DNA from: Rhodospirillales bacterium
GTDB taxonomy: Bacteria; Pseudomonadota; Alphaproteobacteria; Bin95
Direction of reading: 5' to 3'
Assembly (NCBI GenBank): GCA_038143065.1
Contig: JAYQLI010000012.1
Location: 38,076-102,075, forward strand
DNA length: 64,000 nucleotides
Below, piece by piece: positions 1-64,000 of the stretch. A program made the position numbers and the translations under genes. Under the pieces are notes generated by a model. The model searched no databases. It was not told the origin of the DNA and saw only the letters and a program-made list of their open reading frames with translations. How positions within the stretch are numbered: the first letter of the stretch is position 1; the number at the start of each line of letters is the position of its first letter.

Positions 1-330
1 GCAAAGACAGCAGTGGCGGGCTTCAAGTGCGAGCTAAATCTATGACTGGATCGAAGCGCCACTATTCCTGGCACTTTGGTTTGCAATATCGGTGATCTAT
101 TTGGCGCGATGGAGCAACAAACGATTTGCCTCAACTGTGCATCGCGTGATTAACCGTACCAGCCACCCGCGCTATTCCATACCCCGTATTTTTTGATCCG
201 CATACAGATACAGTCATTGATCCGGTCTGATCTTGGCGTATCCGCCCACAATAGCCTGTTCGACCCCGTCCGCACCGGGCAATATATCATGGAACGCAAT
301 GCAAAGAGCTTTGCCCAATATAAAAAATAG
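1..330 (+). pseudogene. 2OG-Fe(II) oxygenase (IPNS-like) C-terminal part; 5' end lies outside the window; frameshifted
   Basis: Family-typical peptide runs lie in three different + frames: ARWSNKRFASTVHRVINRTSHPRYSIP, FFDPHTDTVIDPV, and FDPVRTGQYIMERNAKSFAQYKK followed by TAG at 328-330. Confidence 0.5.
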
Positions 331-892
331 GGAAATCGAGACGGCTAATCCATTTTTAACGCAAACAGATTGACGAATATCATTGCGGTTCTTCTTGCCT
401 AAATCTCAACCTTAAGAGCAGCCATTGATAAAGAGTGCAAAATTAGTCACTTTGCGCTGCTCAGCCGCCATTCGCTGCAATGCGATTAAATGTCCGCTTT
501 GGGTGGGCGCGCCATGCCTTGTAAATGTTGACGCAGCAATCCAAAATAGCCTCCCCTTTCTTCGGTGGAGGTTTTTAAGCTTTGCGTCAGTTGAAAAACC
601 CGCGATGTGGCAACAACCGTCAAGCCAGACTTTTGTCCGTGGTATTTTCTTAGAACCCATACAATACTTTTGCCGAATTCGTTAACAAATATGGAGGATC
701 GAGCAAAAACCCTAACTTTCTCAGTCACGCTACAAAGTAGAAATCCAATTTTGCAGGATGCAGCAGCACGGTTATCTGTTACCTCTAGAATGACCAACAC
801 GATTCCTGAACCATCCTGCAGCGCGAGTACCTGAGGAGGCTCTGCACGGTCGAAACATTCGTCTTTCAAGTTTACCGTTAATCGCTTTAGAA

Positions 893-2355
893 CTCACTGG
901 GTTTCGCAGTCGAAACTTGATATGTTTTGGTTCGAGATAAGCGTCCAAACCTTCTCGTCCAAGTTCACGACCCTGACCCACTCATTTTCCAACCACCAAA
1001 TGGGGCTTGAAGCTCTGAAGTGTCGTTCACGTTGACGCCCACGGCACCAAACTCCAAGCTTTCCGCCAGCGTCCAAAGTCGGTCTAGATCCTTGCCGTAG
1101 ATGTAAGCTGCGAGCCCATACTCTAGGCCGTTTGCGATATTCAGCATTTCAGCTTCTGTCTCATAAGCGGCAATGGCGGCGATGGGGCCATAGGTTTCCT
1201 CGATCATAGGCAGCGCGTTCAGAGGTGTGTCATCCAGCACAGTCGGGCGGAAGTAATGTCATTGGCAAACTCTGATGCTTGCGGTGTAGCGCCGCCCGCT
1301 ATCAGACGCGCGCCCTTTTGGGTGGCGTCCTGAATGTGCCGCAACGCACGATCTGTTACCGAAGCATTCAGTGTTGGTCCATAACTCACGCCATCCTCAA
1401 GCCCGTTGTTGTTCCGTCGCATCCGCGAGCGCCCAGCTATAAGAGCTGAAAACTTTTTATGGACCCGTTGATCTACAAGGAATCCGGTTCACGGTGATAC
1501 ATATCTGACCCATATTGGAAAAGGCACGCCGGTGAGCGGCTATGGCTGCCTCTGCGATGTCAGCATCGGCAGTTACAATGGAATGGCATGACCGCCAGCG
1601 AGTTCCAGACAGGTACGCTTGAGGTTTCCAGCAGATGCGCGCAAAATGGCTGCCCTGCCCCCACAGAAGCGTGGTCGCTGAAATGATCCGAACATCTTTA
1701 TGGGAGAGAGCGCTTTGCCAGCCACCCGGACCAAGCCCTGGTAGGTCTGTTATGGCACCGGAGGGAACACCAGCCTCGTGCAGGCAATCAACAACCATTG
1801 CGATGGCCAATGGCGTCTCATGTGGTGATTTCACGACCAATGGCACCCAGCAGCTAAAGCCGGGCCAACTTTTCCAGCAATACAGATCAACCGGGTAATT
1901 CCACGGTACTATAGCGCTTCGCCACACCCACCGCTTGACGTGACGAGGTTGCGAATATCAGGCGCAGAAGCGGGGCGGATCGACCCATAGATACGTGTGC
2001 CTTCCTCTGCGTAGTACCGTAGCACTTCGGCCCCGAACGAAATTTCCTTAATATTATCAGAAACAGTTTTGCCTTGTTCTGCTGGAGTAAACGCCATGTC
2101 CGGCGTACGCTCATCGATCAAATTGGCCGCGCGCCGCAAGATATCGCCGCGCGCACGTACGCCCATCGCCTCAAAATCAACACGAACCGCATCGGCGGCC
2201 GCAACAGCGCGATCAACAATGGCAGCGTCTGCCAGAAGCGTAGATCCGACACGGTCCGGTGGCAGGATTGAAAATGATGTGAAGGTCTCAGGGCCACTGT
2301 GCATTTCCCAGTGGCCATTAATGAAGAAAAATCCACGTTCCCGCATACCACTCAC
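893..2355 (-). pseudogene. NAD(P)-dependent aldehyde dehydrogenase, multiple frameshifts
   Basis: ORF pieces 1909..2355, 1457..1927, 1219..1422, 965..1240 and 772..981 follow ALDH order but sit in different frames. C-terminal hallmarks PFGGWKMSGSG and GRELGREGLDAYLEPKHI are split between frames. The 3' end is approximate. Confidence 0.8.
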
Positions 2356-2418
2356 CTTAGCTTCAATCGGCGGGCAAGCTCCGCATAATTACGATCATTC
2401 TGTTCGGTCGCGGCCACT

Positions 2419-3122
2419 TTATCCGTGGTGTTGGGGCTTTGCATGATGAATGGCTCTTTTCAGAGCGACGACACGCTCAGCCGTCGCAGCATTGATCGCA
2501 TGACCGATGGCGATAGCGATAGACGTCGCAGGTCGCCTTGGTCTTACCCCGCATTCCTCGACCTCAATTCCCCGCATCCCCTAAAAGGCACACCGGTGTC
2601 ACGATAACGACATCTGCCAGTTCAAACAGCCGCTTGCCGCAAGAATGACGCGAGAGTGACGGGAGGAATGCGGGGATGGAAGTAACCCCAATCAGTTTCA
2701 GCCGCTTTGCCCTGCGGCAATATCAAGTGTGACGGCATTCAGACCGGAGTGAGAGAATATGAGCATTGCGTCCCCTTGAACGGTATCATGCGCAGCAAGG
2801 ATCGCATCGCCGTAGCCTTCCTGACTATGGATGAACCGGTACTGCCGCGCGCCTCATCCCAGAGAACCCGGTGGAACGAAATCATGGAACTTTCGACAAT
2901 TGGCCCGAAAACCTGTGACGGTCCCGTGCGCGGAAACATCTCCATTGCGGCAAATGAACCATGGCCTGTACCAAATGTGAACACCAACTTGTCGTCAAGG
3001 ATCGCCTTGGCACAGATATCTGCAACGGCGTTGATTGCGTCGCTTTGGCTGTCTTGAACCTTTTGCAACCGTTCAATCAGATCTGAAAGATAACGGGTTG
3101 GCATATCGTTCATGGTATTCAT
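2419..3122 (-). pseudogene. SIS (sugar isomerase) domain protein, frameshifted
   Basis: N-terminal piece 2739..3122 (LVFTFGTGHGSFAAMEMFPRTG) is SIS-like. The remainder continues in other frames down to about 2419. Confidence 0.45.
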
Positions 3123-3860
3123 CCTTTGTCAGTGATTGCATCAAGGGCGATTTGGAACATTCGGGCTTCGCCCGCGGCCAAAGGGTCAGACCTAATTTTT
3201 CCTGGCTGATCCCATCAACGGTGCCCAGACACAACGTTGCCGACGCAACACCAAGATCGCCAGCCGCAGCAATGAGCGCCGAGGTCTCCATATCCGTGGC
3301 AAGGACACCCTTGTCATGCAGCGTTTGACAATATTGTAGACACGCGGCCCTGGCTGGCGTCTCAATCGCAAACATATCACGGCAGAAAGCATCAAAAAAG
3401 TCGCAAAAAGCCCGGTATGAGCAATGACACCCTGTCCTGACAGCTGCGGCATTCAAGCGTGGACCAGCTCTTCATTCGCTGTCAGTTTGCCGCCATCGCG
3501 GTTATACGCCCCACCGGTACCCTCATAGCTCGGCGCATCTTGGCTGATCAGAAATTCGCCAGGGCGTGCTGGAGGGAAATGCATCGCCGTGCCTATTCGA
3601 ACGAACCGTTTTAGTCCGAGATAGGCCAGTTCATGCAGGACAATCGTTGCAATAGGCGATCCCATTCCAAAGGCGGCAATGCTGACGCGGACGCCATTGT
3701 AGTGGCCCGTGACGGTCTGGAGGCCGCGTTTGATGGGCAGGAAGACAGGATCGAACAATCGTGTCGCAATTCGGTCGATACGGTCAGGGTCACCGACAAG
3801 GATCGCACATTCTCCGACATCATTTGGGCTATGCCCCAGATACCAAGCGCGCTTTGTCAT
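3073..3860 (-). pseudogene. Purine/uridine nucleoside phosphorylase (PNP_UDP family), frameshifted
   Basis: MTKRAWYLG...ILVGDPDRIDRIA...GVRVSIAAFGMGSPIATIVLHEL lies in ORF 3453..3971. The C-terminal part ETSALIAAAGDLGVASATLCLGTVD is in a different frame (3073..3456). Confidence 0.7.
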
Positions 3861-4668
3861 AAAGCTGGTCCTTTCTCTTTGAGTGAGGAGGAGGTTCGCC
3901 GCTACAATCCCCGCCTTTGCCGCCTCGACGGGCGTCGCGCCAGACATCTGCTGTGATGAAGCCGCCTGCAAAACTATCTCCCGAACCGGTCATATCCCGA
4001 CACTTGGCAGGTGAAACCGTCAGCAGGGTTTCGGTGCCGTCAATTGTAACACTGACGCCTTCTGCACCCCGTGTTTCTATCACGATAGCCGAGGTCGCTG
4101 TTACCATCCCGCGTTCTGCCCTATTGCAGAAAATAACATCTGTAGAAGCGCTAAGTGCCGCGCAGATCTCTGGCGTAAAACTTTGCGCATCATCTTTCAT
4201 GGCCCAATACAGACGGGAATTGGGTGCACGGGCTGATAGTATATCTTCCGTGACCTGCGGTGGCCCAACAGACACACATAGATGCGAAGCATGACCGATG
4301 AGACGCTTTTGTGAGTCTGTCAGAACTCTTGACCAGGTGCCCCGGGGTCGTAAAGACATGTACATGCGCCGTCCGGGTCAGGTCAGCATAGCAACTGGGG
4401 ACCGAGCACCAGATATCTGTGCCACCCCTCTGTTAATAGACCATATCTTTGCAATTCCTTCTGAGCCAATCGCCCAACTGATCATCTCCGACCCATCAAC
4501 GGCGCAGCTTTCAAACCTGCCTGCAAGGTGGCCCCCAGCTATATATGATGGACACCCGCCCGCACGCGGCCATGTTGTCCTCACGGCCCGCGCGGTTCGC
4601 TCAGCACCACTGGTCCCTCACAGATACATCACATGATCCAGGCTGGCATATCCGGTGACGACCAACAT
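3861..4668 (-). pseudogene. PfkB-family carbohydrate/nucleoside kinase, frameshifted
   Basis: MLVVTGYASLDHVMYL is followed by a stop. Pieces 4378..4584 and 3829..4365 continue the protein (DMTGSGDSFAGGFI motif), and the C-terminus continues in the frame of 3453..3971. The ATG overlaps the upstream stop (ATGA at 4666-4670). Confidence 0.65.
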
Positions 4669-5220
4669 CAAGTAAACATCTCCTTGGCCTCAGCCAAGGT
4701 GACTACCCGCCCGAGATATCGCGAGATATCCTCAAGGCTGGCGTCACCTAGATTTGCGCGGTTTGTATTGACTGCATCACCCACAACAGCCACGTCAAAC
4801 CCATGCCCAAAGGCGTCCTGTGCAGTGGCGCGCACACAGACATTGGTTTTAACGCCACAGATAACGACGCTATCTACACCCTGTTCGCGCAAGAACAGGG
4901 ACAATTCTGTTGCAAAAAATGCGCTATAGCGCCTCTTCTTGAGTGTAATTTCTCGTTTGCGGTCCTGAGGGCCAAAACCCTTAAAGAACGCGGCGTCGAA
5001 GCCACCTTCGATCCCATGAAATGGCAGTTTCGGTTGTTCGAAATCGGTGAACCCGTCACGGTGGACATCGGCGATATGGACTATGATGGCTTCGGTCGCG
5101 GCGACAACGCCAATCAGATCCAAACAAGGCTGAACGACGTCAGATGCCGCCGGATAGTAATTTCCGCCATCCGGGTGCAGAAAGAATTCTGCATATCGAT
5201 CACCAAAGTGCTATGCTCAT
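4668..5220 (-). pseudogene. Isochorismatase-family (cysteine) hydrolase, frameshifted near the N-terminus
   Basis: ORF 4668..5123 contains VVICGVKTNVCVRATAQDAFGHGFDVAVVGDA. The N-terminus MSIAL(L)VIDMQNSFC is in other frames. The start overlaps the upstream stop (ATGA at 5217-5220). Confidence 0.7.
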
Positions 5221-6102
5221 GCTTTTGCCTTTCTCTGTGCCTGGATGCTGGCTACAACCAAAGCGATGAGTACCATCACGTAAGGCAGCATGCCAATCAG
5301 CTTGGGCGGCAAACCTTCAAGCTGAAGTCTGATTTGCGCAGCTTCGAGCGCCCCAAATAGCAGGCAAGCAAAAGCTGTCGTGACGGGATCGGTCGCGGCC
5401 GAAATAAAATGCCGCCAAAGCGATAAAGCCAGCCGTAAGCCCTTCATTAAATAGCCCAAGCGATACCAGCGCCAGATGCGCACCGGCAAGGCCACAAAAG
5501 AACCCGGCGCAGGCCGTGGTGAAATCCTGAATGGTCAAATGCTGCAAAACCAGATCGCGCCATCTCTGAGGCGTTTCCGGTTGCGCGAATCCAAAGCCCG
5601 ATACGTGTGCTGGCCAGCACAAATGGCAATAAACCAACTGTCATCCAAGCGAAAAGCGTCAATGGATCAAGCGCCGCAAGACTTGGTCCGACCAGTGGCA
5701 CGACCTCAAGTCCAGCGGGCAGAAGCTTTGGCAAAAGCGCTACATCAGGAAGCCGCAGAGTGCCTGATGAGCGATACACCCAACTGAGAATGAAACCGAG
5801 TACACCGGCCACCAAAATGTTCAGACCCAAACCAGCAACAATCATATTAGCTCCGGCGCGCGTAATACTGAGAGAGAACAGCCAACCAATTGCGGCGCTA
5901 GCCAAAGCTGCAGCCAAACAGGCGATAATCCAACTGCCCGTGGCTGAGGATACAATCACAGCCACAAAAGCCCCGGCCAACATCTTGGCCTCAAGCCCGA
6001 TGTTCACGATGCCGGCGCGTTGTTGATCCAGCCCGCCCATTGCCGCCAAAGGATTGGCGTTGTTAACATGATTGCGGATGCGATTAGATGCTCAAACTGC
6101 AT
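5217..6102 (-). pseudogene. ABC transporter permease (BMP/nucleoside-type system), frameshifted
   Basis: Overlapping hydrophobic ORF pieces 5447..6049, 5317..5637 and 5217..5495 lie in different frames. The N-terminus MQFEHLIASAIMLTTPIL starts at 6102. Confidence 0.7.
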
Positions 6103-7130
6103 GGGTCTGCCTCCGTCTGTTCTTCATAAGACGCGCGGCTTCGATGACGGCAAAGATCATCACTGTCCCTTGAATGATATTTACCAGTCTAATGGAATAT
6201 TTGAAAAGAAGAGTTGGAACCGTTGTCCCGGCAGAGGCTAGAGCTCCGAATAGCACTGCGCCAAACAAAATACCGATCGGGTGGTTCCGTGCTAGCAAGG
6301 CCACGGCCATGCCTGTAAAACCATATCCGGGTGAAAACCCGTCTGAGAAGCGATGCATCTGCCCCAACCCATGTGATGCACCGCCAAAGCCGGCAATCAC
6401 GCCGGACAACACCATGACCAAAATGATGACCGCAGGAACCGAGATCCCGACCGCACGCGCGAAGCGGGGGTTTTGACCCACCACCGCTCCCTCGAAACCT
6501 GAGGGTGTGTTGCGGCACCAGGTCCAGTAGGCAATGATGCAAAGTAGCCCGATGATGAAGCCTGCGTGTAATGTTGAGGGTGGCATCAAACGCTCAAGTT
6601 CAGCAGTTTCATGAATGAGCGGCGTGACGTTGTTTTCCGGATTGGGGTGACAGAAGGGGACCATTGACCAAGTACCCACTGATACCGGCTGCAATGAAGT
6701 TCAGCATCAAGGTTGAGACAACTCATCCGCCTCATACTTTGCCAAAAGCACGCCGGGCAGCCATAGCCACAATCCGCCTGTTACTGCCGCAGCGATAAAA
6801 GCCAACGGGATAATTCCACTCCAATAGACGCAGGGAGCGTGAATGCGACAAAAAAATTGCAGCCAAACCACCTAAGACAAACGCGCCATCCACACCGACG
6901 TTGAATACGCCTGAACGAAAGCAAATGGCTGTGGCGACAGCGGTGAACAGCAGTGGCGTAGACGCAGAAAGTGTGGCCGCAAATCGCCGGACATTTCCGA
7001 ATGCTTCTGTTGCCATCAGAGTAAGGATTTCAACTGGGTTTTCGCCAATTGTCAATAGAACAATGGCGGCAATGGCGAAAGCGAACAGCAGGCAATACAA
7101 TGCCCAGACTGCGTTCAGTGCAGTACCCAT
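6092..7130 (-). pseudogene. ABC transporter permease (BMP/nucleoside-type system), frameshifted
   Basis: Pieces 6732..7130 and 6092..6694 are multi-TM and collinear with a single permease but lie in different frames. Confidence 0.7.
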
Positions 7131-8665
7131 TACTGCCGTCCCTGTACCACATCATCCGCCTGATCAGAGGCAGGTTGCTAGCGGGAGCGTTGACAGTGCC
7201 AACTATTGTTCCTCTGCAATGACATTTTTGCGCGTGGACAGCTCAATCAGTTCGTCCAACTCCTCTGAGATTAACAGAACGGCTCCACCACTATCTCTGA
7301 AATCACGGATTAATTGGTGAATGGCAGCAATACCGTTTAGATCGACCCCGCGCGTGGGTTGCGATGCGATCAAACCTGAGGAGCAGTGGCGATTTCACGC
7401 GCAAACACAAGCTTTTGCTGATTTCCCCCGGACAGGCTGCTGACGGATCGGATGGTCCGTCGTATTTGATATCAAGCGCTTGCAGCCGATCCTGTGCAAT
7501 CTTGCGCATTGCTGCTCGGTTTAGCCATACGCCATGGCCAATAGGGGAGGTCCTGTGGCTGCCTGCCACTACATTTGTTTCGATGCTAGACTGTATGCTC
7601 AAACCTTGACGGCGATCTGCTGATATAGGGCAATGCCATGACGACGTCGTTGAGAAGGATTTAGGGCCGACAAAGCTATACCATTCAGCTTCACGAGACC
7701 AGAAGATGGTCGCAACCCGACCAAACATTCAGCCAATTCGTTTTGACCGTTGCCTGACACGCCCGCTATGCCCAGAATTTCACCGCGGCCGATAGTTAAA
7801 GAGATGTTATGCAGTGTGGCTTCGGTTCACACTGCGTGTGTTCAAAGACGCAATACTCAGCAGCTCGGATTGCGGCTTAGGCGCCTCATCGTTTACGCCA
7901 TCATGCAATTCGCCGTTGACAATGTGGCGTGAAATCTCATCTGCAGTGCACTCCGCGACAGAACTATGGAACAACCGTCTCACCTTGCCGGATGACAGTG
8001 ACTTCATCTGCAAGTGCTGTAACTTCGCCAATCTTGTGGCTAATGAACAATAAAGCCGTTCCTTGCGTACGCAGATTGCAGGAGAAGAGTGAAGAGTTCG
8101 TCAACCTGTACAGGGCCAGTACCGCCGTTGGCTCATCAAGGATCAAAGTCCGACATCCCCGGCGCAAAAGGCGTATGATCTCGACAAATTGTAGAATATG
8201 GACGGGTGCGTTTGCTGCATGTTGATCCCAGTCAATCAACGCGCCAATTTGTTCTGCCAAGGCTTGCCCTCTGGTTTCTGCGCGGCAGGCCAATCAATCA
8301 AGACAAGGGCCCGCACGACCGTTTGACCGGCTCTTCCCCAAGAACGAGATTCTCTAATAACGAGAGATCGGGCGCGATCATAAATTCCTGATGCACCATT
8401 CCGATACCATGGCGCAGCGCGTCGCCAGGGTTGGTAAAGTCTACGCGCACACCATCGACGAAAATCTCACCCCCATCCGGGCGCTCAACTCCTTGCAATA
8501 GACGCATCAACGTGGATTTTCCTGCACCGTTTTCGCCCACAACAGCGTGAATCGATCCAGCTTGTGTTGCAATTGACGTTGCGGTTTGCAACCACGGGAG
8601 CCATAGGTCTTTCGAAGTCCTACCGCTTGAAGCCCGGAAGAGGATGGTGGTGCGCGCAATGACCT
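7130..8665 (-). pseudogene. ABC transporter ATP-binding protein (duplicated ATPase type), multiple frameshifts
   Basis: Walker A (GENGAGKSTLMRLL) is in 8298..8591 and LILDEPTAVL in 7964..8293. Further pieces are 7807..8031 and 7303..7728. The stop overlaps the downstream permease start (TAATG at about 7130). Confidence 0.75.
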
Positions 8666-8689
8666 AACCGCCTAATTTACTGAAAGAAG

Positions 8690-9696
8690 TCAGGTAGCCT
8701 CGTTTGAAACATCCCAGACGTCAATGTCGCCTGCAATGATTTGGGCTTTCATATCTTCCACTTTCTCCACATAACTGGCGGGGATGATATCTTTGGTATG
8801 CATCATGGGCGATAGGGCAACACCGTTTTCCGCCAGTCCAAAATGCATCACTTCGCCACCGGGAAACGTATCAGCCGCATAGTTGGTCACGATCTCATCA
8901 ACAGCGACGTCCACACGTTTGACCATGGATGTCAGTACATGCCCCGGGGCAAGGCCGTCCTGGTCATTGTCAACGCCAATCGCATAGTGACCACGCGCTT
9001 TGGCAGCTTCAATAATTCCAATCCCAGTGCCACCAGCCACTTGATACACGATGTCGGCACCATCATCAAACATAGCATTCGCCATCTGGGCGCCTTTTGC
9101 GGGATCACCAAAGCTATCCGCATAGGCAATTTTGATTTCGATATCTGGATTGACGGCTTCTGCGCCCTGGATAAAGCCAACAATGAATTTGTCGATTCCG
9201 GGCGCTTTAAAGCCCCCGATCACACCAATGACAGCATCTTCATTAATCCCCTGAATCGATGTATCCGGCGTGACCTGCGCGGCCAAAGCCCCTGCAAGAT
9301 AAGATCCTTCATGTTCACCAAACACAACCGATGCAACGTTATCCCCTTCGCGGGTTTGGTTCATTATTACCCAGTTTGTATCTACATAATCTGGCCAGCG
9401 CCTCCATTGGCTCTCCGTGGATCCACTCTAGTGAAATCACAAGCCCAAAGCCGCCATCAGCAGCGCGGCGCATGATCTCCTCGACCTGTGCGAAAACATC
9501 GGGTGACTCAATTGGACGCCCTGTAAATCCCGTTTTCTCCAGACCTGATTGAAGCCTGCATTCGCGGTATCGTTCCAGGACGCGTCACCCAGACCCCTTG
9601 GGCAATAATCAGTGCTGCGGGCCTTTCGTCCGCTGATACGGCCGTTGCCGCACAAAGCGCTATCGTTATTTTTGAAAGAAATTGCATTGCCTTCAT
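8690..9696 (-). pseudogene. BMP-family ABC substrate-binding lipoprotein, frameshifted
   Basis: The signal peptide piece is 9508..9696 (MKAMQFLSKITIALCAATAVSA). The main body is 8690..9364 (GFKAPGIDKFIVGFIQGA...YQVAGGTGIGIIEAAK). The two lie in different frames. Confidence 0.75.
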
Positions 9697-9699
9697 GGT

Positions 9700-10494
9700 T
9701 TATCTCCCTTTTGTAAGTTCCTTGTGGTCTTTGTGAATGCGGAGCGGCACTTGATAAGTCGTATGACGTGCCAAAGTTGTTTTGTAAGTGTACCGCTCGG
9801 CAGGATAGATGGCTTCGGCAACTTCCAGAAGCCTTTCATCATTCGAATAGGTCTGGCGCGTCACCACGGTGACTGCCGACGGGTCGTTAAGCGAGAGTGC
9901 TTGTTGTTCATGAGCCATTGCCAAACGGGCCGTCACGATTTCAGATGCTGAGGCGATCTCATGCCCTGCATTTTGTAATGCGGAATACAAGGAAAACTGA
10001 GACTGATTGCCCGCAACCAGCGACTGCGTATCATGTTCTGAAAACTGTGCCAAAATTGCTTTGGGCACGAAACTTGAATGCAATGCTGCGGCCAATCCAT
10101 CAACCAATCGAACACGCTCAAGACGCATCGCCGGTTCAAAACACCCAAGTGAGGCGCTGATTTGCCTGTCGGCGGTAGAAAATGACAAACGCGTTGCTCG
10201 GCGACATATCCTTGACCAGAAACGGTTTCTGTAAAACTCAGAAGACGCCCTAGGTCTCTCCGCAGATTTACTCCCGCAACAAATGTACCAGAACCCTGTT
10301 TACGGACGGCCAGCCCCTCTGCGACCAAAAGTTCTACGGCTTTGACAACTGTTCCACGGCTGACTCCGTAGTTCCGGCTGAGTTCTGGTTCAGATGAGCA
10401 TGCGGCTGCCCAATGGAAATGCACCACTGGTTATTTGCTGACGCAGAATGTCTGCGAGGAACTGATATCTAGGCTGTCGTTTCAAGGCTTGCAT
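9700..10494 (-). pseudogene. GntR/HutC-family transcriptional regulator (UTRA effector domain), frameshifted
   Basis: MQALKRQPRYQFLADILRQQITSGAFPLGSRM is followed by a stop. The protein continues as SEPELSRNYGVSRGTVVKAVELLVAEGLAVRKQGSGTFV (9933..10427) and an UTRA-like C-terminal part (9700..10188) in other frames. Confidence 0.75.
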
Positions 10495-10516
10495 TCTAAG
10501 CAGAATATATCAAACT

Positions 10517-10532
10517 AGTTGACTAGTCAACT
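10517..10532. promoter_or_regulatory. Perfect 16-bp palindrome AGTTGACTAGTCAACT, candidate GntR/HutC operator
   Basis: The palindrome is perfectly self-complementary and sits 23 bp upstream of the GntR start codon (10494). Its GT..TA..AC architecture resembles HutC-subfamily operators. Confidence 0.5.
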
Positions 10533-10901
10533 TTGAGATTATCTTTTATCGGTGTCAACAATCCATGCAATACATCATTTAGCTCCCGCATGGCGCCTGA
10601 TTGCTCCGCCATCCCCCACGGGGAGCAACTTCTTAGCCGTTGACGGTGAACTGCAAGAAGTAATTTGGTCATTGTTGATATGAATGGCGGTTTTGATGAA
10701 TCAACCCAATGCACCTAGAACATGGCACGCAAGGCAAACATACACGACACGCGCGAACGCATCTAAAAAAGTCAAACCTTTAGTAAGTGAAAGTAGGTTG
10801 GAAAGTTGGATAGTTTGTATCTAAGGTATTGTTTAGATTGTAGAAGTAAGCCTTTCAAAAAGAGAAAGATCTTTGGAAATGTATTGGAAAGTTGTTGGAA
10901 A

Positions 10902-11112
10902 GCTTGTTCCTTATGCCCCCTAGAACTGTGCCAGTATATATTACAGCGGAGTAAGGAAACATGGCTGAAAGCGTTATTCTGATGAAGATGTTGAAGTTAT
11001 TGCGCGAGATTGATGTTCATTTGCACGATGGTTTGGACGTTGTGAGGCAAAAAAGTTGCAAAGCTGGGGATTTCAGATAAGAGTTATTATTTCGGCGGGC
11101 AGTTTGGAGGCC
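10902..11112 (+). mobile_element. Truncated, frameshifted IS3-family remnant (left end plus start of orfA)
   Basis: Homologous to 43581..43754. It encodes a degraded MA.KRYSDEDV..LLREIDVHLHDGLDVV...AGISDKSYY..FGG helix-turn-helix OrfA N-terminus. No orfB follows. Confidence 0.6.
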
Positions 11113-11615
11113 TTTTCGCAAAAAATAGCAGATAAATTCGATCGCTGGTATAAACATAAAGATCTCACTGCAAATATAATCGATGAGATTTCCTTCTGCC
11201 GTTATTAACGGTACGAACATTGATCCAAGAATGTGTTTTGCACTCCATTCGGGCAAGAAATACATCTTGCCTGGCAATACAGCACGTCGACTTTGGCGGA
11301 GGGATATTGTGATTTGAATTTTTGGCAAAAGCCAAGTTATCGCAATACAGAGCCAACAAAACGCGCCTGAAGCCACTTGGAAGCTCTCCAAGACTCCAGT
11401 ATAAAGCGCAGCGAAAGACTGGAGTGAGCCCAAAGTAGCCGTTGCTGCAAAGCGTCGACTGAAGGAATAAGCGGGAGGCTAAATCCTTTCCTCAAAAAGT
11501 GCAGAACATAGTGATTGGCCTGAGCCGTCAAAAGCTAAATGAGAAGCGTCTTCAGTTCGGCAGAAAACAAGGCAGCACCTCTTCAGGTGCCACCAGTCTG
11601 TTTCGGCCAATAATA

Positions 11616-13019
11616 CTACTTCAAAATGATTTCCGGCCCCATGATGAGGTTGGGTAGAAAGGTCGAAATCCAAGGCACGTAGGTTACCAAGATCAAGAAA
11701 ACAAAAAGAACGCCTAGGAATGGAAGCGCAGCCTTGACGACCGACATCATTGGCATGCCAGCAACGCCTGAAGTGACAAATAAATTTAACCCAACCGGTG
11801 GCGTGATCATACCAATTTCCATGTTAACAACCATAATGATACCGAGGTGAATCGGATCAATGCCCAGTTCTATCGCAATTGGAAAGACCAGTGGAGCGAC
11901 AATCACAAGTAATCCTGAAGGCTCCATGAACTGCCCACCAATCAGCAGGATGATGTTCACGACGATAAGGAACATAACCGGTCCGAAGCCCGCCGATAAC
12001 ATTGCATTAGCCACATGTTGTGGAACTTGTTCATCCGTCAGAACATGCTTAAGAATGAGCGCGTTTGCGATTACAAATAAGAGCGTAACGGTGAGTTTGC
12101 CTGTTTCCAGCAGCGTGTGCTTTGTATCGGATGGAAGAAAGCTGTCACCAGCGCCCAAGGCTGACGCCATAAAGAAGTGGTCCCTCTTGGACCCTCATAG
12201 GCAGCGGAAAGATCGCGCGGGCCTTTTTCGGCAAGTGGACCCATATCTTTGTAGATAAAGTTGGCAATGAAGAATGCATAGACCGCAGCAACCGCGGCCG
12301 CTGATTGGGGTGAATACCCCTCCATAGATACCGCCAAGGATAATCACGATTAAGAAAAGGCCCCAACCGGCTTCGCGTCCTGAGGCAAAAACCTCTCTCC
12401 ATCCTCGCCATTCGCCTTTGGGTAAGTTTTTCACCTTTGCAATGACATAAATCGCGGTCATAAGCATAAAGCCAGCCAAAAGCCCCGGGATGACGCCAGC
12501 GAGAAACATCCGTCCAACCGAAACTTCCACCGAAGCCGCATAGACAACCATCACGATAGAGGGTGGAATAAGAATTCCCAGCGTACCTGCATTGCAGATC
12601 ACACCTGCAGCAAAATCCTTTGAATAGCCAACTTGGATCATTCCTCCAATAACGATCGTTCCAATTGCCACGACAGTTGCTGGTGAAGAACCTGACAGGG
12701 CTGCAAACAGCATGCAGGCAAAAACGCCGGCAATGGCCAGCCCACCGGGCAAGTGTCCGACACAGGCAATTGAAAACCGGATGATCCGCTGGGCAACGCC
12801 GCCAGTTGTCATGAACGAAGAGGCTAGAATAAAAAACGGGATCGCAAGAAGCGTATAGTGGCCCTCGAAGGCGCTGAACAGGGTTTGGGCCACTGATGCA
12901 AGTGAACTGTCAGAAAAGGCTAGCAGAAACAGCAGGGAGGACATGCCAAGTGCGACCGCGATCGGTACACCGATAACCAGCATGCCGATGACTAAGGTAA
13001 AAAGTAGAACAACTTCCAT
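11616..13019 (-). pseudogene. dctM: TRAP transporter large permease DctM, frameshifted
   Basis: N-terminal piece 12195..13019 and C-terminal piece 11616..12170, bridged by 12071..12337, lie in different frames. The sequence is typical DctM (GSSPATVVAIGTIVIGGM, MITPPVGLNLFV). Confidence 0.8.
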
Positions 13020-13686
13020 CAGGATTTCTTTCTCAACTGCTCACGAGCATCTTGGATTTCATCTTCAACCTCATGACTGGCCACCAACCGGTCAGCCGCG
13101 CCGACCCAGAGAGCCCATGCAGCTTGCAGAAACCGGAAAAGCATCAAAGCCATTGACAATGGCAGAACGAGATATGGCAAAAGGCGTGGGATTTTCTCGT
13201 ATTCTTCGCTTTCATTGAAGACAGTTTCCATCCATCCTAATATGGCGGGATGCGGGATGTCATTGACCTCGTACCATCCTTTGTCGCGGTACTTTTCTTC
13301 AAAACCGAGCGGAAACCAACGCCCCTCCGTGCCCGGCAGATTGGCGAAATTCGCCCAGTAGTCCCAAGCTCCTTTCAGCATTAGGAAAGCTGAAGGCAAC
13401 GCATACAGCCACAGCAACCAACCCCCAAGACGCGGCGTGATTTCGAAGTTAGAATATTGACGACGATATCAACACCAAGATGTGAACCCTTTTTGACGGC
13501 ATAAGAGGCGCCGAGGAGTACCAACCAACCGAAGAGAAAGACAGTTAGCTCAAGAGCCCAAAGAATGTTTTTGTTGAACCCATACCGCGCCACGACGTTG
13601 GCGAATGTAATCAATGTCATTACGCCAAGAATGGCTGAGATCAACGTCTCCTCAATACGATCGGTAAACGATTTTGAGTGATTCAT
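13019..13686 (-). pseudogene. dctQ: TRAP transporter small permease DctQ (extended type), frameshifted
   Basis: Pieces 13381..13686 (IEETLISAILGVMTLITFANVVARYGF) and 13019..13417 lie in different frames, between dctP and dctM. Confidence 0.65.
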
Positions 13687-13752
13687 AATTTAACTTTCCA
13701 AGCATGTTAGAAGGCGTCTAAAACGCCTCCGAACAGGTTGAATCAAGTGACT

Positions 13753-14745
13753 TTAATTAAGGGATTGTGCTGCGTTGATCATGTCCTGACCAACATCATC
13801 CGCGAATTGATCCCAGACTGGTTTCATAACATCAACCCATGCCTGACGCTCTTCAGGCGTTAGAGTCCGAACTGTGCTGCCCGCCTCAATTATAGCTTGC
13901 CGGTTGGCTTGGTTTACAGCAAAGGATTGAGCATTGCGAAGCTCAGTTACCTCGTTCAAGATCGTTAAAAACTGGTCGCGGACATCGGCTTCCAGGCTAT
14001 CAAGCCAATCAACACTGGTCACAACCAGATAGTCAATAATACCGTGGTTGGTTTCCGTGATACCGTCCTGTACTTCGAAAAACTTCTTACCATAAATGTT
14101 TGACCACGTGTTTTCTTGCCCATCAACGACACCTTGCTGTAACCCACCATAGACTTCAGAAGGCCATTTTTTGTGGAGCTCCTCCGGAGTGCTTCCATTT
14201 GGGCCACCAAAACGTCTGACGACATCACACGGAATTTAAGACCATTAGCGTCTGCTGGTGACATCAACGGTACATTAGCAGACATTTGTTTCATACCGTT
14301 ATGCCAGAATGTCAAACCTTGAAGACCACGCTTTTGCATACTGTCCAGCAAAGCCTGCCCAGCATCAGAGCCTTGGAATGCATCGACGGCTTCGATGTTC
14401 TCGAACATGAAAGGCAAGTCAAAGATACGGAACTGTTTGGTGAACTTCTCAAATTTTTGACAGCGATAGGCGCTGCTAATTGAACATCATTCTGAAGCAA
14501 TGCTTCAAGAACTTTATTATCGTCATAAAGGGTTGAATTTGGGAAAACCTCCATACAGGCCTTGCCGTTCATCTCATCATTGACACGCTGCTCTAGCAAC
14601 GTGGCTGCTATTCCTTTTGGATGTTTGTCAGTGTTGGTAACATGGCTAAATTTAATAACGGTTTCGCCTGTATCGCAAGCGGCAAACGCGGATGTAGCAC
14701 CTAATGCAATGTCATCGATAATGCTGTGTTCAACAGAAATTTCAT
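13753..14745 (-). pseudogene. dctP: TRAP transporter solute-binding protein DctP, multiple frameshifts
   Basis: The start MKFLLNTALS follows an AGGAGG RBS. Pieces 14312..14599, 14019..14417 and 13753..14022 are collinear with DctP (IKFSHVTNTDKHPKG, FWHNGMKQMSAN) but lie in different frames. Confidence 0.8.
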
Positions 14746-14925
14746 GATATCCTCCTTTGGTTCTTTTTACCGCGTTCCTGATTTCTTCTGGCGCGGCTTA
14801 TGTTGGAAAGATTACTGGGATTGACGCTGAAGATTAGTCGACAAAACTGTTCAGTTTTTACGATTAAATATTCAGGTTTAATCTGAAATAGTGGATAAAA
14901 ATTAAACATACCCAGGGAGTTCAAA

Positions 14926-15838
14926 ATGTTTGAGGGTTTCGTGCGCGAGCGTATCGAAGGAGACGGTGCGACTTTGTTTGTTCGCCGCGCTGGACCTCAA
15001 GATGCACCTCCGCTTGTTCTTCTTCACGGTTATCCGCAGACTTCCGCTATGTGGCACGGTGTGGGCACCAATTCTGGCACGCTCTTATCAAATCGTCTGT
15101 CCCGATTTACGCGGATATGGTCAATCAGATAAACCAGTGTCAAATGCATCGCATCAGCCATATTCAAAACGTGCTATGGCCAATGACATTGTCGCTGTGA
15201 TGCGGCGTTTGGGTCATGAACGGTTTCTGGTTGGCGCCCATGATCGGGGGCGCGGGTGGCGCATCGGATGGGTTTGGATCATCCTGATCGTGTTGCCGCC
15301 ATGACTTTGCTCGACATCGCACCGACCCGCGAAATGTATGCCAATACCAGTGTCGAATTTGCGCACGCTTATTGGCACTGGTTTTTCCTGACACAGCCAG
15401 ACCCGCTGCCCGAAAAAATGATCGGAGCAGATCCCGAAACGTTCTGGAAGATGAAATGCTTTAAACAGGCAAAGCGGCGAAAATCCGTTTTCCTGCGAAG
15501 CTCTGACGGAATACCTGAGCGCCTTCGCAGAACCCCGACGCTATTCATGCAAGCTGTGAAGACTATCGTGCCGCCGCCAGATCGACATTGAACATGATGA
15601 CGCAGATCAGGGTCGAAAACTCGACATGCCACTCTTGACGCTCTGGGCGAAAACGCGGAGTAATCGAAACATGCTTTGACGCACTTAGCACTCTGGCGGC
15701 AGCGGGCTGAAAGGGTTGAGGGCGAAGCGCTCGATACCTCTCACTATATGGCTGAAAGAAATCCCAGGTGACATAGCAGAGCGCATGTCTGATTTCTTTT
15801 TCCGCAATCCGATCCACGCAAAGGAAACTGCTCAATGA
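14926..15838 (+). pseudogene. Alpha/beta hydrolase (haloacetate dehalogenase / epoxide hydrolase-like), frameshifted
   Basis: MFEGFVRERIEGDGATLFVRRAGPQDAPPLVLLHGYPQTSAMWH is followed by VGAHDRG and PDRVAAMTLLDIAPT in other frames. The stop overlaps the next start (ATGA at 15835-15838). Confidence 0.7.
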
Positions 15839-17215
15839 CCCGCACGCTCTACGACAAACTGGTGGATAACCATAAGGTTTGCGATCTGCCCGATGGCGAT
15901 ATGCTGATTTATGTCGATTTTCACATCATGAATGAATACACCAGTCCGCAGGCGTTTTCTGGTCTGGAAACAAGGGGTTAAGCGTCTGGCGTCCGGAGGC
16001 GCATCTGGCTGTGATCGATCATGTGAACGCAACCCGCAGTGTCGAAGCACATGATGCGGCAATCCAAAGCTGCTGATCGATAATTTGGAAAAAACTGCAC
16101 CAAACATCAAATCGCATTTTACGGTTTGGGTGACCCGCGGCCAAGGCATTGAGCATGTTATAGTTCCAGAACAGGGCTTGGTCACGCCGGCATGCTGATA
16201 GCATGCGGCGATAGCCACACAACAACCTATGGCGCCTACGGCGCGTTGGGGTTTGGCATCGGCACATCGAAGTGGAACATGTTCTAGCAACGCAAACGCT
16301 ACGATATAAGCGTATGAAGACAATGCGCGTTATGATCGACACGAAAGCACCAGGCGTGACGGCAAAAGACATCATAATGAAGGTGGTCCAAGTCGTGGGC
16401 GCAGGTGGAGCCAATGGGTTTGCTGTTGAGTTTGCAGGTTCAGCCATTGTCGGTCTTGATATGGCCGGACGGATGACCGTCTGCAATATGGCGGTTGAGT
16501 TGGGCGCGCGTGCGGCGTTGATCGCAGCAGATGAAGTCACCGAAGCGGCGCTTACAAGGATACCCGCACAGCGGTCAATTTGCGTTTAATGGTGAAGACT
16601 GGGTCAGCGATTCCGGAGCCGTCTTTGACAAGGAGGTCACCGATTTCAGGGGCCGATATCGAGCCTTTGATCACATGGGGCACCAGTCCAGACCAATCAG
16701 TACCGATAACCGCGAATGTACCTTCTGCGTCTCGATTACGTCTCTCCCAAAGCCAAGGCGGCTTTAGCGCGGTCTTTGCAATACATGGGGCTCACAGAAG
16801 GGGCAAAGTCGGCCCAATCGATCAAAATCGACACGGCCTTTATTGGCTCGTGTACCAATAGTCGTATCGAAGATCTACGAGAGGCAGCCAAAATACTGGA
16901 AGGCCGGCAAGTCGCGGAGGCGTTGAAGCTATCGTAGTTCCTGGCTCCGCCATGACACGGATAAAGGCGGAATCCGAAGGTCTGCGCGCGATTTTGAGGA
17001 CCGCAGGGTTTGATTGGCGACCAGAGGCGGGCTGTTCTTTGTGTCTAGCGATGAATGACGATATTGCTATGGAGGGGGAACGGGTAGCTTCATCGACTAA
17101 CCGGAATTTTGAAGGGCGGCAGGGCCGAGGCGCACGCACCCATCTAATGTCACCCGCAATGGTCGCTGCAGCAGCCGTTTGTGGGCATCTGGCTGACATA
17201 CGAGATTTTGAGTGA
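15835..17215 (+). pseudogene. leuC: 3-isopropylmalate dehydratase large subunit-like (aconitase family), multiple frameshifts
   Basis: The N-terminus MTRTLYDKLVDNHKV is followed by pieces 16272..16589 ([22 protein letters not shown]), 16716..16937 ([16 protein letters not shown]) and 16952..17215 ([13 protein letters not shown]) in different frames. Confidence 0.75.
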
Positions 17216-17226
17216 AAGACAAACCA

Positions 17227-17826
17227 ATGATAAAAACTATTAAAGGAATCGCGCCCCTTGCCACTGGCGAATGTTGATACGGATGTGATCATGCCGAAAC
17301 GGTTTTTGATTACAATCAGCCGCGAAGGCTTGCAGATGGTACCTTTGCCGATCTGCGCTTTGACGCAGCTGGCCAAAAGCGGCAAGAATTTATTCTAAAT
17401 AAAACGCCTTGGACGCAAGCAACAATCTTAGTTGTCGGAGATAATTTTGGATGCGGTTCAAGCCGAGAACATGCCGTCTGGGGAATGCGCCAATTGAAGA
17501 TTGATGCCTGTATAGGAACAGGGTTCGCTGGGATATTTTATGATAATGCGCGTAAAAATGGTCTTGCTTTGCCGGTCGTATCTCCTGAAGTGCGAGACTT
17601 ACTTTTACAATTTTCGGATAATCAAAGCGGCGCAGAGATTTCCATAAACCTTGAGCGCCGTATGATTGCCGCAGGTGAAAGTTCGGTGCCGTTCGAGATG
17701 GATGATACGCGAATAGCGCTGATCCGAGGCCGCGACGATACGCTTGACACGTTGAGCTACGCTTCTGCAATCCGCGAATTTGAGACTGGATTGGATGAAA
17801 AAATGCGGATAAGCGTTATAAAATGA
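17227..17826 (+). pseudogene. leuD: 3-isopropylmalate dehydratase small subunit-like, frameshifted
   Basis: MIKTIKGIAPL is followed by VVGDNFGCGSSREHAVWG and ORF 17485..17826 in another frame. Confidence 0.7.
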
Positions 17827-17845
17827 ACCTGCAGAGGATATTGGA

Positions 17846-18737
17846 TTGGACATAAGACAACTGGAGTGTTTCATCGCTGTCGCCGAAGAACTTCATTTCA
17901 GGAGCAAGCGAACGCCTAGGGCTAAGCCAATCCGCTCTCTCTGAACGGGTTTCTTCGTTGGAACACGAACTGGGCGCCCCGACTGTTTTTTAGAACTACT
18001 CTGACAAGTCAGTCTGACCCAAACTGGATCTGAATTTGCACAAGATGCAAAAAGGATCCTGACCGATATTGATAAATCGGTTTCCAATGTTCGCCACACC
18101 GCCGAGTCGGACCTTCACCACATTCGCGTAAGCGGTGTTGACGAGGCAATTTCGATGTTACTACCGCAGGTTCTACTGACATTTCGGCAGACCGATTTTA
18201 AGGTGCATGTACAGGTTCTGGAAATATCGTCATCCGAACAACATTCCCACGAGTTGATTGCCCATAGAACTGATGTGGCCTTCGTACGGACGCGCCTAGA
18301 AGATGACTTTATTTCCAGCGAACTTTTGCATCGTCAACCCATCGTAGTGGTCCTTGCCGAGACGATCCTCTTTCAAGATCGGTATCCCTGTCCATAGCAG
18401 ACATCGCGGATCAACCAATCGTGGGTTACCCTAAGCACGCGCGACCAATCCTGCACGAGGCTTTGTGGAGTGGTTTTCGAAAAATTGGTGCCCAGCCAAA
18501 TATAGTTGTGAGATTATTGACAAATCCACCCTGTTGCAGTTTGTCGCCCCATGGGCTAGAATCGCCTTGGCACCAGCCTGGGTCAAGAATATTGCACCGC
18601 CTGGGATCTCTTTCGTCCCCTTTGAACCTCCGAAAACCTGATCGATTTATAAGGTGGCATTTCGAAAGTCGGGTAACTCCGAGACTGTTAAAAGGTTCGT
18701 TGAAACCGTCAGAAAAAGCATTATCCAGGCGACTTAA
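17846..18737 (+). pseudogene. LysR-family transcriptional regulator, multiple frameshifts
   Basis: The HTH DIRQLECFIAVAEELHFRS / ERLGLSQSALSERVSSLEHELG is split over frames. ORFs 18155..18397 and 18421..18903 carry parts of the effector domain. Confidence 0.7.
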
Positions 18738-19078
18738 TTGCAAATATTTTTTGCCAATGGCTGCGTATTGCTTCGGCGCCTTTTTTGAAATTAAAACGTT
18801 ATTAGGACTGGAAGTCAGCAACTTATTAAGTAGGCGCAAAATTACGCTTTGTCCGCAAAGCAGACCTCAGGCATTGGCCTTGCGAATGTCTGATTTGGGT
18901 TAAGGTACAAATCGAAACGCTAATTATGATTAAAATCAGGACCACATTTAGACCGCTTTATAATTTCATCTTAAAAATAAGTAATTGTAATTAAATAGAA
19001 GTATATAAAGTACGACGTCCTTCTGGCACCAATACTTTTTCAGTATAACTTATTGAAATTCCTTCGAGTTTAACCATC

Positions 19079-20223
19079 ATGAGGGAGACCGTCGTGTCAC
19101 ACATTCCGTACACATTGTGCCGTTCAGGCACCTTCTATTATAACCGCCGTGTGCCTAAGCACGCAGTGAAAGCCTATGGTCCATTCATAAGGCAAGCTTT
19201 GTCTAAATGCCCTGAAGAAGCTGAAGCTTATGCAAAACGTCTGGGTAATGTATTGAGGGATCTTGGTGAATAATACGACAGACATCATCCCAATAGATGT
19301 TATTGCTGTCGTTAGTAGCTTTAAGCCAAGGCCAAGCTTGCTCTCTGATTACGTGAGTGAATACCTATCCCTTCGATCAGTCCATCATAAGCCAATCAAG
19401 GTAGCTGTAGACCCGTTCATATCTCTGGCTGGTGATAGAGATAAGTCAGTACGCACGTGAAGATAAGCTGTTTGTCCGTCTCATCTGAAATGAAAGGTAA
19501 TAAGACTGCCACAATCAGAAGACGTATCAATAGTTTGTCGCTAGTTCTCAACTATGCCTATGCAGAGCTGGACTTGATAAGCGTAATCCCTTCATGAGGC
19601 TCTTTATCAAAGGAGAGGGTGAAGATAGCCATAAGCGAGGAACCTTTACCAATGAGCAGCTTAAATGGGGTTACGACAAGGCCTTAGCTTCAGGCAGTCA
19701 GACTGCTATACCATGCCTCTTTTAGGAGAAACAGGCTGTCATTAGCAGAGATCGTGGGGCTGAAGCTTGAAGATATCGATCTTGAGAATGACCTGATCCA
19801 TATACGAGCCAATTCAGCAAGAAGAGAAGACGAGGAGCAGCCAGAGAACTCTTGCTCCTTAGTTGATGGCGCCATGCTGGCAATGGATCAAGACTATAAT
19901 TTAGCTGCGGACGATACCCACCTATTCCCAAGATATTAGAGATGGAAAGCGCCACGCATGCGTCTAATGCTTTGAACAAGTGGCTGAAGAAAGACTTTGA
20001 TGGACTTACGGCACATTGCCTTAGGCATACATTCAGAGACCGTCTGAGAGCTGTGGAGTGCCCAATGGATCTGATTGATCAAATTGGTGAATGGAAATCA
20101 GTAAGTTCAATTGGGAATAGTTATGGGCTGGGGTATCGGATGGAGCTAATAAAGATAATTTTAGGTGAAATAATAGTAGATTATTTTTCAACCGCTCGGC
20201 TGCTTCCTCTGACGTTAAGTTAG
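19079..20223 (+). pseudogene. Tyrosine recombinase/integrase (paralog 1), frameshifted
   Basis: N-terminal CRSGTFYYNRRVPKH motif. The catalytic C-terminus is LTAHCLRHTFRDRLRAVECPMDLIDQIGEWKSVSSIGNSYGLGY. Pieces 19079..19273, 19263..19460, 19754..19939 and 19942..20223 lie in different frames. Confidence 0.75.
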
Positions 20224-20259
20224 ACCGAAAGGATGTTACTCAGGCATTACCGGCTTCCT

Positions 20260-22189
20260 ATCAGAGTTTCTTTAGTCTCTGGAGAAATTCTTATCCGGGT
20301 TATACTTATTTTTCCTATTGCTCGCCTCAAAGAGGTCCATTCTTCTTTATATCAGGCTGGTAATTTCCACCATACTTTAGGTACGAATCTCTTGCCTCAG
20401 ATTTCTGCTCTCTTGCATTGCAATGAAGGTTTTATCCCAAGAGCAATTGCTGTGATCCACCAAAAATATTGTTCATTTTCTGACAGATCCGTGGCTAATT
20501 TGTTCGCTTTATCATAGTTTTCAAGATAAATTAATGCCATCGAGTAATTCAGCTTACATTAGCAGGCGGGTGTGGAGCTACTGCCAGAGCTTTTTCATAA
20601 TTTTCAGAGGGATTTTTCAAACAATCCGACTGTAAATAGGGAATTTGCAGCGGCCAATATACTGATTATCCCACGTGGATTTAAATCAGCCGCTTTTATA
20701 GCGTACTCTTTGGCAACTAACTTAATTTCTTCATCATTGTACCTGGAAATTCTTTGTGGCTGTTTAATCATCAATCCAGCTAATAAACTGTAGCCGTCAG
20801 AAAGTTCAGGACCATATTTTACTGCTCTTTTTGCAACAGAAACCATGTCTCCTGAAATGTTCCAGTCTCTGTCAGGCTCTACACCGCTTGAGCGGTAAAA
20901 TACCAAGCATACATAGATAACACTAGTGGGTTATTAGGTTCAGTTTCAAAAATTTCATCAAAGAGCAAACCAGCTTCTTTGACGCCCTCTAGAGAGAAAC
21001 AGTTGCCAAAGGAATTCGCCTTCAAATATCGTTGCCAATTTTCAGGGCTTTTAAAATATTTTCTGGTTTCTTCAAAAGACTGGTCCATCGTAAGTTTGAC
21101 TTGAATTTATTCAGTATTTTTGAAGAGATATATCTTGAACCTCAAAGATATCCGTCAATTCAAAGTCATATTTTTCTGACCAAATAATCTTCTGTTTAAC
21201 GATGTCTGAAAGTTCAACTGTGGTTCGTATTTTATTACCAGATATCTGATTTGATCCTCTTTAAAACATAATTCACGAGATAGTTTTCTTTAATTTCCGC
21301 ATCAGAATAACCTGTTTGATGAATTCGCTTGTGTTGCTTGATTGCACCAGCAAACGGGGATAACCAGACAGAGATGAAATAATAATATCCGTCATTCCTT
21401 TGCTCAATTGATCGTCAGCACTGTCATCAGATCTATTTTCAAATGGCATGACTAAAACCATGGCTCGATCAGGACTCCTGATATTAATTGCTTGATATCT
21501 TTTTTTAGTCCGATTTTCTTTAGTGAAGTAAAACGAAGTACCGATTACGATTGCCATCGCAATTAAACTAAAAAGCGCTAAAAGCATGCGGGGGTTATTG
21601 GACCTGTTAGTCTTTATTTTCCGTTTTTGATTAGGATTTAAGATTATGTCATATGCGTGGAACTCATTTTGCTTAACCTTTTGAATACCTAAGTCGTTAA
21701 ATTCATACTTAGGTCTTACCTTGTTACGAAATCATAGATTGCCTTAGATACTGTTATTCCACCGCTCTGTGCTAACGCTTGAGCCTTGCTGCAATGTTTA
21801 CCCCATCACCTAGGAGGTTTTCTTTTTCTTTTACCACATCGCCTGAGTTGATCCCTATGCGGAACTCTAGCTTTACTGTGGTATACTCAGAATCATTCCT
21901 CAATTTAATAGCATTTTGAAACTCTACAGCGCATTCAACTGCTGAGACTGCACTTGGAAATTCCGCCAGGTGGAACTCCACCCGAATTAAATAAACGGCC
22001 CTTATGTTTTTCAAATAATGCAGTTAGGATTTTCTCGCAGGCTCGAAGATTTTTAATCGTGCCGCTCTCATCTGCTTCCATGTGTTTGCTATATCCAACA
22101 ACATCGGTAACAAAGATGACTGCTATCTTACGTTCAATTTCTTCTTCAAACATAGCTCGCCACACATGAAATTTTTTCATGTTTAGCAT
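20260..22189 (-). pseudogene. Class III adenylate/guanylate cyclase with TM, TolB_N-like and TPR regions; multiple frameshifts
   Basis: The cyclase core is IAVIFVTDVVGYSKHME...GINSGDVV...GDGVNIAARL (21772..22189). It is followed by a TM region plus LVMPFENRSDDSADDQLSKGMTDIIISSLS (21273..21587) and TPR-like pieces (20879..21088, 20604..20906). The 3' end is approximate. Confidence 0.7.
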
Positions 22190-22956
22190 GCCGTGTTGTA
22201 CAGAGTGTCTATAAGAACGTAGGGAAATTTATGCACACTGTCGCAATAAATGACAAATCACTTGCTCTACTTCCCATTTTTGACGCCTCTTATAGAAAGT
22301 ACACCTTAGGGGTAAATCTATTATTGCTATATACCCGAAAGTATAGTACGGTTTAGGTATGCATTTGAGCACCTGATGAGAAACGTGTGCAAATGCCAGT
22401 AACCGCAAAAAAGCGATCTGCAATCCTGACATTGATGGAGTTAGCCCACATTAGATGTGGCGCTTGCTTTTACATTTGAAAAATCAAAAATTGAAAAATA
22501 AAAGCCAGAACTGATCATCATCTTGAAGGTTTATTACATATCTCAAGACATTCCAGTAACCGCCTCATTGAATGTCGAGATCACATTCAGTGGATCCTCC
22601 AGCAGCGAGATAAGAACGTTCCCCCGATGGAGAGGGTATTTACTATTTTCTGAACACGCACTTTATGTCCCGCATCTTTGAACGGTTGGCTTGGATGATG
22701 GAGTTGTTGGTAAAGCTTCCAGAACGCTTTGAGAGCCGTTTTAAGACTGTTCAGCGTGAGCAATCAAATCTGATGACATAGTCATGGCTACAGACAGAAA
22801 TCTATTCGAGGACAGTTTTTCTAAGCTGCATGATGGTCATAATGTTAGGATAGTTAGGCGGTCAGCATGAGGCCACTCATCGCCTGAAGTAGACTGTGCA
22901 CCCCTTTGGTGATACGAAAAAAAGACAGCAGAAGGCGGCTTTGGGTGAAGCTTGTT

Positions 22957-23190
22957 GATCTTAAAGCTCCTTCTCCCTTTAAAATTGGAAGAGATGAGAA
23001 GCTTAAAGTTGCTTAAAGTTGCTTAAAGTATATCCTTTAAGAAGAATCTCTATCTTTTTTATCAAAGTTAGAATTGAAAGCTTAAGGCCTACTTTAAGAG
23101 ATACTTTAAGTAGCTTTAAATCATTTATCATCTCAAAATATAGAAGATAATAAAAAGCTTAAAGGTGAGATGTAAGATCCAACTTTAAGT
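22957..23190. repeat. Cluster of at least 11 copies of the heptamer CTTTAAG / CTTAAAG (mutual reverse complements), including GCTTAAAGTT x3 in tandem
   Basis: Read directly: the tandem triplet is at 23001-23030, with further copies at about 22959, 23034, 23079, 23091, 23103, 23113, 23156 and 23181. An A-rich stretch lies at 22485-22505. Confidence 0.85.
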
Positions 23191-23354
23191 ACTCCGAGGC
23201 TCCCAGCCAAAGACACTCTTTGTTTCTTCTGTCGTACCCCCGATGTATTACATTTCCTATACTAGGAACGACAAGGATCAGGCGCCTGTAAGCCAACCTA
23301 TATACATTACTCAGACGTTTTTGATGAGCCTCTGCAAACCAGCAACACCATATT

Positions 23355-23431
23355 GGTTAACACACCCCCAGCTCACCTCACTGTCAAAGTCCAAGTATAT
23401 ATAACGGGCACAGGGGGTGTGGCCCATGCGT
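23355..23431 (+). repeat. 77-nt direct repeat, copy A1 (partner at 24801..24877)
   Basis: Hand alignment gives 68/77 identical positions, including GGTTAACACACCC...AGCTCACCTCAC.GTCAAAG.CCAAGTATATATAACGGGCA...GCCCATGCGT. Copy A1 can fold (ACACCCCC with GGGGGTGT). Confidence 0.85.
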
Positions 23432-23674
23432 ACCACGCTGGGGTTCGTTATCGTTGGGACATTAAGGATGTGAGCGAAGGTAAAGATAGGGGCGTTCTCT
23501 TCTAAGGGTGTCACCGATGTCAGGTGAAAACAAAATTTTTATAATGTTTTTCTTTCAGAAAACTTTTGGTTTTACCTGACACACACACCCGACAATTGCC
23601 GGTTTTAACGGTTTGCTTTCAGAGTATAAAAACTGAAAATAAAAATTGAATTTTCGATAGAAGGATTAAAAATA

Positions 23675-24733
23675 ATGGCTCCATTAGAGACTACAACAAT
23701 CGGTGCCTTCCTAAGCCCAAGTATGTTCCCATTCGAGATTGGTTTGATCTGTCTCGTGAAACTGGAGGAATGAATACTGCTTGAAACGACGAGGATGTAT
23801 TCAAGAGACATAAAGAATCAAGACGCTCATGAAGATCTCTTTTAAAAGCTACCAAAGAGATTTTGGATATTCAGCTTAGATCTGGAATTTCAATTCTACA
23901 GATGAGGTTCGTCGTGAAAATTATATTCACTACCATTGCCGTCATTTAGATGGTTTTGATTTTGAAAGTTTAGAACATCGGGTTCTTACGTGATGGCGCA
24001 TATGAAACCGACCTGCCGGCAATCAGAAATAAAATTAGCCATTCGGGGAAAGAGCTACAGTGTGCACGATTATGTAGCCAGTCAGAATTTGAGCTCCAAA
24101 CCAGTAAAATTTACCTTACCAGGACCTTTGACGATAATGGATACAACAGCAGATTGTTTTTACAACGATCGTCCAAAGTTAAACGCAGCCTTGGCGGAAA
24201 CAGTGAATAAGGAAATCCTTTCGCTGGTCGAAGCAGGATGTAAATTACATCAGATTAAGATGAGCCCTGTTTGCTCGCTCGGTAAAGGATGCACTGGGCT
24301 TTGGTATGGAGGGATTAGAGAGATGCTTTCATAATGAATCTGACTGAACACGAATTGTTCATATGTGTTGTGGTTACCCTGATCTTGATGATGATGATTA
24401 TAAAAAAGCAGATCCAACAAGTTACCATCAACTTAGTGAAGCAATTGATGAAGCAGCATTTGATCAGATTTCGATCGAGGACAAGCATTGCTGTAATGAT
24501 TTGACACTTTTAGAAAGGTTTCAAAAAATAAGACTGTTATTTTTGTGCTGTCGCAATAGCATCCAGCCGCCTAGAAACGGTCGACGAAGTAAAGAACGGC
24601 TTCAAGCAGCAATGAACCATATCGACCAAGAGATCGGCTAGTAGTTGCTCCCGATTGTGGGTTAGGCCTCCTTTCACCAAAACTAGCTGAGGATAAATTG
24701 CGTGTAATGTGTCAGGCGGCAGCACTTATTTGA
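23675..24733 (+). pseudogene. Cobalamin-independent methionine synthase (MetE C-terminal domain-like) protein, frameshifted
   Basis: MAPLETTTIGAF is followed by PVKFTLPGPLTIMDTTADCFYNDRPKLNAALAETVNKEILSLVEAGCK (23990..24334), MCCGYPD (24363..) and VVAPDCGLGLLSPKLAEDKLRVMCQAAALI in different frames. Confidence 0.65.
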
Positions 24734-24800
24734 TGCCGACAAGAAGGCCAGATCATCTTCAAAGCCAGATGATCTTGACTTTAATCAATCTTTACAAACT

Positions 24801-24877
24801 GGTTAACACACCCACAGCTCACCTCACGGTCAAAGCCCAAGTATATATAACGGGCATAGGGGTATAAGCCCATGCGT
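24801..24877 (+). repeat. 77-nt direct repeat, copy A2 (partner at 23355..23431)
   Basis: See copy A1. The two copies bracket the MetE-like pseudogene. Confidence 0.85.
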
Positions 24878-25010
24878 CCCATCTTTGTGGTACCACTTAT
24901 TGTATCGAAACATGCTACCCACGCTTTGGAATGAGTTTTACGAAATAGCTACATCGAGTGATCTAAATCTATAGTCCACTCTTGGATCTTGTCACATTTA
25001 TTTGGCTCAT

Positions 25011-25043
25011 ATTGGTACACATCAAGGGATAGGCCATATGTTG
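25011..25043 (+). repeat. 33-nt direct repeat, copy B1 (partner at 27273..27305)
   Basis: ATTGGTACACATCAAGGGATAGGCCATATGTTG versus ATTGGCACACATCAAGAGATAGGTCATGTGTTG gives 29/33 identical positions. Weaker similarity extends about 30 nt upstream. Confidence 0.8.
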
Positions 25044-25117
25044 ACAGACAACTTTATTGATGTGACTAATATTTCAAGCGGTTTAAAAGTTCTGAAAATT
25101 CAAAATACTGAATAGAT

Positions 25118-26953
25118 ATGAAAATTACATTAAGGATAATCATTCTCTTAGGGGTTTTTGCTCATCTGACACCAGCTCTACTTCTGTCTTACACTGATTA
25201 CTCCAGCGAAGACGGATCTGGAAAACAATTTCAACTTCATGATTGATCAACCGCAGAGAATGTGACAGGCGCTTACGACTTGGTTGAAGTCGGATTTCGG
25301 ATTTTGTCACTGAGTTTGGAAAATCAAATGCTTAGTGCCTTTGAGCCTTTTAAGGCTGCATATTTTGAGGTTAATGGTGAGGTTTCTAAAATTGATTTAG
25401 CTGAACTAAAAGAAGAGTTGGGCGATGAAGTTGATTTTGTATATAATAGACGAACATGGTGTCATCATACACAACATTTGAAAAGGATTTAAATCTAGAT
25501 TTCTCAAAAGTTGCACCAGGCTTCAACAAAACTCCAAGAAATAAGAATGATAAAGTCAGTATCAGGTAGTAAGATCATGTCTCCAAATGAGACCATTACT
25601 GGTAATGTTCGCAAATGCCCTGCTGGGCACTCCTGACAAAAAGTATATTCTAGAAAATTGGTATAAAATCATCTCCCAATTTGAGCACCAGATTATTTAA
25701 AGATCTTGATTTATTGAAAATTTCTAGTGACTTTGAACAATTTAATCCAGATCTCAAGTCAGTTATCATTTTTAATGGAAATGGAAAAGTAGCGAATAAA
25801 CCTGATTTTGCTGTTATGAGATCAAAGAAAGTAACATTGTAGATGTTTATGAAAGTGGCGAGCGGCTTGATATTGATAGGGTATTAAAGCTTCTGAAAAA
25901 TGGATTTATGTTAAAGCTGATATTGACGAAGCAGATGGTAGTGCTTCTCAAGGAGATAAAGCAATTGAGTCACTTTTGCACGTCTACACTAAAAAATCAG
26001 CTTAGCGAGCTAGCTTTAAACCAGGCCTTGATCACTGTCTTTCTTCTTCATCGTTATTTGGTGGAATAATGTCGCTGATTTTGGCCAATAGAATTTCAAG
26101 ACCAATTACTGCCATTACAGAAGCTATCGGAGTGATTTCTAAGGGTGAATTGAATATTGAAATCAAAAACAAAGAAAGTCTCGGAAGGAACTATGGATCT
26201 GTCTTAGGATCTCCCACCAAATGAAAGATAGCATCAAAGACAGAATTAACGATATTCAAATCATTAATTCTTCATATGAGCGATTTGTTCCTAAGGAATT
26301 TCCAAAGCACTCTCTTGGAAAAAATCAATAATGGATATGCTCTTGGTGGCGATGGTAGCATCGACAAAGATGCTCCGTTTTATTTTCTGATATGGGACTT
26401 TACAGGCTATCTTCTGAAAACATGTCACCAAAAGAAAACTTGGTTTGAATAATTATTTGGACTCAATGACAATTCTGCCATCAACACAAAATAACGGCTT
26501 TATCGACAAATATATTTGACGCAGTGATGGCTCTTTCCCCTACTTCCGCAGAAGACTCTGTAAAAGCAGCATTGGAAATGAACAAAGAATTAAGAAATTT
26601 TAATTCGGTTAGGGACTGCAGGTGGTAGAGAAACATTTGATCAATATGGGGGTAGGTATTCATATTGGACAATTAGTTCTTGGTACTATTGGCAGAGAGA
26701 CGAGGATGGAAACTACAGTCATAAGCGACTGTTAACGCTTCTGCTAGATTTAAAGTCTAAACAAAGCTGGAACAAATGTTTTGATTTCAGGGATGTGCGA
26801 AATGAACTTTCACTGAAACACAGAAAGCTGCAGGTTAGTGGACAGGACACAAGTTAAAGGTAAATCAGAATTTTTGATGTTTATGAAGTATTGTTCAGAC
26901 GATACAGAATTTTAGAGGCACAATTTTCATCAATCAAAACGCTGAACAAGTAG
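25118..26953 (+). pseudogene. Membrane sensor with HAMP domain and class III adenylate cyclase domain, heavily degraded
   Basis: The start is MKITLRIIILLGVFAHL. A HAMP-like stretch follows (SLILANRISRPITAITEAIGVISKGELNIEIKNKE). Cyclase fragments FVPKEF, GFIDKYI, GIHIGQLVLGTIGRETRMETTVISD, VKGKSE and DVYEVL are scattered over all three frames. Confidence 0.65.
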
Positions 26954-27272
26954 TAACGAACTTTCGATGGATAAAAAGCGGCTGGTGCAGAATTTTCAAA
27001 AAATAAAAATCTGACTTATTTAGATCGTCCTGTAATTTCATACTGACCGTTACGCAAAAGATAGATGACATCGCATTGACACATCTTATCATCTTAGTAT
27101 CGCCTTCTGGAGCCGAAACTTCTAGGAATTAACTTGGAAGAAGGAGAAGACTTTAATTAAAATCAAATTTTGCAGCAAAAATTTTTTGCAGTAGGCCGTA
27201 GCGTTACATAAATGAAATACTCTGGTTTTTCTGTCGTCACCTCTTGACACATCTTCATCACACATTATCCAC

Positions 27273-27305
27273 ATTGGCACACATCAAGAGATAGGTCATG
27301 TGTTG
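27273..27305 (+). repeat. 33-nt direct repeat, copy B2
   Basis: See copy B1. The pair brackets the HAMP-cyclase pseudogene. Confidence 0.8.
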
Positions 27306-27383
27306 TGGAGCTGTCCTCTTCGTGTAGATCTATACGCAGGAATTGACGTAAGTGTCTGATAATGAACACGAAGCGAATTAGAA

Positions 27384-27434
27384 TACTGATATTGTTCTGT
27401 TTTCGTTAACGGATACAGGATCGTAGTTGATGTC
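27384..27434. repeat. Left arm of the 51-bp inverted repeat flanking integrase paralog 2
   Basis: The reverse complement of 27384-27434 matches 28605-28655 at 50 of 51 positions with one 1-nt indel (checked base by base). The arm contains the TTG/ATG start of the integrase ORF at its inner end. Confidence 0.9.
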
Positions 27435-28663
27435 TTTGTTGTTGAATGTGCCTTATACCTATCGCAAAGATGGTATTTATTACTTGCAGCGGTATGTCCC
27501 TGAGGATGTTCGCCAGCATTACAAAACCAATCGGATTTCCTTTTCGCTTAGAACAAAATTAGCACGGGACGCCATGGCTCTAGCTCGCAGTGCCAGTGCA
27601 AAGCTTGAAGCCTATTGGCATTCTCTCAGGCTTGCTTACGGCGAAGTGCCCGCTCAGCACTTAGTTGCTTTGCGAGATCAGGGTCAGCGGGGAGCAGGCA
27701 AGGTGGAGCAGTCTTTGGGTTTAAGCTTGGCTGAGGCTGGTGAGATGTACCTACGGCTCAAAGGTTCAAACAAGCCAAAAGACATTCCACAGCGCTACAG
27801 AGCGGGCCTTGAGTTACGTCGTAAAAGTGATCAGGAATAAACACCTGCACGCAATCTCCCGCAAGGATGCAGCAGCCGTGCGGGATGATCTTGTTGCCAA
27901 AGGCCTTGCTCCATCTTCAGTCACCCGTGTGCTTACGACAATCAAAGCCGTGATCCAATTTGCCATTCAAGAAGAAGGGTCAGAGCTCTCAAATCCATTT
28001 AAGGGCTTGTTCGTGGATAAAGCATAAGGCCAAAGAAACGAATGCCTGTTCCATTGAAAGATTTGCGCAGAGTTCAACAGCAATGCTGGCACGCAGATGA
28101 CGATTTGCGCTGGATCGTAGCAGCCATCAGCGACACGGGTTGTAGAATGGCTGAGATCGTGGGGCTGAGTAAAACTGACATCCAGATTAGATGGCGATAT
28201 TCCCATTTCGATCAGGCCCCGGCCGTAGCGAAGGCTTAAAACGGTTTCAAGTGAGCGGGATATACCGCTGGTTGGATCAGCTCTTTGGGGAATTACTCGT
28301 GCCTACCAATCAACGAATTCAGAAATGTTATTCCCACGCTACAACGATGGAGTTTCTACGAACTCCAATAGTGCAACTGCTTTATCAAAATGGCTCAAGC
28401 AGCAAACTAATCCCGATTGCACGATGCACAGCTTCAGGCATTTATTCCGAGATCGTTTGAGAGCGGTGGAGTGTCCTATCAGACTTACGGATGCACTTGG
28501 TGGTTGGAGTACTGATGGAATTGGGGCAGCTTATGGTCAGGGCTATGGCCTGCAGCAAACAAAAATGGTTGTCTGCTATCGTGTTAAAAACCTGATCAAC
28601 GAACGACATCAACTACGATCCTGTATCCCGTTAACGAAAACAGAACAATATCAGTCCTGTTAG
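27427..28663 (+). pseudogene. Tyrosine recombinase/integrase (paralog 2), frameshifted
   Basis: N-terminal YRKDGIYYLQRYVPEDVR motif. The C-terminus is HSFRHLFRDRLRAVECPIRLTDALGGWSTDGIGAAYGQGYG. Pieces 27427..27840, 27740..28027, 28042..28239 and 28325..28663 lie in different frames. Confidence 0.8.
28605..28655. repeat. Right arm of the 51-bp inverted repeat flanking integrase paralog 2
   Basis: See the left arm. This arm lies at the extreme 3' end of the integrase reading frame. Confidence 0.9.
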
Positions 28664-28883
28664 ATGAATATGGCGCCTGTTGGCGGAGCCACAGTCCTCT
28701 CCTGGGCACCAAAATTCTAGTATAATTTATAATAAAATAAGCAAAAACAGTGGTATAGATTTGAAGTGGACCACTTTTGGGACCGCTTGGAGGACCAGTT
28801 TGTCGAAACTGTTCGCTAAATTGTCAGTGTTAAACCACCAGTTTTACTTGCAACTAGGCAGCTAAGTCTCAAAGCTAACAGCT

Positions 28884-30179
28884 ATGAGTGATGATATGCC
28901 GCTTAAACTCCCACGCTATGTATTCCGCCGTGCCAATGGCAGCTTTCGATATAAACGCAACGTTCCCTTGCATCCTAAGAGCCCTGATTGGAAAGCAACG
29001 CTCTATCGCCAGCTTGGGGATAGCTACAAAGAAGCCATGCAAAACCTGCCGCTGATACATGCTCGAATCGAAGCTCTGCTAGAAGGTGAGAAAGAGAAGT
29101 CAGCACGAGATCGCAGTATTGAGATTATTGGGGTGCGCTGGGCGATGAAGTGGCGGATATGGTACTGGCTAATGCCGTACCTGAGTATTCTGAAATTGAG
29201 GATGCGCTTAATGAGTTGGGTAAGGCTCTGCATAAGCAAAAGCTTCCTTCAGAGATTGTAGAACAGGTTTATTCAGGCAAGTTAAAGCAAGAGGTCATAA
29301 CGCTTGAGTCGGTTCTAAAAGACTACGTTGCCTATAAGTCAGATACACCCAAAAGCAGAAAAGGAAATCAAACAGCGGGTTGAAAGGCTGCGTAAAGACA
29401 TGCAGCACATCTACGGTAAGCAAAAGCTTAAGTATGTCTCGCTTAGTGATATCAGCAGGCAAGATGCCAATGATCTAAGGGATCACCTACTAACCCGTGT
29501 GTCGGCCAATAGCGCTGTTAGAATGCTGGGGGTTGTGAGAACGGCTATTAACCACGCAATCGTGGAGCACAGTCTCAACATCCCGAATGTCTTTACCAAC
29601 CTTCGCATTAAAGGTGCAGGTGCAAGTAACTAGATAGGCTACCGCTGGTGATACTCAGATCGTTCATTTAGAACAGCTTATTCGAATGACACAACAGCCT
29701 GGGCGCTGTTTGTTTGTCTGAGAGATACGGGTTGCAGAGTATCAGAAATAGCAGGCCTGAGGGTCAAAGACTGTGACACTGACAAAGAATGTTTAATCAT
29801 ATCCCCCACCCCTTGGAGAACGCTAAAAACCAATAACTCGCAGCGCTCTGTGCCACTCTCGCCAGAGGCTATTAAAGCGCTCGAGGAAGTATCTCAGGGC
29901 AAAGATCCTGAGGCACCTCTCTTTCCCCGATATGCAAAGGAGCGTGGAGGGGATAACTGCTCAGCCATGCTGATGAAGCGCCTAAGAACCATAATCACAG
30001 ACAAGAAGCTTACGATGCATTCACTACGCCACCGTATGAAGGACAAGCTGAGGAATACAGGCTGCCCGGAGGCCATCTCCATGGCTATACTAGGGCATGG
30101 TTCTAACACGGTCGCTGCGAACTATGGCTCAGGCTATGCCCTAGACGTCATGAGAGAGCATATGGAAAAGGTGTGGTAG
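28884..30179 (+). pseudogene. Tyrosine recombinase/integrase (paralog 3), frameshifted
   Basis: N-terminal YVFRRANGSFRYKRNVP motif. The C-terminus is HSLRHRMKDKLRNTGCPEAISMAILGHGSNTVAANYGSGY. Pieces 28884..29261, 29150..29383, 29328..29633 and 29850..30179 lie in different frames. Confidence 0.8.
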
Positions 30180-30245
30180 TTTCAGAAGCTGTAAGAAAGC
30201 CCTAAAATTGCTGCTGTATTTGAACCTTTGGTTATAATTGGGCTA

Positions 30246-30269
30246 TTTTTTACCTTACTAGGTAAAAAA
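30246..30269. terminator. Bidirectional hairpin TTTTTTACC-ttacta-GGTAAAAAA between convergent integrase 3 and the mipA-like gene
   Basis: A perfect 9-bp stem whose arms supply the T-run on either strand. Confidence 0.45.
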
Positions 30270-30299
30270 TTTGTGGTGATGTTCGCAAAAGCACCAATA

Positions 30300-30944
30300 T
30301 CAGGGGTGATATTGAAAAACGTATTCACAGAGAGGTAAGGTTATTGCCACCGAGCCAGGAGCATATGCCGCCCTGCCCACTACAGCCTCAGATGATTTCA
30401 CGCCAAAAAAGTATTCTGAACGGTTGCTATCATAGTTTTTCGATCCCAGTGAGAATATTACCGGCTGTCCACCAACTGGAATGAACTGACTGAATGCGAG
30501 ATCAACGAGTGTACCATTAAATTCATTGGTGACTTCGCTTGCCATTTTCAGTTTGAGCGTGGAACCCCGAATGATATCTACCGAACCCATGATCACTCCA
30601 TCAAATGTCATTTTGCGATCCATTCCTGAAAGTGTGGTTGAGTCTGAGCTATCATAGGGACGGAAATTGGGAGCGATAGCTGCACTCATATTAAAGGCCT
30701 CATTGTCTATGAATTGATAAGACACACCTTCTCGCAACCCCACTTTCACTTTATCATTCTCATATGCGATCGAGGGCATAAACCGTGAGGTTGAGCCAAC
30801 TCCAGTGTAAATGGAGTTACTATTTATGTAGGCAGCACCGACAGAAAAGTTCGAGGAAGTCTCTGCTAACAAACCACTGCCAAAACAGATCGACACCACA
30901 CCAATCAAACGTAATAACACTTTATCCACACTTTCGTCTCTCAT
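30300..30944 (-). CDS. mipA: MipA/OmpV-family outer-membrane scaffolding protein, possibly C-terminally truncated
   Basis: A 214-aa ORF with a signal-like N-terminus and beta-strand-rich repeats (SVGAAYINSNSIYTGVGSTSRFMPSIAYENDKVKVGLREGVSYQF). The ending ...LPLCEYVFQYHP lacks the usual C-terminal strands. Confidence 0.6.
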   Translation of the reverse strand: MRDESVDKVLLRLIGVVSICFGSGLLAETSSNFSVGAAYINSNSIYTGVGSTSRFMPSIAYENDKVKVGLREGVSYQFIDNEAFNMSAAIAPNFRPYDSSDSTTLSGMDRKMTFDGVIMGSVDIIRGSTLKLKMASEVTNEFNGTLVDLAFSQFIPVGGQPVIFSLGSKNYDSNRSEYFFGVKSSEAVVGRAAYAPGSVAITLPLCEYVFQYHP

Positions 30945-31029
30945 ATGAGTGACGCATAAGTAAGCCGCTAATTAAAAATCCAAGGCCGAGATTTAATTGA
31001 GACTATGCAGATGCATAATCACCATAGTA

Positions 31030-31110
31030 CATGGTTCAAACACAGTCGCTTCAAACTGCGATAAAAACTGTGCACTACATGTCATGCGAGAGCATATGGA
31101 AAAGGTGTGG
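31030..31110 (+). pseudogene. Orphan copy of an integrase 3' end (duplicate of 30096..30176)
   Basis: CATGGTTC.AACAC.GTCGCT and GTCATG.GAGAGCATATGGAAAAGGTGTGG are shared with the 3' end of integrase paralog 3. The middle part diverges. Confidence 0.6.
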
Positions 31111-31469
31111 AGTTAAACTACATAACGGAGCTATACCAGAGTGCCCCAGAGGCGGCACAAGGAGGCACTTAAAGGGCAAGCATAAGATACACTTGGGTAT
31201 CAAAAAGGAAGTTTTTGATCCAAACAAAGTAATAGCATTAGAGAGCAACCCTAAAGACATGTAAAAAATATCCCAAAGCTATGCGAAATAAAGACAGCTC
31301 TAATAGCAGACGATAAAGAATAAATTGTAGTGTAGTTTGTTCTAAGCTGACAGGGTGTTCAGAGACACCCAAACCCTTATGTATTATATATTATATATTA
31401 CGAATTAAGTATTATGACTTACATATTACGTCTTACGAATTAACCCTTACAGCTTACCCTTTAACCCTG

Positions 31470-31500
31470 CCTTAGGAGCTTTTCCTAAGGTGTTTTTTAT
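31470..31500 (+). terminator. Intrinsic terminator-like hairpin CCTTAGGA-gcttt-TCCTAAGG followed by TGTTTTTTATTT
   Basis: A perfect 8-bp stem and T-run lie 30 nt upstream of ORF 31532. No CDS ends just upstream. Confidence 0.55.
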
Positions 31501-31531
31501 TTATGTATTAAGAACAGAAAGATAATTTAGA

Positions 31532-31858
31532 ATGACCAAGTATATTGATCCAAAGCTCTCTCAAGAGACCCTAGAAACCTACCAAGGCTATAGCCTTCAG
31601 GTGTTTACCTCAGGGCGCATTAAGCTCAGCTTTCATAAAAGCCATAAAGACAGAGTTGAGTACTATGCAGTAAAGCCTAAGCGCTCCAGAGAAGCTTATA
31701 AGCGTCAGTATAATCGTAGTGCTTTAACTAAGCCCGAGCATTACCAGTTAATGGAAGAGCTACTGGCTGAACACCCCAACAGCCTCATCTACAAAATGCA
31801 CCTTAAAGGGGATATCAATGCCACGGCTGATAATGCCCATGTGCTTGTAAACAAATAA
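31532..31858 (+). CDS. Hypothetical protein (108 aa), intact
   Basis: The only sizeable uninterrupted ORF in this stretch. I recognise no family. Confidence 0.45.
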   Translation: MTKYIDPKLSQETLETYQGYSLQVFTSGRIKLSFHKSHKDRVEYYAVKPKRSREAYKRQYNRSALTKPEHYQLMEELLAEHPNSLIYKMHLKGDINATADNAHVLVNK

Positions 31859-32202
31859 GGAGCTCCTTCATCTGGTGCTCGATAAGCTAACTCCACCAAT
31901 GGGCAACTACCAACTCAAGTCATAAACGCCTTACTAACAGCAAGTGGTCCTAAGAAAGGACGCAGCGCTATCTTCAATGAGTACATGGCCAGCTATCAGC
32001 ATGACTGGGTGGATATAATCTTCACTGAGCAGGACTACAGAGATGGGTATCGTGACTTAAGAACTAAAACAGCTGCGTTCACACAGCACGACGAAGACGA
32101 CGACTTAAGCTTTTAATTTAAAGCGGCTCACTCGATAAAACTTGATTTGAGTGAGCCATGGTCGCACCCTGAGACAACATTTAATTGAGATAAGTTTGTA
32201 AA

Positions 32203-33583
32203 ATGACAGATAAGAAAGAAAAAACTCCAAAACAAAAAAGCATTTCTGAAAGAGAACGTGCAGAAACAGTTGCCCGGGCAATCTTGGCGCAACAACCCCA
32301 ACTTTCGAAAACAGCGCCACGCAAAGAAAAACTCGCCTGGGACCAAACTCCTACCTTGCCCGGTCAAGTGGGGGATTGGATCGACCAACAACCCGTAGCA
32401 TGTTGATCAATTCCCTCAGTTGGTCGAATGGTCAACACGTACCTGAGCAACTGGAACATATCCTGATGATTATGGCCCAATGGTATGTGCGCAAGGATGG
32501 TAAATATTATGACGTTGAGGAACCAGGGCCAATGTTATCCCGAGACGACGTAGAGCGGGTAATTATTCAAAAGATTAAAGGAAGAATTTCCGGCCAACGC
32601 TTTAAGCAACGATGCTGTAAGTCAACTCCTACAAGTTTTGATTAAGGATCAGTTTGTCGACCCTAGGCGTTCAATCCCAATATGGTCGGGCTTACGTCAA
32701 TCAATGCCTGGTAATACTCGCAAGCTTGCCTTCAAAGGATGGTCGCCACGATAAACACATGGAAAGCTCCAGAGTATCGCTCGTTGAATATCAACAAACC
32801 AAGCTGGGGACCCTTCGAGAAGTATATGGAGGTAACGTTTCCCAGACCCAAAGAACGAGAAATGCTGCTCAACTGGCTTGCCTGGTGCCTACAAAACGAA
32901 GGGGACAAACCTGGCTGGGCACCTTTCCTCTATTTCTCAACAAAGGGATCTGGAAAAAGTACTTTTGCAAAGATTGCAGGGTTGCTGTTTGGAACTCAAA
33001 ACACAGCAACAGAAAAATAATATCAATAAACTGGTTTCTAGGTTCAATGCACCAATCCTAGAAAGAAGCTGGTCGTCTGTGAAGAGCTTTACGTACCCCA
33101 GGGTCAGACAAAGCAAATGCAATCAAAACCTTCATAACTGAAAAAGAAACAGTAGCTGAACATAAGTACCAAGCAGTTCAGCAAGTAGAACAAGTTTGCG
33201 CGTTTATCTTTATAACCAATCACAAACCCATCTGGCTCGAAGAAGATGATAGGCGTTTTTATGTCATAGAAGTCGACCATGATGGTCACAGATGGGGGCC
33301 AAATGGTGAAGCATATTCAAAACAAGTCGCATCCCTGATGGATTACCTCCAAGACAATACTAACCTGGCCAAACTCTACGGGGCGCTTATGCAACATGAT
33401 ATTCCCGTTGAGTTTGATGCTCCTCGCTTGATGTCCTTGGATCCTCCACGAGTGTAATGCAAAGAGATACGGCAGGCTTCAGGGGATATTGGACGCCAGA
33501 TTGTTAAGGAGTGGCTAGATGGAAACGGTGTAGTAGCCATAAACAATGTTGGAATTAAGGCTCTAGTCAAGGAAACTACATAA
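32203..33583 (+). pseudogene. P4/D5-like primase-helicase (P-loop NTPase) of integrated elements, multiple frameshifts
   Basis: FPRPKEREMLLNWLAWCLQNEGDKPGWAPFLYFSTKGSGKSTFAKIAGLLFG (Walker A) lies in 32739..33020. It is followed in other frames by LVVCEELY...AFIFITNHKPIWLEEDDRRFYVIEVDH. Remnants probably continue to about 33990. Confidence 0.6.
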
Positions 33584-33998
33584 GTAAGGCCAGCGCGATG
33601 AAATATACTGAGCGATCTAGGCTGGACCCAGGTACAAGCAAAATATGACGGTAAAGATTACCAAAAGTCCATCTGGCTAAGAGAAGGATATACCTTGAAG
33701 GCGGGAGTCCTGCATCACGCAGACGGTTGGTCTCGAGACACTGAAGAAGGCGAGCATCATTTCGATGACCGAATGGTTTCCGACGTATTCCGGGTCTATA
33801 GCCGTCGTGATTTGTTTGGGAAGGGATTGAGCTTGATGATAAAGATGCTGGCTTCTGAACTGGAGCGAATTCGAGCGCGCCACAAAGTGTATATGCGAGA
33901 GCGTATGCAGGTATTGATAAGCGATGCTCAATATCTCTGGTGGGATTGGGTGTTCGTCAATCGTTTCGAAGAGGCTCTTAAAGAAATATGAAGAGCTC

Positions 33999-34278
33999 AT
34001 GACAAAGCGCGTGAAGATGACCCACAACGAATGCATGAATGCAAAAACAATCAAACGTATGAGTATTCGCTTCGAAGAAAAGGATATCCTAGCCCATCGC
34101 TTCACATATGCGGTTGCCACGGTACCCATTAAGCCGTGTAGATCTCATACGTCATGAGTGTAACAACGCACTTTGTATCAATCCGCGCCACCTCATGACG
34201 GGGGATCATCAAGAGAACTTCGATGACTTCATTGCTGAGCAAGCTTATGGAACACGCTGGAAGATGCTAAAAAATTGA
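33999..34278 (+). pseudogene. HNH endonuclease, one frameshift
   Basis: AHRFTYAVATVPI (frame of 33924..34157) is followed by IRHECNNALCINPRHLMTGDHQENFDD in another frame. C-x-N-x2-C-x-NP-x-HL is the HNH signature. Confidence 0.55.
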
Positions 34279-35805
34279 AGCACCCACTATAAACAAAAAT
34301 ACTACTCACCCTTTCACCCTAACGCACTATAGTTGGCTATTACGCTTTCAAAAATCACCCTAGGGTGAATAAAAAACACCCTTACGTAAAAATATTGCGA
34401 TAAAAATAAGAAAAGGTGAAAGGGAGAGTTGCTAAATTAAACTCTTAGACCTTCCACTATTCCGCCCCTGCCGAAAGTCTTCGCAGGGGTATTTACAGAT
34501 CGCGTCGGGTAAACTTAATGCAGTCCACCACTTTTTGACTTTATTGCTTAATTCTGTAATATTACCTGAGGTACTATCCCACGTGTTTGCAGTGCCTTCC
34601 TTAGTTGGACCACATTTCTGACCAAGTGACATCTGGAACTTCAAGTTGTTGTAGTTCTGACCAACTTGGAGTTGCTTCTTTGCTGCTTCCCAAGCTTTTC
34701 GGAGAAGCCTTTAGCTGCGACGTATTTCCTCTTTGGGAGGCACTTGATTGAACAAACTTCAAGCTCTTCATCGCTTTGCATAAAGTCAGGATTAAAAGCG
34801 CGCTTTTAGTGCACTCATATCTTTTAAAGTTGCGCATAGATCATAAGATTTCTAAAGCGGTCACGCCTACAATGACTGCCGTTCCCAAATATGGGATTGC
34901 CTCTGCTGGCATCGACGTCACCTCACGCCTTGCGGTTTTCAACTGCTCTTTTCCCAATTACATCCGCAGTTTCATCAACTGCTGTTTTGAATGCAACCTT
35001 CTTCCCTTTAAATGGAATAACACCCATTCCAAAATCCCGTACTTGCGATTTTAATTGGCGATTTGTAACTCGAAAAAGTTGCCAATTCAGCAGCTGCTCA
35101 GTGACTTGACTCCTCCAATTCACGTTTTAACTGTCTCTCTGTGATGAGATCAGCAGATAATTCACGGGTCTCTTTTTGAAGTTTCCGGTTGGTAATACGA
35201 GTATCTGCTAGATCTGCACTAGTATCTCTCAATTGCCCTTTAATTTCTCGTTTAGCGTTGCGCTCTAATACAATTTCTTCACCAAGCCCCGCTATCTCTG
35301 CCTTGTTCCGCGAGGCGATTGTTTGGATTCCCGTTAAGGCTTCAAATCCATTGTTTACAATAGAAAATAATGATCCCCCAAGGAATAAAACTATGTTTTA
35401 AAGCAAGCGAAATCAATAAAACTGCCGTAATTATTATTGTCTTAAGGTTCAAAAAATTCGCCACAAAAATCTAAAAATTTTATACATTTATTGCCTCCTA
35501 GAAAGTCAGTTTAAGAGTACAAGCTTCTGGAAAGAACTTCATATAATACTATTTCATCAACTTGGTTTATTGACAACCTGCAATCACAGAGTAATTGTCA
35601 GTCCACAAAATATTCTGGTTGGGTGAAATGAGATTAACTGCTTCTTTACCTTCAAGTTATTCTCTCGAGGTGCCCAAAAAGTGGTAACGACCACTGCCGA
35701 GGTCGTGTCTAAAAACCCAGAGGCAGCTTCGTTAACAGAAACAGTAATTAAAGGGTCACCAATTATGCACATGTTGGTGAGCGTTTAATTCACTTTCACT
35801 TAATT

Positions 35806-36099
35806 GTGTTTGGAATAATGCTCGGCTTTACAATGATGACTTTAATCATTGCACTCGGAAAACTAGCAATAGCGTTAGAAGTTAAATTTTTTGCTGAGCA
35901 TAGAGATCTTATTTTAAATTTTGGATATTTTTCGTTCTTTGCCGGCATCCTGTACGGTTTCGTACGTCACTATATGTCAAAACATCACAAACGATTTATT
36001 GCTTCAGAAAAACGTAAATTAGAAAAAGAGTTTGAAGCCAAAAAACGAAAACTAGAAACTGACTTCAACGAGTTGAAGGTTGAATTGAAACAAAATTGA
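35806..36099 (+). CDS. Hypothetical small membrane protein with a charged coiled-coil tail (97 aa)
   Basis: Two predicted TM stretches are followed by KRKLEKEFEAKKRKLETDFNELKVELKQN. Confidence 0.4.
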   Translation: MFGIMLGFTMMTLIIALGKLAIALEVKFFAEHRDLILNFGYFSFFAGILYGFVRHYMSKHHKRFIASEKRKLEKEFEAKKRKLETDFNELKVELKQN

Positions 36100-36367
36100 G
36101 CTTGAGCATGCACGCTTAAAAGCACTTGTAGATAGATCTAAAAATAAAGATGAAAGCTCATCGGTCTGGGATACGATTTCAGCGTATAACGGTTAGTGAG
36201 GACGTCGAAAAAAGAAACAAAAAGAAGAATAGAATACTGTCTTGACCAAAAATTCAATACGAACTTTTAGATTTTCCATGGTTATTAATTGCCCACTAGT
36301 CACAGCCCCGTTAAAACTGAGCATTTTTGAGCATCTATGATGGTAACAAGAAAAGGAGATTACCATC

Positions 36368-36598
36368 ATGCTTACCTTATTTTTGCTGCTCGCTGCTGCG
36401 GGCGGTATCCTTCGGCTTACCCTGGCCTGGCTGTTAAAACAGCGCTGGGGCGTATCTATTGGCGTCCCTCAAGCCTTAGCCGGTGCGCTTGTGGTGCTGG
36501 CAGGACTGCCTGAGTTCATTAAATCCATTCCCTTTCCAGTGCCTTTAGGCCTGACCATTGGCCTGCTGCTTCCAGACCTTTTGCTGAGAAGAGGCTGA
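36368..36598 (+). CDS. Hypothetical small membrane protein (76 aa)
   Basis: A hydrophobic ORF in a locally GC-richer patch. Its stop nearly overlaps the next start (TGATATG). Confidence 0.4.
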   Translation: MLTLFLLLAAAGGILRLTLAWLLKQRWGVSIGVPQALAGALVVLAGLPEFIKSIPFPVPLGLTIGLLLPDLLLRRG

Positions 36599-36599
36599 T

Positions 36600-36764
36600 A
36601 TGGGGCAGCTGGATATAAGACCAGGATGCATCGTGCTGATAGCAGGCTTTGATGACATCCCAGAGCACAAATTCCTTATAGAAGAAATCTATGAGGGAGT
36701 TCGTTACAGGTATGGCTCTCTCGGTCCCTTTGCAGGGGGCCACGGAGAGCCAGACAAAGGATGA
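36600..36764 (+). CDS. Hypothetical 54-aa protein, apparently translationally coupled to 36368..36598
   Basis: MGQLDIRPGCIVLIAGFDDIPEHKFLIEEIYEGVRYRYGSLGPFAGGHGEPDKG was read by hand. It falls below the ORF-track size cutoff. Confidence 0.3.
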   Translation: MGQLDIRPGCIVLIAGFDDIPEHKFLIEEIYEGVRYRYGSLGPFAGGHGEPDKG

Positions 36765-36910
36765 TCCAGCTGTGATTACTCAGGGAACAACCAACGACAG
36801 CTGAGTGTAGCTGTCAGGGAAGGGCTTAAACCCAGCCCTTCATTGTTCTTACTCACAAAATCCCAACTCAACATCAAAACCAGGGCAATTGCCCCAGCAA
36901 GGGAGACAGT

Positions 36911-38164
36911 ATGTCTGCAGACATAAAATACGCCTATAAACGGCATAACACCTGGGTCTATCCCTTAGAACCTATCCCAAGGCGCTGCAACCCATCCTTG
37001 GTTCCAAGCCTCAAGCAATCCCTCAGAACAGCTGATGCCAAACAGGCAAAAGTCAGAGTGGCAGAGCTTAATCAAACATTCACAAACCTCGTAAAGGAGG
37101 CACAGGCTCATGCTGATGCTGCAACAGATGAACCCAACCCTGAAACTACTCAGCTTGGTGTGGCTTCCTCGATATCAGCGCGCAAGGCTTCTGGGTGAGC
37201 AGCCTGTTCATGGGTTAGCGAGGAGATATCTAAAAGAGCTATCTCTAACGCTTAGACCCGGCACCACAAAGTCCATTCGCTATGCGCTGGAGCTTCTAAG
37301 TTCTCATGTAGGCAAGAAGCAAAAGATAGGGGAGCTTAGCACTGATACAGGAAGAGATATCTTAAAGCTAATATCCAAGCTCTCTCCCAATGTCAGGAAA
37401 TACGCAAAGGCTAAGGAGGCCAGCCTAACAAAGCTAGTAGAGCTCTCACAAACCTATGAGGCCATATCCCTGACACCACAAACGCAGGGCCGTATCTTCA
37501 AACAATGCAGCGCTTCCTTGACTGGTGCGTGAGAGAAGGAGAGCTAGACAGCAACCCTTGGTCAACTCTCAGCATAAGAGCAAAGCCAGAGGTCTCCCCT
37601 CATGGCGTTCTAACAGATGAGCAAGTCTCAACCCTTCTCAAAGCCAAGGATAGGGTGCTTCACAGCGCCCTTCTCTTTGGCCTGCTCACGGGAATGCGCT
37701 CAGGGGAGATCTGCGGGCTCATGGCAGAGGATGTAACCCATAAAGGCAACCTTGGGCGGTTTATCAAATCAAGCCCAACGCTATTCGGCAGCTCAAGTCA
37801 AAAGCAGCTGAACGGGAAGTACCACTTCATCAAATCCTAGAGCAGCTTCTGGATACATCCCTGCCAAAACAGGGAAGGCTATTTCCCTACCTAACAGTTG
37901 ATGCTGTGGTGAAGCGGTATGCCAAGCTCAGAAGGCTCTACCCTGAACTCCAAGGCAGCGTGTTCCACTCTACCCGCAAGTGGTTCATCACTCCAGTGTG
38001 AGCGCACAGGCACCCCTGAGCACTTCACGGCCTCCCTTGTGGGACATCACTCTGCGAGGTCTGCCAATAAGCTTACCTATAGGCTTTACTCAGGAGGCAT
38101 CAGTGATGCTCAGAAGAGAGCAATTGTGGATGGGGTGAGGTTGCCATCAGAGCTGGCGTTATAA
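36911..38164 (+). pseudogene. Tyrosine recombinase/integrase (paralog 4), frameshifted
   Basis: Contains LLFGLLTGMRSGEICGL, HSTRKWFIT and LVGHHSARSANKLTYRLYSGG. Pieces 36911..37198, 37110..37532, 37505..37840 and 37919..38164 lie in different frames. Confidence 0.75.
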
Positions 38165-38648
38165 CCCCTAAATATCCCCCGTCTGGCTGCCCTTCGCGGG
38201 TGGTCAGGCGGGGGTATGACACTAATTTTTTGTAAAATACAACTGACCAAATGCGGACATTAGCATAAAGCGCAGCGAATGACTGGGTGAGCCCGAAGCA
38301 GAATTTAGCGATAAAGTCTAATGGTTACCTTATAAATCTAAACCTAGATCGAAATCATCACACATCAGCGAAGTGCTCACAAACATTTTACAACATACGA
38401 GAATATGCTGACATATTATGCCGGTGTAACAGTGGAAGTTGCTTTGTGTCCCAAAATAGCAACTGAAATTCAACGATTATCTCTCCACCGTTACACCAAT
38501 ATGATCAGTGTTGGGATGAGTTTTTGTTCTGTTAAATGAGGCATTCAGCACCTTGAATGCGGAAGACATAAACAAAAGTTTATGGAGATCATTCAACATT
38601 GGGCAAACGTTGCCAGTTTGCGACTGTAAGTAAATCAACTTTTCTCGC

Positions 38649-39370
38649 TTAAAAATTCAGAAATGCCCGCCATGATTTTTTATCCGCATCTTCTAGATAA
38701 TCACGAGATCCTTGCACCGTAAATGAATGACGAGCACCGCCATATACCCGCGCCGTGTGCTCCACACCGGCCTCTGTAAGCTCATTCAATAGCCCCGCTA
38801 AATCATCCATCCCTGATACTGGATCAGCGGAACCGTGCAATAAGATCGTTCCTTGAGTGTTCGAATAGTCTGGCCTTCCGGGGTCGCCAATCCTCCATGA
38901 AAACTTACAAAACCATCAAGTGGAAACCCTGCACGCGCGCCTTCCAAGACAGCAGCACCGCCAAAACAATATCCTGCTAAGATGCTACGTGCTGTACCTT
39001 TTGAGGTTGCTTCAATCCCTTTTGATATCCGAGCTCTGAATTCTGAGCGATCCTTGTAAAGTTTGCCTGTTTCACGACGATAATCATCAAATCCATCTAG
39101 TTTCGCATCTACACCAAACAGATCTAAGGCAACGGCCCGATAGCCTTGTTCCGCTAGCATTCTCGCTCGACCAATTTCATAGTCATCAAGTCCGTTCCAA
39201 TCATGGATAATGTATACAGTTGTTGATGCCGTGCCTTCTGGTTCGGCGACGAATGCTTTATATATGTTATCCCCGATTTGGTATGTGATCATGCTATTGT
39301 GCCCTGCCGCAATAGGTTGCGTGGCAACTAAAAGAAAAATGGATTGTAGAATTGATCTAATAAATATCAT
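38649..39370 (-). pseudogene. Dienelactone hydrolase family protein, one frameshift
   Basis: Piece 38798..39370 (signal peptide, IIHDWNGLDDY, GYCFGG nucleophile elbow) and piece 38649..38840 (LHGSADPVSG...ARHSF) lie in different frames. Confidence 0.75.
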
Positions 39371-39525
39371 CTCGTGAACTCCTTCAACATCGTAGGACTA
39401 AATAGCCTGAATATTTAGATCTGCAACTACGTATCGATTGGGTTGAGCGCGAATGGTTTGATGGTAAATATCGAAAGTGTAATGCTGGTTCTGGTGGGGT
39501 GGCTTGCACGGCTTGGGATTATGCC

Positions 39526-39655
39526 AAATAAAAAATGGCTGACCTAGAGGAGTAGGCCAGCCAGTATCTAACTACGGGACGCGGAGGGATTGCGTCACTA
39601 ATAGGAAGACTGACTTCCCCAACCATTGCCGAAAGCCAGTCAGTGAAACAGTAAC
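39526..39655 (-). ncRNA. Candidate small RNA, copy 1 of a tandem homologous pair; 5' end uncertain
   Basis: On the minus strand, a terminator hairpin UGGCUGGCC-UACUCCUCUA-GGUCAGCCA is followed by UUUUUUAUUU. An upstream hairpin is GACGC-AAUCCCUCC-GCGUC. No CDS lies on this strand upstream. Confidence 0.45.
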
Positions 39656-39767
39656 TGGTAGATACTTGTCTCAATCACCAAATCGCATCAAGCATCTGGG
39701 CGTCAAAGTTTGACCTAACGTCACAGATTTAAAATACTGATCATCTGCCTAATTTTTGTTCAACTAA

Positions 39768-39895
39768 AATAAAAGAAAAAATGGCTGACCTGTGGGAGTA
39801 GGCCAGCCAGTCTCCAACTGTCGACACTGGGATAGCGTCAAGGAGTAGAAGGCTGACCAGAGGGAAGTCAGGCAGCCTTCGATGACACAAAAAAT
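39768..39895 (-). ncRNA. Candidate small RNA, copy 2 of a tandem homologous pair; 5' end uncertain
   Basis: On the minus strand, a terminator hairpin UGGCUGGCC-UACUCCCACA-GGUCAGCCA is followed by UUUUUUCUUUUAUUUU. Upstream hairpins are GACGC-UAUCCCA-GUGUC and GAAGGCUG-(..UUCCCUCU..)-CAGCCUUC. About 90 nt align with copy 1. Confidence 0.45.
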
Positions 39896-40148
39896 TCACC
39901 TGCAGCTAGCAAGGAATTAGTAAAATGCTAGTGTCAATTAAAGTTTACACACTTCAGATTCAGTATCAAGATAATATTTTATTTTTTTACGCTGTGTCAA
40001 TCGCAGAGTAAAAAGGGCCAGATCGCATCAAGCTCAAACCAGTTAGGTATTTTCTTTGACAATGATAATATCTAATAAATTATCTTATTAAAAAGTTTCA
40101 TCGGTGCTAAAAGAACACCTCAAAATTAAAAAATGTAAAGCAAGCCAG

Positions 40149-40749
40149 ATGTACAAAATAATAGGTTCCGTCAAAAGTCGGGCGTTTCGAGTTTTATGGA
40201 TGCTAGAAGAAATGGGTCTGACCCTATGAATATACTCATGCTCCACCCCATTCAGAGTTAGTCAAACAATATAATCCCTCTGGCAAGATACCAATTCTTA
40301 TAGACCGAGGCGCAGTTATTACAGACTCAAATGCGATCATGACTTACCTAGCAGACAAACATAAGACATTGACTGCACCAGCCGGTTCAATTGAACGTGC
40401 ACATCAGGATGCGCTTTCACATCAAATCATAGACGAAATTGATGCTGTTTTGTGGGCCGCTTCTCGTCCTTCGTTAGGCCTTAAGGCATTAGAAAACTTC
40501 CCCAATATAAAAGACAGTTTCAAACAAGAATATAAACGAAACCTTGACCGTCTTGAAAAACAGATAAAAGGGTCGTTTTTAATGGGTGACAATCTTTCTT
40601 TACCTGATTTCATCCTTGGCCATTGCGCGGGTTGGGCATATGTTGCAAAGTTTTACACTGGGAGTGAGAAATTTGGGGCATACGTTAAAAGCTTAAGAAC
40701 ACGACCGGCATACCAAGCTGCAGCTCGATTAGATATGTCTGACAGTTAA
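40149..40749 (+). pseudogene. Glutathione S-transferase, one frameshift near codon 25
   Basis: MYKIIGSVKSRAFRVLWMLEEMGL is followed by a stop. The protein continues as YEYTHAPPHSELVKQYNPSGKIPILIDRGAVITDSNAIMTYLADKH in the frame of ORF 40339..40749. There is an extra C in a CCC run at about 40225. Confidence 0.7.
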
Positions 40750-41086
40750 TAAGGTCCACATGTCCCATCAGGGGAAGGTGTGGAAGGTTTACAGATATAA
40801 GAATCTATCGAACCCAAAAGGGCATTATCAGGCAACAAGAGCATACCGAAGGCGTTAAGACACGTTTGTATGAGATTTTGCGGACTACAAGACCCCAAAT
40901 CACATACTAGCCAATAATAAATCGCTTTCTAGTGCGATACTAAATATACTTAATAAAATAAGATTAGTTTAGTTTAGTTAAAATATGCGGTGTGACTTAA
41001 GCAAAATATTTACTTCTTTAAACTAATAGAACTGTCGCTTTCGGCAAAGAAAGCGTTTATGGCAAGCAATATCTTTGACAGACTGA

Positions 41087-42024
41087 TTGGAACAAAGATA
41101 CTGGCCTGTTATGGAAGCCCGAAAGTTAGCTATTTGTTTAATTTTGGTATCTACGCTTGGGTTCGCGTTGCAAGACACGGTTGTGAAACTCCTAGCTAAT
41201 ATTGGTTCTTTGTGGCAATTGATGTTTCTGCGAGCAGTAATTGTCGTTTTAATTCTAATAACTTGGGCAGTACTTAAAAACCATCTAAATTTGATAAGAC
41301 CAGCGGGCTGGAAGTGGCCAATTATTCGCGCCTTTTTAATGAGTTGTGCGTACACTTTTTTTTATGCATCACTTCCTTTTACTTCACTAGCACAAGCGGC
41401 ATCATGTTTTTTTATGGGCCCCATTTTTACCTGCCTATTTGCCGCCATAATATTAAAGGAAAAAATTGGAAGATGGAGAGTATCCTCAATTTTTTTGGGA
41501 TTTTTAGGGGTACTTTACATTATTCAGCCCGGCACTTCTGGTATGCAGGCCATTTTGTTTTTGCCAGTTTTAGCGGGGGCATCTTACGCACTTGCAGTTG
41601 TAATAACTCGAGGATATTGCGCAGATCACCCTGCCTTATCATTAACAATTATTCATAATGCATTTTATGCATTGATTGGCGCACTAATGATCACGGTTAT
41701 TCCAATTTTCCCAATTGAAATAGACACACGAGTTTCAAATCCATTTGTTTTATCTGGTTGGGTACAACCAACATCAATGATACTTTTTTGATTGGAATTA
41801 CATCGATCACTCATATTGTTGCAATGACCGCCTCTATACGAGCCTATCAGTCAACCGAAAGTAGCTTTGTTGCCCCTCTAGAATACACATATTTAGTTTT
41901 TGCTCTAATAATTGATTACACGGTTTGGCAAACACTTCCTAATGCGCAGGGACTAATTGGTGTAACATTGGTTATTGGCGCAGGGGTCATGATTGCAATT
42001 AGAGAAGGAATAGAAAAGAAATAA
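41087..42024 (+). pseudogene. EamA/DMT-family transporter, single frameshift in a T6 run (41784-41789)
   Basis: Pieces 41087..41791 and 41758..42024 together give a 10-TM EamA-like protein and join at the homopolymer. Confidence 0.75.
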
Positions 42025-42407
42025 GTGGCACAATTACGCACATTTAAAGGCAGTACTAACTAGATTCTGACCTAGATAAGCGGGCATCGAAAAGCGATTG
42101 GAACAAAAAATTGCAAAACTCTTGAGAGCTGGCAAAAGTATCGTTCCCTTCACTTAAAACCTTCCACATGTTTCCACACCTTCCACCAAAGTATCCCCAC
42201 CCCACCTCACATTACCAACCACTCACCACAAAAGCGTTTAATGAGATCAGCTTGTTTGCTAAGAAAATAGCAAAGGCGAAACAGCCGCTCAGTTCTGTTT
42301 AAGTTCTGTTAACACCTGTTGGGTGCGCTGTGCCGTCAATTACAAGTTTCGGCTCTATACCTACATCAATTAACTCGGGTCGTTTTCCATATATTTCGAC
42401 ACTTTCA

Positions 42408-42977
42408 TTAATGCTTTTTATATCCTCTACAAAATTTCATTAACCGAGGAAATCCATCTAATAATTTTGGATCAAGCTTCTTCGACAAATCTAGGTGGTG
42501 AAAACACGCAAACTCAGCAGCTCTGGGCGTGTCATCAACAAAATACTTTCCATCATGTTTGTTCAGATAACGCTCTAAATCGAAAAATCTGCTTTCCAAA
42601 TCAGCTCTCATCGCATCTCGTTTAGCTTTAAAGTCTTCACCAACCGCAAAATTAACGGTTGGATTTAAAGGCGCAAATAATTCCTGTGAACTTTGTAATA
42701 CAGCACTTGCTTCAGCGGCCTTTTCTGGATCAGGTATCGTAAGACCTGCTATTGCTTCTATATAATTTAAGATCGCTATGCTCTGAGCAATCTGAGTTCC
42801 ATTATCTAACTCCAAAATTGGTAATTGTTTAAATGGCACATTTGCTTTTACGTTAATCCATTGATCGTCAAAATGATCCCAAGACATCAGATACTTGTAC
42901 TCTATGCCAGAAGAGCACATCAGCATTTGTGGTGCCTCGGCAAGCGCCCGCATTTTAAAATAAATAAGCTTAATCAT
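42408..42977 (-). CDS. Glutathione S-transferase-like protein (189 aa), intact
   Basis: The N-terminal thioredoxin-like part is MIKLIYFKMRALAEAPQMLM...FKQLPILELDNGTQIAQSIAILNYI, followed by a helical C-domain. Confidence 0.7.
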   Translation of the reverse strand: MIKLIYFKMRALAEAPQMLMCSSGIEYKYLMSWDHFDDQWINVKANVPFKQLPILELDNGTQIAQSIAILNYIEAIAGLTIPDPEKAAEASAVLQSSQELFAPLNPTVNFAVGEDFKAKRDAMRADLESRFFDLERYLNKHDGKYFVDDTPRAAEFACFHHLDLSKKLDPKLLDGFPRLMKFCRGYKKH

Positions 42978-43182
42978 CTGTCACCTTCACCAGTATGCAC
43001 GATCCTAAAAGCGTAACGGCTAAAAAATAATTTTCAAAGAAATACCTTTTTCGAGAAAAAATGTGAGAGCAGGATACCTAGCAACTAGAGCGGCCGAGCT
43101 TTTTCTCCCCCCTTCTTTTTCTTGATGTTGAACAATTCATTTGCTTAGGTTGATGCCTAATCTTTGAAGTTAAGGAAACAAA

Positions 43183-43446
43183 ATGTCATTGAACAAATAT
43201 ACTAAAGCCGAACTTCTTGAGATGCTTTCGTCTAGGGGCATTGATGCAAAGCCATCAATGAAGAAGGATGCGCTAATTGAATTGTTAGGAAATACCGTCG
43301 AGCCAGCGCGGGAAGAAGCAATGATCGAAGCATCAGCGTCCGAGGAAAATACAAAGAGCACCACCAAACCAAGTGCATCTCAACCAGTATTTCTAGTAGT
43401 TGGTGTATTTATCGTACTCGCAATTCTTGCATGGATAATACTCTAA
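43183..43446 (+). CDS. Small protein with an N-terminal SAP/HeH (Rho-N-like) motif and a C-terminal TM anchor (87 aa)
   Basis: Contains LNKYTKAELLEMLSSRGIDAKPSMKKDALIELL. The tail is VFLVVGVFIVLAILAWIIL. An RBS (AAGGAAAC) lies upstream. Confidence 0.5.
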   Translation: MSLNKYTKAELLEMLSSRGIDAKPSMKKDALIELLGNTVEPAREEAMIEASASEENTKSTTKPSASQPVFLVVGVFIVLAILAWIIL

Positions 43447-43529
43447 TATTGTTGAGATAATGTTTGCCCAGCGTTTCCTCAGAAAAGCAAAGGCTCAGCG
43501 CTTTTCCGCTAAACCCTTGATATTAGCAG

Positions 43530-43572
43530 TGAGCTGTACAGGATTTGAACCTGTGACTCTCATCAATTTCAA
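43530..43572 (-). tRNA. tRNA 3'-half remnant (T-arm plus acceptor 3' strand), cut off by the adjacent IS remnant
   Basis: The minus strand reads ..UUGAAAUUGAUGAGAGUC-ACAGG-UUCAAAU-CCUGU-ACAGCUC-A. The T-loop GGTTCAAATCC is canonical. No matching 5' half or D-arm is present. Confidence 0.35.
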
Positions 43573-43580
43573 TGAACTAC

Positions 43581-43754
43581 GCTTGTTGTCTTAGCCCCCT
43601 AGCTCTGTGCCTTTATATTTTGGCAAAGGGAGTAAGGAAACATGTCTCGAAAGCGTTATTCTGATGCAGATGTGTTGAAGTTATTACGCAAAATTGATGT
43701 TCATTTGCACGATGGTTTAGACGTAGTAAGTGCGTGTCGCAAAGCTGGGATTTC
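43581..43754 (+). mobile_element. Truncated IS3-family remnant (left end plus first ~38 codons of orfA)
   Basis: Encodes MSRKRYSDADVLKLLRKIDVHLHDGLDVVSACRKAGIS. It is homologous to 10902..11112, including about 60 nt upstream of the ATG, and homology stops abruptly at about 43754. Confidence 0.65.
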
Positions 43755-43839
43755 TGGACTGGTTTTGAAGTAGTCGAAAGGATACAGGGTTGGGCATGTC
43801 ACAGAAGTTAATTTCCAAGATGCTGCTGGGCAAGGTGGT

Positions 43840-44872
43840 TTATTCTGACAAAGCCGATGCATGCATTGTAGCCTGTAACAAAAGTCTAGGCTGAGTTTGA
43901 GCTTCCTCTTGAAAATTTAATTTTGAGCGCCATCCTCTCCAATTCGCCTGAATAAGAGCTTGAGCCGTCGCACCGCCAAGCGTGGTGCCTGGGCCCAAAA
44001 CGATAAAAACATCTGGCATAAATTCACGCGCCGCTGTGCGAATAGCTGCCGTAAAGTCATAAGGTTCAACAACCTGATGCCCTAGCGTGTAGTTATATAG
44101 CGCGCTAATATCTGTCGAGTTGGGATACCAAATTGCACCACGACCATCAATGAGCGGGATGGTCGGTTGGACAAATAGCTGCTCTGAAAGCGCGTCAAAG
44201 CCAAGTTTGGAAATAGGTCTTTGCAAATGGGTATGAAAACCTGCATGATTTTGTAGGCGCATCGGGAAACGCCCCTGTAAAGCTGGGACTGATCTTTCAA
44301 ATGCGCTCAAACCTGCCTCGTTTCCCGCAAGTACCAACATGCCACCAAGATCAATGGATAGGCCCAGATCGTGATCTGGGCGGGCGTTGATCGTGGCGGC
44401 TTCAGACAGCAAATTGTCGCGTCTGCCAGGAATTTCTTGCCAATTATCGTCTAGAAAAGGATAGATCAATTGGCCACCAATCATGTGAACTTGCATGAGC
44501 GTTCCCATGGTGTTGACAACCTGCATCCCACCCATGGGATCAAGTGCACCCGCGCAAGCCAACGCGATATACCAACCCATGGAATTGCCCGTTATCCCAA
44601 CAATATCGAAAAGATCACGATCAATGGAAACAAAATCAGAATAGGCGCAGGCATAAATAAGCGGTGCCGCATTGTCACCGCGCGTGTGTGTGGGACCAGA
44701 AAATTGGGAAAACGTATCTAGCTCACTGATTTTTTTTGGCCAAGCGTGGCGCGGTAAGCATCAAATTGGTCAAGATTTGGAGCGTTCGGGTGATGCCGTT
44801 TCAGATAACCGAGTTCGTTTTTATTATAAGTGCCCCGGCCAGGCGCGATAACAACTGCGGTTTGTTTCATAA
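43840..44872 (-). pseudogene. FabD-like acyltransferase (malonyl-CoA:ACP transacylase superfamily), single frameshift in an A8 run
   Basis: The N-terminus MKQTAVVIAPGRGTYNKNELGYL runs from 44872. GITGNSMGWYIALA (GxSxG nucleophile) and the remainder are in ORF 43840..44580. The frames switch at the homopolymer 44730-44737. The start overlaps the E1 stop (ATGA). Confidence 0.65.
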
Positions 44873-47050
44873 GGTATTCCAAAGCTTCGTAGCAGCCGTG
44901 ATTATACTCTCTCGACTGGGCATTGTGGCGGCATATGCTGGACCCGTCGCGATAAAGCTATCTTCCGCAGCAAGACGTGCCACGGGGAGATCGCTGCGTT
45001 CCGTAAGCATCGCAAATAAGGCTTCGGCCTGGCCACCGGTTCCGCGACATTCATCTACAACCAGAACTTTTTGTGCACCGTCAATGGCGGATAATATGCC
45101 CTCGGCAGGAAGAGGGGCAATCCAGCGGATGTCGACAATACGTACTTCAATTCCTTGTTTTTTCAGAACTTTAGCGGCTTGTTGTGATAAATAATGACCA
45201 TTGCCATAAGTGATAATAGCCAAAGGGCCATTGCCTGTAACGCCGACTTCGCCCAATGAAATGCATTCATCCATTGCGGGGTAAGTGTGCATCCAACCGC
45301 CGTCTTTTTCATCGTGCAAATCACGCATTGGATACAGCGCGATGGGTTCTACAAACACCACAACACGCTGTTCTTCGCGCGCTAGTCGTAAGCATTCGCG
45401 CAGCATTTTAACAGCGTCAGCACCGTGGGATGGGCAAGCAACGATCACTCCAGGGATGTCGCGCAAGACTGCAAGCGAATTATCGTTATGGAAATGCCCA
45501 CCAAAACCTTTTTGGTAACCCAATCCCGCTATGCGCAGCACCATAGGGTTTGTGAATTGTCCATTGGAAAAAAAAGAGAGCGTTGCGGCTTCGCCGCGAA
45601 TTTGATCTTCAGCGTTGTGAAAATAAGCAAGGAACTGGATCTCAGGAAGTGGAATAAACCCGTTATGGGCCAAACCGATCGCCAAGCCGAGTATGGATTG
45701 CTCATCTAGCAATGTGTCGATCACCCGATCCTGACCGAAACGATCACAAAGCTTTTGGGTCACACCATAAACGCCTCCTTTACGGCCCACGTCTTCGCCC
45801 ATCATTATAATTTCAGGATGTTCAAGCATAAGATCGGTCAATGCCCAGTTTATCAACTTCGACATATTTTGAGGTTTTTCCATTTGTTGTATGTCGCTGC
45901 CGAATGCAATCTCTCGTGCCTCTTTAGATGGACCGTTGGTGAGCTTACATTCTCTTTTGGGTGGCACGATAGAGGCCATGACCTCCCGCGATGTAGACAG
46001 ACGTTGTTGTTGGATCACCTCCTCAGCGACTCGAGCGCATTGCTCTTCAGTCTCAAGATATATTGAGAGAACCTGGTCAGCCGTTAGAACGCCGCTTTCG
46101 GTAAGCAAGCGCGCCGAATGCAGCAGCGGATCGTTTTGCTCCCATTCCTCAAATATACTTTTCGCCAGATAAGTTTGTTGCAGATCTGCGCCTGCATGAC
46201 CGTAAAGGCGAACCAGCGAAAGATGTAAAAATGCAGGTTTCTTTCTTTTGCGGACATATTCTGCAGATGCCTGTGCTACGCAAAAAGTGTCAAATAAATC
46301 AAGGCCGTTTGCTTTGAAGTATTTCAGACCTGGTTTATTGGCAAAGCTTGCGCCAATCCAACCTTGAGGTGTGCGCGTGGAAATGCCGATATCGTTGTCT
46401 TCACAAACAAACAATAGAGGTAGTGGGACAGATTGATAGGAGGTCCAGCAGGCTGTATTTATTGCCCCTTGCGCTGTGGAATGGTTCGCCGACGCATCAC
46501 CAAACGAGCACATGACAATGCTATCATCCTTCAAAACTTTGTGTTCAGGTGGATGTCGTTTGGCTAATGAAATGGAATATGCAGTACCGACCGCTTTGGG
46601 AAGGTGACTGGCAATCGTAGACGTTTGGGGCGGGATGTTCATAGCCTTGGATCCAAGTACCTTATGACGACCGCCAGACATAGGGTCCGATTTTGCGGTG
46701 GAGAAGCTGAGCAGCATATCCCAAGCAGGTGTTGTTCCAGGCACCATTGCAGAACGGCGCGTTTGAAACGCACCATCCCGATAATGCAGAAACGCCATAT
46801 CATCGGGCCGTAATGCAGAAGCAATCGCCGCCATGCCTTCGTGCCCGGATGAACCGATGGTATAAAACCCTTGTCCAGCGCTTTGCATTTTGCGCGAGCG
46901 TCGATCAAGATTTCGGCTCAGGCATTGAGCCCGAAAAATCGCAACGGCCTCAAAGCTAGACAAAGGACCGTATGGCGCATCACCACTGGGAAATTCACCT
47001 GCACTCACTCTGGCAAGAAAAGCCTCGTGAACGATATCTGCGCGATCCAT
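44867..47050 (-). CDS. Fused alpha-beta E1 component of a TPP-dependent 2-oxoacid dehydrogenase (727 aa)
   Basis: The alpha part contains GDASANHSTAQGAINTACW...PLLFVCEDNDIGISTRTP. The beta part contains MMGEDVGRKGGVYGVTQKL...VIDTLLDEQSILGLAIGLA. The ORF is uninterrupted. Confidence 0.85.
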   Translation of the reverse strand: MDRADIVHEAFLARVSAGEFPSGDAPYGPLSSFEAVAIFRAQCLSRNLDRRSRKMQSAGQGFYTIGSSGHEGMAAIASALRPDDMAFLHYRDGAFQTRRSAMVPGTTPAWDMLLSFSTAKSDPMSGGRHKVLGSKAMNIPPQTSTIASHLPKAVGTAYSISLAKRHPPEHKVLKDDSIVMCSFGDASANHSTAQGAINTACWTSYQSVPLPLLFVCEDNDIGISTRTPQGWIGASFANKPGLKYFKANGLDLFDTFCVAQASAEYVRKRKKPAFLHLSLVRLYGHAGADLQQTYLAKSIFEEWEQNDPLLHSARLLTESGVLTADQVLSIYLETEEQCARVAEEVIQQQRLSTSREVMASIVPPKRECKLTNGPSKEAREIAFGSDIQQMEKPQNMSKLINWALTDLMLEHPEIIMMGEDVGRKGGVYGVTQKLCDRFGQDRVIDTLLDEQSILGLAIGLAHNGFIPLPEIQFLAYFHNAEDQIRGEAATLSFFSNGQFTNPMVLRIAGLGYQKGFGGHFHNDNSLAVLRDIPGVIVACPSHGADAVKMLRECLRLAREEQRVVVFVEPIALYPMRDLHDEKDGGWMHTYPAMDECISLGEVGVTGNGPLAIITYGNGHYLSQQAAKVLKKQGIEVRIVDIRWIAPLPAEGILSAIDGAQKVLVVDECRGTGGQAEALFAMLTERSDLPVARLAAEDSFIATGPAYAATMPSRESIITAATKLWNTL

Positions 47051-47069
47051 AAATTATTTCCCTAGATGT

Positions 47070-48278
47070 TCAAAAAAAGGCCTGCAAGCCGGTCTGTGCG
47101 CGGCCCAAGATAAGGGCATGCACATCATGGGTTCCTTCGTAGGTGTTAACCGTTTCCAGATTAACCATATGGCGGATCACCTGAAACTCCTCAGAAATTC
47201 CATTGCCTCCGTGCATGTCACGAGCATGGCGAGCAATTTCTAAGGCTTTGCCGCAATTATTACGCTTCATAATACTGATCATTTCTGGCGCAGCCTTTGC
47301 CTCGTCCATCAGGCGGCCAATGCGCAAGCTTCCCTGCAAACCAAGTGTGATTTCAGTTTGCATATTGGCCAATTTCAATTGGAAAAGTTGTGTTTGAGCA
47401 AGTGGTTTATTGAACTGTTTACGATCCAAACCATACTGGCGCGATGCATGCCAGCAGAATTCTGCAGCCCCCAGAACACCCCATGAAATACCGTAACGTG
47501 CCCGGTTCAAACACCCAAACGGCCCCTTAAGACCTTCGACATTCGGAAGCAGTGCATCTTCGCTCACTTCCAGGTTATCCATAACAATTTCGCCGGTGAT
47601 TGAGGTACGCAATGACATTTTACCGCCAATTTTAGGTGCCGAAAGACCTTTCATACCTTTATCCAGAATGAAGCCGCGAATTTTATCGCCATGGGCGTTA
47701 GATTTTGCCCAAACCACAAATACATCTGCGACTGGGCTGTTTGAAATCCACATTTTAGAACCGTTAAGGACATACCCGCCCTGCACTTTTTCTGCGCGGG
47801 TTTTCATATCACCCGGATCACTACCGGCATCTGGTTCAGTAAGCCCAAAACAACCGATGAATTCGCCACTGGCCAGTTTAGGTAAATATTTCTGACGCTG
47901 TTCTTCGGAGCCATAGGCATATATCGGATACATCACCAATGAGGATTGCACGGACATCATAGAACGGTACCCAGAATCAACACGTTCAATTTCGCGCGCA
48001 ACCAGCCCGTAAGTGACATAAGATGCGCCTAAACCGCCGTATTCCTCAGGAACGGTAACGCCAAGCAAACCCATTTCTCCCATTTCACGGAAAATTTTTG
48101 TTTCTGTGGTTTCATTGGCATAGGCTTCAATAACGCGAGGCTGTAGTTTTTCTTGAGCAAAGGTACGGGCTGAATCCCGCATCATCCGTTCTTCCTCATT
48201 GAGTTGCTGCTCCAGAAAAAATGGGTCATCCCAGTTAAAACAAGACAAGCCTGGGACGTCTTTGGGTTTTAGTGACAT
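47070..48278 (-). CDS. gcdH: Glutaryl-CoA dehydrogenase
   Basis: An intact 402-aa acyl-CoA dehydrogenase with the GcdH-type N-terminus [36 protein letters not shown], plus [14 protein letters not shown]. Confidence 0.9.
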
Positions 48279-48289
48279 ATGACTATCCT

Positions 48290-49522
48290 TTATGAAAGTT
48301 TGGCCACGGCGTTAGCAATACGCGCACAACCTTCTTTTAAATCCGCCATCGCATAGGCGTATGACAATCGAAAATGGCCGGACAAACCAAAAGCGCGCCC
48401 GGGCACAAGCGCAACGCCGGCACTGGCTAAGATGTATTCACAAAATTCGGCGTCAGTGGTTAGCTCGGTTCCATCTGGCGTTTTGAGGCCAAAGGTTTTC
48501 ACACATGAGGGAAAAACATAAAACGCACCGCCCGGGGTGGGGCAATCAAGGCGCCGTGTTTTGTTCAATGCATCCACCACATAGTCTCGACGTTCTTTGA
48601 AAGACGCTAGGCGTTTGCTCAGAACATCTTGTGGCCCTGTAAGGGCAGCAATTGCGGCGGCCTGCGAAATTGAGCATGCTCCAGATGTGGATTGGCCCTG
48701 CACGCCCACCATTGTAGCGATAAGTTCACGCGGGCCAATGCCCCAGCCCAAACGCCAACCAGTCATGGCATAGGCTTTGGACACACCATTTACAATGAGC
48801 ATGCGGGCCAAAAGGTCGGGCGCAATTTCACGGAATGATGTGAAAGTATCATATGAGATATGTTGATAAATTTCATCTGCCAATATCCAAACATGCGGGT
48901 TTGCACGCAAAACATCAGCGAGAGCAGATAATTCTTGTGAAGAATATAACGCGCCAGACGGATTGCCAGGTGAATTCAGCAATAACCATTTTGTTTTTGA
49001 TGTAATTGCGGCAGACAGTTGTGCTGGGGATAGCTTGAAATTTGTTTCGCCAGTGCATGCGACTGGCACTAAATTAGCCTGACAAAACGCTACTATGTCG
49101 GCGTATGATGTCCAATAAGGCGCAGGAACAATAACTTCGTCTCCTTGATTAAGCGTGGCCAGGAAAGCATTTGATAGCACCTGTTTCGCTCCTGTACAGA
49201 CGATCACTTCGGTTTTGTCCGGTTTTCCGCTTGGGCCGGAAGCCGTGTGTTCTATAATGGCCTTCCTTAAAGAAGGTATGCCCTGCGTTGGTGGGTAAGT
49301 TGTTTGCCCTGCTAGCATAGCAGAATGCGCGGCTTCGATGATATTCATTGGTGTTGGGAAATCTGGTTCGCCGGTACCAAAACTAAGAATATTCTCACCT
49401 TTAGCTTTGCGGGCTTGCACTGATTCTGAAATCCGAACGATTTCGGATAGTTTAACAGCTGCAGCGCGGTCAGATCTAGCAAACATAGGTGTTTTAATTT
49501 TTGTGTTCATTACGATACGCAA
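48290..49522 (-). CDS. Class I/II (aspartate-type) pyridoxal-phosphate aminotransferase
   Basis: Contains [12 protein letters not shown] and [17 protein letters not shown] motifs. The ORF is uninterrupted. The true start may be the internal MNTKIK at about 49510. Confidence 0.85.
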
Positions 49523-49603
49523 TTATTTTTGTTGATATGAAACAGATATCTTTATTAATATCGAATATTACGGACAAATTTTACGAAATTTTGGAATTAG
49601 ATC

Positions 49604-50524
49604 ATGTCAAAATGGAATGATACTTCCATCCCGAGGAGGTTCCTACCTCCGTTTGCGTGGCTCGCCTCGTTCGAAGCAGTTGCAAGGCGCGGATCGGTCA
49701 CAACTGCGGCCCATGAACTAAACCTTACGCAAGGCGCGGTCAGTCGCCATGTGCAAAAGCTGGAACAGCAAATCGGTGTGCAGTTGTTTGAACGGGATAA
49801 GCAGCGCCTGCATTTAACGGGGTCGGGTAAGACTTATGCAGAAGAGGTGCGCCAAGGCATAAGCCAAATAACCAACGCTGGCGTCAAATTGCATACTAAC
49901 CCTAATGGGGGCGCGTTGAATTTAGCGGTGCTACCAGCATTCGGAACCCATTGGTTAGCGCCGCGTTTGGCGGATTTCATTGGCCAGTGTCCTGGCGTGA
50001 CAGTCAATCTGTCAACGCGAACCCGTCCTTTTGACTTTTCGAACGAGAATTTTCACGCGGCCATACATTTTGGATTGAACGACTGGCCGGACGTGAACAG
50101 CTTGTTTTTAATGGAAGAAGAAGTAGTTGCCATTGCAGCACCCCTGATCGTGAAGCCAAGCGCCGCAAACGATATGGACGAGATTCTGAAAATGCCACTG
50201 TTGCATCTGCAGACACGGCCGGCAGCGTGGAGCCGTTGGTTTGCGCAACAAGATTTAGACGTGAAAAATATAACCGGCATTCAGTTTGACCAGTTTGCGA
50301 CGATGATACAAGCAGTAGTTTCTGGCCTTGGCGCGGCAATTGTGCCCAAATATCTTGTCGAGAACGAGCTAAAACAAGGGAGACTGGTTGGGCTGGGCGG
50401 TTCTGCGACATCTGTAATTGGATCGTATTTTCTTGTATGGCCAGAACGCAGCGCACATCATCCCCCGGTTATGGCTTTCCAAAAGTGGATGAAATCCCTG
50501 GTAGGAGAAAACGCAATAATTTAA
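49604..50524 (+). CDS. LysR-family (GcvA-like) transcriptional regulator, divergent from the aminotransferase-gcdH operon
   Basis: The HTH is FEAVARRGSVTTAAHELNLTQGAVSRHVQKLEQQIGVQLFER. Intact, 306 aa. Confidence 0.85.
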   Translation: MSKWNDTSIPRRFLPPFAWLASFEAVARRGSVTTAAHELNLTQGAVSRHVQKLEQQIGVQLFERDKQRLHLTGSGKTYAEEVRQGISQITNAGVKLHTNPNGGALNLAVLPAFGTHWLAPRLADFIGQCPGVTVNLSTRTRPFDFSNENFHAAIHFGLNDWPDVNSLFLMEEEVVAIAAPLIVKPSAANDMDEILKMPLLHLQTRPAAWSRWFAQQDLDVKNITGIQFDQFATMIQAVVSGLGAAIVPKYLVENELKQGRLVGLGGSATSVIGSYFLVWPERSAHHPPVMAFQKWMKSLVGENAII

Positions 50525-51033
50525 CCATCGGAGGTTGCCAGTTTTTTCTTAGATGGTTGTTGATTGGGACGCCAAGGTGCACGGCTACTGTGATCATTGG
50601 CAGAAATCAGTTTTTGGGTCAGCGTCATATACAAAGCGTATTCTTCATCTGTCAGAGGATCTATCAGCCGCCTTTGTGCTTTCACCATTCCAGGTTTCAC
50701 TTTTTCGACAAGCTGGCGTCCCGCAAGGGTTATTTTGGCCAGCTTTGTGCGTTTGTCTGTCGGATTATCGGGCCGCTCCAGTAACTCGCGTTTGGCCAGA
50801 CGTCTGATAACATCCGCAGCGGTGTTTCTGTCCACGCCAATCATTGAGGCAATGGTAACCTGATCGCGAACATTGCCATCTACAAGTACCGTAAGCACAC
50901 CAAATTGGACAGGTGTTAGATCATGCTTGCCGCATTCCTCCAGAAAAAGGGCTACGTGGATTTGGTGCAACCGCCGAATAAGGTGTCCCGGTCGATCTGT
51001 AAGGTTTTGAAAAATCGAATCATCAACTGACAT
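50521..51033 (-). CDS. MarR-family transcriptional regulator, divergent from hyuA
   Basis: Contains LTPVQFGVLTVL...QVTIASMIGVDRNTAADVIRRLAKRELLERPDNPTDKRTKLAKITLAG. Intact, 170 aa. Confidence 0.85.
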   Translation of the reverse strand: MSVDDSIFQNLTDRPGHLIRRLHQIHVALFLEECGKHDLTPVQFGVLTVLVDGNVRDQVTIASMIGVDRNTAADVIRRLAKRELLERPDNPTDKRTKLAKITLAGRQLVEKVKPGMVKAQRRLIDPLTDEEYALYMTLTQKLISANDHSSRAPWRPNQQPSKKKLATSDG

Positions 51034-51181
51034 AGAGGCTCTGGTTTTAATTACTGCTTAATCGGTATTATATACCAAAGCACCGTGATTTAAACCAGCG
51101 CTTGAAAATGTAAGGTACAGCGGGCCGCACACAGGAAGAGCCACAAGGTGTGTGGATGACGGATAAAAAAATGTCTTTTAT

Positions 51182-51209
51182 TTGACACCGCCAATTTCCG
51201 TAGTACACT
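51182..51209 (+). promoter_or_regulatory. Candidate sigma70-type promoter for the hyuA array: TTGACA, 16 nt, TACACT
   Basis: Read directly. Nearby palindromes GGTAT-tat-ATACC (51066-51078) and CCACA-aggtg-TGTGG are candidate MarR sites. Confidence 0.3.
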
Positions 51210-51246
51210 ACCTAATATTGTGTGTTCGAACTTTGGAGAAAACCGT

Positions 51247-53319
51247 ATGGGTTGGACAGTTGGTGTGGATGTCGGCGGGACATTTACTGATTTTTATGCA
51301 GCGAACGATCAAACCGGAGTGTTTCACGTTCACAAAACGTCGTCCACGCCTTCGAACCCAGCTGAAGCAATTCTAAATGGTCTTGACGTAATGTGCACCA
51401 AGTTCGATATCCCAGCGGATGAAATCGAACGGGTGTCCCATGGAACAACAGTTGGCACCAATGCGCTGATCCAGCGCACTGGAAGCCGTGTGGCCTTGGT
51501 AACAACCAAAGGGTTTTGCGATCTGTTGGAAGTTGGTCGCCAAACGCGCCCTCATATGTATGACTTGCAACGGGATCACCCCGATCCGCTAGTGGATCGG
51601 GAATACCGCATTGAACTGAATGAACGTATCGGCGCAAAGGGTGAAATCGTTCGCGCTCCGAGTGCTGAGGATATCGATGCGGCTGTTGATGAAGTGATTT
51701 CTGTGGCTGCAGGCGCCTGCGCCATTGGGTTTGTTTTTTCGTTCAGAAATGACAGCCACGAACAAGCGTTTGCAAAGGCCTTGCGCAAACGTGCACCAGA
51801 GATTGCGGTTTCGGTGTCCTCCGAAGTACAGCCAGAATTTCGCGAATATGAACGACTATCCACAACAGTTCTCAACGCCTATTTGCAGCCTGTTATGTGG
51901 CACTATTTGGAAACCTTGGAAGCAGGGATCGCAGAACGTGCGCCCAATGCCAGCCTTGGGATTAACCAATCAAGTGGTGGATTGATGTCGGTTCAGCGGT
52001 CAAGGGAATTTCCAGTGCGGACTGCTCTGTCTGGTCCTGCTGCAGGTGCAGTGGGCGCGGCCCATGCGGCACGTCAAACAGGACGCCGCAATATCATTAC
52101 GCTCGATATGGGTGGCACCAGTGCCGATGTAGCGTTGATCCGTGACTACAGCGTTGATCTGGCGTTTGATCGTGATGTAGCTGGCTTTCCTATTCGGATG
52201 CCGTGCGTTGATGTGGAAACTGTTGGTGCGGGTGGTGGCTCGATTGCGTGGTTTGATCGTGATGGTCTGTTGAAGGTTGGTCCAAAATCCGCAGGGGCGT
52301 ATCCCGGACCCGCGTGTTACGGCAATGGCGGCGACGAACCGACAACAACGGATGCGAACCTATTGCTAGGTCGTTTGTCTTCACGCGGTTTGCTGGATGG
52401 TGAAATGGGGCTTGATCCAGAGTTATCCCGTGCAGTTTTTAAGCCGATTGCGGATCAGTTGGGTTTTACCCTCGAAAAAACCGCACAGGGGATGCTGGGT
52501 ATCGTAATTGCCAATATGGTGCGAACGATCCGCACCATTTCTGTTGAGCGTGGACATGATCCGCGTGACTTTGTGCTGATGCCATTTGGTGGCGCTGGGC
52601 CTCTGCACGCCCGTGATGTGGCTGTAAGCCTCGGCATGAAAGAAATGGTTGTGCCCGCCGCACCTGGTATCGTTTGTGCTCAGGGTCTGTTAGTGTCTGA
52701 TTTGAAAGAAGATTTTGTTGTCAGCCGCCGTATTGCATTGGATGACACTGGGATCGGTGTTTTGGCGCAAACATTAGCAGACTTGCACACCAAAGCCGTG
52801 GATTGGTTTGCCAAGGAGAAAGCCCCTGAAACTGGTCGTAGTGTTCAATTGATTGTGGATGCGCGGTATGTGGGTCAAAACTTTGAACTTGCAGTGCCCG
52901 TGGCCGCAGGTGCGCAGTTATCTGTAAACGATGTACCAAATGCCCAAACGGTGACCAAAGCATTCTGTGATGCGCATGATCAAGCTTATGGCTACGCCAG
53001 CGAAACTGATCCCGTTGAAATAGTGAATGTTCGCTTGTCGGCACGTGCAAAGTTACACACATTCGAGGACAAACCAGCCGTAGATAGTGAAATAGATGAA
53101 CCACAGGTGCGCGACACTCGTTTAGTTTATTATGATAGCGATGCTCCTGTTGAATCGCGTATTTACGACAGTGCGGAAATGCGCCCGGGCCAACGGGTCA
53201 CCGGCCCAGCGGTTCTGGAGCAAATGGACACGACCACACCAGTTTACCCTGGTGATGTTGCTGAAATGACGCCCGATGGGCATTTGATTATCACCATAAA
53301 GCCGGAGGACCTTGCATGA
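51247..53319 (+). CDS. hyuA: Hydantoinase/oxoprolinase A subunit (HyuA family, ATP-dependent)
   Basis: MGWTVGVDVGGTFTDF is the typical N-terminus. Also present are LDMGGTSADV and VETVGAGGGSIAW. The ORF is uninterrupted to 53319. Confidence 0.85.
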   Translation: MGWTVGVDVGGTFTDFYAANDQTGVFHVHKTSSTPSNPAEAILNGLDVMCTKFDIPADEIERVSHGTTVGTNALIQRTGSRVALVTTKGFCDLLEVGRQTRPHMYDLQRDHPDPLVDREYRIELNERIGAKGEIVRAPSAEDIDAAVDEVISVAAGACAIGFVFSFRNDSHEQAFAKALRKRAPEIAVSVSSEVQPEFREYERLSTTVLNAYLQPVMWHYLETLEAGIAERAPNASLGINQSSGGLMSVQRSREFPVRTALSGPAAGAVGAAHAARQTGRRNIITLDMGGTSADVALIRDYSVDLAFDRDVAGFPIRMPCVDVETVGAGGGSIAWFDRDGLLKVGPKSAGAYPGPACYGNGGDEPTTTDANLLLGRLSSRGLLDGEMGLDPELSRAVFKPIADQLGFTLEKTAQGMLGIVIANMVRTIRTISVERGHDPRDFVLMPFGGAGPLHARDVAVSLGMKEMVVPAAPGIVCAQGLLVSDLKEDFVVSRRIALDDTGIGVLAQTLADLHTKAVDWFAKEKAPETGRSVQLIVDARYVGQNFELAVPVAAGAQLSVNDVPNAQTVTKAFCDAHDQAYGYASETDPVEIVNVRLSARAKLHTFEDKPAVDSEIDEPQVRDTRLVYYDSDAPVESRIYDSAEMRPGQRVTGPAVLEQMDTTTPVYPGDVAEMTPDGHLIITIKPEDLA

Positions 53320-55011
53320 GCGAGCGCACAGTAGAACTCGATCCGATCCGTCTGGAAATTATCGCCAATGGTCTGCGCTCAATTGCGGATGAATGCTTTG
53401 TGGCGTTGATGCGGTCTTCGTATTCGACCAACATCAAGGAGCGCAAAGACCATTCCATTGCGATTGTAGACAAAGTCGGCCGTTTGGTTGTTCAGGCGGA
53501 ACTGACCCTGCCCATTCACATCGCCTCGATGGGGGGATTGATGAAATGTGTGTTGGAAAAATTTGGCGACGACATCAATGAAGGCGATATCTTTGTAGCC
53601 AACGATCCACACACGGCGGGCGGCACACACTTGCCTGATATTAACTACGCAATGCCGATCTTTATTGACGGCGAGATCGTAGCTTTTGTGTGCAACATCG
53701 CCCACCACGCCGATATCGGTGGTATGGTTCCGGGTTCTATGGCGGGTGGCATGTCGGAGATTTATCAGGAAGGGCTGCGTATTCCCGCTGTCCGCCTGTT
53801 TAACAAAGGTATTTTGCAACAAGATATCATGGATATCATGTTGTTGAACGTTCGAGTTCCCGAAGAACGCCAAAGGCGATCACAACGCACAAATTGCGTC
53901 GTGTCGATTGGGCGAACGGCGGTTCAAAGAAGTTGTCGGAGTTCATGGATTGTCAAGCGTTGTGACAGCGTTTGATGAAATTATCAGCCGTACAAACCAG
54001 CGGATGAAAGACACTATCGCGCAGATACCTGATGGAGTTTATGAATTCAAAGACTACATGGATTCAGATGGTCTCTCGACCTACGATATTCCGATTTGCC
54101 TGAAACTGACGGTTAAAGGCGAACGTATCCATCTGGATTTTGCGGGCACCAGCCCACAGGTTAGAGGTAACATCAACACGACATTAAATGCAGTACAGGC
54201 CAGTGTGAGTTATGCGTTGATCGGGGCATTAGACAGCGAAATGCCATCCAACCAAGGTGTGTTGGACGCGGTTGATATTTCATGTGGATCTGGCACGATT
54301 TTGAACTGTGTCTTCCCAGCCCCCGTAGCGGCGCGTGCGCATGCCTGCCAACGGGTGATTGATATTGTTCTTGGCGCCTTGTCCAAAGCGATCCCAGACA
54401 AGGTGATTGCAGCGGCGAACGGAGCCAATACAACGGCTGTTTTTTCGGGCGTCGATCCTCGCACTGGTAAACCGTATCTGTACTTTGAAACCATCGGAGG
54501 TGGTATGGGTGCACGGGCGACCAAAGACGGCAAAGATGGCGTTCAAGTTGGCATAACCAACACATCAAACCTGCCAGTGGAATCCATTGAACAAGAATAC
54601 CCGCTGCGGGTCGAAGAATACGGCTTTGTCGAAAACTCTGGCGGCGCGGGTGAATTTCGTGGGGGCATGGGATTGCGCCGCGTGTTAACACCTGTGGACC
54701 ATGAATGTGTGTTCAACGGCGCGGGCGAACGGTTCCGGTATCAACCTTGGGGGTTGTTTGGCGGCGAAGCAGGTGCGTCTGGCCAATTCCAGATCGAAGA
54801 CGCTGATGGCATACGCCGTTTGGACGACAAACCGAATGAGGTTGAAGTCAAACTGGGCACGCGCATAACAGTGGAAACACCGGGCGCGGGTGGCTATGGC
54901 AAACCTGCTAAGCGGAATGCAGAAGCTGTAAAACGAGACCAAGAGAGCGGAAAATATTCGCCAGAGTTCATAAAAGAAAACTATGCAGAAACCAACTTCG
55001 GGGAGCAATAA
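53316..55011 (+). pseudogene. hyuB: Hydantoinase/oxoprolinase B subunit (HyuB family), single frameshift at about 53872-53880
   Basis: Contains DPIRLEIIANGLRSIADE...FVANDPHTAGGTHLPDIN...NVRVPEERQ. The frame then switches to GDHNAQIASCRLGERRFKEVV (ORF 53908..55011). The start overlaps the hyuA stop (ATGA). Confidence 0.8.
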
Positions 55012-55012
55012 C

Positions 55013-56050
55013 ATGCGTGTCTACTCTATGGTACGGCCCAAGAAACTGTCGGAAATGCCAGAAGCAATGGCACGGGCAGAACGGCTTGGCTATGACGGGA
55101 CAACTTTGCTGGAACTGACTGTTCCACCAACCTTGTCTGCTGCGGCTGGAGCGATGCTAACCAAAGATATCAAGATGATGTCTGGCGTTTTTGTTGCCTT
55201 TCCCCGTAGCCCGATGGCAACCGCCTATGATGCGTGGTCGTTGAATGAATTGTCGGGTGGGCGTTTCCAGCTTGGCCTTGGCAGCCAGATCAAGGCCCAC
55301 ATTACGCGCCGCTTTGGTATGGAGTATTTGCCGGTGATCCGTCGGATGAAAGACTACATCAACGCTTTGAACGCAATTTGGGATTGTTGGCAGGATGGAA
55401 CTAAACTGGATTATGATGGCGTGTATTACAAACACAACCTCATGATACCGTATTACAACCCTGGCCCATTAACGACCGGCAAGCCGGAAATCCATTTGGC
55501 CGCGATCAACAAATTAATGTGTCGGTTGTGTGGTGAGGTTGCAAACGGCCATTTACCCGGTGATCCGATCACATGGAAATGGCACGAGGAAGTCATGTTG
55601 CCCAACCTTGAGATAGGTTTGGAACGTTCCGGTCGCACGCTCAAAGACCTCGATCTGGGTGGCTATGGCTTCATCGGCTGTGCGACAAATACCGAGGGGC
55701 TGGATCGCGTTGCCAATGGTTTGAAAGAGCGGGTTGCATTATATGCGTCGACGCCAGAATATGCAGAAATGTTGTCAATGTTTGGTTGGTCGGTGAGCCA
55801 AGAAGATTTCGCCAATCTGTCCCGTCAAGGTAAATGGGCCGAAATGGGAAATCTGGTAACTGATGATATGCTTGAAGCCTATTCGGTGATTACAACACCG
55901 GAAGACCTGCCTTCTGCTTTGGCCAAAAGGTATGGTGGAAAAGTTGATCGCATCCCAATTGATGAAACATGGTTTGATGGTTTGACTGATGATCAAGTTG
56001 AAACACTGGTAACTGAAATTAAGAAAATACCCAGCCATGCTGACGGTTGA
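55013..56050 (+). CDS. Luciferase-like monooxygenase (LLM) family oxidoreductase, probably F420-dependent
   Basis: Contains MRVYSMV...AERLGYDGTTLLELTVPP...GGRFQLGLGSQIKAHITRRFGMEY, a TIM-barrel LLM pattern. Its position next to the F420 genes supports the cofactor assignment. Confidence 0.7.
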   Translation: MRVYSMVRPKKLSEMPEAMARAERLGYDGTTLLELTVPPTLSAAAGAMLTKDIKMMSGVFVAFPRSPMATAYDAWSLNELSGGRFQLGLGSQIKAHITRRFGMEYLPVIRRMKDYINALNAIWDCWQDGTKLDYDGVYYKHNLMIPYYNPGPLTTGKPEIHLAAINKLMCRLCGEVANGHLPGDPITWKWHEEVMLPNLEIGLERSGRTLKDLDLGGYGFIGCATNTEGLDRVANGLKERVALYASTPEYAEMLSMFGWSVSQEDFANLSRQGKWAEMGNLVTDDMLEAYSVITTPEDLPSALAKRYGGKVDRIPIDETWFDGLTDDQVETLVTEIKKIPSHADG

Positions 56051-57548
56051 ACCCTTTCTTCAAAACGCCGATACCAGAGACTTTGCAGCTGAAGAATGGG
56101 ATCGACTGTGCGCCCGTGATCCGTCAGCTTTGGCGGTTGCCGAAATTGACCGTGAAATCACTGTTGGTGAACTGATCAAACAGGCTCGTGTGCGGGCGGG
56201 ACAGTTTATTGCACAAGGCGCGGAGCCAGGATCTCGGGTGATTGTTGCGCGCCCGAACGTGATCGAATTTGTGGTGGATTATCTCGCGGTTCGTCTTTGT
56301 GGTGCTGTATTGGTCAACCTTCCTTGGGCCGCAGGGACCAGCATCACGGAATTGGCAGAAATTCTGGACGCCAAAGTGGTTGTGCTGACCGAACATCTTG
56401 TTGGCGACAATCCTTTGTTTGATCAACTGGGAGATCGTCGTTTTCGTGAAGATGAAACCACCGACATCGGACCAGAACGCCCTGTTGCACGGAGCGGCGA
56501 AGAATTGGCTTGGTTGGCCTGCACGTCTGGCACCACAGGTACGCCCAAGGCGGCGATGCATACGGGCGCCACGTGGCAGCGCCAAACCGAGGTATTTGCC
56601 CAACATTTTAGGCTGACCAAAGACGACCCGATTTTGGTGTCTGCGCCTGTCGGTCACGCAGTTGCATTGTTGTTCGGTGTGCGGTTCTCGCTGTTGCTGG
56701 ATTCACCGATGATTTTGGTGTCTCGTTGGAAAATCGACACGGCGGTGGATTTGATTGAGCGTTATAATTGTACCTTCACAGTTGCGCCGACGCCGTTTCT
56801 GATTGATATGGTTTCCTTTGCTGAACAAAACGGCAACGAGCGAGTGAAATCGCTGAAATTCTTTCCATCTGCTGGTGCGCCTGTGCCACGCACATTGGTG
56901 CGTCGTGGCTTGGATGCTTTGCCCGGGTGTCAGGTTTGGTCCTATTTTGGAACGTCGGAAGCGGGCGCGGTAACGGCCTGCCCGTTGGACGCTGATTTGG
57001 AGAATCGTCTAGAGACAGATGGAATAGCGATGCCCGGCACAACAACCCGTGTCGTTGATAATGAGCTGCAAGTGCACTGCCCTGAACAAATGATGACAGG
57101 GTATTGGAGCGGCGATCCGAATGGGCGGCTGCATGATGATGGCTGGTATCAAACTGGCGATGCTTGCGAACAGCGTGAAGATGGCTATATCAAGATGGTA
57201 GGACGTGCGCAGGATATCATTCTGCGTGGCGGAGAGAACATCTCACCGTTAGAGATCGAAAACACGTTGCTGAGCCATACTAGCGTCGAAGATGTTGCCA
57301 TTATTGGCTATCCTGATGAGCGTCTGGGCTCTCGATTGGCGGCAGTAGTTGTTCAAACGGCTGATGTGACGCTGGACGATTTGCGTGATCATTGTAAAGG
57401 TGTTGGGCTTGATAAGGCAAAGTGGCCGGAATTCATGACATGCATCGACAAAATTCCACTGTCCGCAATTGGCAAAGTCCAACGCGGCGTTTTGGAAGAT
57501 TACGTTTGGGATGAAGTCAAGAAAACCGCAAAGAAAGGTGTTTCCTAA
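56037..57548 (+). CDS. AMP-dependent synthetase/ligase (acyl-CoA ligase family)
   Basis: Contains LACTSGTTGTPKAAMHT (AMP-binding motif), GYWSGD, YQTGD and GKVQRGVL. Intact, 503 aa. Confidence 0.85.
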   Translation: MLTVEPFLQNADTRDFAAEEWDRLCARDPSALAVAEIDREITVGELIKQARVRAGQFIAQGAEPGSRVIVARPNVIEFVVDYLAVRLCGAVLVNLPWAAGTSITELAEILDAKVVVLTEHLVGDNPLFDQLGDRRFREDETTDIGPERPVARSGEELAWLACTSGTTGTPKAAMHTGATWQRQTEVFAQHFRLTKDDPILVSAPVGHAVALLFGVRFSLLLDSPMILVSRWKIDTAVDLIERYNCTFTVAPTPFLIDMVSFAEQNGNERVKSLKFFPSAGAPVPRTLVRRGLDALPGCQVWSYFGTSEAGAVTACPLDADLENRLETDGIAMPGTTTRVVDNELQVHCPEQMMTGYWSGDPNGRLHDDGWYQTGDACEQREDGYIKMVGRAQDIILRGGENISPLEIENTLLSHTSVEDVAIIGYPDERLGSRLAAVVVQTADVTLDDLRDHCKGVGLDKAKWPEFMTCIDKIPLSAIGKVQRGVLEDYVWDEVKKTAKKGVS

Positions 57549-57549
57549 T

Positions 57550-57990
57550 ATGGGAATGCGTCACAACAATCTGACGATTGATGACATACAGGAACGGATC
57601 AACCGCTCCAAATACCATCAATTATTCCAACCAAAAGTGCTGGAACTGGACAACGAAATAGAAAGGCTAAAGCTGCGGGTATCGATGTGTGATGAGTTTG
57701 AACGCCAGCCAGAAACAAATCAGTGGCATGGTGGCGTAATTGGATCCTTGGTGGATATCACTGGATGCTATGCGTTGATGCTGGTCGCTGGTGGCCCGAT
57801 GCTTACGCTGAATTTCAGCACGGATTTCCTGCGCCTTGCAGTGTCAGACCATCTGTATGCCATTGCAACCGTGCGGCGCATTGGGAGCACAGTTGGATTT
57901 GTAGATGTTGAAATCGAAGATGATGTAGGGGTGACAGTTGTAACGGGTCGTGCCTGTTATGCCATCCGCGCAAACAAAACAGAGGTATAA
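57550..57990 (+). CDS. PaaI/hotdog-fold thioesterase
   Basis: Contains QWHGGVIGSLVDITG (HGG..D motif). The start was chosen at the MGMRHNN ATG, 1 nt after the ligase stop. Confidence 0.7.
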   Translation: MGMRHNNLTIDDIQERINRSKYHQLFQPKVLELDNEIERLKLRVSMCDEFERQPETNQWHGGVIGSLVDITGCYALMLVAGGPMLTLNFSTDFLRLAVSDHLYAIATVRRIGSTVGFVDVEIEDDVGVTVVTGRACYAIRANKTEV

Positions 57991-58007
57991 GCCTGAGAGG
58001 TGAAGAC

Positions 58008-58691
58008 ATGACTGAATATTCCGAAAGTATGAACATTGCTATCATCGGTGGTACCGGCGCATTGGGCGCTGGGTTGGCACTGCGTTGGGCGCGAGCTGGC
58101 CACAACGTGGCCATCGGGTCGCGCGATGGCGGGCGTGCTACTGATAGAGCCGCCGAGTTGTCCGCGCAAGCAGGTGCGAAAATTACAGGACATGACAATG
58201 CAACGGCTGCAGCCGGTGGCGATCTAGTCGTTATGGCAGTGCCTTATGCAAGCCACACGGCGACGTTGAACAGCATCAAACCGCATCTAGAAGGTAAAAT
58301 TTACGTTGATGTTACCGTTCCATTGATACCCCCAAAAGTGCGCACAGTTCAATTACCAGAGAGCGGTTCGGTCGCCAAGAATGTGCAAAAGGAACTGGGC
58401 GAAACTGTTCGTGTTGTTTCTGCGTTTCAGAACGTCGCAGCGGCTCATTTGAATGATCTGGATCACAGTATTGATTGCGACGTATTTGTTTGTGGTAACG
58501 ACAAGCCTGCGCGCGGAACGGTTATCAAGCTGGCCCAAGACGCGGATATGAAAGCTTGGCACGCAGGACGGATTGACAATTCCGCCGTAGCTGAAGCATT
58601 GACCTCTGTTTTGATCTTCATCAATGGAGCCTACAAAATCGACGGCGCAGGCATCAAAATCATTGGCAAACCACAACTTCAAGACGACTAA
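58008..58691 (+). CDS. npdG: NADPH-dependent F420 reductase (Fno/NpdG)
   Basis: Contains IAIIGGTGALGAGLALRWARAGHNVAIGSRD, a Rossmann motif typical of NpdG. Intact, 227 aa. Confidence 0.8.
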   Translation: MTEYSESMNIAIIGGTGALGAGLALRWARAGHNVAIGSRDGGRATDRAAELSAQAGAKITGHDNATAAAGGDLVVMAVPYASHTATLNSIKPHLEGKIYVDVTVPLIPPKVRTVQLPESGSVAKNVQKELGETVRVVSAFQNVAAAHLNDLDHSIDCDVFVCGNDKPARGTVIKLAQDADMKAWHAGRIDNSAVAEALTSVLIFINGAYKIDGAGIKIIGKPQLQDD

Positions 58692-58709
58692 GTCAACGAA
58701 GGAATTCGC

Positions 58710-59489
58710 GTGTCAATCCAAATTACCCTTACGGCGCTACAGGATCTCCCGCTTGTAAAATCGGGGGACGATCTTTGCAGTTTGATAACAGACGGTTTGA
58801 CACGTTTGCCACTAGTGCTGTGTGATGGCGACATCATTGTCGTGGCGCAGAAAATAATTTCCAAAGCCGAAGGGCGTACAGTAAATTTGAACACTATCTC
58901 TCCCAGCGCGCGGGCGATGGAATTGGCGGGTGAAACGCAAAAAGATGCCCGTGTTGTTGAGTTGATCCTCAGCGAAAGCAAATCCATCGTTCGCAAGAAA
59001 CCAGGCGTGATGATTGTTGAACACAATCGCGGCTGGATCATGGCAAACGCGGGAATTGATACGTCGAATGTTCGGTCCGACAGTGGTGAAGAAAACGTTC
59101 TATTACTGCCACTGGATCCAGAACAGAGTGCAACAAACTTGCGCGATGCATTGATGCAGCGGCACGGTTGCGATGTCGCTGTGGTTGTTTCTGACAGTTT
59201 CGGACGGCCCTGGCGGTTAGGTACAACGGGTGTCGCAATTGGCGCCTCTGGACTACCGAGCCTGTGGGACAGACGCGGCGAAGTTGATTTGTTTGGACGC
59301 AAACTGATTGTCACACAACAAGCCATCGCAGACGAAGTCGCTACGGCCGCATCATTATTGCAGGGGCAAACCGCCGAAGGGCGACCTGTGGTGCATATGC
59401 GGGGGCTGGAATTTGGAGGTCATGCCTCGGCGCATCATCGCCCTGCCTCTGATCTGATCCGTGATATCGCCGAGGATATGTTCCGATGA
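58710..59489 (+). CDS. cofE: Coenzyme F420-0:L-glutamate ligase
   Basis: Contains LPLVKSGDDL...DGDIIVVAQKIISKAEGR...GWIMANAGID.SN...VVSDSFGRPWRLG. Confidence 0.85.
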   Translation: MSIQITLTALQDLPLVKSGDDLCSLITDGLTRLPLVLCDGDIIVVAQKIISKAEGRTVNLNTISPSARAMELAGETQKDARVVELILSESKSIVRKKPGVMIVEHNRGWIMANAGIDTSNVRSDSGEENVLLLPLDPEQSATNLRDALMQRHGCDVAVVVSDSFGRPWRLGTTGVAIGASGLPSLWDRRGEVDLFGRKLIVTQQAIADEVATAASLLQGQTAEGRPVVHMRGLEFGGHASAHHRPASDLIRDIAEDMFR

Positions 59490-60433
59490 GCGGAGCCGTT
59501 GTAACCTTGTCTGGTGGCGTCGGCGGTGCCAAACTGGTGCTGGGCATGTCCTATGTTGTTGCGGGCAGAGAACTGGTCGTTGTTTGCAATACTGGCGATG
59601 ATTTCACGCATCTCGGTCTGCGAGTATGCCCCGATATCGATTCCGTTCTATATGCGCTGTCTGGCCTGTCTGATCAGACGCGGGGTGGGGAAGAAAAAGA
59701 CGAATCTTGGACCTTTATGTCCGCGATGAAGGATTTGCAGGGACCAGATTGGTTCAATCTGGGTGACAGAGATTTGGCCACGCATGTTTTGCGCACAGAT
59801 ATGTTGGCGCAGAATAAAACGATGACGGAAGTGACCGGTAATTTGGCGCTGCGGATGGGTATCGAGGCGGATATTCTGCCGATGAGCGATGATCCCGTTG
59901 CGACTATTGTTCATACAGACGCAGGTGATCTGGCATTTCAGCATTATTTTGTGCGCGAGCAATGCGGACCGCGTGTTGCTGGGTTCTCTTTTGATGGAAC
60001 CGAAAATGCGGAACCACAGCCGCAGATATTGGACGTGCTGCAATCTGACCCAGAATCTATTATCATCGCGCCGTCTAACCCTTACGTTAGTGTTGATCCC
60101 ATTTTGCAGCTGAAAGGAATGAAGACGGCGCTGAAAAATGCAGGCGCTCCCATTGTGGCCGTCTCGCCGATTATTGGTGGGAAAGCCATCAAAGGGCCAG
60201 CTGCCAAGATGATGCAAGAGTTGGGCAAAGACGTTTCGGTGCTTAGCATTGCAGCTCACTATCAAGATTTGATCGACGGTCTGGTGATTGATGTTAAGGA
60301 CGCAGAATTGGCACCGCAAATTCGCGAGATGGGGATAAAAACCCTCGTCACACAATCAGTCATGACTGATCTGAACAGTCGCATTGAATTGGCACAAGCG
60401 ACGCTGGATTTCGCACGGGACTGTGGGTCATGA
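59486..60433 (+). CDS. cofD: 2-phospho-L-lactate transferase
   Basis: Contains VVTLSGGVGGAKLVLGM...NTGDDFTHLGLRVCPDIDSVLY. A 4-nt overlap joins it to cofE. Confidence 0.85.
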   Translation: MSGAVVTLSGGVGGAKLVLGMSYVVAGRELVVVCNTGDDFTHLGLRVCPDIDSVLYALSGLSDQTRGGEEKDESWTFMSAMKDLQGPDWFNLGDRDLATHVLRTDMLAQNKTMTEVTGNLALRMGIEADILPMSDDPVATIVHTDAGDLAFQHYFVREQCGPRVAGFSFDGTENAEPQPQILDVLQSDPESIIIAPSNPYVSVDPILQLKGMKTALKNAGAPIVAVSPIIGGKAIKGPAAKMMQELGKDVSVLSIAAHYQDLIDGLVIDVKDAELAPQIREMGIKTLVTQSVMTDLNSRIELAQATLDFARDCGS

Positions 60434-61098
60434 CCGATGTCATAATTCCAGTCAAAGATTTGTCACGAGCCAAAGGACGGTTGCAAAACATCTTGACCCC
60501 CGCCGAGCGTGCGGGTCTTGTTTTGGCAATGTTACACGATCTGCTAACGACGCTTAATCAGTGTGCTTTGGGAGATATCTGGCTTGTCGCATGTGATGAA
60601 GCTGTGTTTGATCTCGGGGCAGAATTCGGGGTCCATGATATCCGTGAACACGTTTCAAAGGGTTACAATCACGGCGTTTCTGCGGGATTGCAGTCCGTTA
60701 ACGCAAAGAATTCAGTTGTTATTCTTCCCGCTGATCTGCCATTGGCAAAGCCCCACGACATTGCGCAGTTGATTCAAGCAGGAGCTGGTATCAATCCAAC
60801 GGTTGCGATTGTGCCTGATCGTCACAATCGTGGGACAAATGGGTTGTTTCTATCTGCTCCTGATTTGATCACACCTGACTTCGGTGAAAGCAGTCTTTTC
60901 AATCACAAGGTTGCCGCCGCACAACTCAGTATTTCCGCACATGTCGTTCCTATCGAAGCAATGGCGATGGATATTGATAGCCCAGAGGATCTTTTTGCGG
61001 TGGCTCAATCGACGACATCCAATTCCACTACGAATTTTCTGGCATCCATTGCGTTTGGACAAGATGCGTGGACTTCACATAAATGGGAGGTCGCATGA
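60430..61098 (+). CDS. cofC: 2-phospho-L-lactate (or related) guanylyltransferase
   Basis: Contains IIPVKDLSRAKGRL...ERAGLVLAMLHDLL...LPADLPL. 4-nt overlaps occur on both sides. Confidence 0.8.
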   Translation: MTDVIIPVKDLSRAKGRLQNILTPAERAGLVLAMLHDLLTTLNQCALGDIWLVACDEAVFDLGAEFGVHDIREHVSKGYNHGVSAGLQSVNAKNSVVILPADLPLAKPHDIAQLIQAGAGINPTVAIVPDRHNRGTNGLFLSAPDLITPDFGESSLFNHKVAAAQLSISAHVVPIEAMAMDIDSPEDLFAVAQSTTSNSTTNFLASIAFGQDAWTSHKWEVA

Positions 61099-63437
61099 CC
61101 TACGCTTCAAGCCAATCCACACTGCCCCATTACGTATCCGCTGACGAGGCAAAAGTATTTCTGAATAGGCCGATCGATACTCTGATGGCATGTGCAACCC
61201 AAATACGAGACGAGGGGCATGGGCGGCTGGTCAGCTATTCGCGCAAAGTGTTCATTCCTTTGACCAAATTGTGCCGTGATGTTTGTCATTATTGCACTTT
61301 TGCCAAAACGCCCAAAAAGATTGATGCGCCATTTCTAAGCCCTGAACAAGTGCTTGAGATCGCGCGCGCTGGTCAGGTTGCTGGATGTAAAGAAGCCTTG
61401 TTCACGCTCGGCGACAAACCGGAACTGCGATATTCCGTTGCGCTTGAAGCTTTGGCGGAAATGGGCTATGAAACCGACGCTGGATTACCTGCATGCAATG
61501 GCGGAATTGGTGATCAACGAAACCGGTCTTTTGCCCCATCTTAATCCCGGCGTGATGACCCGCAATGAACTGGCGAAGTTGCGCGAAGTTTCAGTTTCTA
61601 TGGGAATTATGCTGGAGTCGACCTCGTTGCGGTTAATGGAGCAGGGAGGGTGCCACTTTGGCTCACCTGACAAAGATCCTGCTGTTCGATTGAAACGATC
61701 CGTAATGCGGGCGAACTGAAAATCCCGTTCACCAGCGGCATTTTGATTGGAATCGGAGAAACGCGTGCGGATAGAATTGAAAGCCTTCTGGCCTTGCGCG
61801 ATTTGCACCAAGAATTTGGCCACATTCAGGAAATAATTATCCAGAATTTCCGCGCCAAGCCAAATACGAAAATGGCCGATGTGCCCGAACCTGATTTGAC
61901 TGACTTGCAGTGGACCATCGCGATTGCGCGGGTTATTTTTGGGGCTGAGATGTCAATACAAGCGCCCCCAAATTTGTCTGATGGTGGTGCAGGGTTGATC
62001 GCTGCGGGGATAAACGATTGGGGTGGTGTTTCACCTGTTACGCCGGATCATGTGAACCCAGAGGCCCCTTGGCCTCTTTTGGATCAACTTGCTGATGATA
62101 CCGCAGGTTGTGGAAAGATATTGGTAGAACGGTTGGGGATTTACCCGAACTATGCGCATCAAAATACGGTTTGGCTGGATAAAAAGCTGCGTAAACCAGT
62201 GCTTGATCTGATTGATGCCGATGGATTGGCACGCACGGACAGTTGGGTTCCAGGTGATGCATCCCAAGATTTACCCAAGCTGCCGAAATCGCCTGCGGTC
62301 ATTCCAGACATGGGTCTGTCACGCGTTTTGGTGAAGGCAAATAAGGGTGAGAACCTGTCCGAAGCAGATATCTGCCGCCTTTTGACCGCACGGGATTGCG
62401 AAGTTCATGAGGTCATGCAAGCCGCAGATGACGTTCGCAAACGGGTGAGTGGCGAAACGGTGAGTTATGTTGTAACACGCAACATCAACTATACCAATAT
62501 CTGTTATTTTAAATGCAAATTCTGCGCCTTTTCCAAAGGCAAGATGAGCGATAACCTGCGCGGTCGCCCCTACAATTTGGGCGCTGATGTTGTGGTTGAG
62601 CGTGCGCGCGAAGCATGGGATCGCGGCGCGGTTGAGGTTTGTTTACAGGGCGGTATTCATCCCGAATATACAGGCCAAACCTATCTTGATATTCTGAGTG
62701 CAATCAAATCTGAGCTGCCTGATATGCACGTCCATGCGTTTTCCCCGCTAGAGGTGCACCAAGGGGCCGCTACGTTGGGTGTTTCAGTCTATGATTTTAT
62801 TGGGCAGTTAATTGACGAAGGATTGGGCAGCTTGCCTGGCACTGCGGCAGAAATTTTGGACGATGAAGTGCGACGTGATTTGTGCCACGACAAGATCAAT
62901 ACAGCCGAATGGTTCGAAGTGGTGAACGCGGCACATAAACAGGGGCTAAAAACTACTGCAACAATCATGTTTGGCCATATTGACCGACCCGTGCATTGGG
63001 CGCGGCATATGCTGCGTCTGCGGGATCAACAGACTAAAACTGGTGGATTTACCGAATTAGTACCCTTGCCGTTTGTTCATATGGAATCACCGATTTACTT
63101 GAAGGGTGGGTCGCGTAAAGGGCCAACTTGGCGGGAATCCGTGTTGGTTCATTCCGTTGCGCGTTTGGCGTTGAACCCGCTGATCCCAAACATTCAGGCC
63201 TCTTGGGTCAAGCTCGGCCCGGAGGGCGTCGCGGCTTGTTTGTCCGCCGGAGTGAACGACATTGGCGGCACTTTGATGGATGAGACCATCACACGCTCTG
63301 CTGGGGCGGCGCATGGGCAGGAAATGACACCTTCCGCGATGGAAGAGTTGTTGTTGCGCCAAGGCCGCCCATCGCGGCAACGCACGACACTATATCAAGA
63401 TGCGGCAAAGGATCGGCGTTTAGCTTCATTTGCTTAG
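61095..63437 (+). pseudogene. fbiC: FO synthase (fused CofG/CofH, FbiC), two frameshifts in the CofG half
   Basis: The radical-SAM motif is CRDVCHYCTF. The frame switches after EMGYET to [25 protein letters not shown] (about 61475). It switches again after DKDPAVRL to [24 protein letters not shown] (about 61695). The CofH half, 61743..63437, is intact (CYFKCKFCAF). Confidence 0.85.
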
Positions 63438-63462
63438 CCTTTGCAGTTCTATGGTTGGATTG

Positions 63463-64000
63463 TTAGCCGACCTGATTAGGCAGCCACGTGGCAATAGCTG
63501 GAAAAGCGACAATCAGCGCTATACCCAACAAGAACAGCGCGACAAACGGCCAGGTTGCGCGGTAAACTTGACTGATGCTCATGTCTGGCACGACGGCCTT
63601 GAACGCGAACAACGTATATCCGAATGGCGGAGTGATCGCGCCAAGGGTAATGTTGACGAGGAACAGCAGCCAGAACCAAACTGGATCAAACTCCAGCGCA
63701 GTGACGACGGGTTGGTAGATCGGGATCGTCAGTAAGATCACTGCGATCGTGTCGATGAACATACACAGAATAAACGGGACCGCTAGCATGACAAGCAACA
63801 TCGCAATCGGAGAGTATCCAAGATTGGCAACTAGATTAACCAGTTCACCGGTCGCGCCGGTGAAAGCGAGCAGCTGTGTGAACATCTTAGACATCGCCAT
63901 AATGGCTAAGATCATTGCAGAAACTTTTATCGCGGCCATTAGCGAGTCCAAGATCATCTGTAATGAAAGCTTCCGGTAGATAGCTGCGGTTAACAACGAT
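63463..64000 (-). CDS. dctM: TRAP transporter large permease (DctM family), C-terminal part; the gene continues beyond the window
   Basis: Contains ITPPFGYTLFAFKAVVPDMSISQVYRATWPFVALFLLGIALIVAFPAIATWLPN. The frame is open to the window edge. Confidence 0.8.
   Translation of the reverse strand, partial: SLLTAAIYRKLSLQMILDSLMAAIKVSAMILAIMAMSKMFTQLLAFTGATGELVNLVANLGYSPIAMLLVMLAVPFILCMFIDTIAVILLTIPIYQPVVTALEFDPVWFWLLFLVNITLGAITPPFGYTLFAFKAVVPDMSISQVYRATWPFVALFLLGIALIVAFPAIATWLPNQVG

Follow-up and report, generated by a model that had tools for sequence, protein, structure and literature searches.

The stretch of DNA analysed here (64,000 nt of contig JAYQLI010000012.1, from a member of the Rhodospirillales; hereafter the window) contains a single tyrosine recombinase gene enclosed by near-perfect inverted repeats, and the question it raises is what such an arrangement represents: a segment that inverts, a minimal mobile unit, a device acting on the mRNA, an accident of this locus, or one end of something larger. 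The arrangement had been noticed when the DNA was read without database searches (the sequence-only reading), and it was recovered in a repeat search. Two stretches were found, a perfect one of 28 nt (27385–27412 with 28628–28655, 100% identity) and one of 27 nt (27411–27437 with 28602–28628, 96%), which combine into a single 53/54-nt inverted repeat whose arms are complementary except for one mismatch and a 1-nt indel (GG versus GGG). The number of perfect 28-mer inverted pairs expected by chance in 4 kb is approximately 1e–10. The repeat of about 51 bp described by the sequence-only reading is therefore real, although its arms do not have the limits proposed there (27384–27434 and 28605–28655); the true limits are those given in Table 1, and base 27384 is unpaired.

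Other elements of that description were also borne out. The start codon of the integrase (TTG at 27427 or ATG at 27430) lies inside the left arm, the last codons of the gene are overlapped by the right arm (the stop codon is at 28661–28663), and the integrase is the only gene between the arms. The hexamer GTTAAC, which had been described as central to each arm, is indeed present in both arms in the window. It is not a conserved feature, because a second copy of the unit in the same genome, on contig C5, reads GTTAAT and GTTATT, and the GTTAAC palindrome was rejected as a candidate functional centre for the same reason.

The features of the window locus are collected in Table 1. It is apparent that the integrase gene is broken. 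In tblastn comparisons with intact homologues, the match is divided between two frames, and alignment with the C5 copy (89.7% identity, 18 gap openings) reveals at least three frame changes, one TGG-to-TAG change and one small deletion, in agreement with the earlier statement that the gene is frameshifted. The catalytic motifs are retained, though the frame is broken, and this copy is probably inactive. Several of the frame changes are situated in homopolymer runs, and the host assembly, with 52 contigs of which one measures 2.86 Mb, is fragmented; part of the damage to the gene could, for these reasons, be assembly error.

Table 1. Features of the integrase locus and its immediate surroundings, in window coordinates. 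Arm and attachment-site names follow the probable anatomy described in the text.
Feature	Position	Strand	Remarks
Remnant of the end of the preceding element (P-arm-like region)	27250..27383	+	Ends before its tRNA-like core
Left arm: inner 51–53 nt of the leader (probable P′ arm of attL/attP), with ribosome-binding region and start codon	27385..27437	+	Homologous to the C5 arm
Tyrosine integrase pseudogene	27427..28663	+	ORF pieces; Pfam: DUF6538 (N-terminal) and Phage_integrase catalytic domain
Right arm: inverted leader copy, probable remainder of the element’s internal inverted attP	28602..28655	–	C5 and intact homologues continue outward
X′: last 38 nt of a P arm, direct orientation	28656..28693	+	90–97% identical to core-proximal P-arm ends
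Attachment core GTCCTCTCCTGGGCACCA, tRNA-like 3′ end, attR-type	28694..28711	+	Same 18-mer elsewhere in the genome
Leader and next, unrelated, decayed integrase	28712..30179	+	ORFs; weak Phage_integrase and SAM-like matches

The sequences flanking the unit identify what has been lost from it. The left arm on C5 extends outward, via a 16-nt spacer, into the 3′ end of a tRNA-Phe gene; the integrase unit in the window has neither the left attachment core nor this spacer. In place of these there is the end of a preceding element, of which positions 27331–27382 are 94% identical to C12:15977–16027, a sequence that leads into a T-arm/CCA-like end at C12:16090. On the other side, C5 and the intact homologues continue beyond the right arm with an inverted core and then an inverted P arm. 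In the window, the right arm instead meets X′ at a deletion joint between ATCAGT and CC. The matches of X′ (90–97%) are to C2:8394–8446, C5:51537–51571 and C5:25625–25659. X′ was also considered as a truncated promoter and rejected, since the true P-arm promoter and repeats are located further upstream in the C5 and C2 copies.

The right core, which survives in the window, consists of an 18-mer that also ends a tRNA-like sequence at C12:16073–16090, closes a 12.6-kb island at C12:28641 and forms two island ends on C13. The similarity to C12 extends past the core, positions 28694–28800 being 95% identical to C12:28640–28746. The next integrase of the array, which proper occupies 28884–30179 behind its leader, is not flanked in the same way: the repeat search detected no further inverted repeat in 26000–30000. 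ARAGORN and Rfam called nothing in the window or at the flanking-repeat loci, and the tRNA-like ends in the window locus are fragments. Relative to C5, a deletion has taken the inverted spacer, the inverted core and the segments designated below as Y, Z and most of Y′, and the core and spacer have been lost on the left. What remains in the window is a dead and truncated member of a tandem array of decayed integrases. The feature itself is an ordinary relic, of use as a marker of a decayed island array.

The copy on C5 is 90% identical to that in the window and is more complete. Its inverted repeat is 93 nt long and, on both sides, passes outward across the 16-nt spacer to take in the last 19 nt of a tRNA-Phe. 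A second inverted pair, of 950 nt (25603–26539 versus 50649–51593), surrounds a 24-kb segment (Z), and a central inverted core is common to both pairs.

A search for intact homologues flanked by the same repeat had been suggested by the sequence-only reading, and such homologues were found, with 38–65% identity, in several alphaproteobacterial families. The intact proteins are 386–403 aa in length, and the tRNA gene adjacent to them is Sec, Gly-ccc, Thr-tgt, Phe or Leu. Their arms, of 55–99 nt, are mostly 100% identical. The left arm reaches from the T loop or T stem of the adjoining tRNA gene to the start codon and includes the last 13–21 nt of the tRNA; the right arm begins 5–40 nt past the stop codon in members that have no gene (W, below) at that position. 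Integrases of the same clade at approximately 40% protein identity, among them paralogues from this genome and orthologues from sister species, likewise possess the repeat, with arms of 36–161 nt. Within the genus, a comparison of empty sites at tRNA-Sec returned contigs that end at the tRNA or are non-syntenic, one of them a high-GC probable contaminant.

A large family is involved: at E≤1e–30 it comprises more than 4,600 protein clusters, most of them from marine metagenomes. The repeat was present in 50 of 80 marine metagenome loci, and in 27 of those 50 the arms were 100% identical. Most of the loci scored as negative had too little room at the contig end, and there were also clade members with sufficient flanking sequence and no repeat, for example L085, L128 and L164. 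A scan of genome contigs for related loci gave six. Viral contigs gave four, and the arrangement is therefore not a typical phage module. Among distant tRNA-adjacent integrases the repeat was found in none of eight, so that the trait follows the clade and not tRNA integration generally. The two arms or cores differ in L078 and L160, which indicates that homogenization is not universal; 100% identity between arms could reflect recent origin, or gene conversion devoid of any function. As judged from these comparisons, the inverted attachment-site layout characterizes a family of heterobivalent tyrosine integrases, lambda-like and of the DUF6538 type, whose target in marine Alphaproteobacteria is the T-loop-to-CCA end of tRNA genes.

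This distribution bears directly on one further explanation, namely that the repeat arose by a chance local duplication-inversion, or as an assembly artefact, unique to the window locus. The host assembly is fragmented and pseudogene-rich, and the single indel of the repeat falls in a G run, as might be expected of such an accident. The same architecture recurs, however, across dozens of genomes and metagenomes that are independent of one another, some of the contigs being 0.4–2.3 Mb long, and uniqueness to the locus, which the sequence-only reading had named as a finding that would count against it, is refuted; the probability left to chance or artefact is vanishingly small.

The anatomy of the complete element could be read from the contigs of 0.4–2.3 Mb. 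The order of parts is tRNA, core, leader, INT, (W), inverted leader and core, Y, Z, inverted Y (Y′) and core, and beyond the final direct core there is host or further island DNA. W is optional (0–1.8 kb), and Y measures 230–480 nt. The full layout, with a direct attR core, was present in L065/L066 and L067. The integrase unit constitutes the tRNA-proximal end of an integrative element of 4–27 kb, which is delimited by direct repeats of the tRNA 3′ end (attL/attR; the cores are at 9896 and 14154/14159 in L065/L066, and such repeats were also found in L067 and C5). Z contains a D5_N primase in L067 and L069–L073; in L065/L066 it is 1.5 kb long and has no replication gene. The series Y′-c-l (inverted Y, core, leader) is the attP of the element, and the right arm plus Y is therefore a complete attP in inverted orientation. 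The central inverted site is common to both repeat pairs, c-l / l′-c′ and c′-Y / Y′-c. By sequence, then, the arms of the repeat are very probably the inner P′ arm (the leader) present twice, once in the attL before the integrase and once in an internal inverted attP, a degree of confidence that applies to the anatomical identification only.

It had also been proposed that the unit is a minimal, IS-like one, in which a self-moving integrase is bounded by terminal inverted repeats. There are two copies in the genome, both with the repeat, and many metagenome contigs hold nothing but an integrase between its two arms, in keeping with that proposal. Short contigs are nevertheless expected from repeat-induced assembly breaks, and both genome copies are in tRNA-type attachment contexts. 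Target-site duplications, for which a search had been recommended, were not found at the arm ends; all members are located at tRNA 3′ ends or tRNA-derived fragments. Furthermore, the arm termini of intact members are the tRNA 3′ end itself, and the right arm runs on into the P arm, which recurs as attR kilobases away. An IS-like unit is accordingly very improbable.

The two halves of the attachment site have a recognizable internal structure. Toward the core, the P arm presents two tandem repeats of about 10 nt, TTGAC[AG], 16 nt, TAnnnT and ATTGATATTG. A σ70-like module was found in 24 of 33 loci, a count obtained with the looser pattern TTGA[CT]N, 15–18 nt, TAnnnT; in most cases its –35 element and the core boundary are separated by 79–84 nt, and the module points across the core and leader. 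A consensus promoter scan of L065 recovered the same sites on the expected strands. Promoter-like sites in a single locus were no more frequent in that scan than in shuffled sequences, and because of this the case for a promoter is purely one of positional conservation.

The tandem repeats are element-specific, and within an element they match two tandem repeats with which the leader ends on its inner side, one over the Shine–Dalgarno region and the next over the start codon; the pairs GGGTAGACAAAACGGTAGACAAAT with GGGTAGACAATATGGTAGACAAAT and CTGACGTACAAACTGACGCACAGA with GGTGTCGTACAGAATGACGTACAAT are examples. P-arm and start-codon repeats share a mean of 2.17 7-mers within a locus, versus 0.30 across loci. 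This covariation suggests that the repeats are probably arm-type Int sites. On this reading it is also understandable that the inverted repeat stops exactly at the start codon, since the P′ arm would end there.

The protein is consistent with a site of this type. Residues R235, K267, H331, R334, W357 and Y366 are invariant in both alignments of intact homologues (A2 and A3), so the full R-K-H-R-(H/W)-Y catalytic set of lambda-type integrases is present. PDB profile matches were to Tn1549 Int and XerD. In the AF2 model (pLDDT 86), an N-terminal three-stranded sheet (strands at 14–17, 20–26 and 39–43) and a helix at 49–74 are followed by a disordered linker, a helical core-binding domain and then the catalytic domain, and full-length lambda Int chains align to the model over 376–389 columns. 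According to the model, a separate N-terminal domain of the arm-binding type is present, the resemblance being one of fold only, and arm-site binding is the likely role of DUF6538.

The region between int and the right arm was also informative. In 14 of the 34 loci with a gap at that point, an ORF on the opposite strand starts –26 to +14 nt from the inner edge of the arm, and its position relative to the right arm mirrors that of int relative to the left. The products of these W ORFs are mutually unrelated (GFA, DUF2938, alginate-lyase-like, GIY-YIG, HNH, arylsulfotransferase-like and unknowns), and W presence differs between L146 and L148, the integrases of which are 95% identical. The inverted copy of promoter, core and leader behaves, to judge from these positions, as a putative one-gene expression slot convergent with int.

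A scheme for the control of int can be proposed from this anatomy. In the circular form, the P-arm promoter would drive int via one attP and W via the other. Integration through the first attP would part int from the P-arm promoter, and the inverted attP would remain whole, transcribing W or, in elements that have no W, running antisense into int from its 3′ end. Once integrated, int would be off by default. Int bound at P′1P′2 would in addition mask, at the DNA level, the ribosome-binding site and start codon of its own gene, and the inverted pair of sites would permit both INT(-W) and Z to be flipped, in a manner dependent on Int or on RecA. As an explanation of the element as a whole, the anatomy combined with expression control of this kind is, on balance, probable. 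That convergent-transcription control or flipping is the function for which the layout has been selected is a more tentative suggestion, about which we are slightly doubtful.

The left arm contains the Shine–Dalgarno region and the start codon, and the sequence-only reading had offered, as a further interpretation, long-range pairing of the 5′ and 3′ ends of the mRNA over the start codon. Such pairing is possible. In its strict form, this explanation supposes a read-through transcript in which the 3′ arm folds back on the 5′ leader, so that the ribosome-binding site and start codon are masked or a site for RNase III is formed (cf. lambda sib retroregulation), and the inverted site in the DNA would be incidental. 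The short distance between stop codon and right arm in members with no W would suit it. In many members, on the other hand, an opposite-strand cargo gene of up to 1.8 kb intervenes between int and the right arm, and the arm contains the tRNA-derived core and extends into a full P arm, neither of which is needed for pairing. Transcription from the putative inverted promoter, convergent or antisense, is better suggested by the anatomy, and control exercised through RNA alone is quite improbable.

Evidence that segments of these elements do invert comes from L065 and L066. These loci encode the same integrase protein, are about 96.6% identical in flanking DNA, and derive from two samples and from long polished contigs. 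They are collinear save for Z (12136–13692), which is reverse-complemented exactly between the Y arms. Segments bounded by inverted attP can therefore invert in nature, whether by Int or by homologous recombination.

Whether the integrase segment does the same is a separate matter. The sequence-only reading had envisaged an invertible segment carrying its own recombinase; on this account, Int or RecA would invert INT(-W) between the inverted core-leader copies, and int would occupy in turn a promoter-less slot on the tRNA side and one behind the fixed P-arm promoter, so that mobility and cargo expression would be phase-variable alternatives. Much of what this requires is in place. The segment is flanked by identical inverted sites with cores, these inverted copies of the recombination site are conserved, the conserved promoter lies outside the right arm only, and the neighbouring Z, bounded by the same central site, has been flipped. 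For a flip of the integrase segment itself the cases found are ambiguous. None was seen securely among the places listed for one element, P0017 (6, out of 24 contigs read), which have one neighbourhood throughout, or among 35 close locus pairs, where an all-against-all comparison revealed no inversions beyond that between L065 and L066. Of the loci at which both sides could be classified, 13 carry the tRNA on the upstream side and the P arm with its promoter on the downstream side, and 0 are clearly the reverse.

Individual loci do resemble the expected isomer. In L081 the tRNA is inverted and follows the right arm, on the far side of the segment, and in both L112 (11 kb, no host DNA) and L084 int has an attP on either side; these three loci are explained equally well by the path that an assembler chose, by a tandem array or by a circle. 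Contigs also start or end very often at the arms, or k–1 nt into Y′, as flipping would lead one to expect. An inverted repeat produces such breaks in the assembly graph with or without inversion. It is for the same reason, the flanking inverted copies, that these integrases often assemble as isolated contigs of 1.3–2.5 kb with breaks just past the gene. A self-flipping integrase switch is, in view of these data, rather unlikely.

A related possibility concerns the excised form. The integrated layout implies a circle that holds two complete inverted attP, which divide INT-W from the replication/cargo part, and inversion by Int during replication might amplify copy number (the Futcher model) or interconvert two isomers. 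The primase in Z of L067 and L069–L073 and the attP on both sides of INT in L112 and L084 are consistent with such a cycle. Tandem arrays explain the latter two equally, however; L065/L066 keep the layout with their short Z and no replication gene, and no circular junction was observed. In addition, recombination of attP with attP is usually inefficient for lambda-type integrases. Inversion of this kind in the circle is considered improbable, and the preferred reading continues to be that of an integrative element with a second, inverted attP that may act through transcription.

These observations have wider relevance because the variable genomic islands of abundant ocean bacteria are the work of integrative elements that target tRNA genes. 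To such elements, a conserved inverted attP in the interior would bring a new layer of control, comprising state-dependent uncoupling of the integrase from its promoter, a one-gene cargo slot and built-in inversion of segments. The elements also offer, for testing, compact attP/Int pairs with mapped putative arm sites. In the literature searched, no description was found of an internal inverted attP after the integrase, nor any mention of DUF6538.

The internal inverted attP is the part for which that literature gave no precedent; in the features tested, the enzyme and its site agree with lambda-type heterobivalent integrases at tRNA genes. In lambda-type systems, attP has the arm-type sites P1, P2 and P′1–3. 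The elements described here resemble the lambda-type integrases of tRNA islands and prophages in their three-domain enzyme, in the catalytic residues of intact members and in the position of int next to a tRNA. They share with them, too, an att core that is the tRNA 3′ end from the T loop, tandem repeats on both sides of that core, and attL and attR in direct orientation. They differ in keeping a second complete attP, inverted, right after int or after one cargo gene, in having P′ repeats that overlap the ribosome-binding site and start codon of int, and in possessing, in the P arm, a conserved promoter-like module aimed across the core.

Tycheposons (Hackl et al., bioRxiv 10.1101/2020.12.28.424599) are marine elements that occupy tRNA 3′ ends. 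Their tyrosine integrase lies at the tRNA end and faces inward, they may include a small primase module, their cargo varies, and they occur in tandem arrays together with decayed integrases and partial tRNAs. Integration at a tRNA end, the inward-facing integrase, a small replication module, cargo and arrays of remnants are common to both groups, and the array features are visible in the window. The hosts here, in contrast, are Alphaproteobacteria, the likeness is one of lifestyle and gene order, and the text of the tycheposon preprint mentions neither inverted attachment-site copies nor repeats flanking the integrase.

With the inversion systems Hin/hix, the Gin/gix G segment, the Rci/sfx shufflon of R64 and FimB/FimE, the elements have in common a segment flanked by inverted sites and an outside promoter that could read a facing gene; as in Hin, the recombinase gene is within the segment. 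The sites are, unlike those of the inversion systems, full attachment sites (arms of 55–190 nt, up to 950 nt for Y), the enzyme is an integrase, and no flip of the integrase segment was observed. Lambda sib retroregulation and the circularization-dependent expression of Tn916 provide a parallel of another kind, in that integration alters the flanks of int and expression depends on the integrated or excised state. The agent proposed here differs from theirs in being an intact inverted copy of promoter and leader that would act by convergent transcription.

In topology, the nearest analogue of the internal inverted attP is the yeast 2-micron plasmid. This plasmid encodes the FLP recombinase and has FRT sites inside inverted repeats of 599 bp. 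In both cases the recombinase gene is in one of two unique segments between long, site-bearing inverted repeats, two isomers are expected and, in some of the members studied here, a replication module occupies the other segment. The present elements differ in being bacterial and integrative, with a lambda-type enzyme that would use arm sites in place of a simple one of the FLP type, and some members have no replicon. It is a possibility, though in our estimation an unlikely one, that a single lambda-type Int serves as both integrase and invertase on two inverted complete att sites and is thus a bacterial counterpart of FLP and the 2-micron plasmid. If that is so, an integrase/cargo segment would be flipped behind a fixed promoter and a replication/cargo segment flipped as well, and mobility, cargo expression and possibly copy number would be coupled.

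In L148 and L055, two loci encoding homologous integrases (arm coordinates below), the inverted copy of the attachment site that follows the integrase gene also takes in the first part of the integrase coding sequence, over a length of 25-43 codons. The extent of these arms hints that the inverted attP may have originated as an inverted duplication of attP together with the 5′ end of int. A unit consisting of the integrase gene and the cargo gene W is common to two further loci, L160 and L158, and is 99.4% identical between them; it adjoins the 3′ part of a tRNA-Arg in one metagenome and a tRNA-Ser-like fragment in the other. Next to tRNA-Arg, the arm on the attL side is only 89% like its partner arm. 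Given these differing tRNA contexts and this imperfect match, it follows that arms can be hybrid and that their homogenisation is not universal.

In a clear majority of cases, integrase genes of the family sit no more than roughly 200 nt from where their contig ends (L036-L038, L051, L054, L055 and much of the L074-L153 set). This holds even where the whole genome is in 7-20 contigs. Contigs also frequently break off in the Y′ arm, k-1 nt from its start. In one genome from the same genus, the contig bearing tRNA-Sec (L062, G007:C162) has a high G+C content, does not resemble the remainder of the genus and is probably a contaminant.

Coordinates of the features compared
Feature	Location	Counterpart
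Integrase arms, L148	15-169	2041-2195
Integrase arms, L055	1-187	1941-2127
Integrase gene	window 27427-28663	G000:C5:51573-52942
Second inverted stretch	L065 19998-20503	L066 20789-20284
tRNA-Phe-like (outside window)	G000 C5:10262(-)	
tRNA-Phe-like (outside window)	G000 C7:13847(-)	
tRNA-Phe-like (outside window)	G000 C9:19833(-)	
tRNA-Phe-like (outside window)	G000 C11:26882(+)	
Island, 12.6 kb (outside window)	G000:C12:16073-28658	

L065 and L066, which encode the same integrase protein, also differ by a second inverted stretch, containing a cNMP-binding gene; it lies further along the same island, with differing cargo in between.

When the window integrase was compared with its copy on C5, many of the frame changes were differences in the length of A or G runs. 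Sequencing error may lie behind some of the apparent pseudogenisation in this assembly (G000). ARAGORN called a single tRNA-Phe in the genome, on C35. The four tRNA-Phe-like sequences, uncalled by ARAGORN, are damaged in the 5′ half, and all of them precede a similar stretch, TnTTnCAAAAyGATATCAATGA.

Direct copies of GTCCTCTCCTGG(G)CACCA mark both ends of the island on C12, the contig on which the window begins at position 38076. The sequences flanking the island share 94-95% identity with those of the window integrase unit, and the target region itself has therefore been duplicated on C12.

Follow-up and report, generated by a model that had tools for sequence, protein, structure and literature searches.

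The two RNA units on the minus strand of this locus are probably self-contained promoter–RNA–terminator cassettes of phage origin. The home of the cassette would be the position directly downstream of the scaffold gene in T7-like marine roseophages (Autographiviridae, HTVC019P/CRP-type), and alphaproteobacteria of the roseobacter type would have taken up, into their flexible islands, phage DNA that reaches from the interior of the scaffold gene to the RNA terminator. Within these islands the cassettes would have been retained whole, swapped among variants and spread horizontally, and the locus described here would represent two variants, B and then A, of one mobile cassette. The window, i.e. 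the whole stretch of 64,000 nucleotides that was analysed, belongs to an alphaproteobacterial genome of 4.63 Mb (Rfam alpha_tmRNA, 247 bits; aragorn found no tmRNA). Coordinates without a contig name refer to the window.

Two structured, terminator-ended RNA units

The minus strand carries two homologous units, the starts of which lie 246 bp apart. Their 3' ends share a 9-bp hairpin (UGGCUGGCC-loop-GGUCAGCCA) with U6 behind it, and a terminator scan returned exactly two sites, the stems listed below.

39525 to 39665 (approximate), minus strand: copy 1, A-type RNA core; covariance model R1 (149 bits), fold and covariation
39530 to 39563, minus strand: intrinsic terminator of copy 1, stem 39563-39536 and U-tract 39535-39530; terminator scan
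39771 to 39905 (approximate), minus strand: copy 2, B-type RNA core; R1 (106 bits), fold and terminator scan
39776 to 39809, minus strand: terminator of copy 2, stem 39809-39782 and U-tract 39781-39776; terminator scan

Read from 5' to 3', copy 1 consists of the single-stranded segment ACCAGUUACUGUUUCA, hairpin 1, the linker CUUCCU, hairpin 2 and the terminator. The terminator loops are UACUCCUCUA and UACUCCCACA; those of the second hairpins are AAUCCCUCC in copy 1 and UAUCCCA in copy 2, which also has a loop UUCCCUCU. A dodecamer, GCTTGATGCGAT on the minus strand, is found at 39693-39682 and again at 40033-40022. Every statement of the initial annotation about the two units and their terminators holds, and the loops and the dodecamer are as it gave them when the window is read directly. 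Compared with shuffled sequences, the folds gave z = -3.1 for copy 1 and z = -5.3 for copy 2.

Exactly four copies, two in the window and one each on contigs C5 and C7, were found in the source genome by BLAST, by nhmmer and by R1, a covariance model that was built on these four sequences. Since nhmmer and the covariance model recover the copies on C5 and C7 as full-length paralogs (E <= 1e-28), the units are beyond chance.

Aligned modules share one order: two promoter-like boxes, P1 and P2 (the latter sometimes doubled), about 40 variable nt, a 5' single-stranded segment that defines the subtype, hairpin 1, a linker, hairpin 2 and the terminator. The linker is CU-rich and conserved as (U)CUUCCUC, the loop of hairpin 2 contains UCCCU, and the terminator stem is invariant in 31 homologs. 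The RNA has a three-hairpin structure backed by covariation, its base pairs being kept by compensatory change: 90.6% of cells are paired in the three helices, as compared with 30-47% when the partners are slid; changes on both sides occur in eight pairs, five in helix 1 and three in helix 2; and the covariation score was reached by none of 500 shuffles. The units are regarded as non-coding, since the lengths of their gaps are not divisible by three and Pfam gives no match for the ORFs that overlap them. Discrete, structured and terminator-ended RNA elements with conserved unpaired CU-rich segments, as first described, are thus what the alignment contains.

A third RNA type, C, was observed at L109:3031-3162, L153:1578-1710, L133:369-501 and L159:3351-3483. 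It has a different body (hairpin GCAACUGACCAGUUGC, linker CUUCUUUCCUG) and the same terminator, and lies 9 nt after a B-type unit. The terminator hairpin (UGGCUGGCC...GGUCAGCCA) also follows unrelated genes in three viral contigs of 40-59 kb (L168, L169, L170) and in L131, L146 and L149; it may be a common terminator of the phage–host gene pool.

Homology to T7-like roseophages and promoter-like boxes

The terminator pattern was found in four IMG/VR contigs, all of which are full-length R1 matches (84-92 bits). Two of them, L018 and L019, are structural modules of T7-like podoviruses, comprising scaffold, RNA, a 153-aa ORF, major capsid, tubular proteins A and B and internal virion proteins; in both, and in L016, the RNA follows the scaffold gene and precedes the next one. 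At least two forms of it exist: L018 has A, and L016 and L019 have B. The closest isolates to L018 and L019 are the Roseobacter phages CRP-114, -361 and -227 (Autographiviridae), with capsid proteins 83-85% identical (CRP-114, 85%), and collinearity with CRP-114 extends from the scaffold through the internal virion proteins. In CRP-114 the RNA is absent and a GC hairpin stands directly after the scaffold stop codon; in L018 and L019 this hairpin sits downstream of the RNA. Among 80 related capsid loci the RNA is present in one and absent at that place in 79. Taken together with CRP-114, it is therefore an accessory insert at a fixed position in some phages only. A blastn search against isolated phages gave no match.

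The homology to these phage contigs delimits the following features in the window.

39435 to 39764, minus strand: whole A segment; blastn to phage contig L018:293-623, 81% over 342 nt
39436 to 39528, plus strand: relic of a phage membrane ORF, last 31 codons of 68 aa; tblastn 97% to L018:527-733(-)
39702 to 39724, minus strand: P2 box, GTGACGTTAGGTCAAACTTTGAC, resembling a phage RNA-polymerase promoter; conserved block in 24 aligned modules
39729 to 39764, minus strand: phage scaffold relic, last 11 codons plus stop (36 nt), ..VEQKLGR(stop)SVF(stop)
39737 to 39752, minus strand: P1 box, TTAGGCAGATGATCAG, inside the scaffold relic
39772 to 39994, minus strand: whole B segment; blastn to L019:7619-7840 (also L016), 89.7% over 223 nt
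39971 to 40000, minus strand: sigma-70-like promoter before copy 2, TTGACA-18-TATTAT (11/12), predicted start about 39964, RNA about 190 nt
40001 to 40033, minus strand: A' fragment, part of a leader of copy-1 type (GCTTGATGCGATCTGG...GATTGACA) that adjoins the B segment; read directly

Coding scraps of the phage are thus embedded in the locus. The membrane-ORF relic is truncated and convergent with copy 1. The scaffold protein of the phage ends in ...VEQKLGRSSVF, and in the window relic a stop replaces the first serine, which is to be expected because the relic is non-coding; bacterial copies retain the final scaffold codons, EQKLGRSSVF and stop, as in the phage. The source genome has no T7-like prophage, as no phage polymerase, capsid or portal was found in it. 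From the embedded scraps and the missing prophage it therefore follows that DNA moved from phage to chromosome, and the extent of the shared DNA, the limits of which are given above, indicates that the units are phage-derived. The statement that no minus-strand CDS lies upstream is correct for this genome; in phages and relatives, however, a CDS (the scaffold gene or a chimeric gene for a 155-aa protein) ends immediately upstream. Nor did the pair arise by local duplication, as had been assumed, since its members correspond to two different phage variants, B and then A. The A' fragment, a piece of copy-1-type leader ahead of the B segment, explains the shared dodecamer.

Of the blocks that precede the RNA, P1 and P2 are conserved best, even where the upstream ORF has been lost. 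The consensus of P2 is TTAGGTAACACTTTGAC, from which copy 1 deviates at two positions. Five copies of the promoter ATTAGGTTGCACCTAAG are present in CRP-114 and have TTAGGT..CAC.T in common with P2. The capsid gene of L018 and L019 is preceded by a box, CTTAGGCAGACCGACTATCGA, that is related to P1, and a TTAGG core is common to P1, P2, the five CRP-114 promoters and this pre-capsid box. P2 also resembles the SP6 promoter, with agreement at 13 of 15 positions (-15 to -1). Of the sigma-70-like promoter before copy 2, TTGACA lies just outside the phage-homologous stretch, while TATTAT is also present in the phage (comparison with L019).

Besides the copies, no TTAGGTAACAC sites that would indicate a genome-wide phage-promoter regulon were found in the genome. 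On the plus strand, 40036-40058 carries a P2-like site, CAGTTAGGTATTTTCTTTGAC, in the opposite direction, towards a GST gene, and is overlapped by a sigma-70-like TTGACA-16-AATTAT at 40056-40083. Two other interpretations of the boxes were considered. A response-regulator or CRP box at GTGAC-N5-GTAAC was dropped, as the box stands directly after the scaffold stop in the phage and matches phage promoters. An integron cassette array, suggested by the likeness of the GTTAGGT core to GTTRRRY, was rejected, because a search of 18-46 kb revealed no family of attC-like repeats and no integron integrase scored above the cut-off.

Distribution in genomic islands and proposed exchange of cassettes

In marine metagenome and IMG/VR contigs, R1 identifies about 55 copies. 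A relaxed terminator pattern selected 62 metagenome contigs, of which R1 confirmed about 50; together with the window and the viral loci, 61 R1 matches represent 44 distinct sequences. A match in a Pseudanabaena MAG, from a scan of contigs for the 5' pattern, was discarded as chance (13 bits). Phage-like loci are few, among them L109 and L153 with portal, full scaffold and two RNAs 9 nt apart. Most homologs are located in bacterial island DNA with small-gene arrays as on C5 and C7, P4-type integrases and an IS6 transposase. Tandem arrays of two or three units occur elsewhere too, with pairs in phage-like contigs. Judged by this distribution, the element is multi-copy, mobile, island-borne and patchily spread, and the self-contained unit spans from the P1 box to the terminator.

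The other two copies of the source genome lie within 7.8 kb that are 93-100% identical between C5:15971-23753 and C7:18638-26436, either a duplication or two strains. The only strongly divergent stretch of these regions is the RNA cassette (C5:19028-19454, 63-86%). This fits replacement of the cassette by another variant, the conserved boxes and the invariant terminator acting as homology arms; strong diversifying pressure on the cassette would also fit. Adjacent to it, C5:19500-22100 (L004) and likewise C7 carry an array of small genes for proteins of about 100-130 aa (SnoaL-like, DUF3764-like and others). The spacers of this array contain partly decayed repeats of a short reverse-strand gene (ending in ...LKGVAVDGLIAHPIR and stop) and hairpins GGGCTGA-GCGA-TCAGCCC. 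The layout is cassette-like; there are no attC sites and no integron integrase.

At many loci the RNA is preceded by a gene for a 155-aa non-phage protein, the last 25-27 residues of which are the C-terminus of the phage scaffold. In a database search both a native form (132-143 aa, ...RFEKLLPH) and the chimera (...RFETAMKDKRYGSDSAYTKDVEQKLGRSSVF) were found. The chimera has no match in PHROGs or PADLOC, and it is absent from the genome of the window. Two examples are located as follows.

L117:9481-9951, minus strand: chimeric 155-aa protein
L171:8001-8468 (IMCC1335, CP046864.1): chimeric 155-aa protein

Concerning cultured bacteria, the isolate 'Rhodobacteraceae bacterium IMCC1335' shows the order terminase-small-subunit-like gene, chimera, boxes and RNA, and its chimera locus adjoins a GST gene; this gene and the GST gene next to the copies in the window are 94% identical. 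R1 matches the genome of the isolate at five places, one of them inside a defective phage module (G053, C1:2266799-2271482) with gp29, gp30 and portal homologs, full scaffold, RNA, the 153-aa ORF and TerS. This module, which has no capsid, tail or RNA polymerase and two more RNA copies within 10 kb, represents a T7-like prophage that is defective or else an element resembling a satellite. In core DNA the window's genome and IMCC1335 are only 67-72% identical, whereas island genes reach 88-99%; the islands are therefore horizontally shared. A mixed assembly as the source of the small contigs was rejected, as identity to IMCC1335 is about 67-72% for core DNA of C35 and for that of the window alike, which indicates one organism with shared islands. 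An integrase-bearing stretch of 1.84 kb in the window (36306-38166) has four copies in IMCC1335 (89-91%) and is a multi-copy mobile element common to both genomes. The idea that the terminator motif is an att site of the island integrases was abandoned: the integrases point to a tRNA remnant, and the motif occurs only in the four copies. For many genes of the window's genome, the alignment with IMCC1335 proteins is spread over two or three frames, which fits indel errors of the assembly and not true pseudogenes.

We consider it rather unlikely that the units of the window are functionless debris of recombination between phage, defective prophage or satellite and island, with structure and terminator conserved for work in the phage only. 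The window segments do end inside phage ORFs, in a neighbourhood rich in broken genes and integrase remnants. Given the two mismatches in the P2 box of copy 1 and the missing chimeric upstream gene of the relatives, the window copies could be decaying scraps, and selection in phages only may account for the covariation. Against this stand four observations. All copies, even those truncated independently, retain the stretch from P1 box to terminator in full. The junction before copy 2 creates the 11/12 sigma-70 promoter. Compensatory changes are found among the copies in bacterial contexts as well, and the cassette is the one segment that was swapped in the near-identical C5 and C7 duplicates.

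A chiefly cis-acting 3' end, i.e. a structured 3' UTR with a strong terminator for the scaffold gene (in bacteria, for the chimeric 155-aa gene), is a still more doubtful reading of the element. It would account for a start immediately behind the scaffold or chimeric stop codon, for phage B-type units without a clear P2 box, and for a terminator that is the most conserved part and is reused behind unrelated genes in other viral contigs. It accounts poorly for conserved promoter-like boxes between stop codon and RNA, for units that persist without any upstream gene and for two or three units in tandem. Moreover, covariation accompanies the conservation of hairpins 1 and 2 and of the CU-rich linker, which is more than a terminator requires.

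Absence from known RNA families, proposed mode of action and comparison with known systems

The initial annotation had proposed a duplicated native locus of trans-acting alphaproteobacterial sRNAs of AbcR or CcsR/cuckoo type, for which CU-rich loops, homologous tandem copies and intrinsic terminators spoke. This origin is now very improbable, and membership in either family is largely refuted. The Rfam scan it had recommended assigned no family: Rfam 15 gave nothing at gathering thresholds over the whole window, and noise only at E <= 10 in 39300-40300. CcsR/cuckoo (ar14, RF02344) had no covariance-model match in the window, at the locus or in the genome. AbcR (ar15, RF02345) likewise had none in the window, at the locus or genome-wide, the genome-wide absence being weakly informative as control genomes were silent too. 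The 9-mer CCUCCUCCC is carried by none of the loops AAUCCCUCC, UACUCCUCUA, UAUCCCA and UUCCCUCU; there is no DUF1127 neighbour such as adjoins the CIN1 loci of CcsR/cuckoo, and the small ORFs around and upstream of the units have no Pfam match. R1 found no copy in the 36 other genomes of the same family and BLAST none among 40 relatives. To this must be added the embedded phage coding scraps. A role as leader or attenuator for the dienelactone-hydrolase gene downstream (39370-38798), which has the same orientation as the units, is refuted by the comparison of contexts: the downstream gene differs at nearly every one of about 50 homologous loci, and about 165 nt, among them a phage ORF scrap, separate the hydrolase gene from the terminator. 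The units are not MITEs either, as there are four copies only and a repeat search showed no terminal inverted repeats.

The reading as phage-derived cassettes carries a proposal for their expression. Each unit would yield its own separate non-coding transcript, about 140-190 nt long. Those of A type would be read from their SP6/T7-like phage-polymerase boxes, and only upon infection by the cognate phage; the B copy of the window would be read by host RNA polymerase from the sigma-70 promoter. Speculatively, the RNA might act in trans, pairing through its unpaired CU-rich linker and loops (CUUCCUC, UCCCU, CCUCC) with purine-rich ribosome-binding regions, a plausible idea that the initial annotation had put forward. 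In-silico antisense scans of phage and host gave chance-level matches only. Two candidate targets, a 12-nt seed against a capsid site and a 16-nt leader stretch against the nozzle gene, were discarded as being close to chance and missing in the cognate phages.

A bolder and rather improbable extension of the cassette model is that the chromosomal copies are infection-triggered devices. From a promoter legible to it alone, the polymerase of the incoming phage would drive a copy of a phage regulatory RNA borne by host or satellite. With the scaffold-tailed protein that stands next to it in relatives, this RNA would hijack or block the late programme of the phage, either defensively or within a satellite of T7-like phages. 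If this is true, rapid swapping of cassettes would track phage variants. Boxes that resemble phage-polymerase promoters, together with a single hypervariable segment, are the pattern expected if the element takes part in conflicts of phages with their hosts or with satellites. One structured small RNA, of conserved architecture and without an Rfam family, is common to T7-like phages that abound in the sea and to the roseobacters they infect, and IMCC1335, which is cultured and has five copies and a defective phage module, makes the question directly testable. A caution also arises: what is taken for a 'tandem sRNA locus' on reading the letters can prove to be captured phage DNA.

Among known systems, the promoter–stem-loop mobile cassettes (PeSL) of T4-type phages, which Arbiol and colleagues reportedly described in 2010, are said to consist of early sigma-70 promoters and a stem-loop flanking protein genes. 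Both are small modules of promoter and hairpin at gene boundaries that are shuffled by recombination and have conserved ends and variable content. The cargo here, however, is a structured RNA of 140 nt, and the cassette has also crossed into bacterial chromosomes.

The chimeric protein resembles CpmB of SaPI, a satellite protein that competes with the scaffold of the helper phage for the capsid protein (PMC5644958), in that a non-phage protein of 155 aa bears the capsid-binding C-terminal end of the scaffold, and in IMCC1335 it adjoins a small-terminase-like gene. Like CpmB, it might serve as a decoy that binds capsid protein, or as the scaffold of a satellite. The protein is absent from the window's genome, and no full satellite with replication and excision functions has been delimited.

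CcsR/cuckoo RNAs have two hairpins, each with CCUCCUCCC in the loop (PMC8034643). With these RNAs (ar14) and AbcR1/2 (ar15) the cassette shares several homologous hairpin RNAs in tandem and C/U-rich, anti-Shine-Dalgarno-like loops (PMC8034643). It differs from them in matching neither Rfam model, in having neither CCUCCUCCC nor a DUF1127 gene, and in its phage origin and lack of vertical conservation.

The remaining comparison is with phage-encoded small RNAs ('RNA morons'), e.g. prophage sRNAs of E. coli and the lambda sRNA PreS (PMC12197685; 10.1101/2024.10.31.621285). In contrast to these, the carrier here is T7-like and mostly lytic, full copies are present in host islands too, and the putative promoter resembles that of the phage's own single-subunit polymerase. 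What they share is a short, non-coding, self-terminated unit that is an accessory phage insert present in some close relatives only. The RNA element is a new family without an Rfam entry and a variation on the theme of phage-encoded sRNAs.

Follow-up and report, generated by a model that had tools for sequence, protein, structure and literature searches.

In Rhodococcus and Nocardioides, the npd cluster for degradation of picrate and 2,4-dinitrophenol makes use of the rare redox cofactor F420: NpdG transfers electrons from NADPH to F420, and the LLM-type hydride transferases NpdI and NpdC then deliver a hydride to the catabolic substrate. A regulator is clustered with these genes and the actinobacterial host obtains its F420 from genes located elsewhere. 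A different logic is found in the 4-chlorobenzoate pathway, where a CoA ligase activates the acid, the thioester is transformed and a 4HBT thioesterase follows. As for the HyuA/HyuB family, we know of no described lactam hydrolase that has a link with either F420 or a CoA ligase.

F420 cassettes also exist in Proteobacteria, and those of Sinorhizobium meliloti pSymA, Agrobacterium rubi pW2_73_1, Croceicoccus marinus and Aromatoleum EbN1 plasmid 2 were compared with the locus described here; others occur in Paracoccus and Oligotropha (PMC8498797). The four share with our locus a fused fbiC, cofC, cofD, a single-domain cofE and npdG, next to at least one LLM gene. Their client genes are of another kind: on the A. 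rubi plasmid the cassette adjoins a PxpABC-type cyclic-amide hydrolase (lactamase) with aminotransferases and an LLM, on pSymA a PyrC paralog with a CoA-transferase, a Mo-hydroxylase and an LLM, and elsewhere BKACE, or PNPOx together with a crotonase.

The window analysed, 64,000 nucleotides of a contig from a Rhodospirillales bacterium, contains a MarR-family regulator gene (50521-51033, minus strand; Pfam MarR 38.2 bits, cut-off 24.6) that diverges from ten genes, all on the plus strand. These are hyuA (51247-53319) and hyuB (53316-55011), for the alpha and beta subunits of an ATP-dependent hydantoinase/oxoprolinase-family amidohydrolase; genes for an LLM-class oxidoreductase (55013-56050), an AMP-forming acyl-CoA ligase (56037-57548; Pfam AMP-binding and AMP-binding_C) and a hotdog-fold, 4HBT/PaaI-like thioesterase (57550-57990; Pfam 4HBT); npdG/fno for an NADPH-dependent F420 reductase (58008-58691); cofE for F420-0:gamma-glutamyl ligase (58710-59489); cofD for 2-phospho-L-lactate transferase (59486-60433); cofC for a guanylyltransferase (60430-61098); and fbiC for a fused CofG-CofH FO synthase (61095-63437). 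Overlaps of 4 nt join hyuA to hyuB, cofE to cofD, cofD to cofC and cofC to fbiC. The ligase gene starts 14 nt inside the end of the LLM gene, single nucleotides separate hyuB from the LLM gene and the ligase from the thioesterase gene, and npdG is flanked by gaps of 17 and 18 nt. Gene identities by Pfam and NCBIfam, together with the junction coordinates, agree with the preliminary description in array, MarR orientation and junction sizes.

The operon resembles the npd cluster in its NpdG-to-LLM electron route and its clustered regulator, and most of its relatives likewise have two LLMs. Unlike npd, it contains the full F420 biosynthesis set and resides in proteobacterial hosts, while the npd cluster is not known to contain HyuAB, a TRAP transporter or a similarly arranged ligase/thioesterase pair. 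The likeness to the 4-chlorobenzoate pathway, an acid transiently activated with CoA and released by a hotdog thioesterase, is one of logic only; that pathway is not known to include a redox step or a lactamase.

The array is real and more than a chance arrangement: about 40 species-level genomes of Alpha- and Gammaproteobacteria preserve its core order, and its cultured carriers include Hoeflea sp. TYP-13 and H. poritis E7-10. Counted in GTDB species genomes, and only where the contig extends to the position in question, HyuB is present in 38/38 relatives, the ligase after the LLM in 35/35 and the thioesterase in 34/34. The F420 genes follow with NpdG in 31 of 34, FbiC in 29 of 32, CofC in 28 of 32, CofE in 25 of 32 and CofD in 24 of 32; some neighbourhoods are devoid of cofE and cofD, or of any cof gene. 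The LLM and ligase genes form an invariant pair that is also found in a more distant clade (L041-L048, L091, L092). The survey thus found the proposed linkage of F420 synthesis, recharging and client genes in about 40 genomes, with a shared promoter/operator. No published description of the cluster was found in the literature covered, which did not include Ney et al. 2017.

The hyuA reading frame opens with a GTG at 51220, and the start used in relatives is the ATG at 51247. Upstream, the promoter and putative MarR operator (51182-51211, plus strand) comprise a -35 box TTGACA (51182-51187), a 16-nt spacer and a -10 box TACACT (51204-51209), which match the consensus at 10 of 12 positions and constitute the top plus-strand match of the region. 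The -10 box is covered by the palindrome GTAGTACACTAC (51200-51211). This promoter candidate, already pointed out from the window alone, is kept among relatives: TTGAC(T/A)-N16-TA(C/T)ACT, with its -10 box within the palindrome GTAGTAYACTAC, lies 5' of hyuA in 30 distinct loci from several families. Of the 34 relatives with sufficiently long contigs, 32 have the divergent MarR gene, and MarR probably represses the operon by binding the palindrome over the -10 box.

The LLM was expected to use F420, and its placement among F420- and FMN-dependent enzymes supports an F420 type. It scores 325.7 bits against TIGR03617 (cut-off 278), although the family's "F420-dependent" label is computational and we found no characterised member. 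By sequence its best PDB matches are all F420-dependent Mer, and in a Foldseek search with its AlphaFold model the top eight hits were again Mer (E about 1e-17) versus 1e-12 or worse for FMN enzymes. As the LLM thus appears not to be of the FMN type and the linkage is not confined to one genome, two of the observations that the preliminary description had named as counting against its reading do not hold. The identical LLM protein occurs in 196 blocks of a metagenome collection, and Rhodococcus homologs of TIGR03617 are located in CoA-dependent catabolic clusters; on proteobacterial plasmids no TIGR03617 LLM was found. Most relatives also have a second F420-type LLM, of family TIGR03619, which is absent from the window's clade.

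The proteins for F420 synthesis and recharging exceed their NCBIfam cut-offs: NpdG (TIGR01915, 204.6 bits, cut-off 149.8), CofE (TIGR01916, 273.4 bits, cut-off 180.65), CofD (TIGR01819, 291.5 bits, cut-off 257.45) and CofC (TIGR03552, 152.4 bits, cut-off 105). Aligned to 7p97 and 6bwg, CofC has Gly at the residue diagnostic for 2-PL/PEP rather than 3-PG, a position occupied by Ser or Thr in 3-PG-using enzymes (PMC8764529). It differs in this from the 3PG-F420 system of Mycetohabitans rhizoxinica, which is likewise built on a proteobacterial cofC/cofD/cofE/fbiC set, so that a classical F420 side chain is to be expected. Proteobacterial CofC enzymes accept several substrates (PMC8764529). CofE (259 aa) is a single domain and lacks the nitroreductase domain of FbiB, which raises the question of how dehydro-F420-0 would be handled if PEP is the substrate.

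The preliminary description took hyuB and fbiC to be intact, but in the window sequence both are frame-broken. An extra A at 53872 (AA to AAA) causes a +1 frameshift that divides hyuB into two ORFs (53316-53975 and 53908-55011), over which the Pfam Hydantoinase_B profile is distributed as positions 1-177 and 189-519. In fbiC, an extra base at 61474-61476 (+1) and a missing G at 61692 (-1) leave three ORF pieces. The cofD frame has no break, yet two indels that compensate each other (G5 to G4 at 59682, A4 to A5 at 59694) convert GWGR, invariant in 32/32 relatives, into GGEE. These five damaging indels in three genes are all changes in the length of homopolymer or dinucleotide runs, and every gene is intact in L083, L084, L086 and L087, independent contigs from metagenomes that match the window at 99% identity, with a hyuB of 564 aa in all four and, in L083, an fbiC of 780 aa scoring 1135.6 bits against NF006687 (cut-off 1018). 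We read the breaks as probably assembly errors of the homopolymer type and not as biology.

It is conceivable, though unlikely, that the breaks are real and that the operon is being lost in this strain, the inactivation of hyuB, cofD and fbiC belonging to a wider gene decay visible in the first 44 kb. Three frameshifts and a ruined invariant CofD motif do fall within 12.9 kb. In addition, positions 1-44 kb hold only gene fragments (e.g., DctM, Bmp, PfkB and two BPD_transp_2 permease halves), no ORF above 306 aa and a GC content down to 39-45%, and contig L088 has the same truncated 281-aa DctM. However, the same population is intact in four independent assemblies, and decay would not be expected to produce compensating pairs such as those in cofD, fbiC and a DctM gene elsewhere in the window, which outside its indel stretch is only 3 residues off a database protein and has thus acquired indels with almost no substitutions. 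Nor is selection visibly relaxed, as hyuB (10 synonymous and 6 non-synonymous substitutions) and fbiC (14 and 11) show the pattern of the other genes. Finally, in L085, whose "contig_" name indicates an apparently long-read assembly, hyuA and the ligase gene contain A-run indels that differ from those of the window.

The conserved neighbour of the cluster is a TRAP transporter (DctPQM) and not the operon upstream. The 3' part of its dctM (63463-64000, minus strand, running off the window end) encodes a protein 97.8% identical to that of L083; dctM lies downstream of the cluster in 28 loci. In most of the relatives that encode it, DctP shows 73-86% identity (47% in L026), also at loci with no cof genes alongside, and the TRAP genes accompany the HyuAB-LLM module even without adjacent cof genes. 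They are convergent to the operon and not co-transcribed with it.

The upstream aminotransferase/acyl-CoA dehydrogenase/E1 operon had pointed to a substrate derived from lysine, either a lactam or a piperideine carboxylate (valerolactam, 6-oxopipecolate), with products that enter this 2-oxoacid dehydrogenase-containing operon. We consider this improbable. The operon adjoins the cluster only within the window's clade, namely in the window and L003, with an aminotransferase and LysR in L001 and L004, E1 in L004 but not L001, and E1 alone in L002; it is missing near the cluster in about 35 other loci, and the link is correspondingly weak. All its proteins fall below the NCBIfam equivalog cut-offs, including the acyl-CoA dehydrogenase, whose match to glutaryl-CoA dehydrogenase (222 bits, cut-off 470) would otherwise favour the idea. 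Against L003, the nearest genome, identity steps sharply at roughly 49.7-49.8 kb from about 80% in the upstream operon to about 97% in the cluster, which implies separate histories. The gabT-type aminotransferases beside the PxpABC-type lactamase in A. rubi do fit lactam opening to an omega-amino acid, but, going by what is established about TRAP binding proteins, valerolactam and caprolactam offer no carboxylate to a TRAP transporter or CoA ligase.

HyuA contains Hydant_A_N, Hydantoinase_A and Hydant_A_C, and HyuAB shares with N-methylhydantoinase, caprolactamase CapAB and 5-oxoprolinase the two-subunit architecture and full Pfam domains, staying well under the caprolactamase equivalog cut-offs of 1000 (alpha 551 bits, beta 305 bits). 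Its family also includes acetone and acetophenone carboxylases, but an ATP-dependent ketone carboxylase is quite improbable: HyuA does match carboxylases in the PDB (1e-61 to 1e-75) and acetophenone carboxylase models, yet far less well than N-methylhydantoinase (7hk5, 2e-146) or caprolactamase (6yra, 4e-113), and the operon has two subunits only and no extra carboxylase subunit. The ligase comes closest to medium-chain and cyclohexanecarboxylate CoA ligases, its PDB matches being weak and mixed (4-chlorobenzoate CoA ligase, 1e-36, among the best); the thioesterase passes TIGR00369 (49.5 bits, cut-off 36.6). Neither of them, nor HyuAB, reaches an NCBIfam equivalog cut-off.

That the non-cof genes make or tailor the cofactor (a side-chain precursor, dehydro-F420-0 reduction, a modified deazaflavin) instead of serving catabolism would accord with their nearly constant adjacency to cof genes, the absence of an FbiB reductase domain from the cluster and the substrate tolerance of CofC, but is very improbable, given that L037, L039 and L040 have the module and TRAP genes without adjacent cof genes, that the other proteobacterial cassettes lack HyuAB, ligase and thioesterase, and that MarR, TRAP transporter, CoA ligase and thioesterase form a combination typical of catabolism.

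For a catabolic operon, we infer a substrate that is imported and bears a carboxylate on a cyclic amide or imine; the ring type is indirectly supported by the plasmid F420 cassettes that lie beside non-homologous cyclic-amide hydrolases and LLMs. The TRAP transporter next door would import the carboxylate, which the ligase would convert into a CoA thioester. FbiC, CofC, CofD and CofE would make F420, NpdG would reduce it with NADPH, and the TIGR03617 LLM, joined in most relatives by the TIGR03619 LLM, would use it for hydride transfer to the thioester. HyuAB would open the lactam ring at the expense of ATP, and the hotdog thioesterase would free the product or proofread; the order of these steps is pure conjecture. 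What F420 does in Proteobacteria is recognised as an unsettled matter. On balance, the locus is probably one copy of a widely shared catabolic operon, found in marine Alpha- and Gammaproteobacteria, controlled by MarR and self-sufficient for F420, its breaks in the window most likely being assembly errors.

At 50521-63437, a minus-strand MarR gene is followed by ten plus-strand genes, which Pfam and NCBIfam profiles assign in order to HyuA, HyuB, a luciferase-like oxidoreductase (LLM), an AMP-forming acyl-CoA ligase, a hotdog (4HBT) thioesterase, NpdG, CofE, CofD, CofC and FbiC. The starts of hyuA (ATG 51247), of the LLM gene (55013; 345 aa) and of the thioesterase gene (57550), all on the plus strand, were set by relatives. 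The tight junctions of the preliminary description are borne out to within a base or two: they span -14 to +18 nt, with four 4-nt overlaps, a 14-nt overlap of the LLM and ligase genes, and gaps of 1, 1, 17 and 18 nt.

The best plus-strand promoter match in the region is the candidate TTGACA-16-TACACT at 51182-51209 (+), and the form TTGAC(T/A)-16 nt-TA(C/T)ACT upstream of hyuA is common to 30 distinct loci. Its -10 box sits inside the palindrome GTAGTAYACTAC (window 51200-51211). Such a layout, with a palindrome covering the -10 box next to a divergent regulator gene, is typical of MarR repressors, and MarR presumably binds GTAGTAYACTAC. The genes thus have the attributes of a single operon: they share one strand, leave no room for internal promoters and lie behind a conserved promoter, a putative operator and a divergent MarR gene. 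Scans for terminators and promoters inside the operon gave counts at chance level. A further palindrome, GGTATTATATACC (51064-51076), overlaps a candidate marR promoter (TTTAAA-16-TATAAT, 51094-51067, minus strand); the palindrome is not conserved, even in the nearest genome, L003.

The distribution of the array was surveyed with an alignment of LLM homologs, scanned against a single genome for each GTDB species, and then by tblastn with the eleven proteins of an intact relative and the second LLM of the related locus L002. Linkage of these genes, proposed from a single genome, recurs in about 40 species-level genomes. Among loci whose LLM is at least 65 % identical, and counting only contigs that reach the given position, HyuB lies 5' of the LLM in 38/38, the ligase lies 3' of it in 35/35, and all 34/34 have the thioesterase. 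A divergent MarR gene occurs in 32/34 and a following NpdG in 31/34; FbiC (29/32), CofC (28/32), CofE (25/32) and CofD (24/32) are present as well. The hosts comprise Rhizobiaceae/Hoeflea (including the cultured Hoeflea sp. TYP-13 and H. poritis E7-10), Paracoccaceae, Rhodospirillaceae, Geminicoccaceae, Kordiimonadaceae, Oceanospirillaceae (Ca. Njordibacter), Granulosicoccaceae, Acidiferrobacteraceae and a Bugula symbiont. Since the LLM retains 70-85 % identity across host classes, we infer horizontal movement of the block. In the related locus L001, the cluster is preceded at a distance of about 3 kb by an IS-type transposase pair (HTH_Tnp_1, rve; 1664-2790).

Relatives differ in two respects. 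In 30 of 34 loci the ligase and thioesterase genes flank a second LLM, a member of the F420 class TIGR03619 (173.9 against a cut-off of 166.9 bits). It occurs in L002, L006-L038, L040 and L049, while it is missing from the window and from L001, L003, L004, L039 and L050. The cofactor genes vary as well: in four loci (L015, L018, L035, L050) the operon contains npdG-cofC-fbiC but neither cofE nor cofD, and three (L037, L039, L040) have no cof genes nearby. The constant part among relatives is the client module together with a TRAP transporter. This transporter is a convergent, conserved neighbour, with DctM downstream in 28 loci (63463-64000 in our sequence, where the gene is cut by the window end). 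DctP is 73-86 % identical in most of these loci and 47 % in L026, and in L037, L039 and L040, where adjacent cof genes are lacking, it still accompanies the HyuAB-LLM module. Organic anions are the ligands of TRAP binding proteins, which makes a carboxylate a likely substrate. The binding protein itself matches 4mnc, though weakly (2e-21). Genes, order, conservation, shared promoter and palindrome are all established by direct observation.

An operon upstream of the cluster, encoding an aminotransferase, an acyl-CoA dehydrogenase and a fused E1 (2-oxoacid dehydrogenase part), had suggested lysine-derived lactams as substrates. This idea is weak: the operon adjoins the cluster only in the window's own clade (L001, L003 and L004), only E1 is present in the L002 neighbourhood, and none of the operon's proteins reaches an NCBIfam equivalog cut-off. 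Compared to L003 (UBA4479, labelled Rhodospirillaceae), the upstream region (45018-49800) is about 80 % identical and the cluster about 97 %. The step falls at about 49.7-49.8 kb, within a LysR gene (49604-50524), and suggests that the cluster recombined, or was transferred, independently of the upstream operon.

NpdG scores above the TIGR01915 equivalog cut-off (204.6 against 149.8 bits), as do, for their own models, CofE (273.4 against 180.65), CofC (152.4 against 105) and CofD (291.5 against 257.45), though the invariant GWGR of the last is altered in the window copy. For the FO synthase, with its CofG and CofH domains, FbiC of the near-identical metagenome contig L083 reaches 1135.6 bits for a cut-off of 1018; the window fbiC bears two frameshifts. 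CofE (58710-59489, plus strand; 259 aa) consists of the F420_ligase domain alone and lacks the C-terminal reductase domain of FbiB, which acts on dehydro-F420-0. Such a reductase is required if PEP is the substrate and dispensable with 2-phospho-L-lactate; PEP use would leave the reducing enzyme outside the cluster. CofC (60430-61098, plus strand) has the glycine of the 2-PL/PEP type at the diagnostic position, with F-G-E-S-S where 7p97 has F-S-G-P-S, and does not carry the signature of 3PG-F420 producers (Ser/Thr at Mrhiz-CofC S162). CofC enzymes that use 3-phosphoglycerate have Ser or Thr at this position (PMC8764529).

Placement of the LLM, the first check proposed in the preliminary description, favours the F420 type over the FMN type, as presumed there. 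The protein scores 325.7 bits against the TIGR03617 cut-off of 278.15; its other family matches are F420 classes, with FMN-type models at 1e-4 or worse. All six phmmer hits in the PDB are F420-dependent methylene-H4MPT reductases (Mer). The same enzymes occupy Foldseek ranks 1-8 for an AlphaFold model (mean pLDDT 78.8), with E values of 7e-18 to 6e-16 and TM scores of 0.75-0.83, whereas FMN enzymes begin at 3e-12. Family score and nearest solved relatives thus put the LLM in the F420 class, and F420 use itself is predicted. The literature yielded no characterised TIGR03617 member. Rhodococcus homologs sit within CoA-dependent catabolic clusters, and a more distant proteobacterial clade retains the LLM-ligase pair alone; the product of the ligase is probably the substrate of the LLM.

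HyuA has a complete domain set (Hydant_A_N, Hydantoinase_A, Hydant_A_C), and Hydantoinase_B profile positions 1-519 are covered in the window, but spread over two ORFs. By PDB sequence matches, HyuA is closest to N-methylhydantoinase (2e-146), then to caprolactamase (4e-113), with acetone and acetophenone carboxylases much more distant. The caprolactamase CapAB equivalogs of NCBIfam are not reached (alpha 551 and beta 305, each for a cut-off of 1000). Neither the ligase, whose matches are weak and mixed, nor the thioesterase, whose sole match is an uncharacterised protein, received a specific assignment.

Contrary to the preliminary description, which took them as intact, hyuB and fbiC are both interrupted in the window. 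The former consists of two ORFs (53316-53975 and 53908-55011, matching Hydantoinase_B positions 1-177 and 189-519), its frame being broken where AA is lengthened to AAA by one A at 53872. The latter is in three pieces: in three-frame translation the protein shifts from frame 0 to +1 near 61475 and returns near 61700, and alignment to close relatives traces this to one added base at 61474-61476 and to the loss of a G at 61692 (GG to G). A pair of indels in cofD (G5 to G4 at 59682, A4 to A5 at 59694) keeps the frame and turns GWGR, invariant among 32/32 readable CofD relatives, into GGEE.

Several observations bear on the origin of these breaks. The 345-aa LLM protein recurs unchanged in 196 blocks of a public metagenome collection, which makes it a member of a common ocean population. 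Four contigs carrying it (L083, L084, L086 and L087; three are named in MEGAHIT style, the other is from JGI) match window 45010-64000 at 99 % identity, and in all four hyuB (564 aa) and fbiC (780 aa) are unbroken. All window-specific indels are run-length changes, in homopolymers or a GT repeat. Substitutions relative to L083 (10 synonymous and 6 non-synonymous codons in hyuB, 14 and 11 in fbiC) are comparable to those in other genes, and in L085, a fifth contig, which has a 'contig_' name, it is hyuA and the ligase gene that carry A-run indels, different from those of the window. A DctM gene elsewhere in the window (11619-13019, minus strand) differs from a 469-aa database protein (P0121) by only 3 residues outside residues 239-299, where some 60 out-of-frame residues, containing a TGA, lie between two compensating indels. 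Indels with almost no substitutions in DctM, taken with the indel pattern of the cluster, are the signature of consensus error and not of decay. We therefore consider assembly errors the probable cause of the breaks, and give what likelihood remains, clearly the smaller share, to a genuine recent inactivation. Programmed frameshifting in hyuB and fbiC was discarded because none of the close relatives has the indels and there is no conserved slippery motif. One source of P0121 assigns it to Rhodobacteraceae bacterium SB2, of the CHAB-I-5 roseobacter lineage, a hint that the DNA comes from a pelagic roseobacter; the genome nearest to the F420 cluster, by contrast, bears the Rhodospirillaceae label. 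Look-ups with the truncated HyuB fragment, the variant CofD and the 727-aa E1 protein produced no record. Across the 196 blocks no exact-LLM contig exceeds 50 kb; L083-L087 measure 24-28 kb, and their ends reach only a few kb past a shared 21 kb.

The first 44 kb of the window are poor in ORFs. Positions 1-44000 hold none longer than 306 aa, and those present are fragments: DctM (profile 2-247 of 413), Bmp (81-297 of 301), two halves of a BPD_transp_2 permease, PfkB, MipA, DLH and EamA. The stretch from 20 to 44 kb has a GC content of 39-45 %, down from about 52 %. An ENA contig (ERZ10646555 contig_1999, L088) aligns to 11500-18867 and 28694-29353 at 92 % identity; 7.4 kb of alignment contain 75 gap openings, and collinearity is lost beyond 11.5 kb. 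The contig has the same 281-aa truncated DctM, and its aconitase and other genes are fragmented too. The first 44 kb reflect either a far higher indel error rate than at 44-64 kb or real gene decay. Recoding of TGA was rejected, since read-through lengthens some ORFs and leaves 20-44 kb empty, and since DctM is disrupted by the indel pair and not by the stop codon alone. RNA genes do not fill the stretch either, as the window gave no Rfam or tRNA hits.

A search of plasmids with FbiC revealed the same cassette (npdG, cofE, cofD, cofC and a fused fbiC) beside differing client genes. An Agrobacterium rubi plasmid (L096) pairs it with a PxpABC-type ATP-dependent lactamase with biotin carboxylase, an LLM and two aminotransferases. 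On pSymA of S. meliloti (L093), it accompanies a true dihydroorotase (PyrC) paralog, a CoA-transferase, a TIGR03619 LLM, a deacylase and a molybdenum hydroxylase; a GWAS linked this cluster to nodule competitiveness and assigned it no function (PMC8407117). A Croceicoccus marinus plasmid (L095) and plasmid 2 of Aromatoleum EbN1 (L094) carry other client sets. With HyuAB, three unrelated cyclic-amide hydrolases occur beside F420 cassettes and LLMs, which lends indirect support, from single examples, to cyclic amides as the substrate class. No TIGR03617 LLM was found on proteobacterial plasmids; its plasmid carriers are Rhodococcus, Mycobacterium and haloarchaea only.

From these elements we infer a route in which the TRAP transporter would import a carboxylated cyclic amide or imine and the ligase would form its CoA thioester. 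F420, reduced by NADPH through NpdG, would supply the hydride transferred by the LLM and, in most relatives, by the second LLM. HyuAB would then spend ATP to open the lactam, and the thioesterase would free the product or proofread. The nearest known logic is that of the actinobacterial npd system, with NpdG and LLM hydride transferases; HyuAB lactamases, the ligase/thioesterase pair of 4-chlorobenzoate degradation and the proteobacterial F420 cassettes each resemble a part, but none matches the composition of the cluster. Homarine catabolism was set aside, since the homABCDER operon (PMC13236597) encodes unrelated FAD, peptidase and aldehyde-dehydrogenase proteins, and the paper makes no mention of F420, hydantoinase or CoA ligase. 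No published description of the cluster was found in a literature search that did not extend to Ney et al. 2017.

According to a 2021 review, no F420-dependent enzyme from bacteria outside Actinobacteria had been studied experimentally, and the reason for F420 production in Proteobacteria was an open question (PMC8498797). Uniting cofactor supply, recharging and client enzymes in one regulated unit that some 40 marine species have conserved, cultured Hoeflea strains among them, the operon offers a concrete and testable answer. Our full proposal, which we put forward tentatively and with more doubt than confidence, is that it might supply the physiological reason for F420 production in Proteobacteria, as the first F420-dependent catabolic pathway recognised there. 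A marine N-heterocyclic or otherwise cyclic-amide carboxylate would be converted to a CoA thioester, reduced with F420H2 by one or two LLMs and opened by an ATP-driven lactamase, and mobile F420 cassettes would have been repeatedly recruited to cyclic-amide catabolism via three unrelated ring-openers (HyuAB, PxpABC and a PyrC-like enzyme). Even with a predicted function and a damaged or mis-assembled copy in the window, this conserved, abundant and experimentally tractable operon could account for F420 in marine Proteobacteria. Its substrate, once found, would extend marine carbon and nitrogen cycling by one pathway and would also supply new F420 enzymes to biocatalysis.
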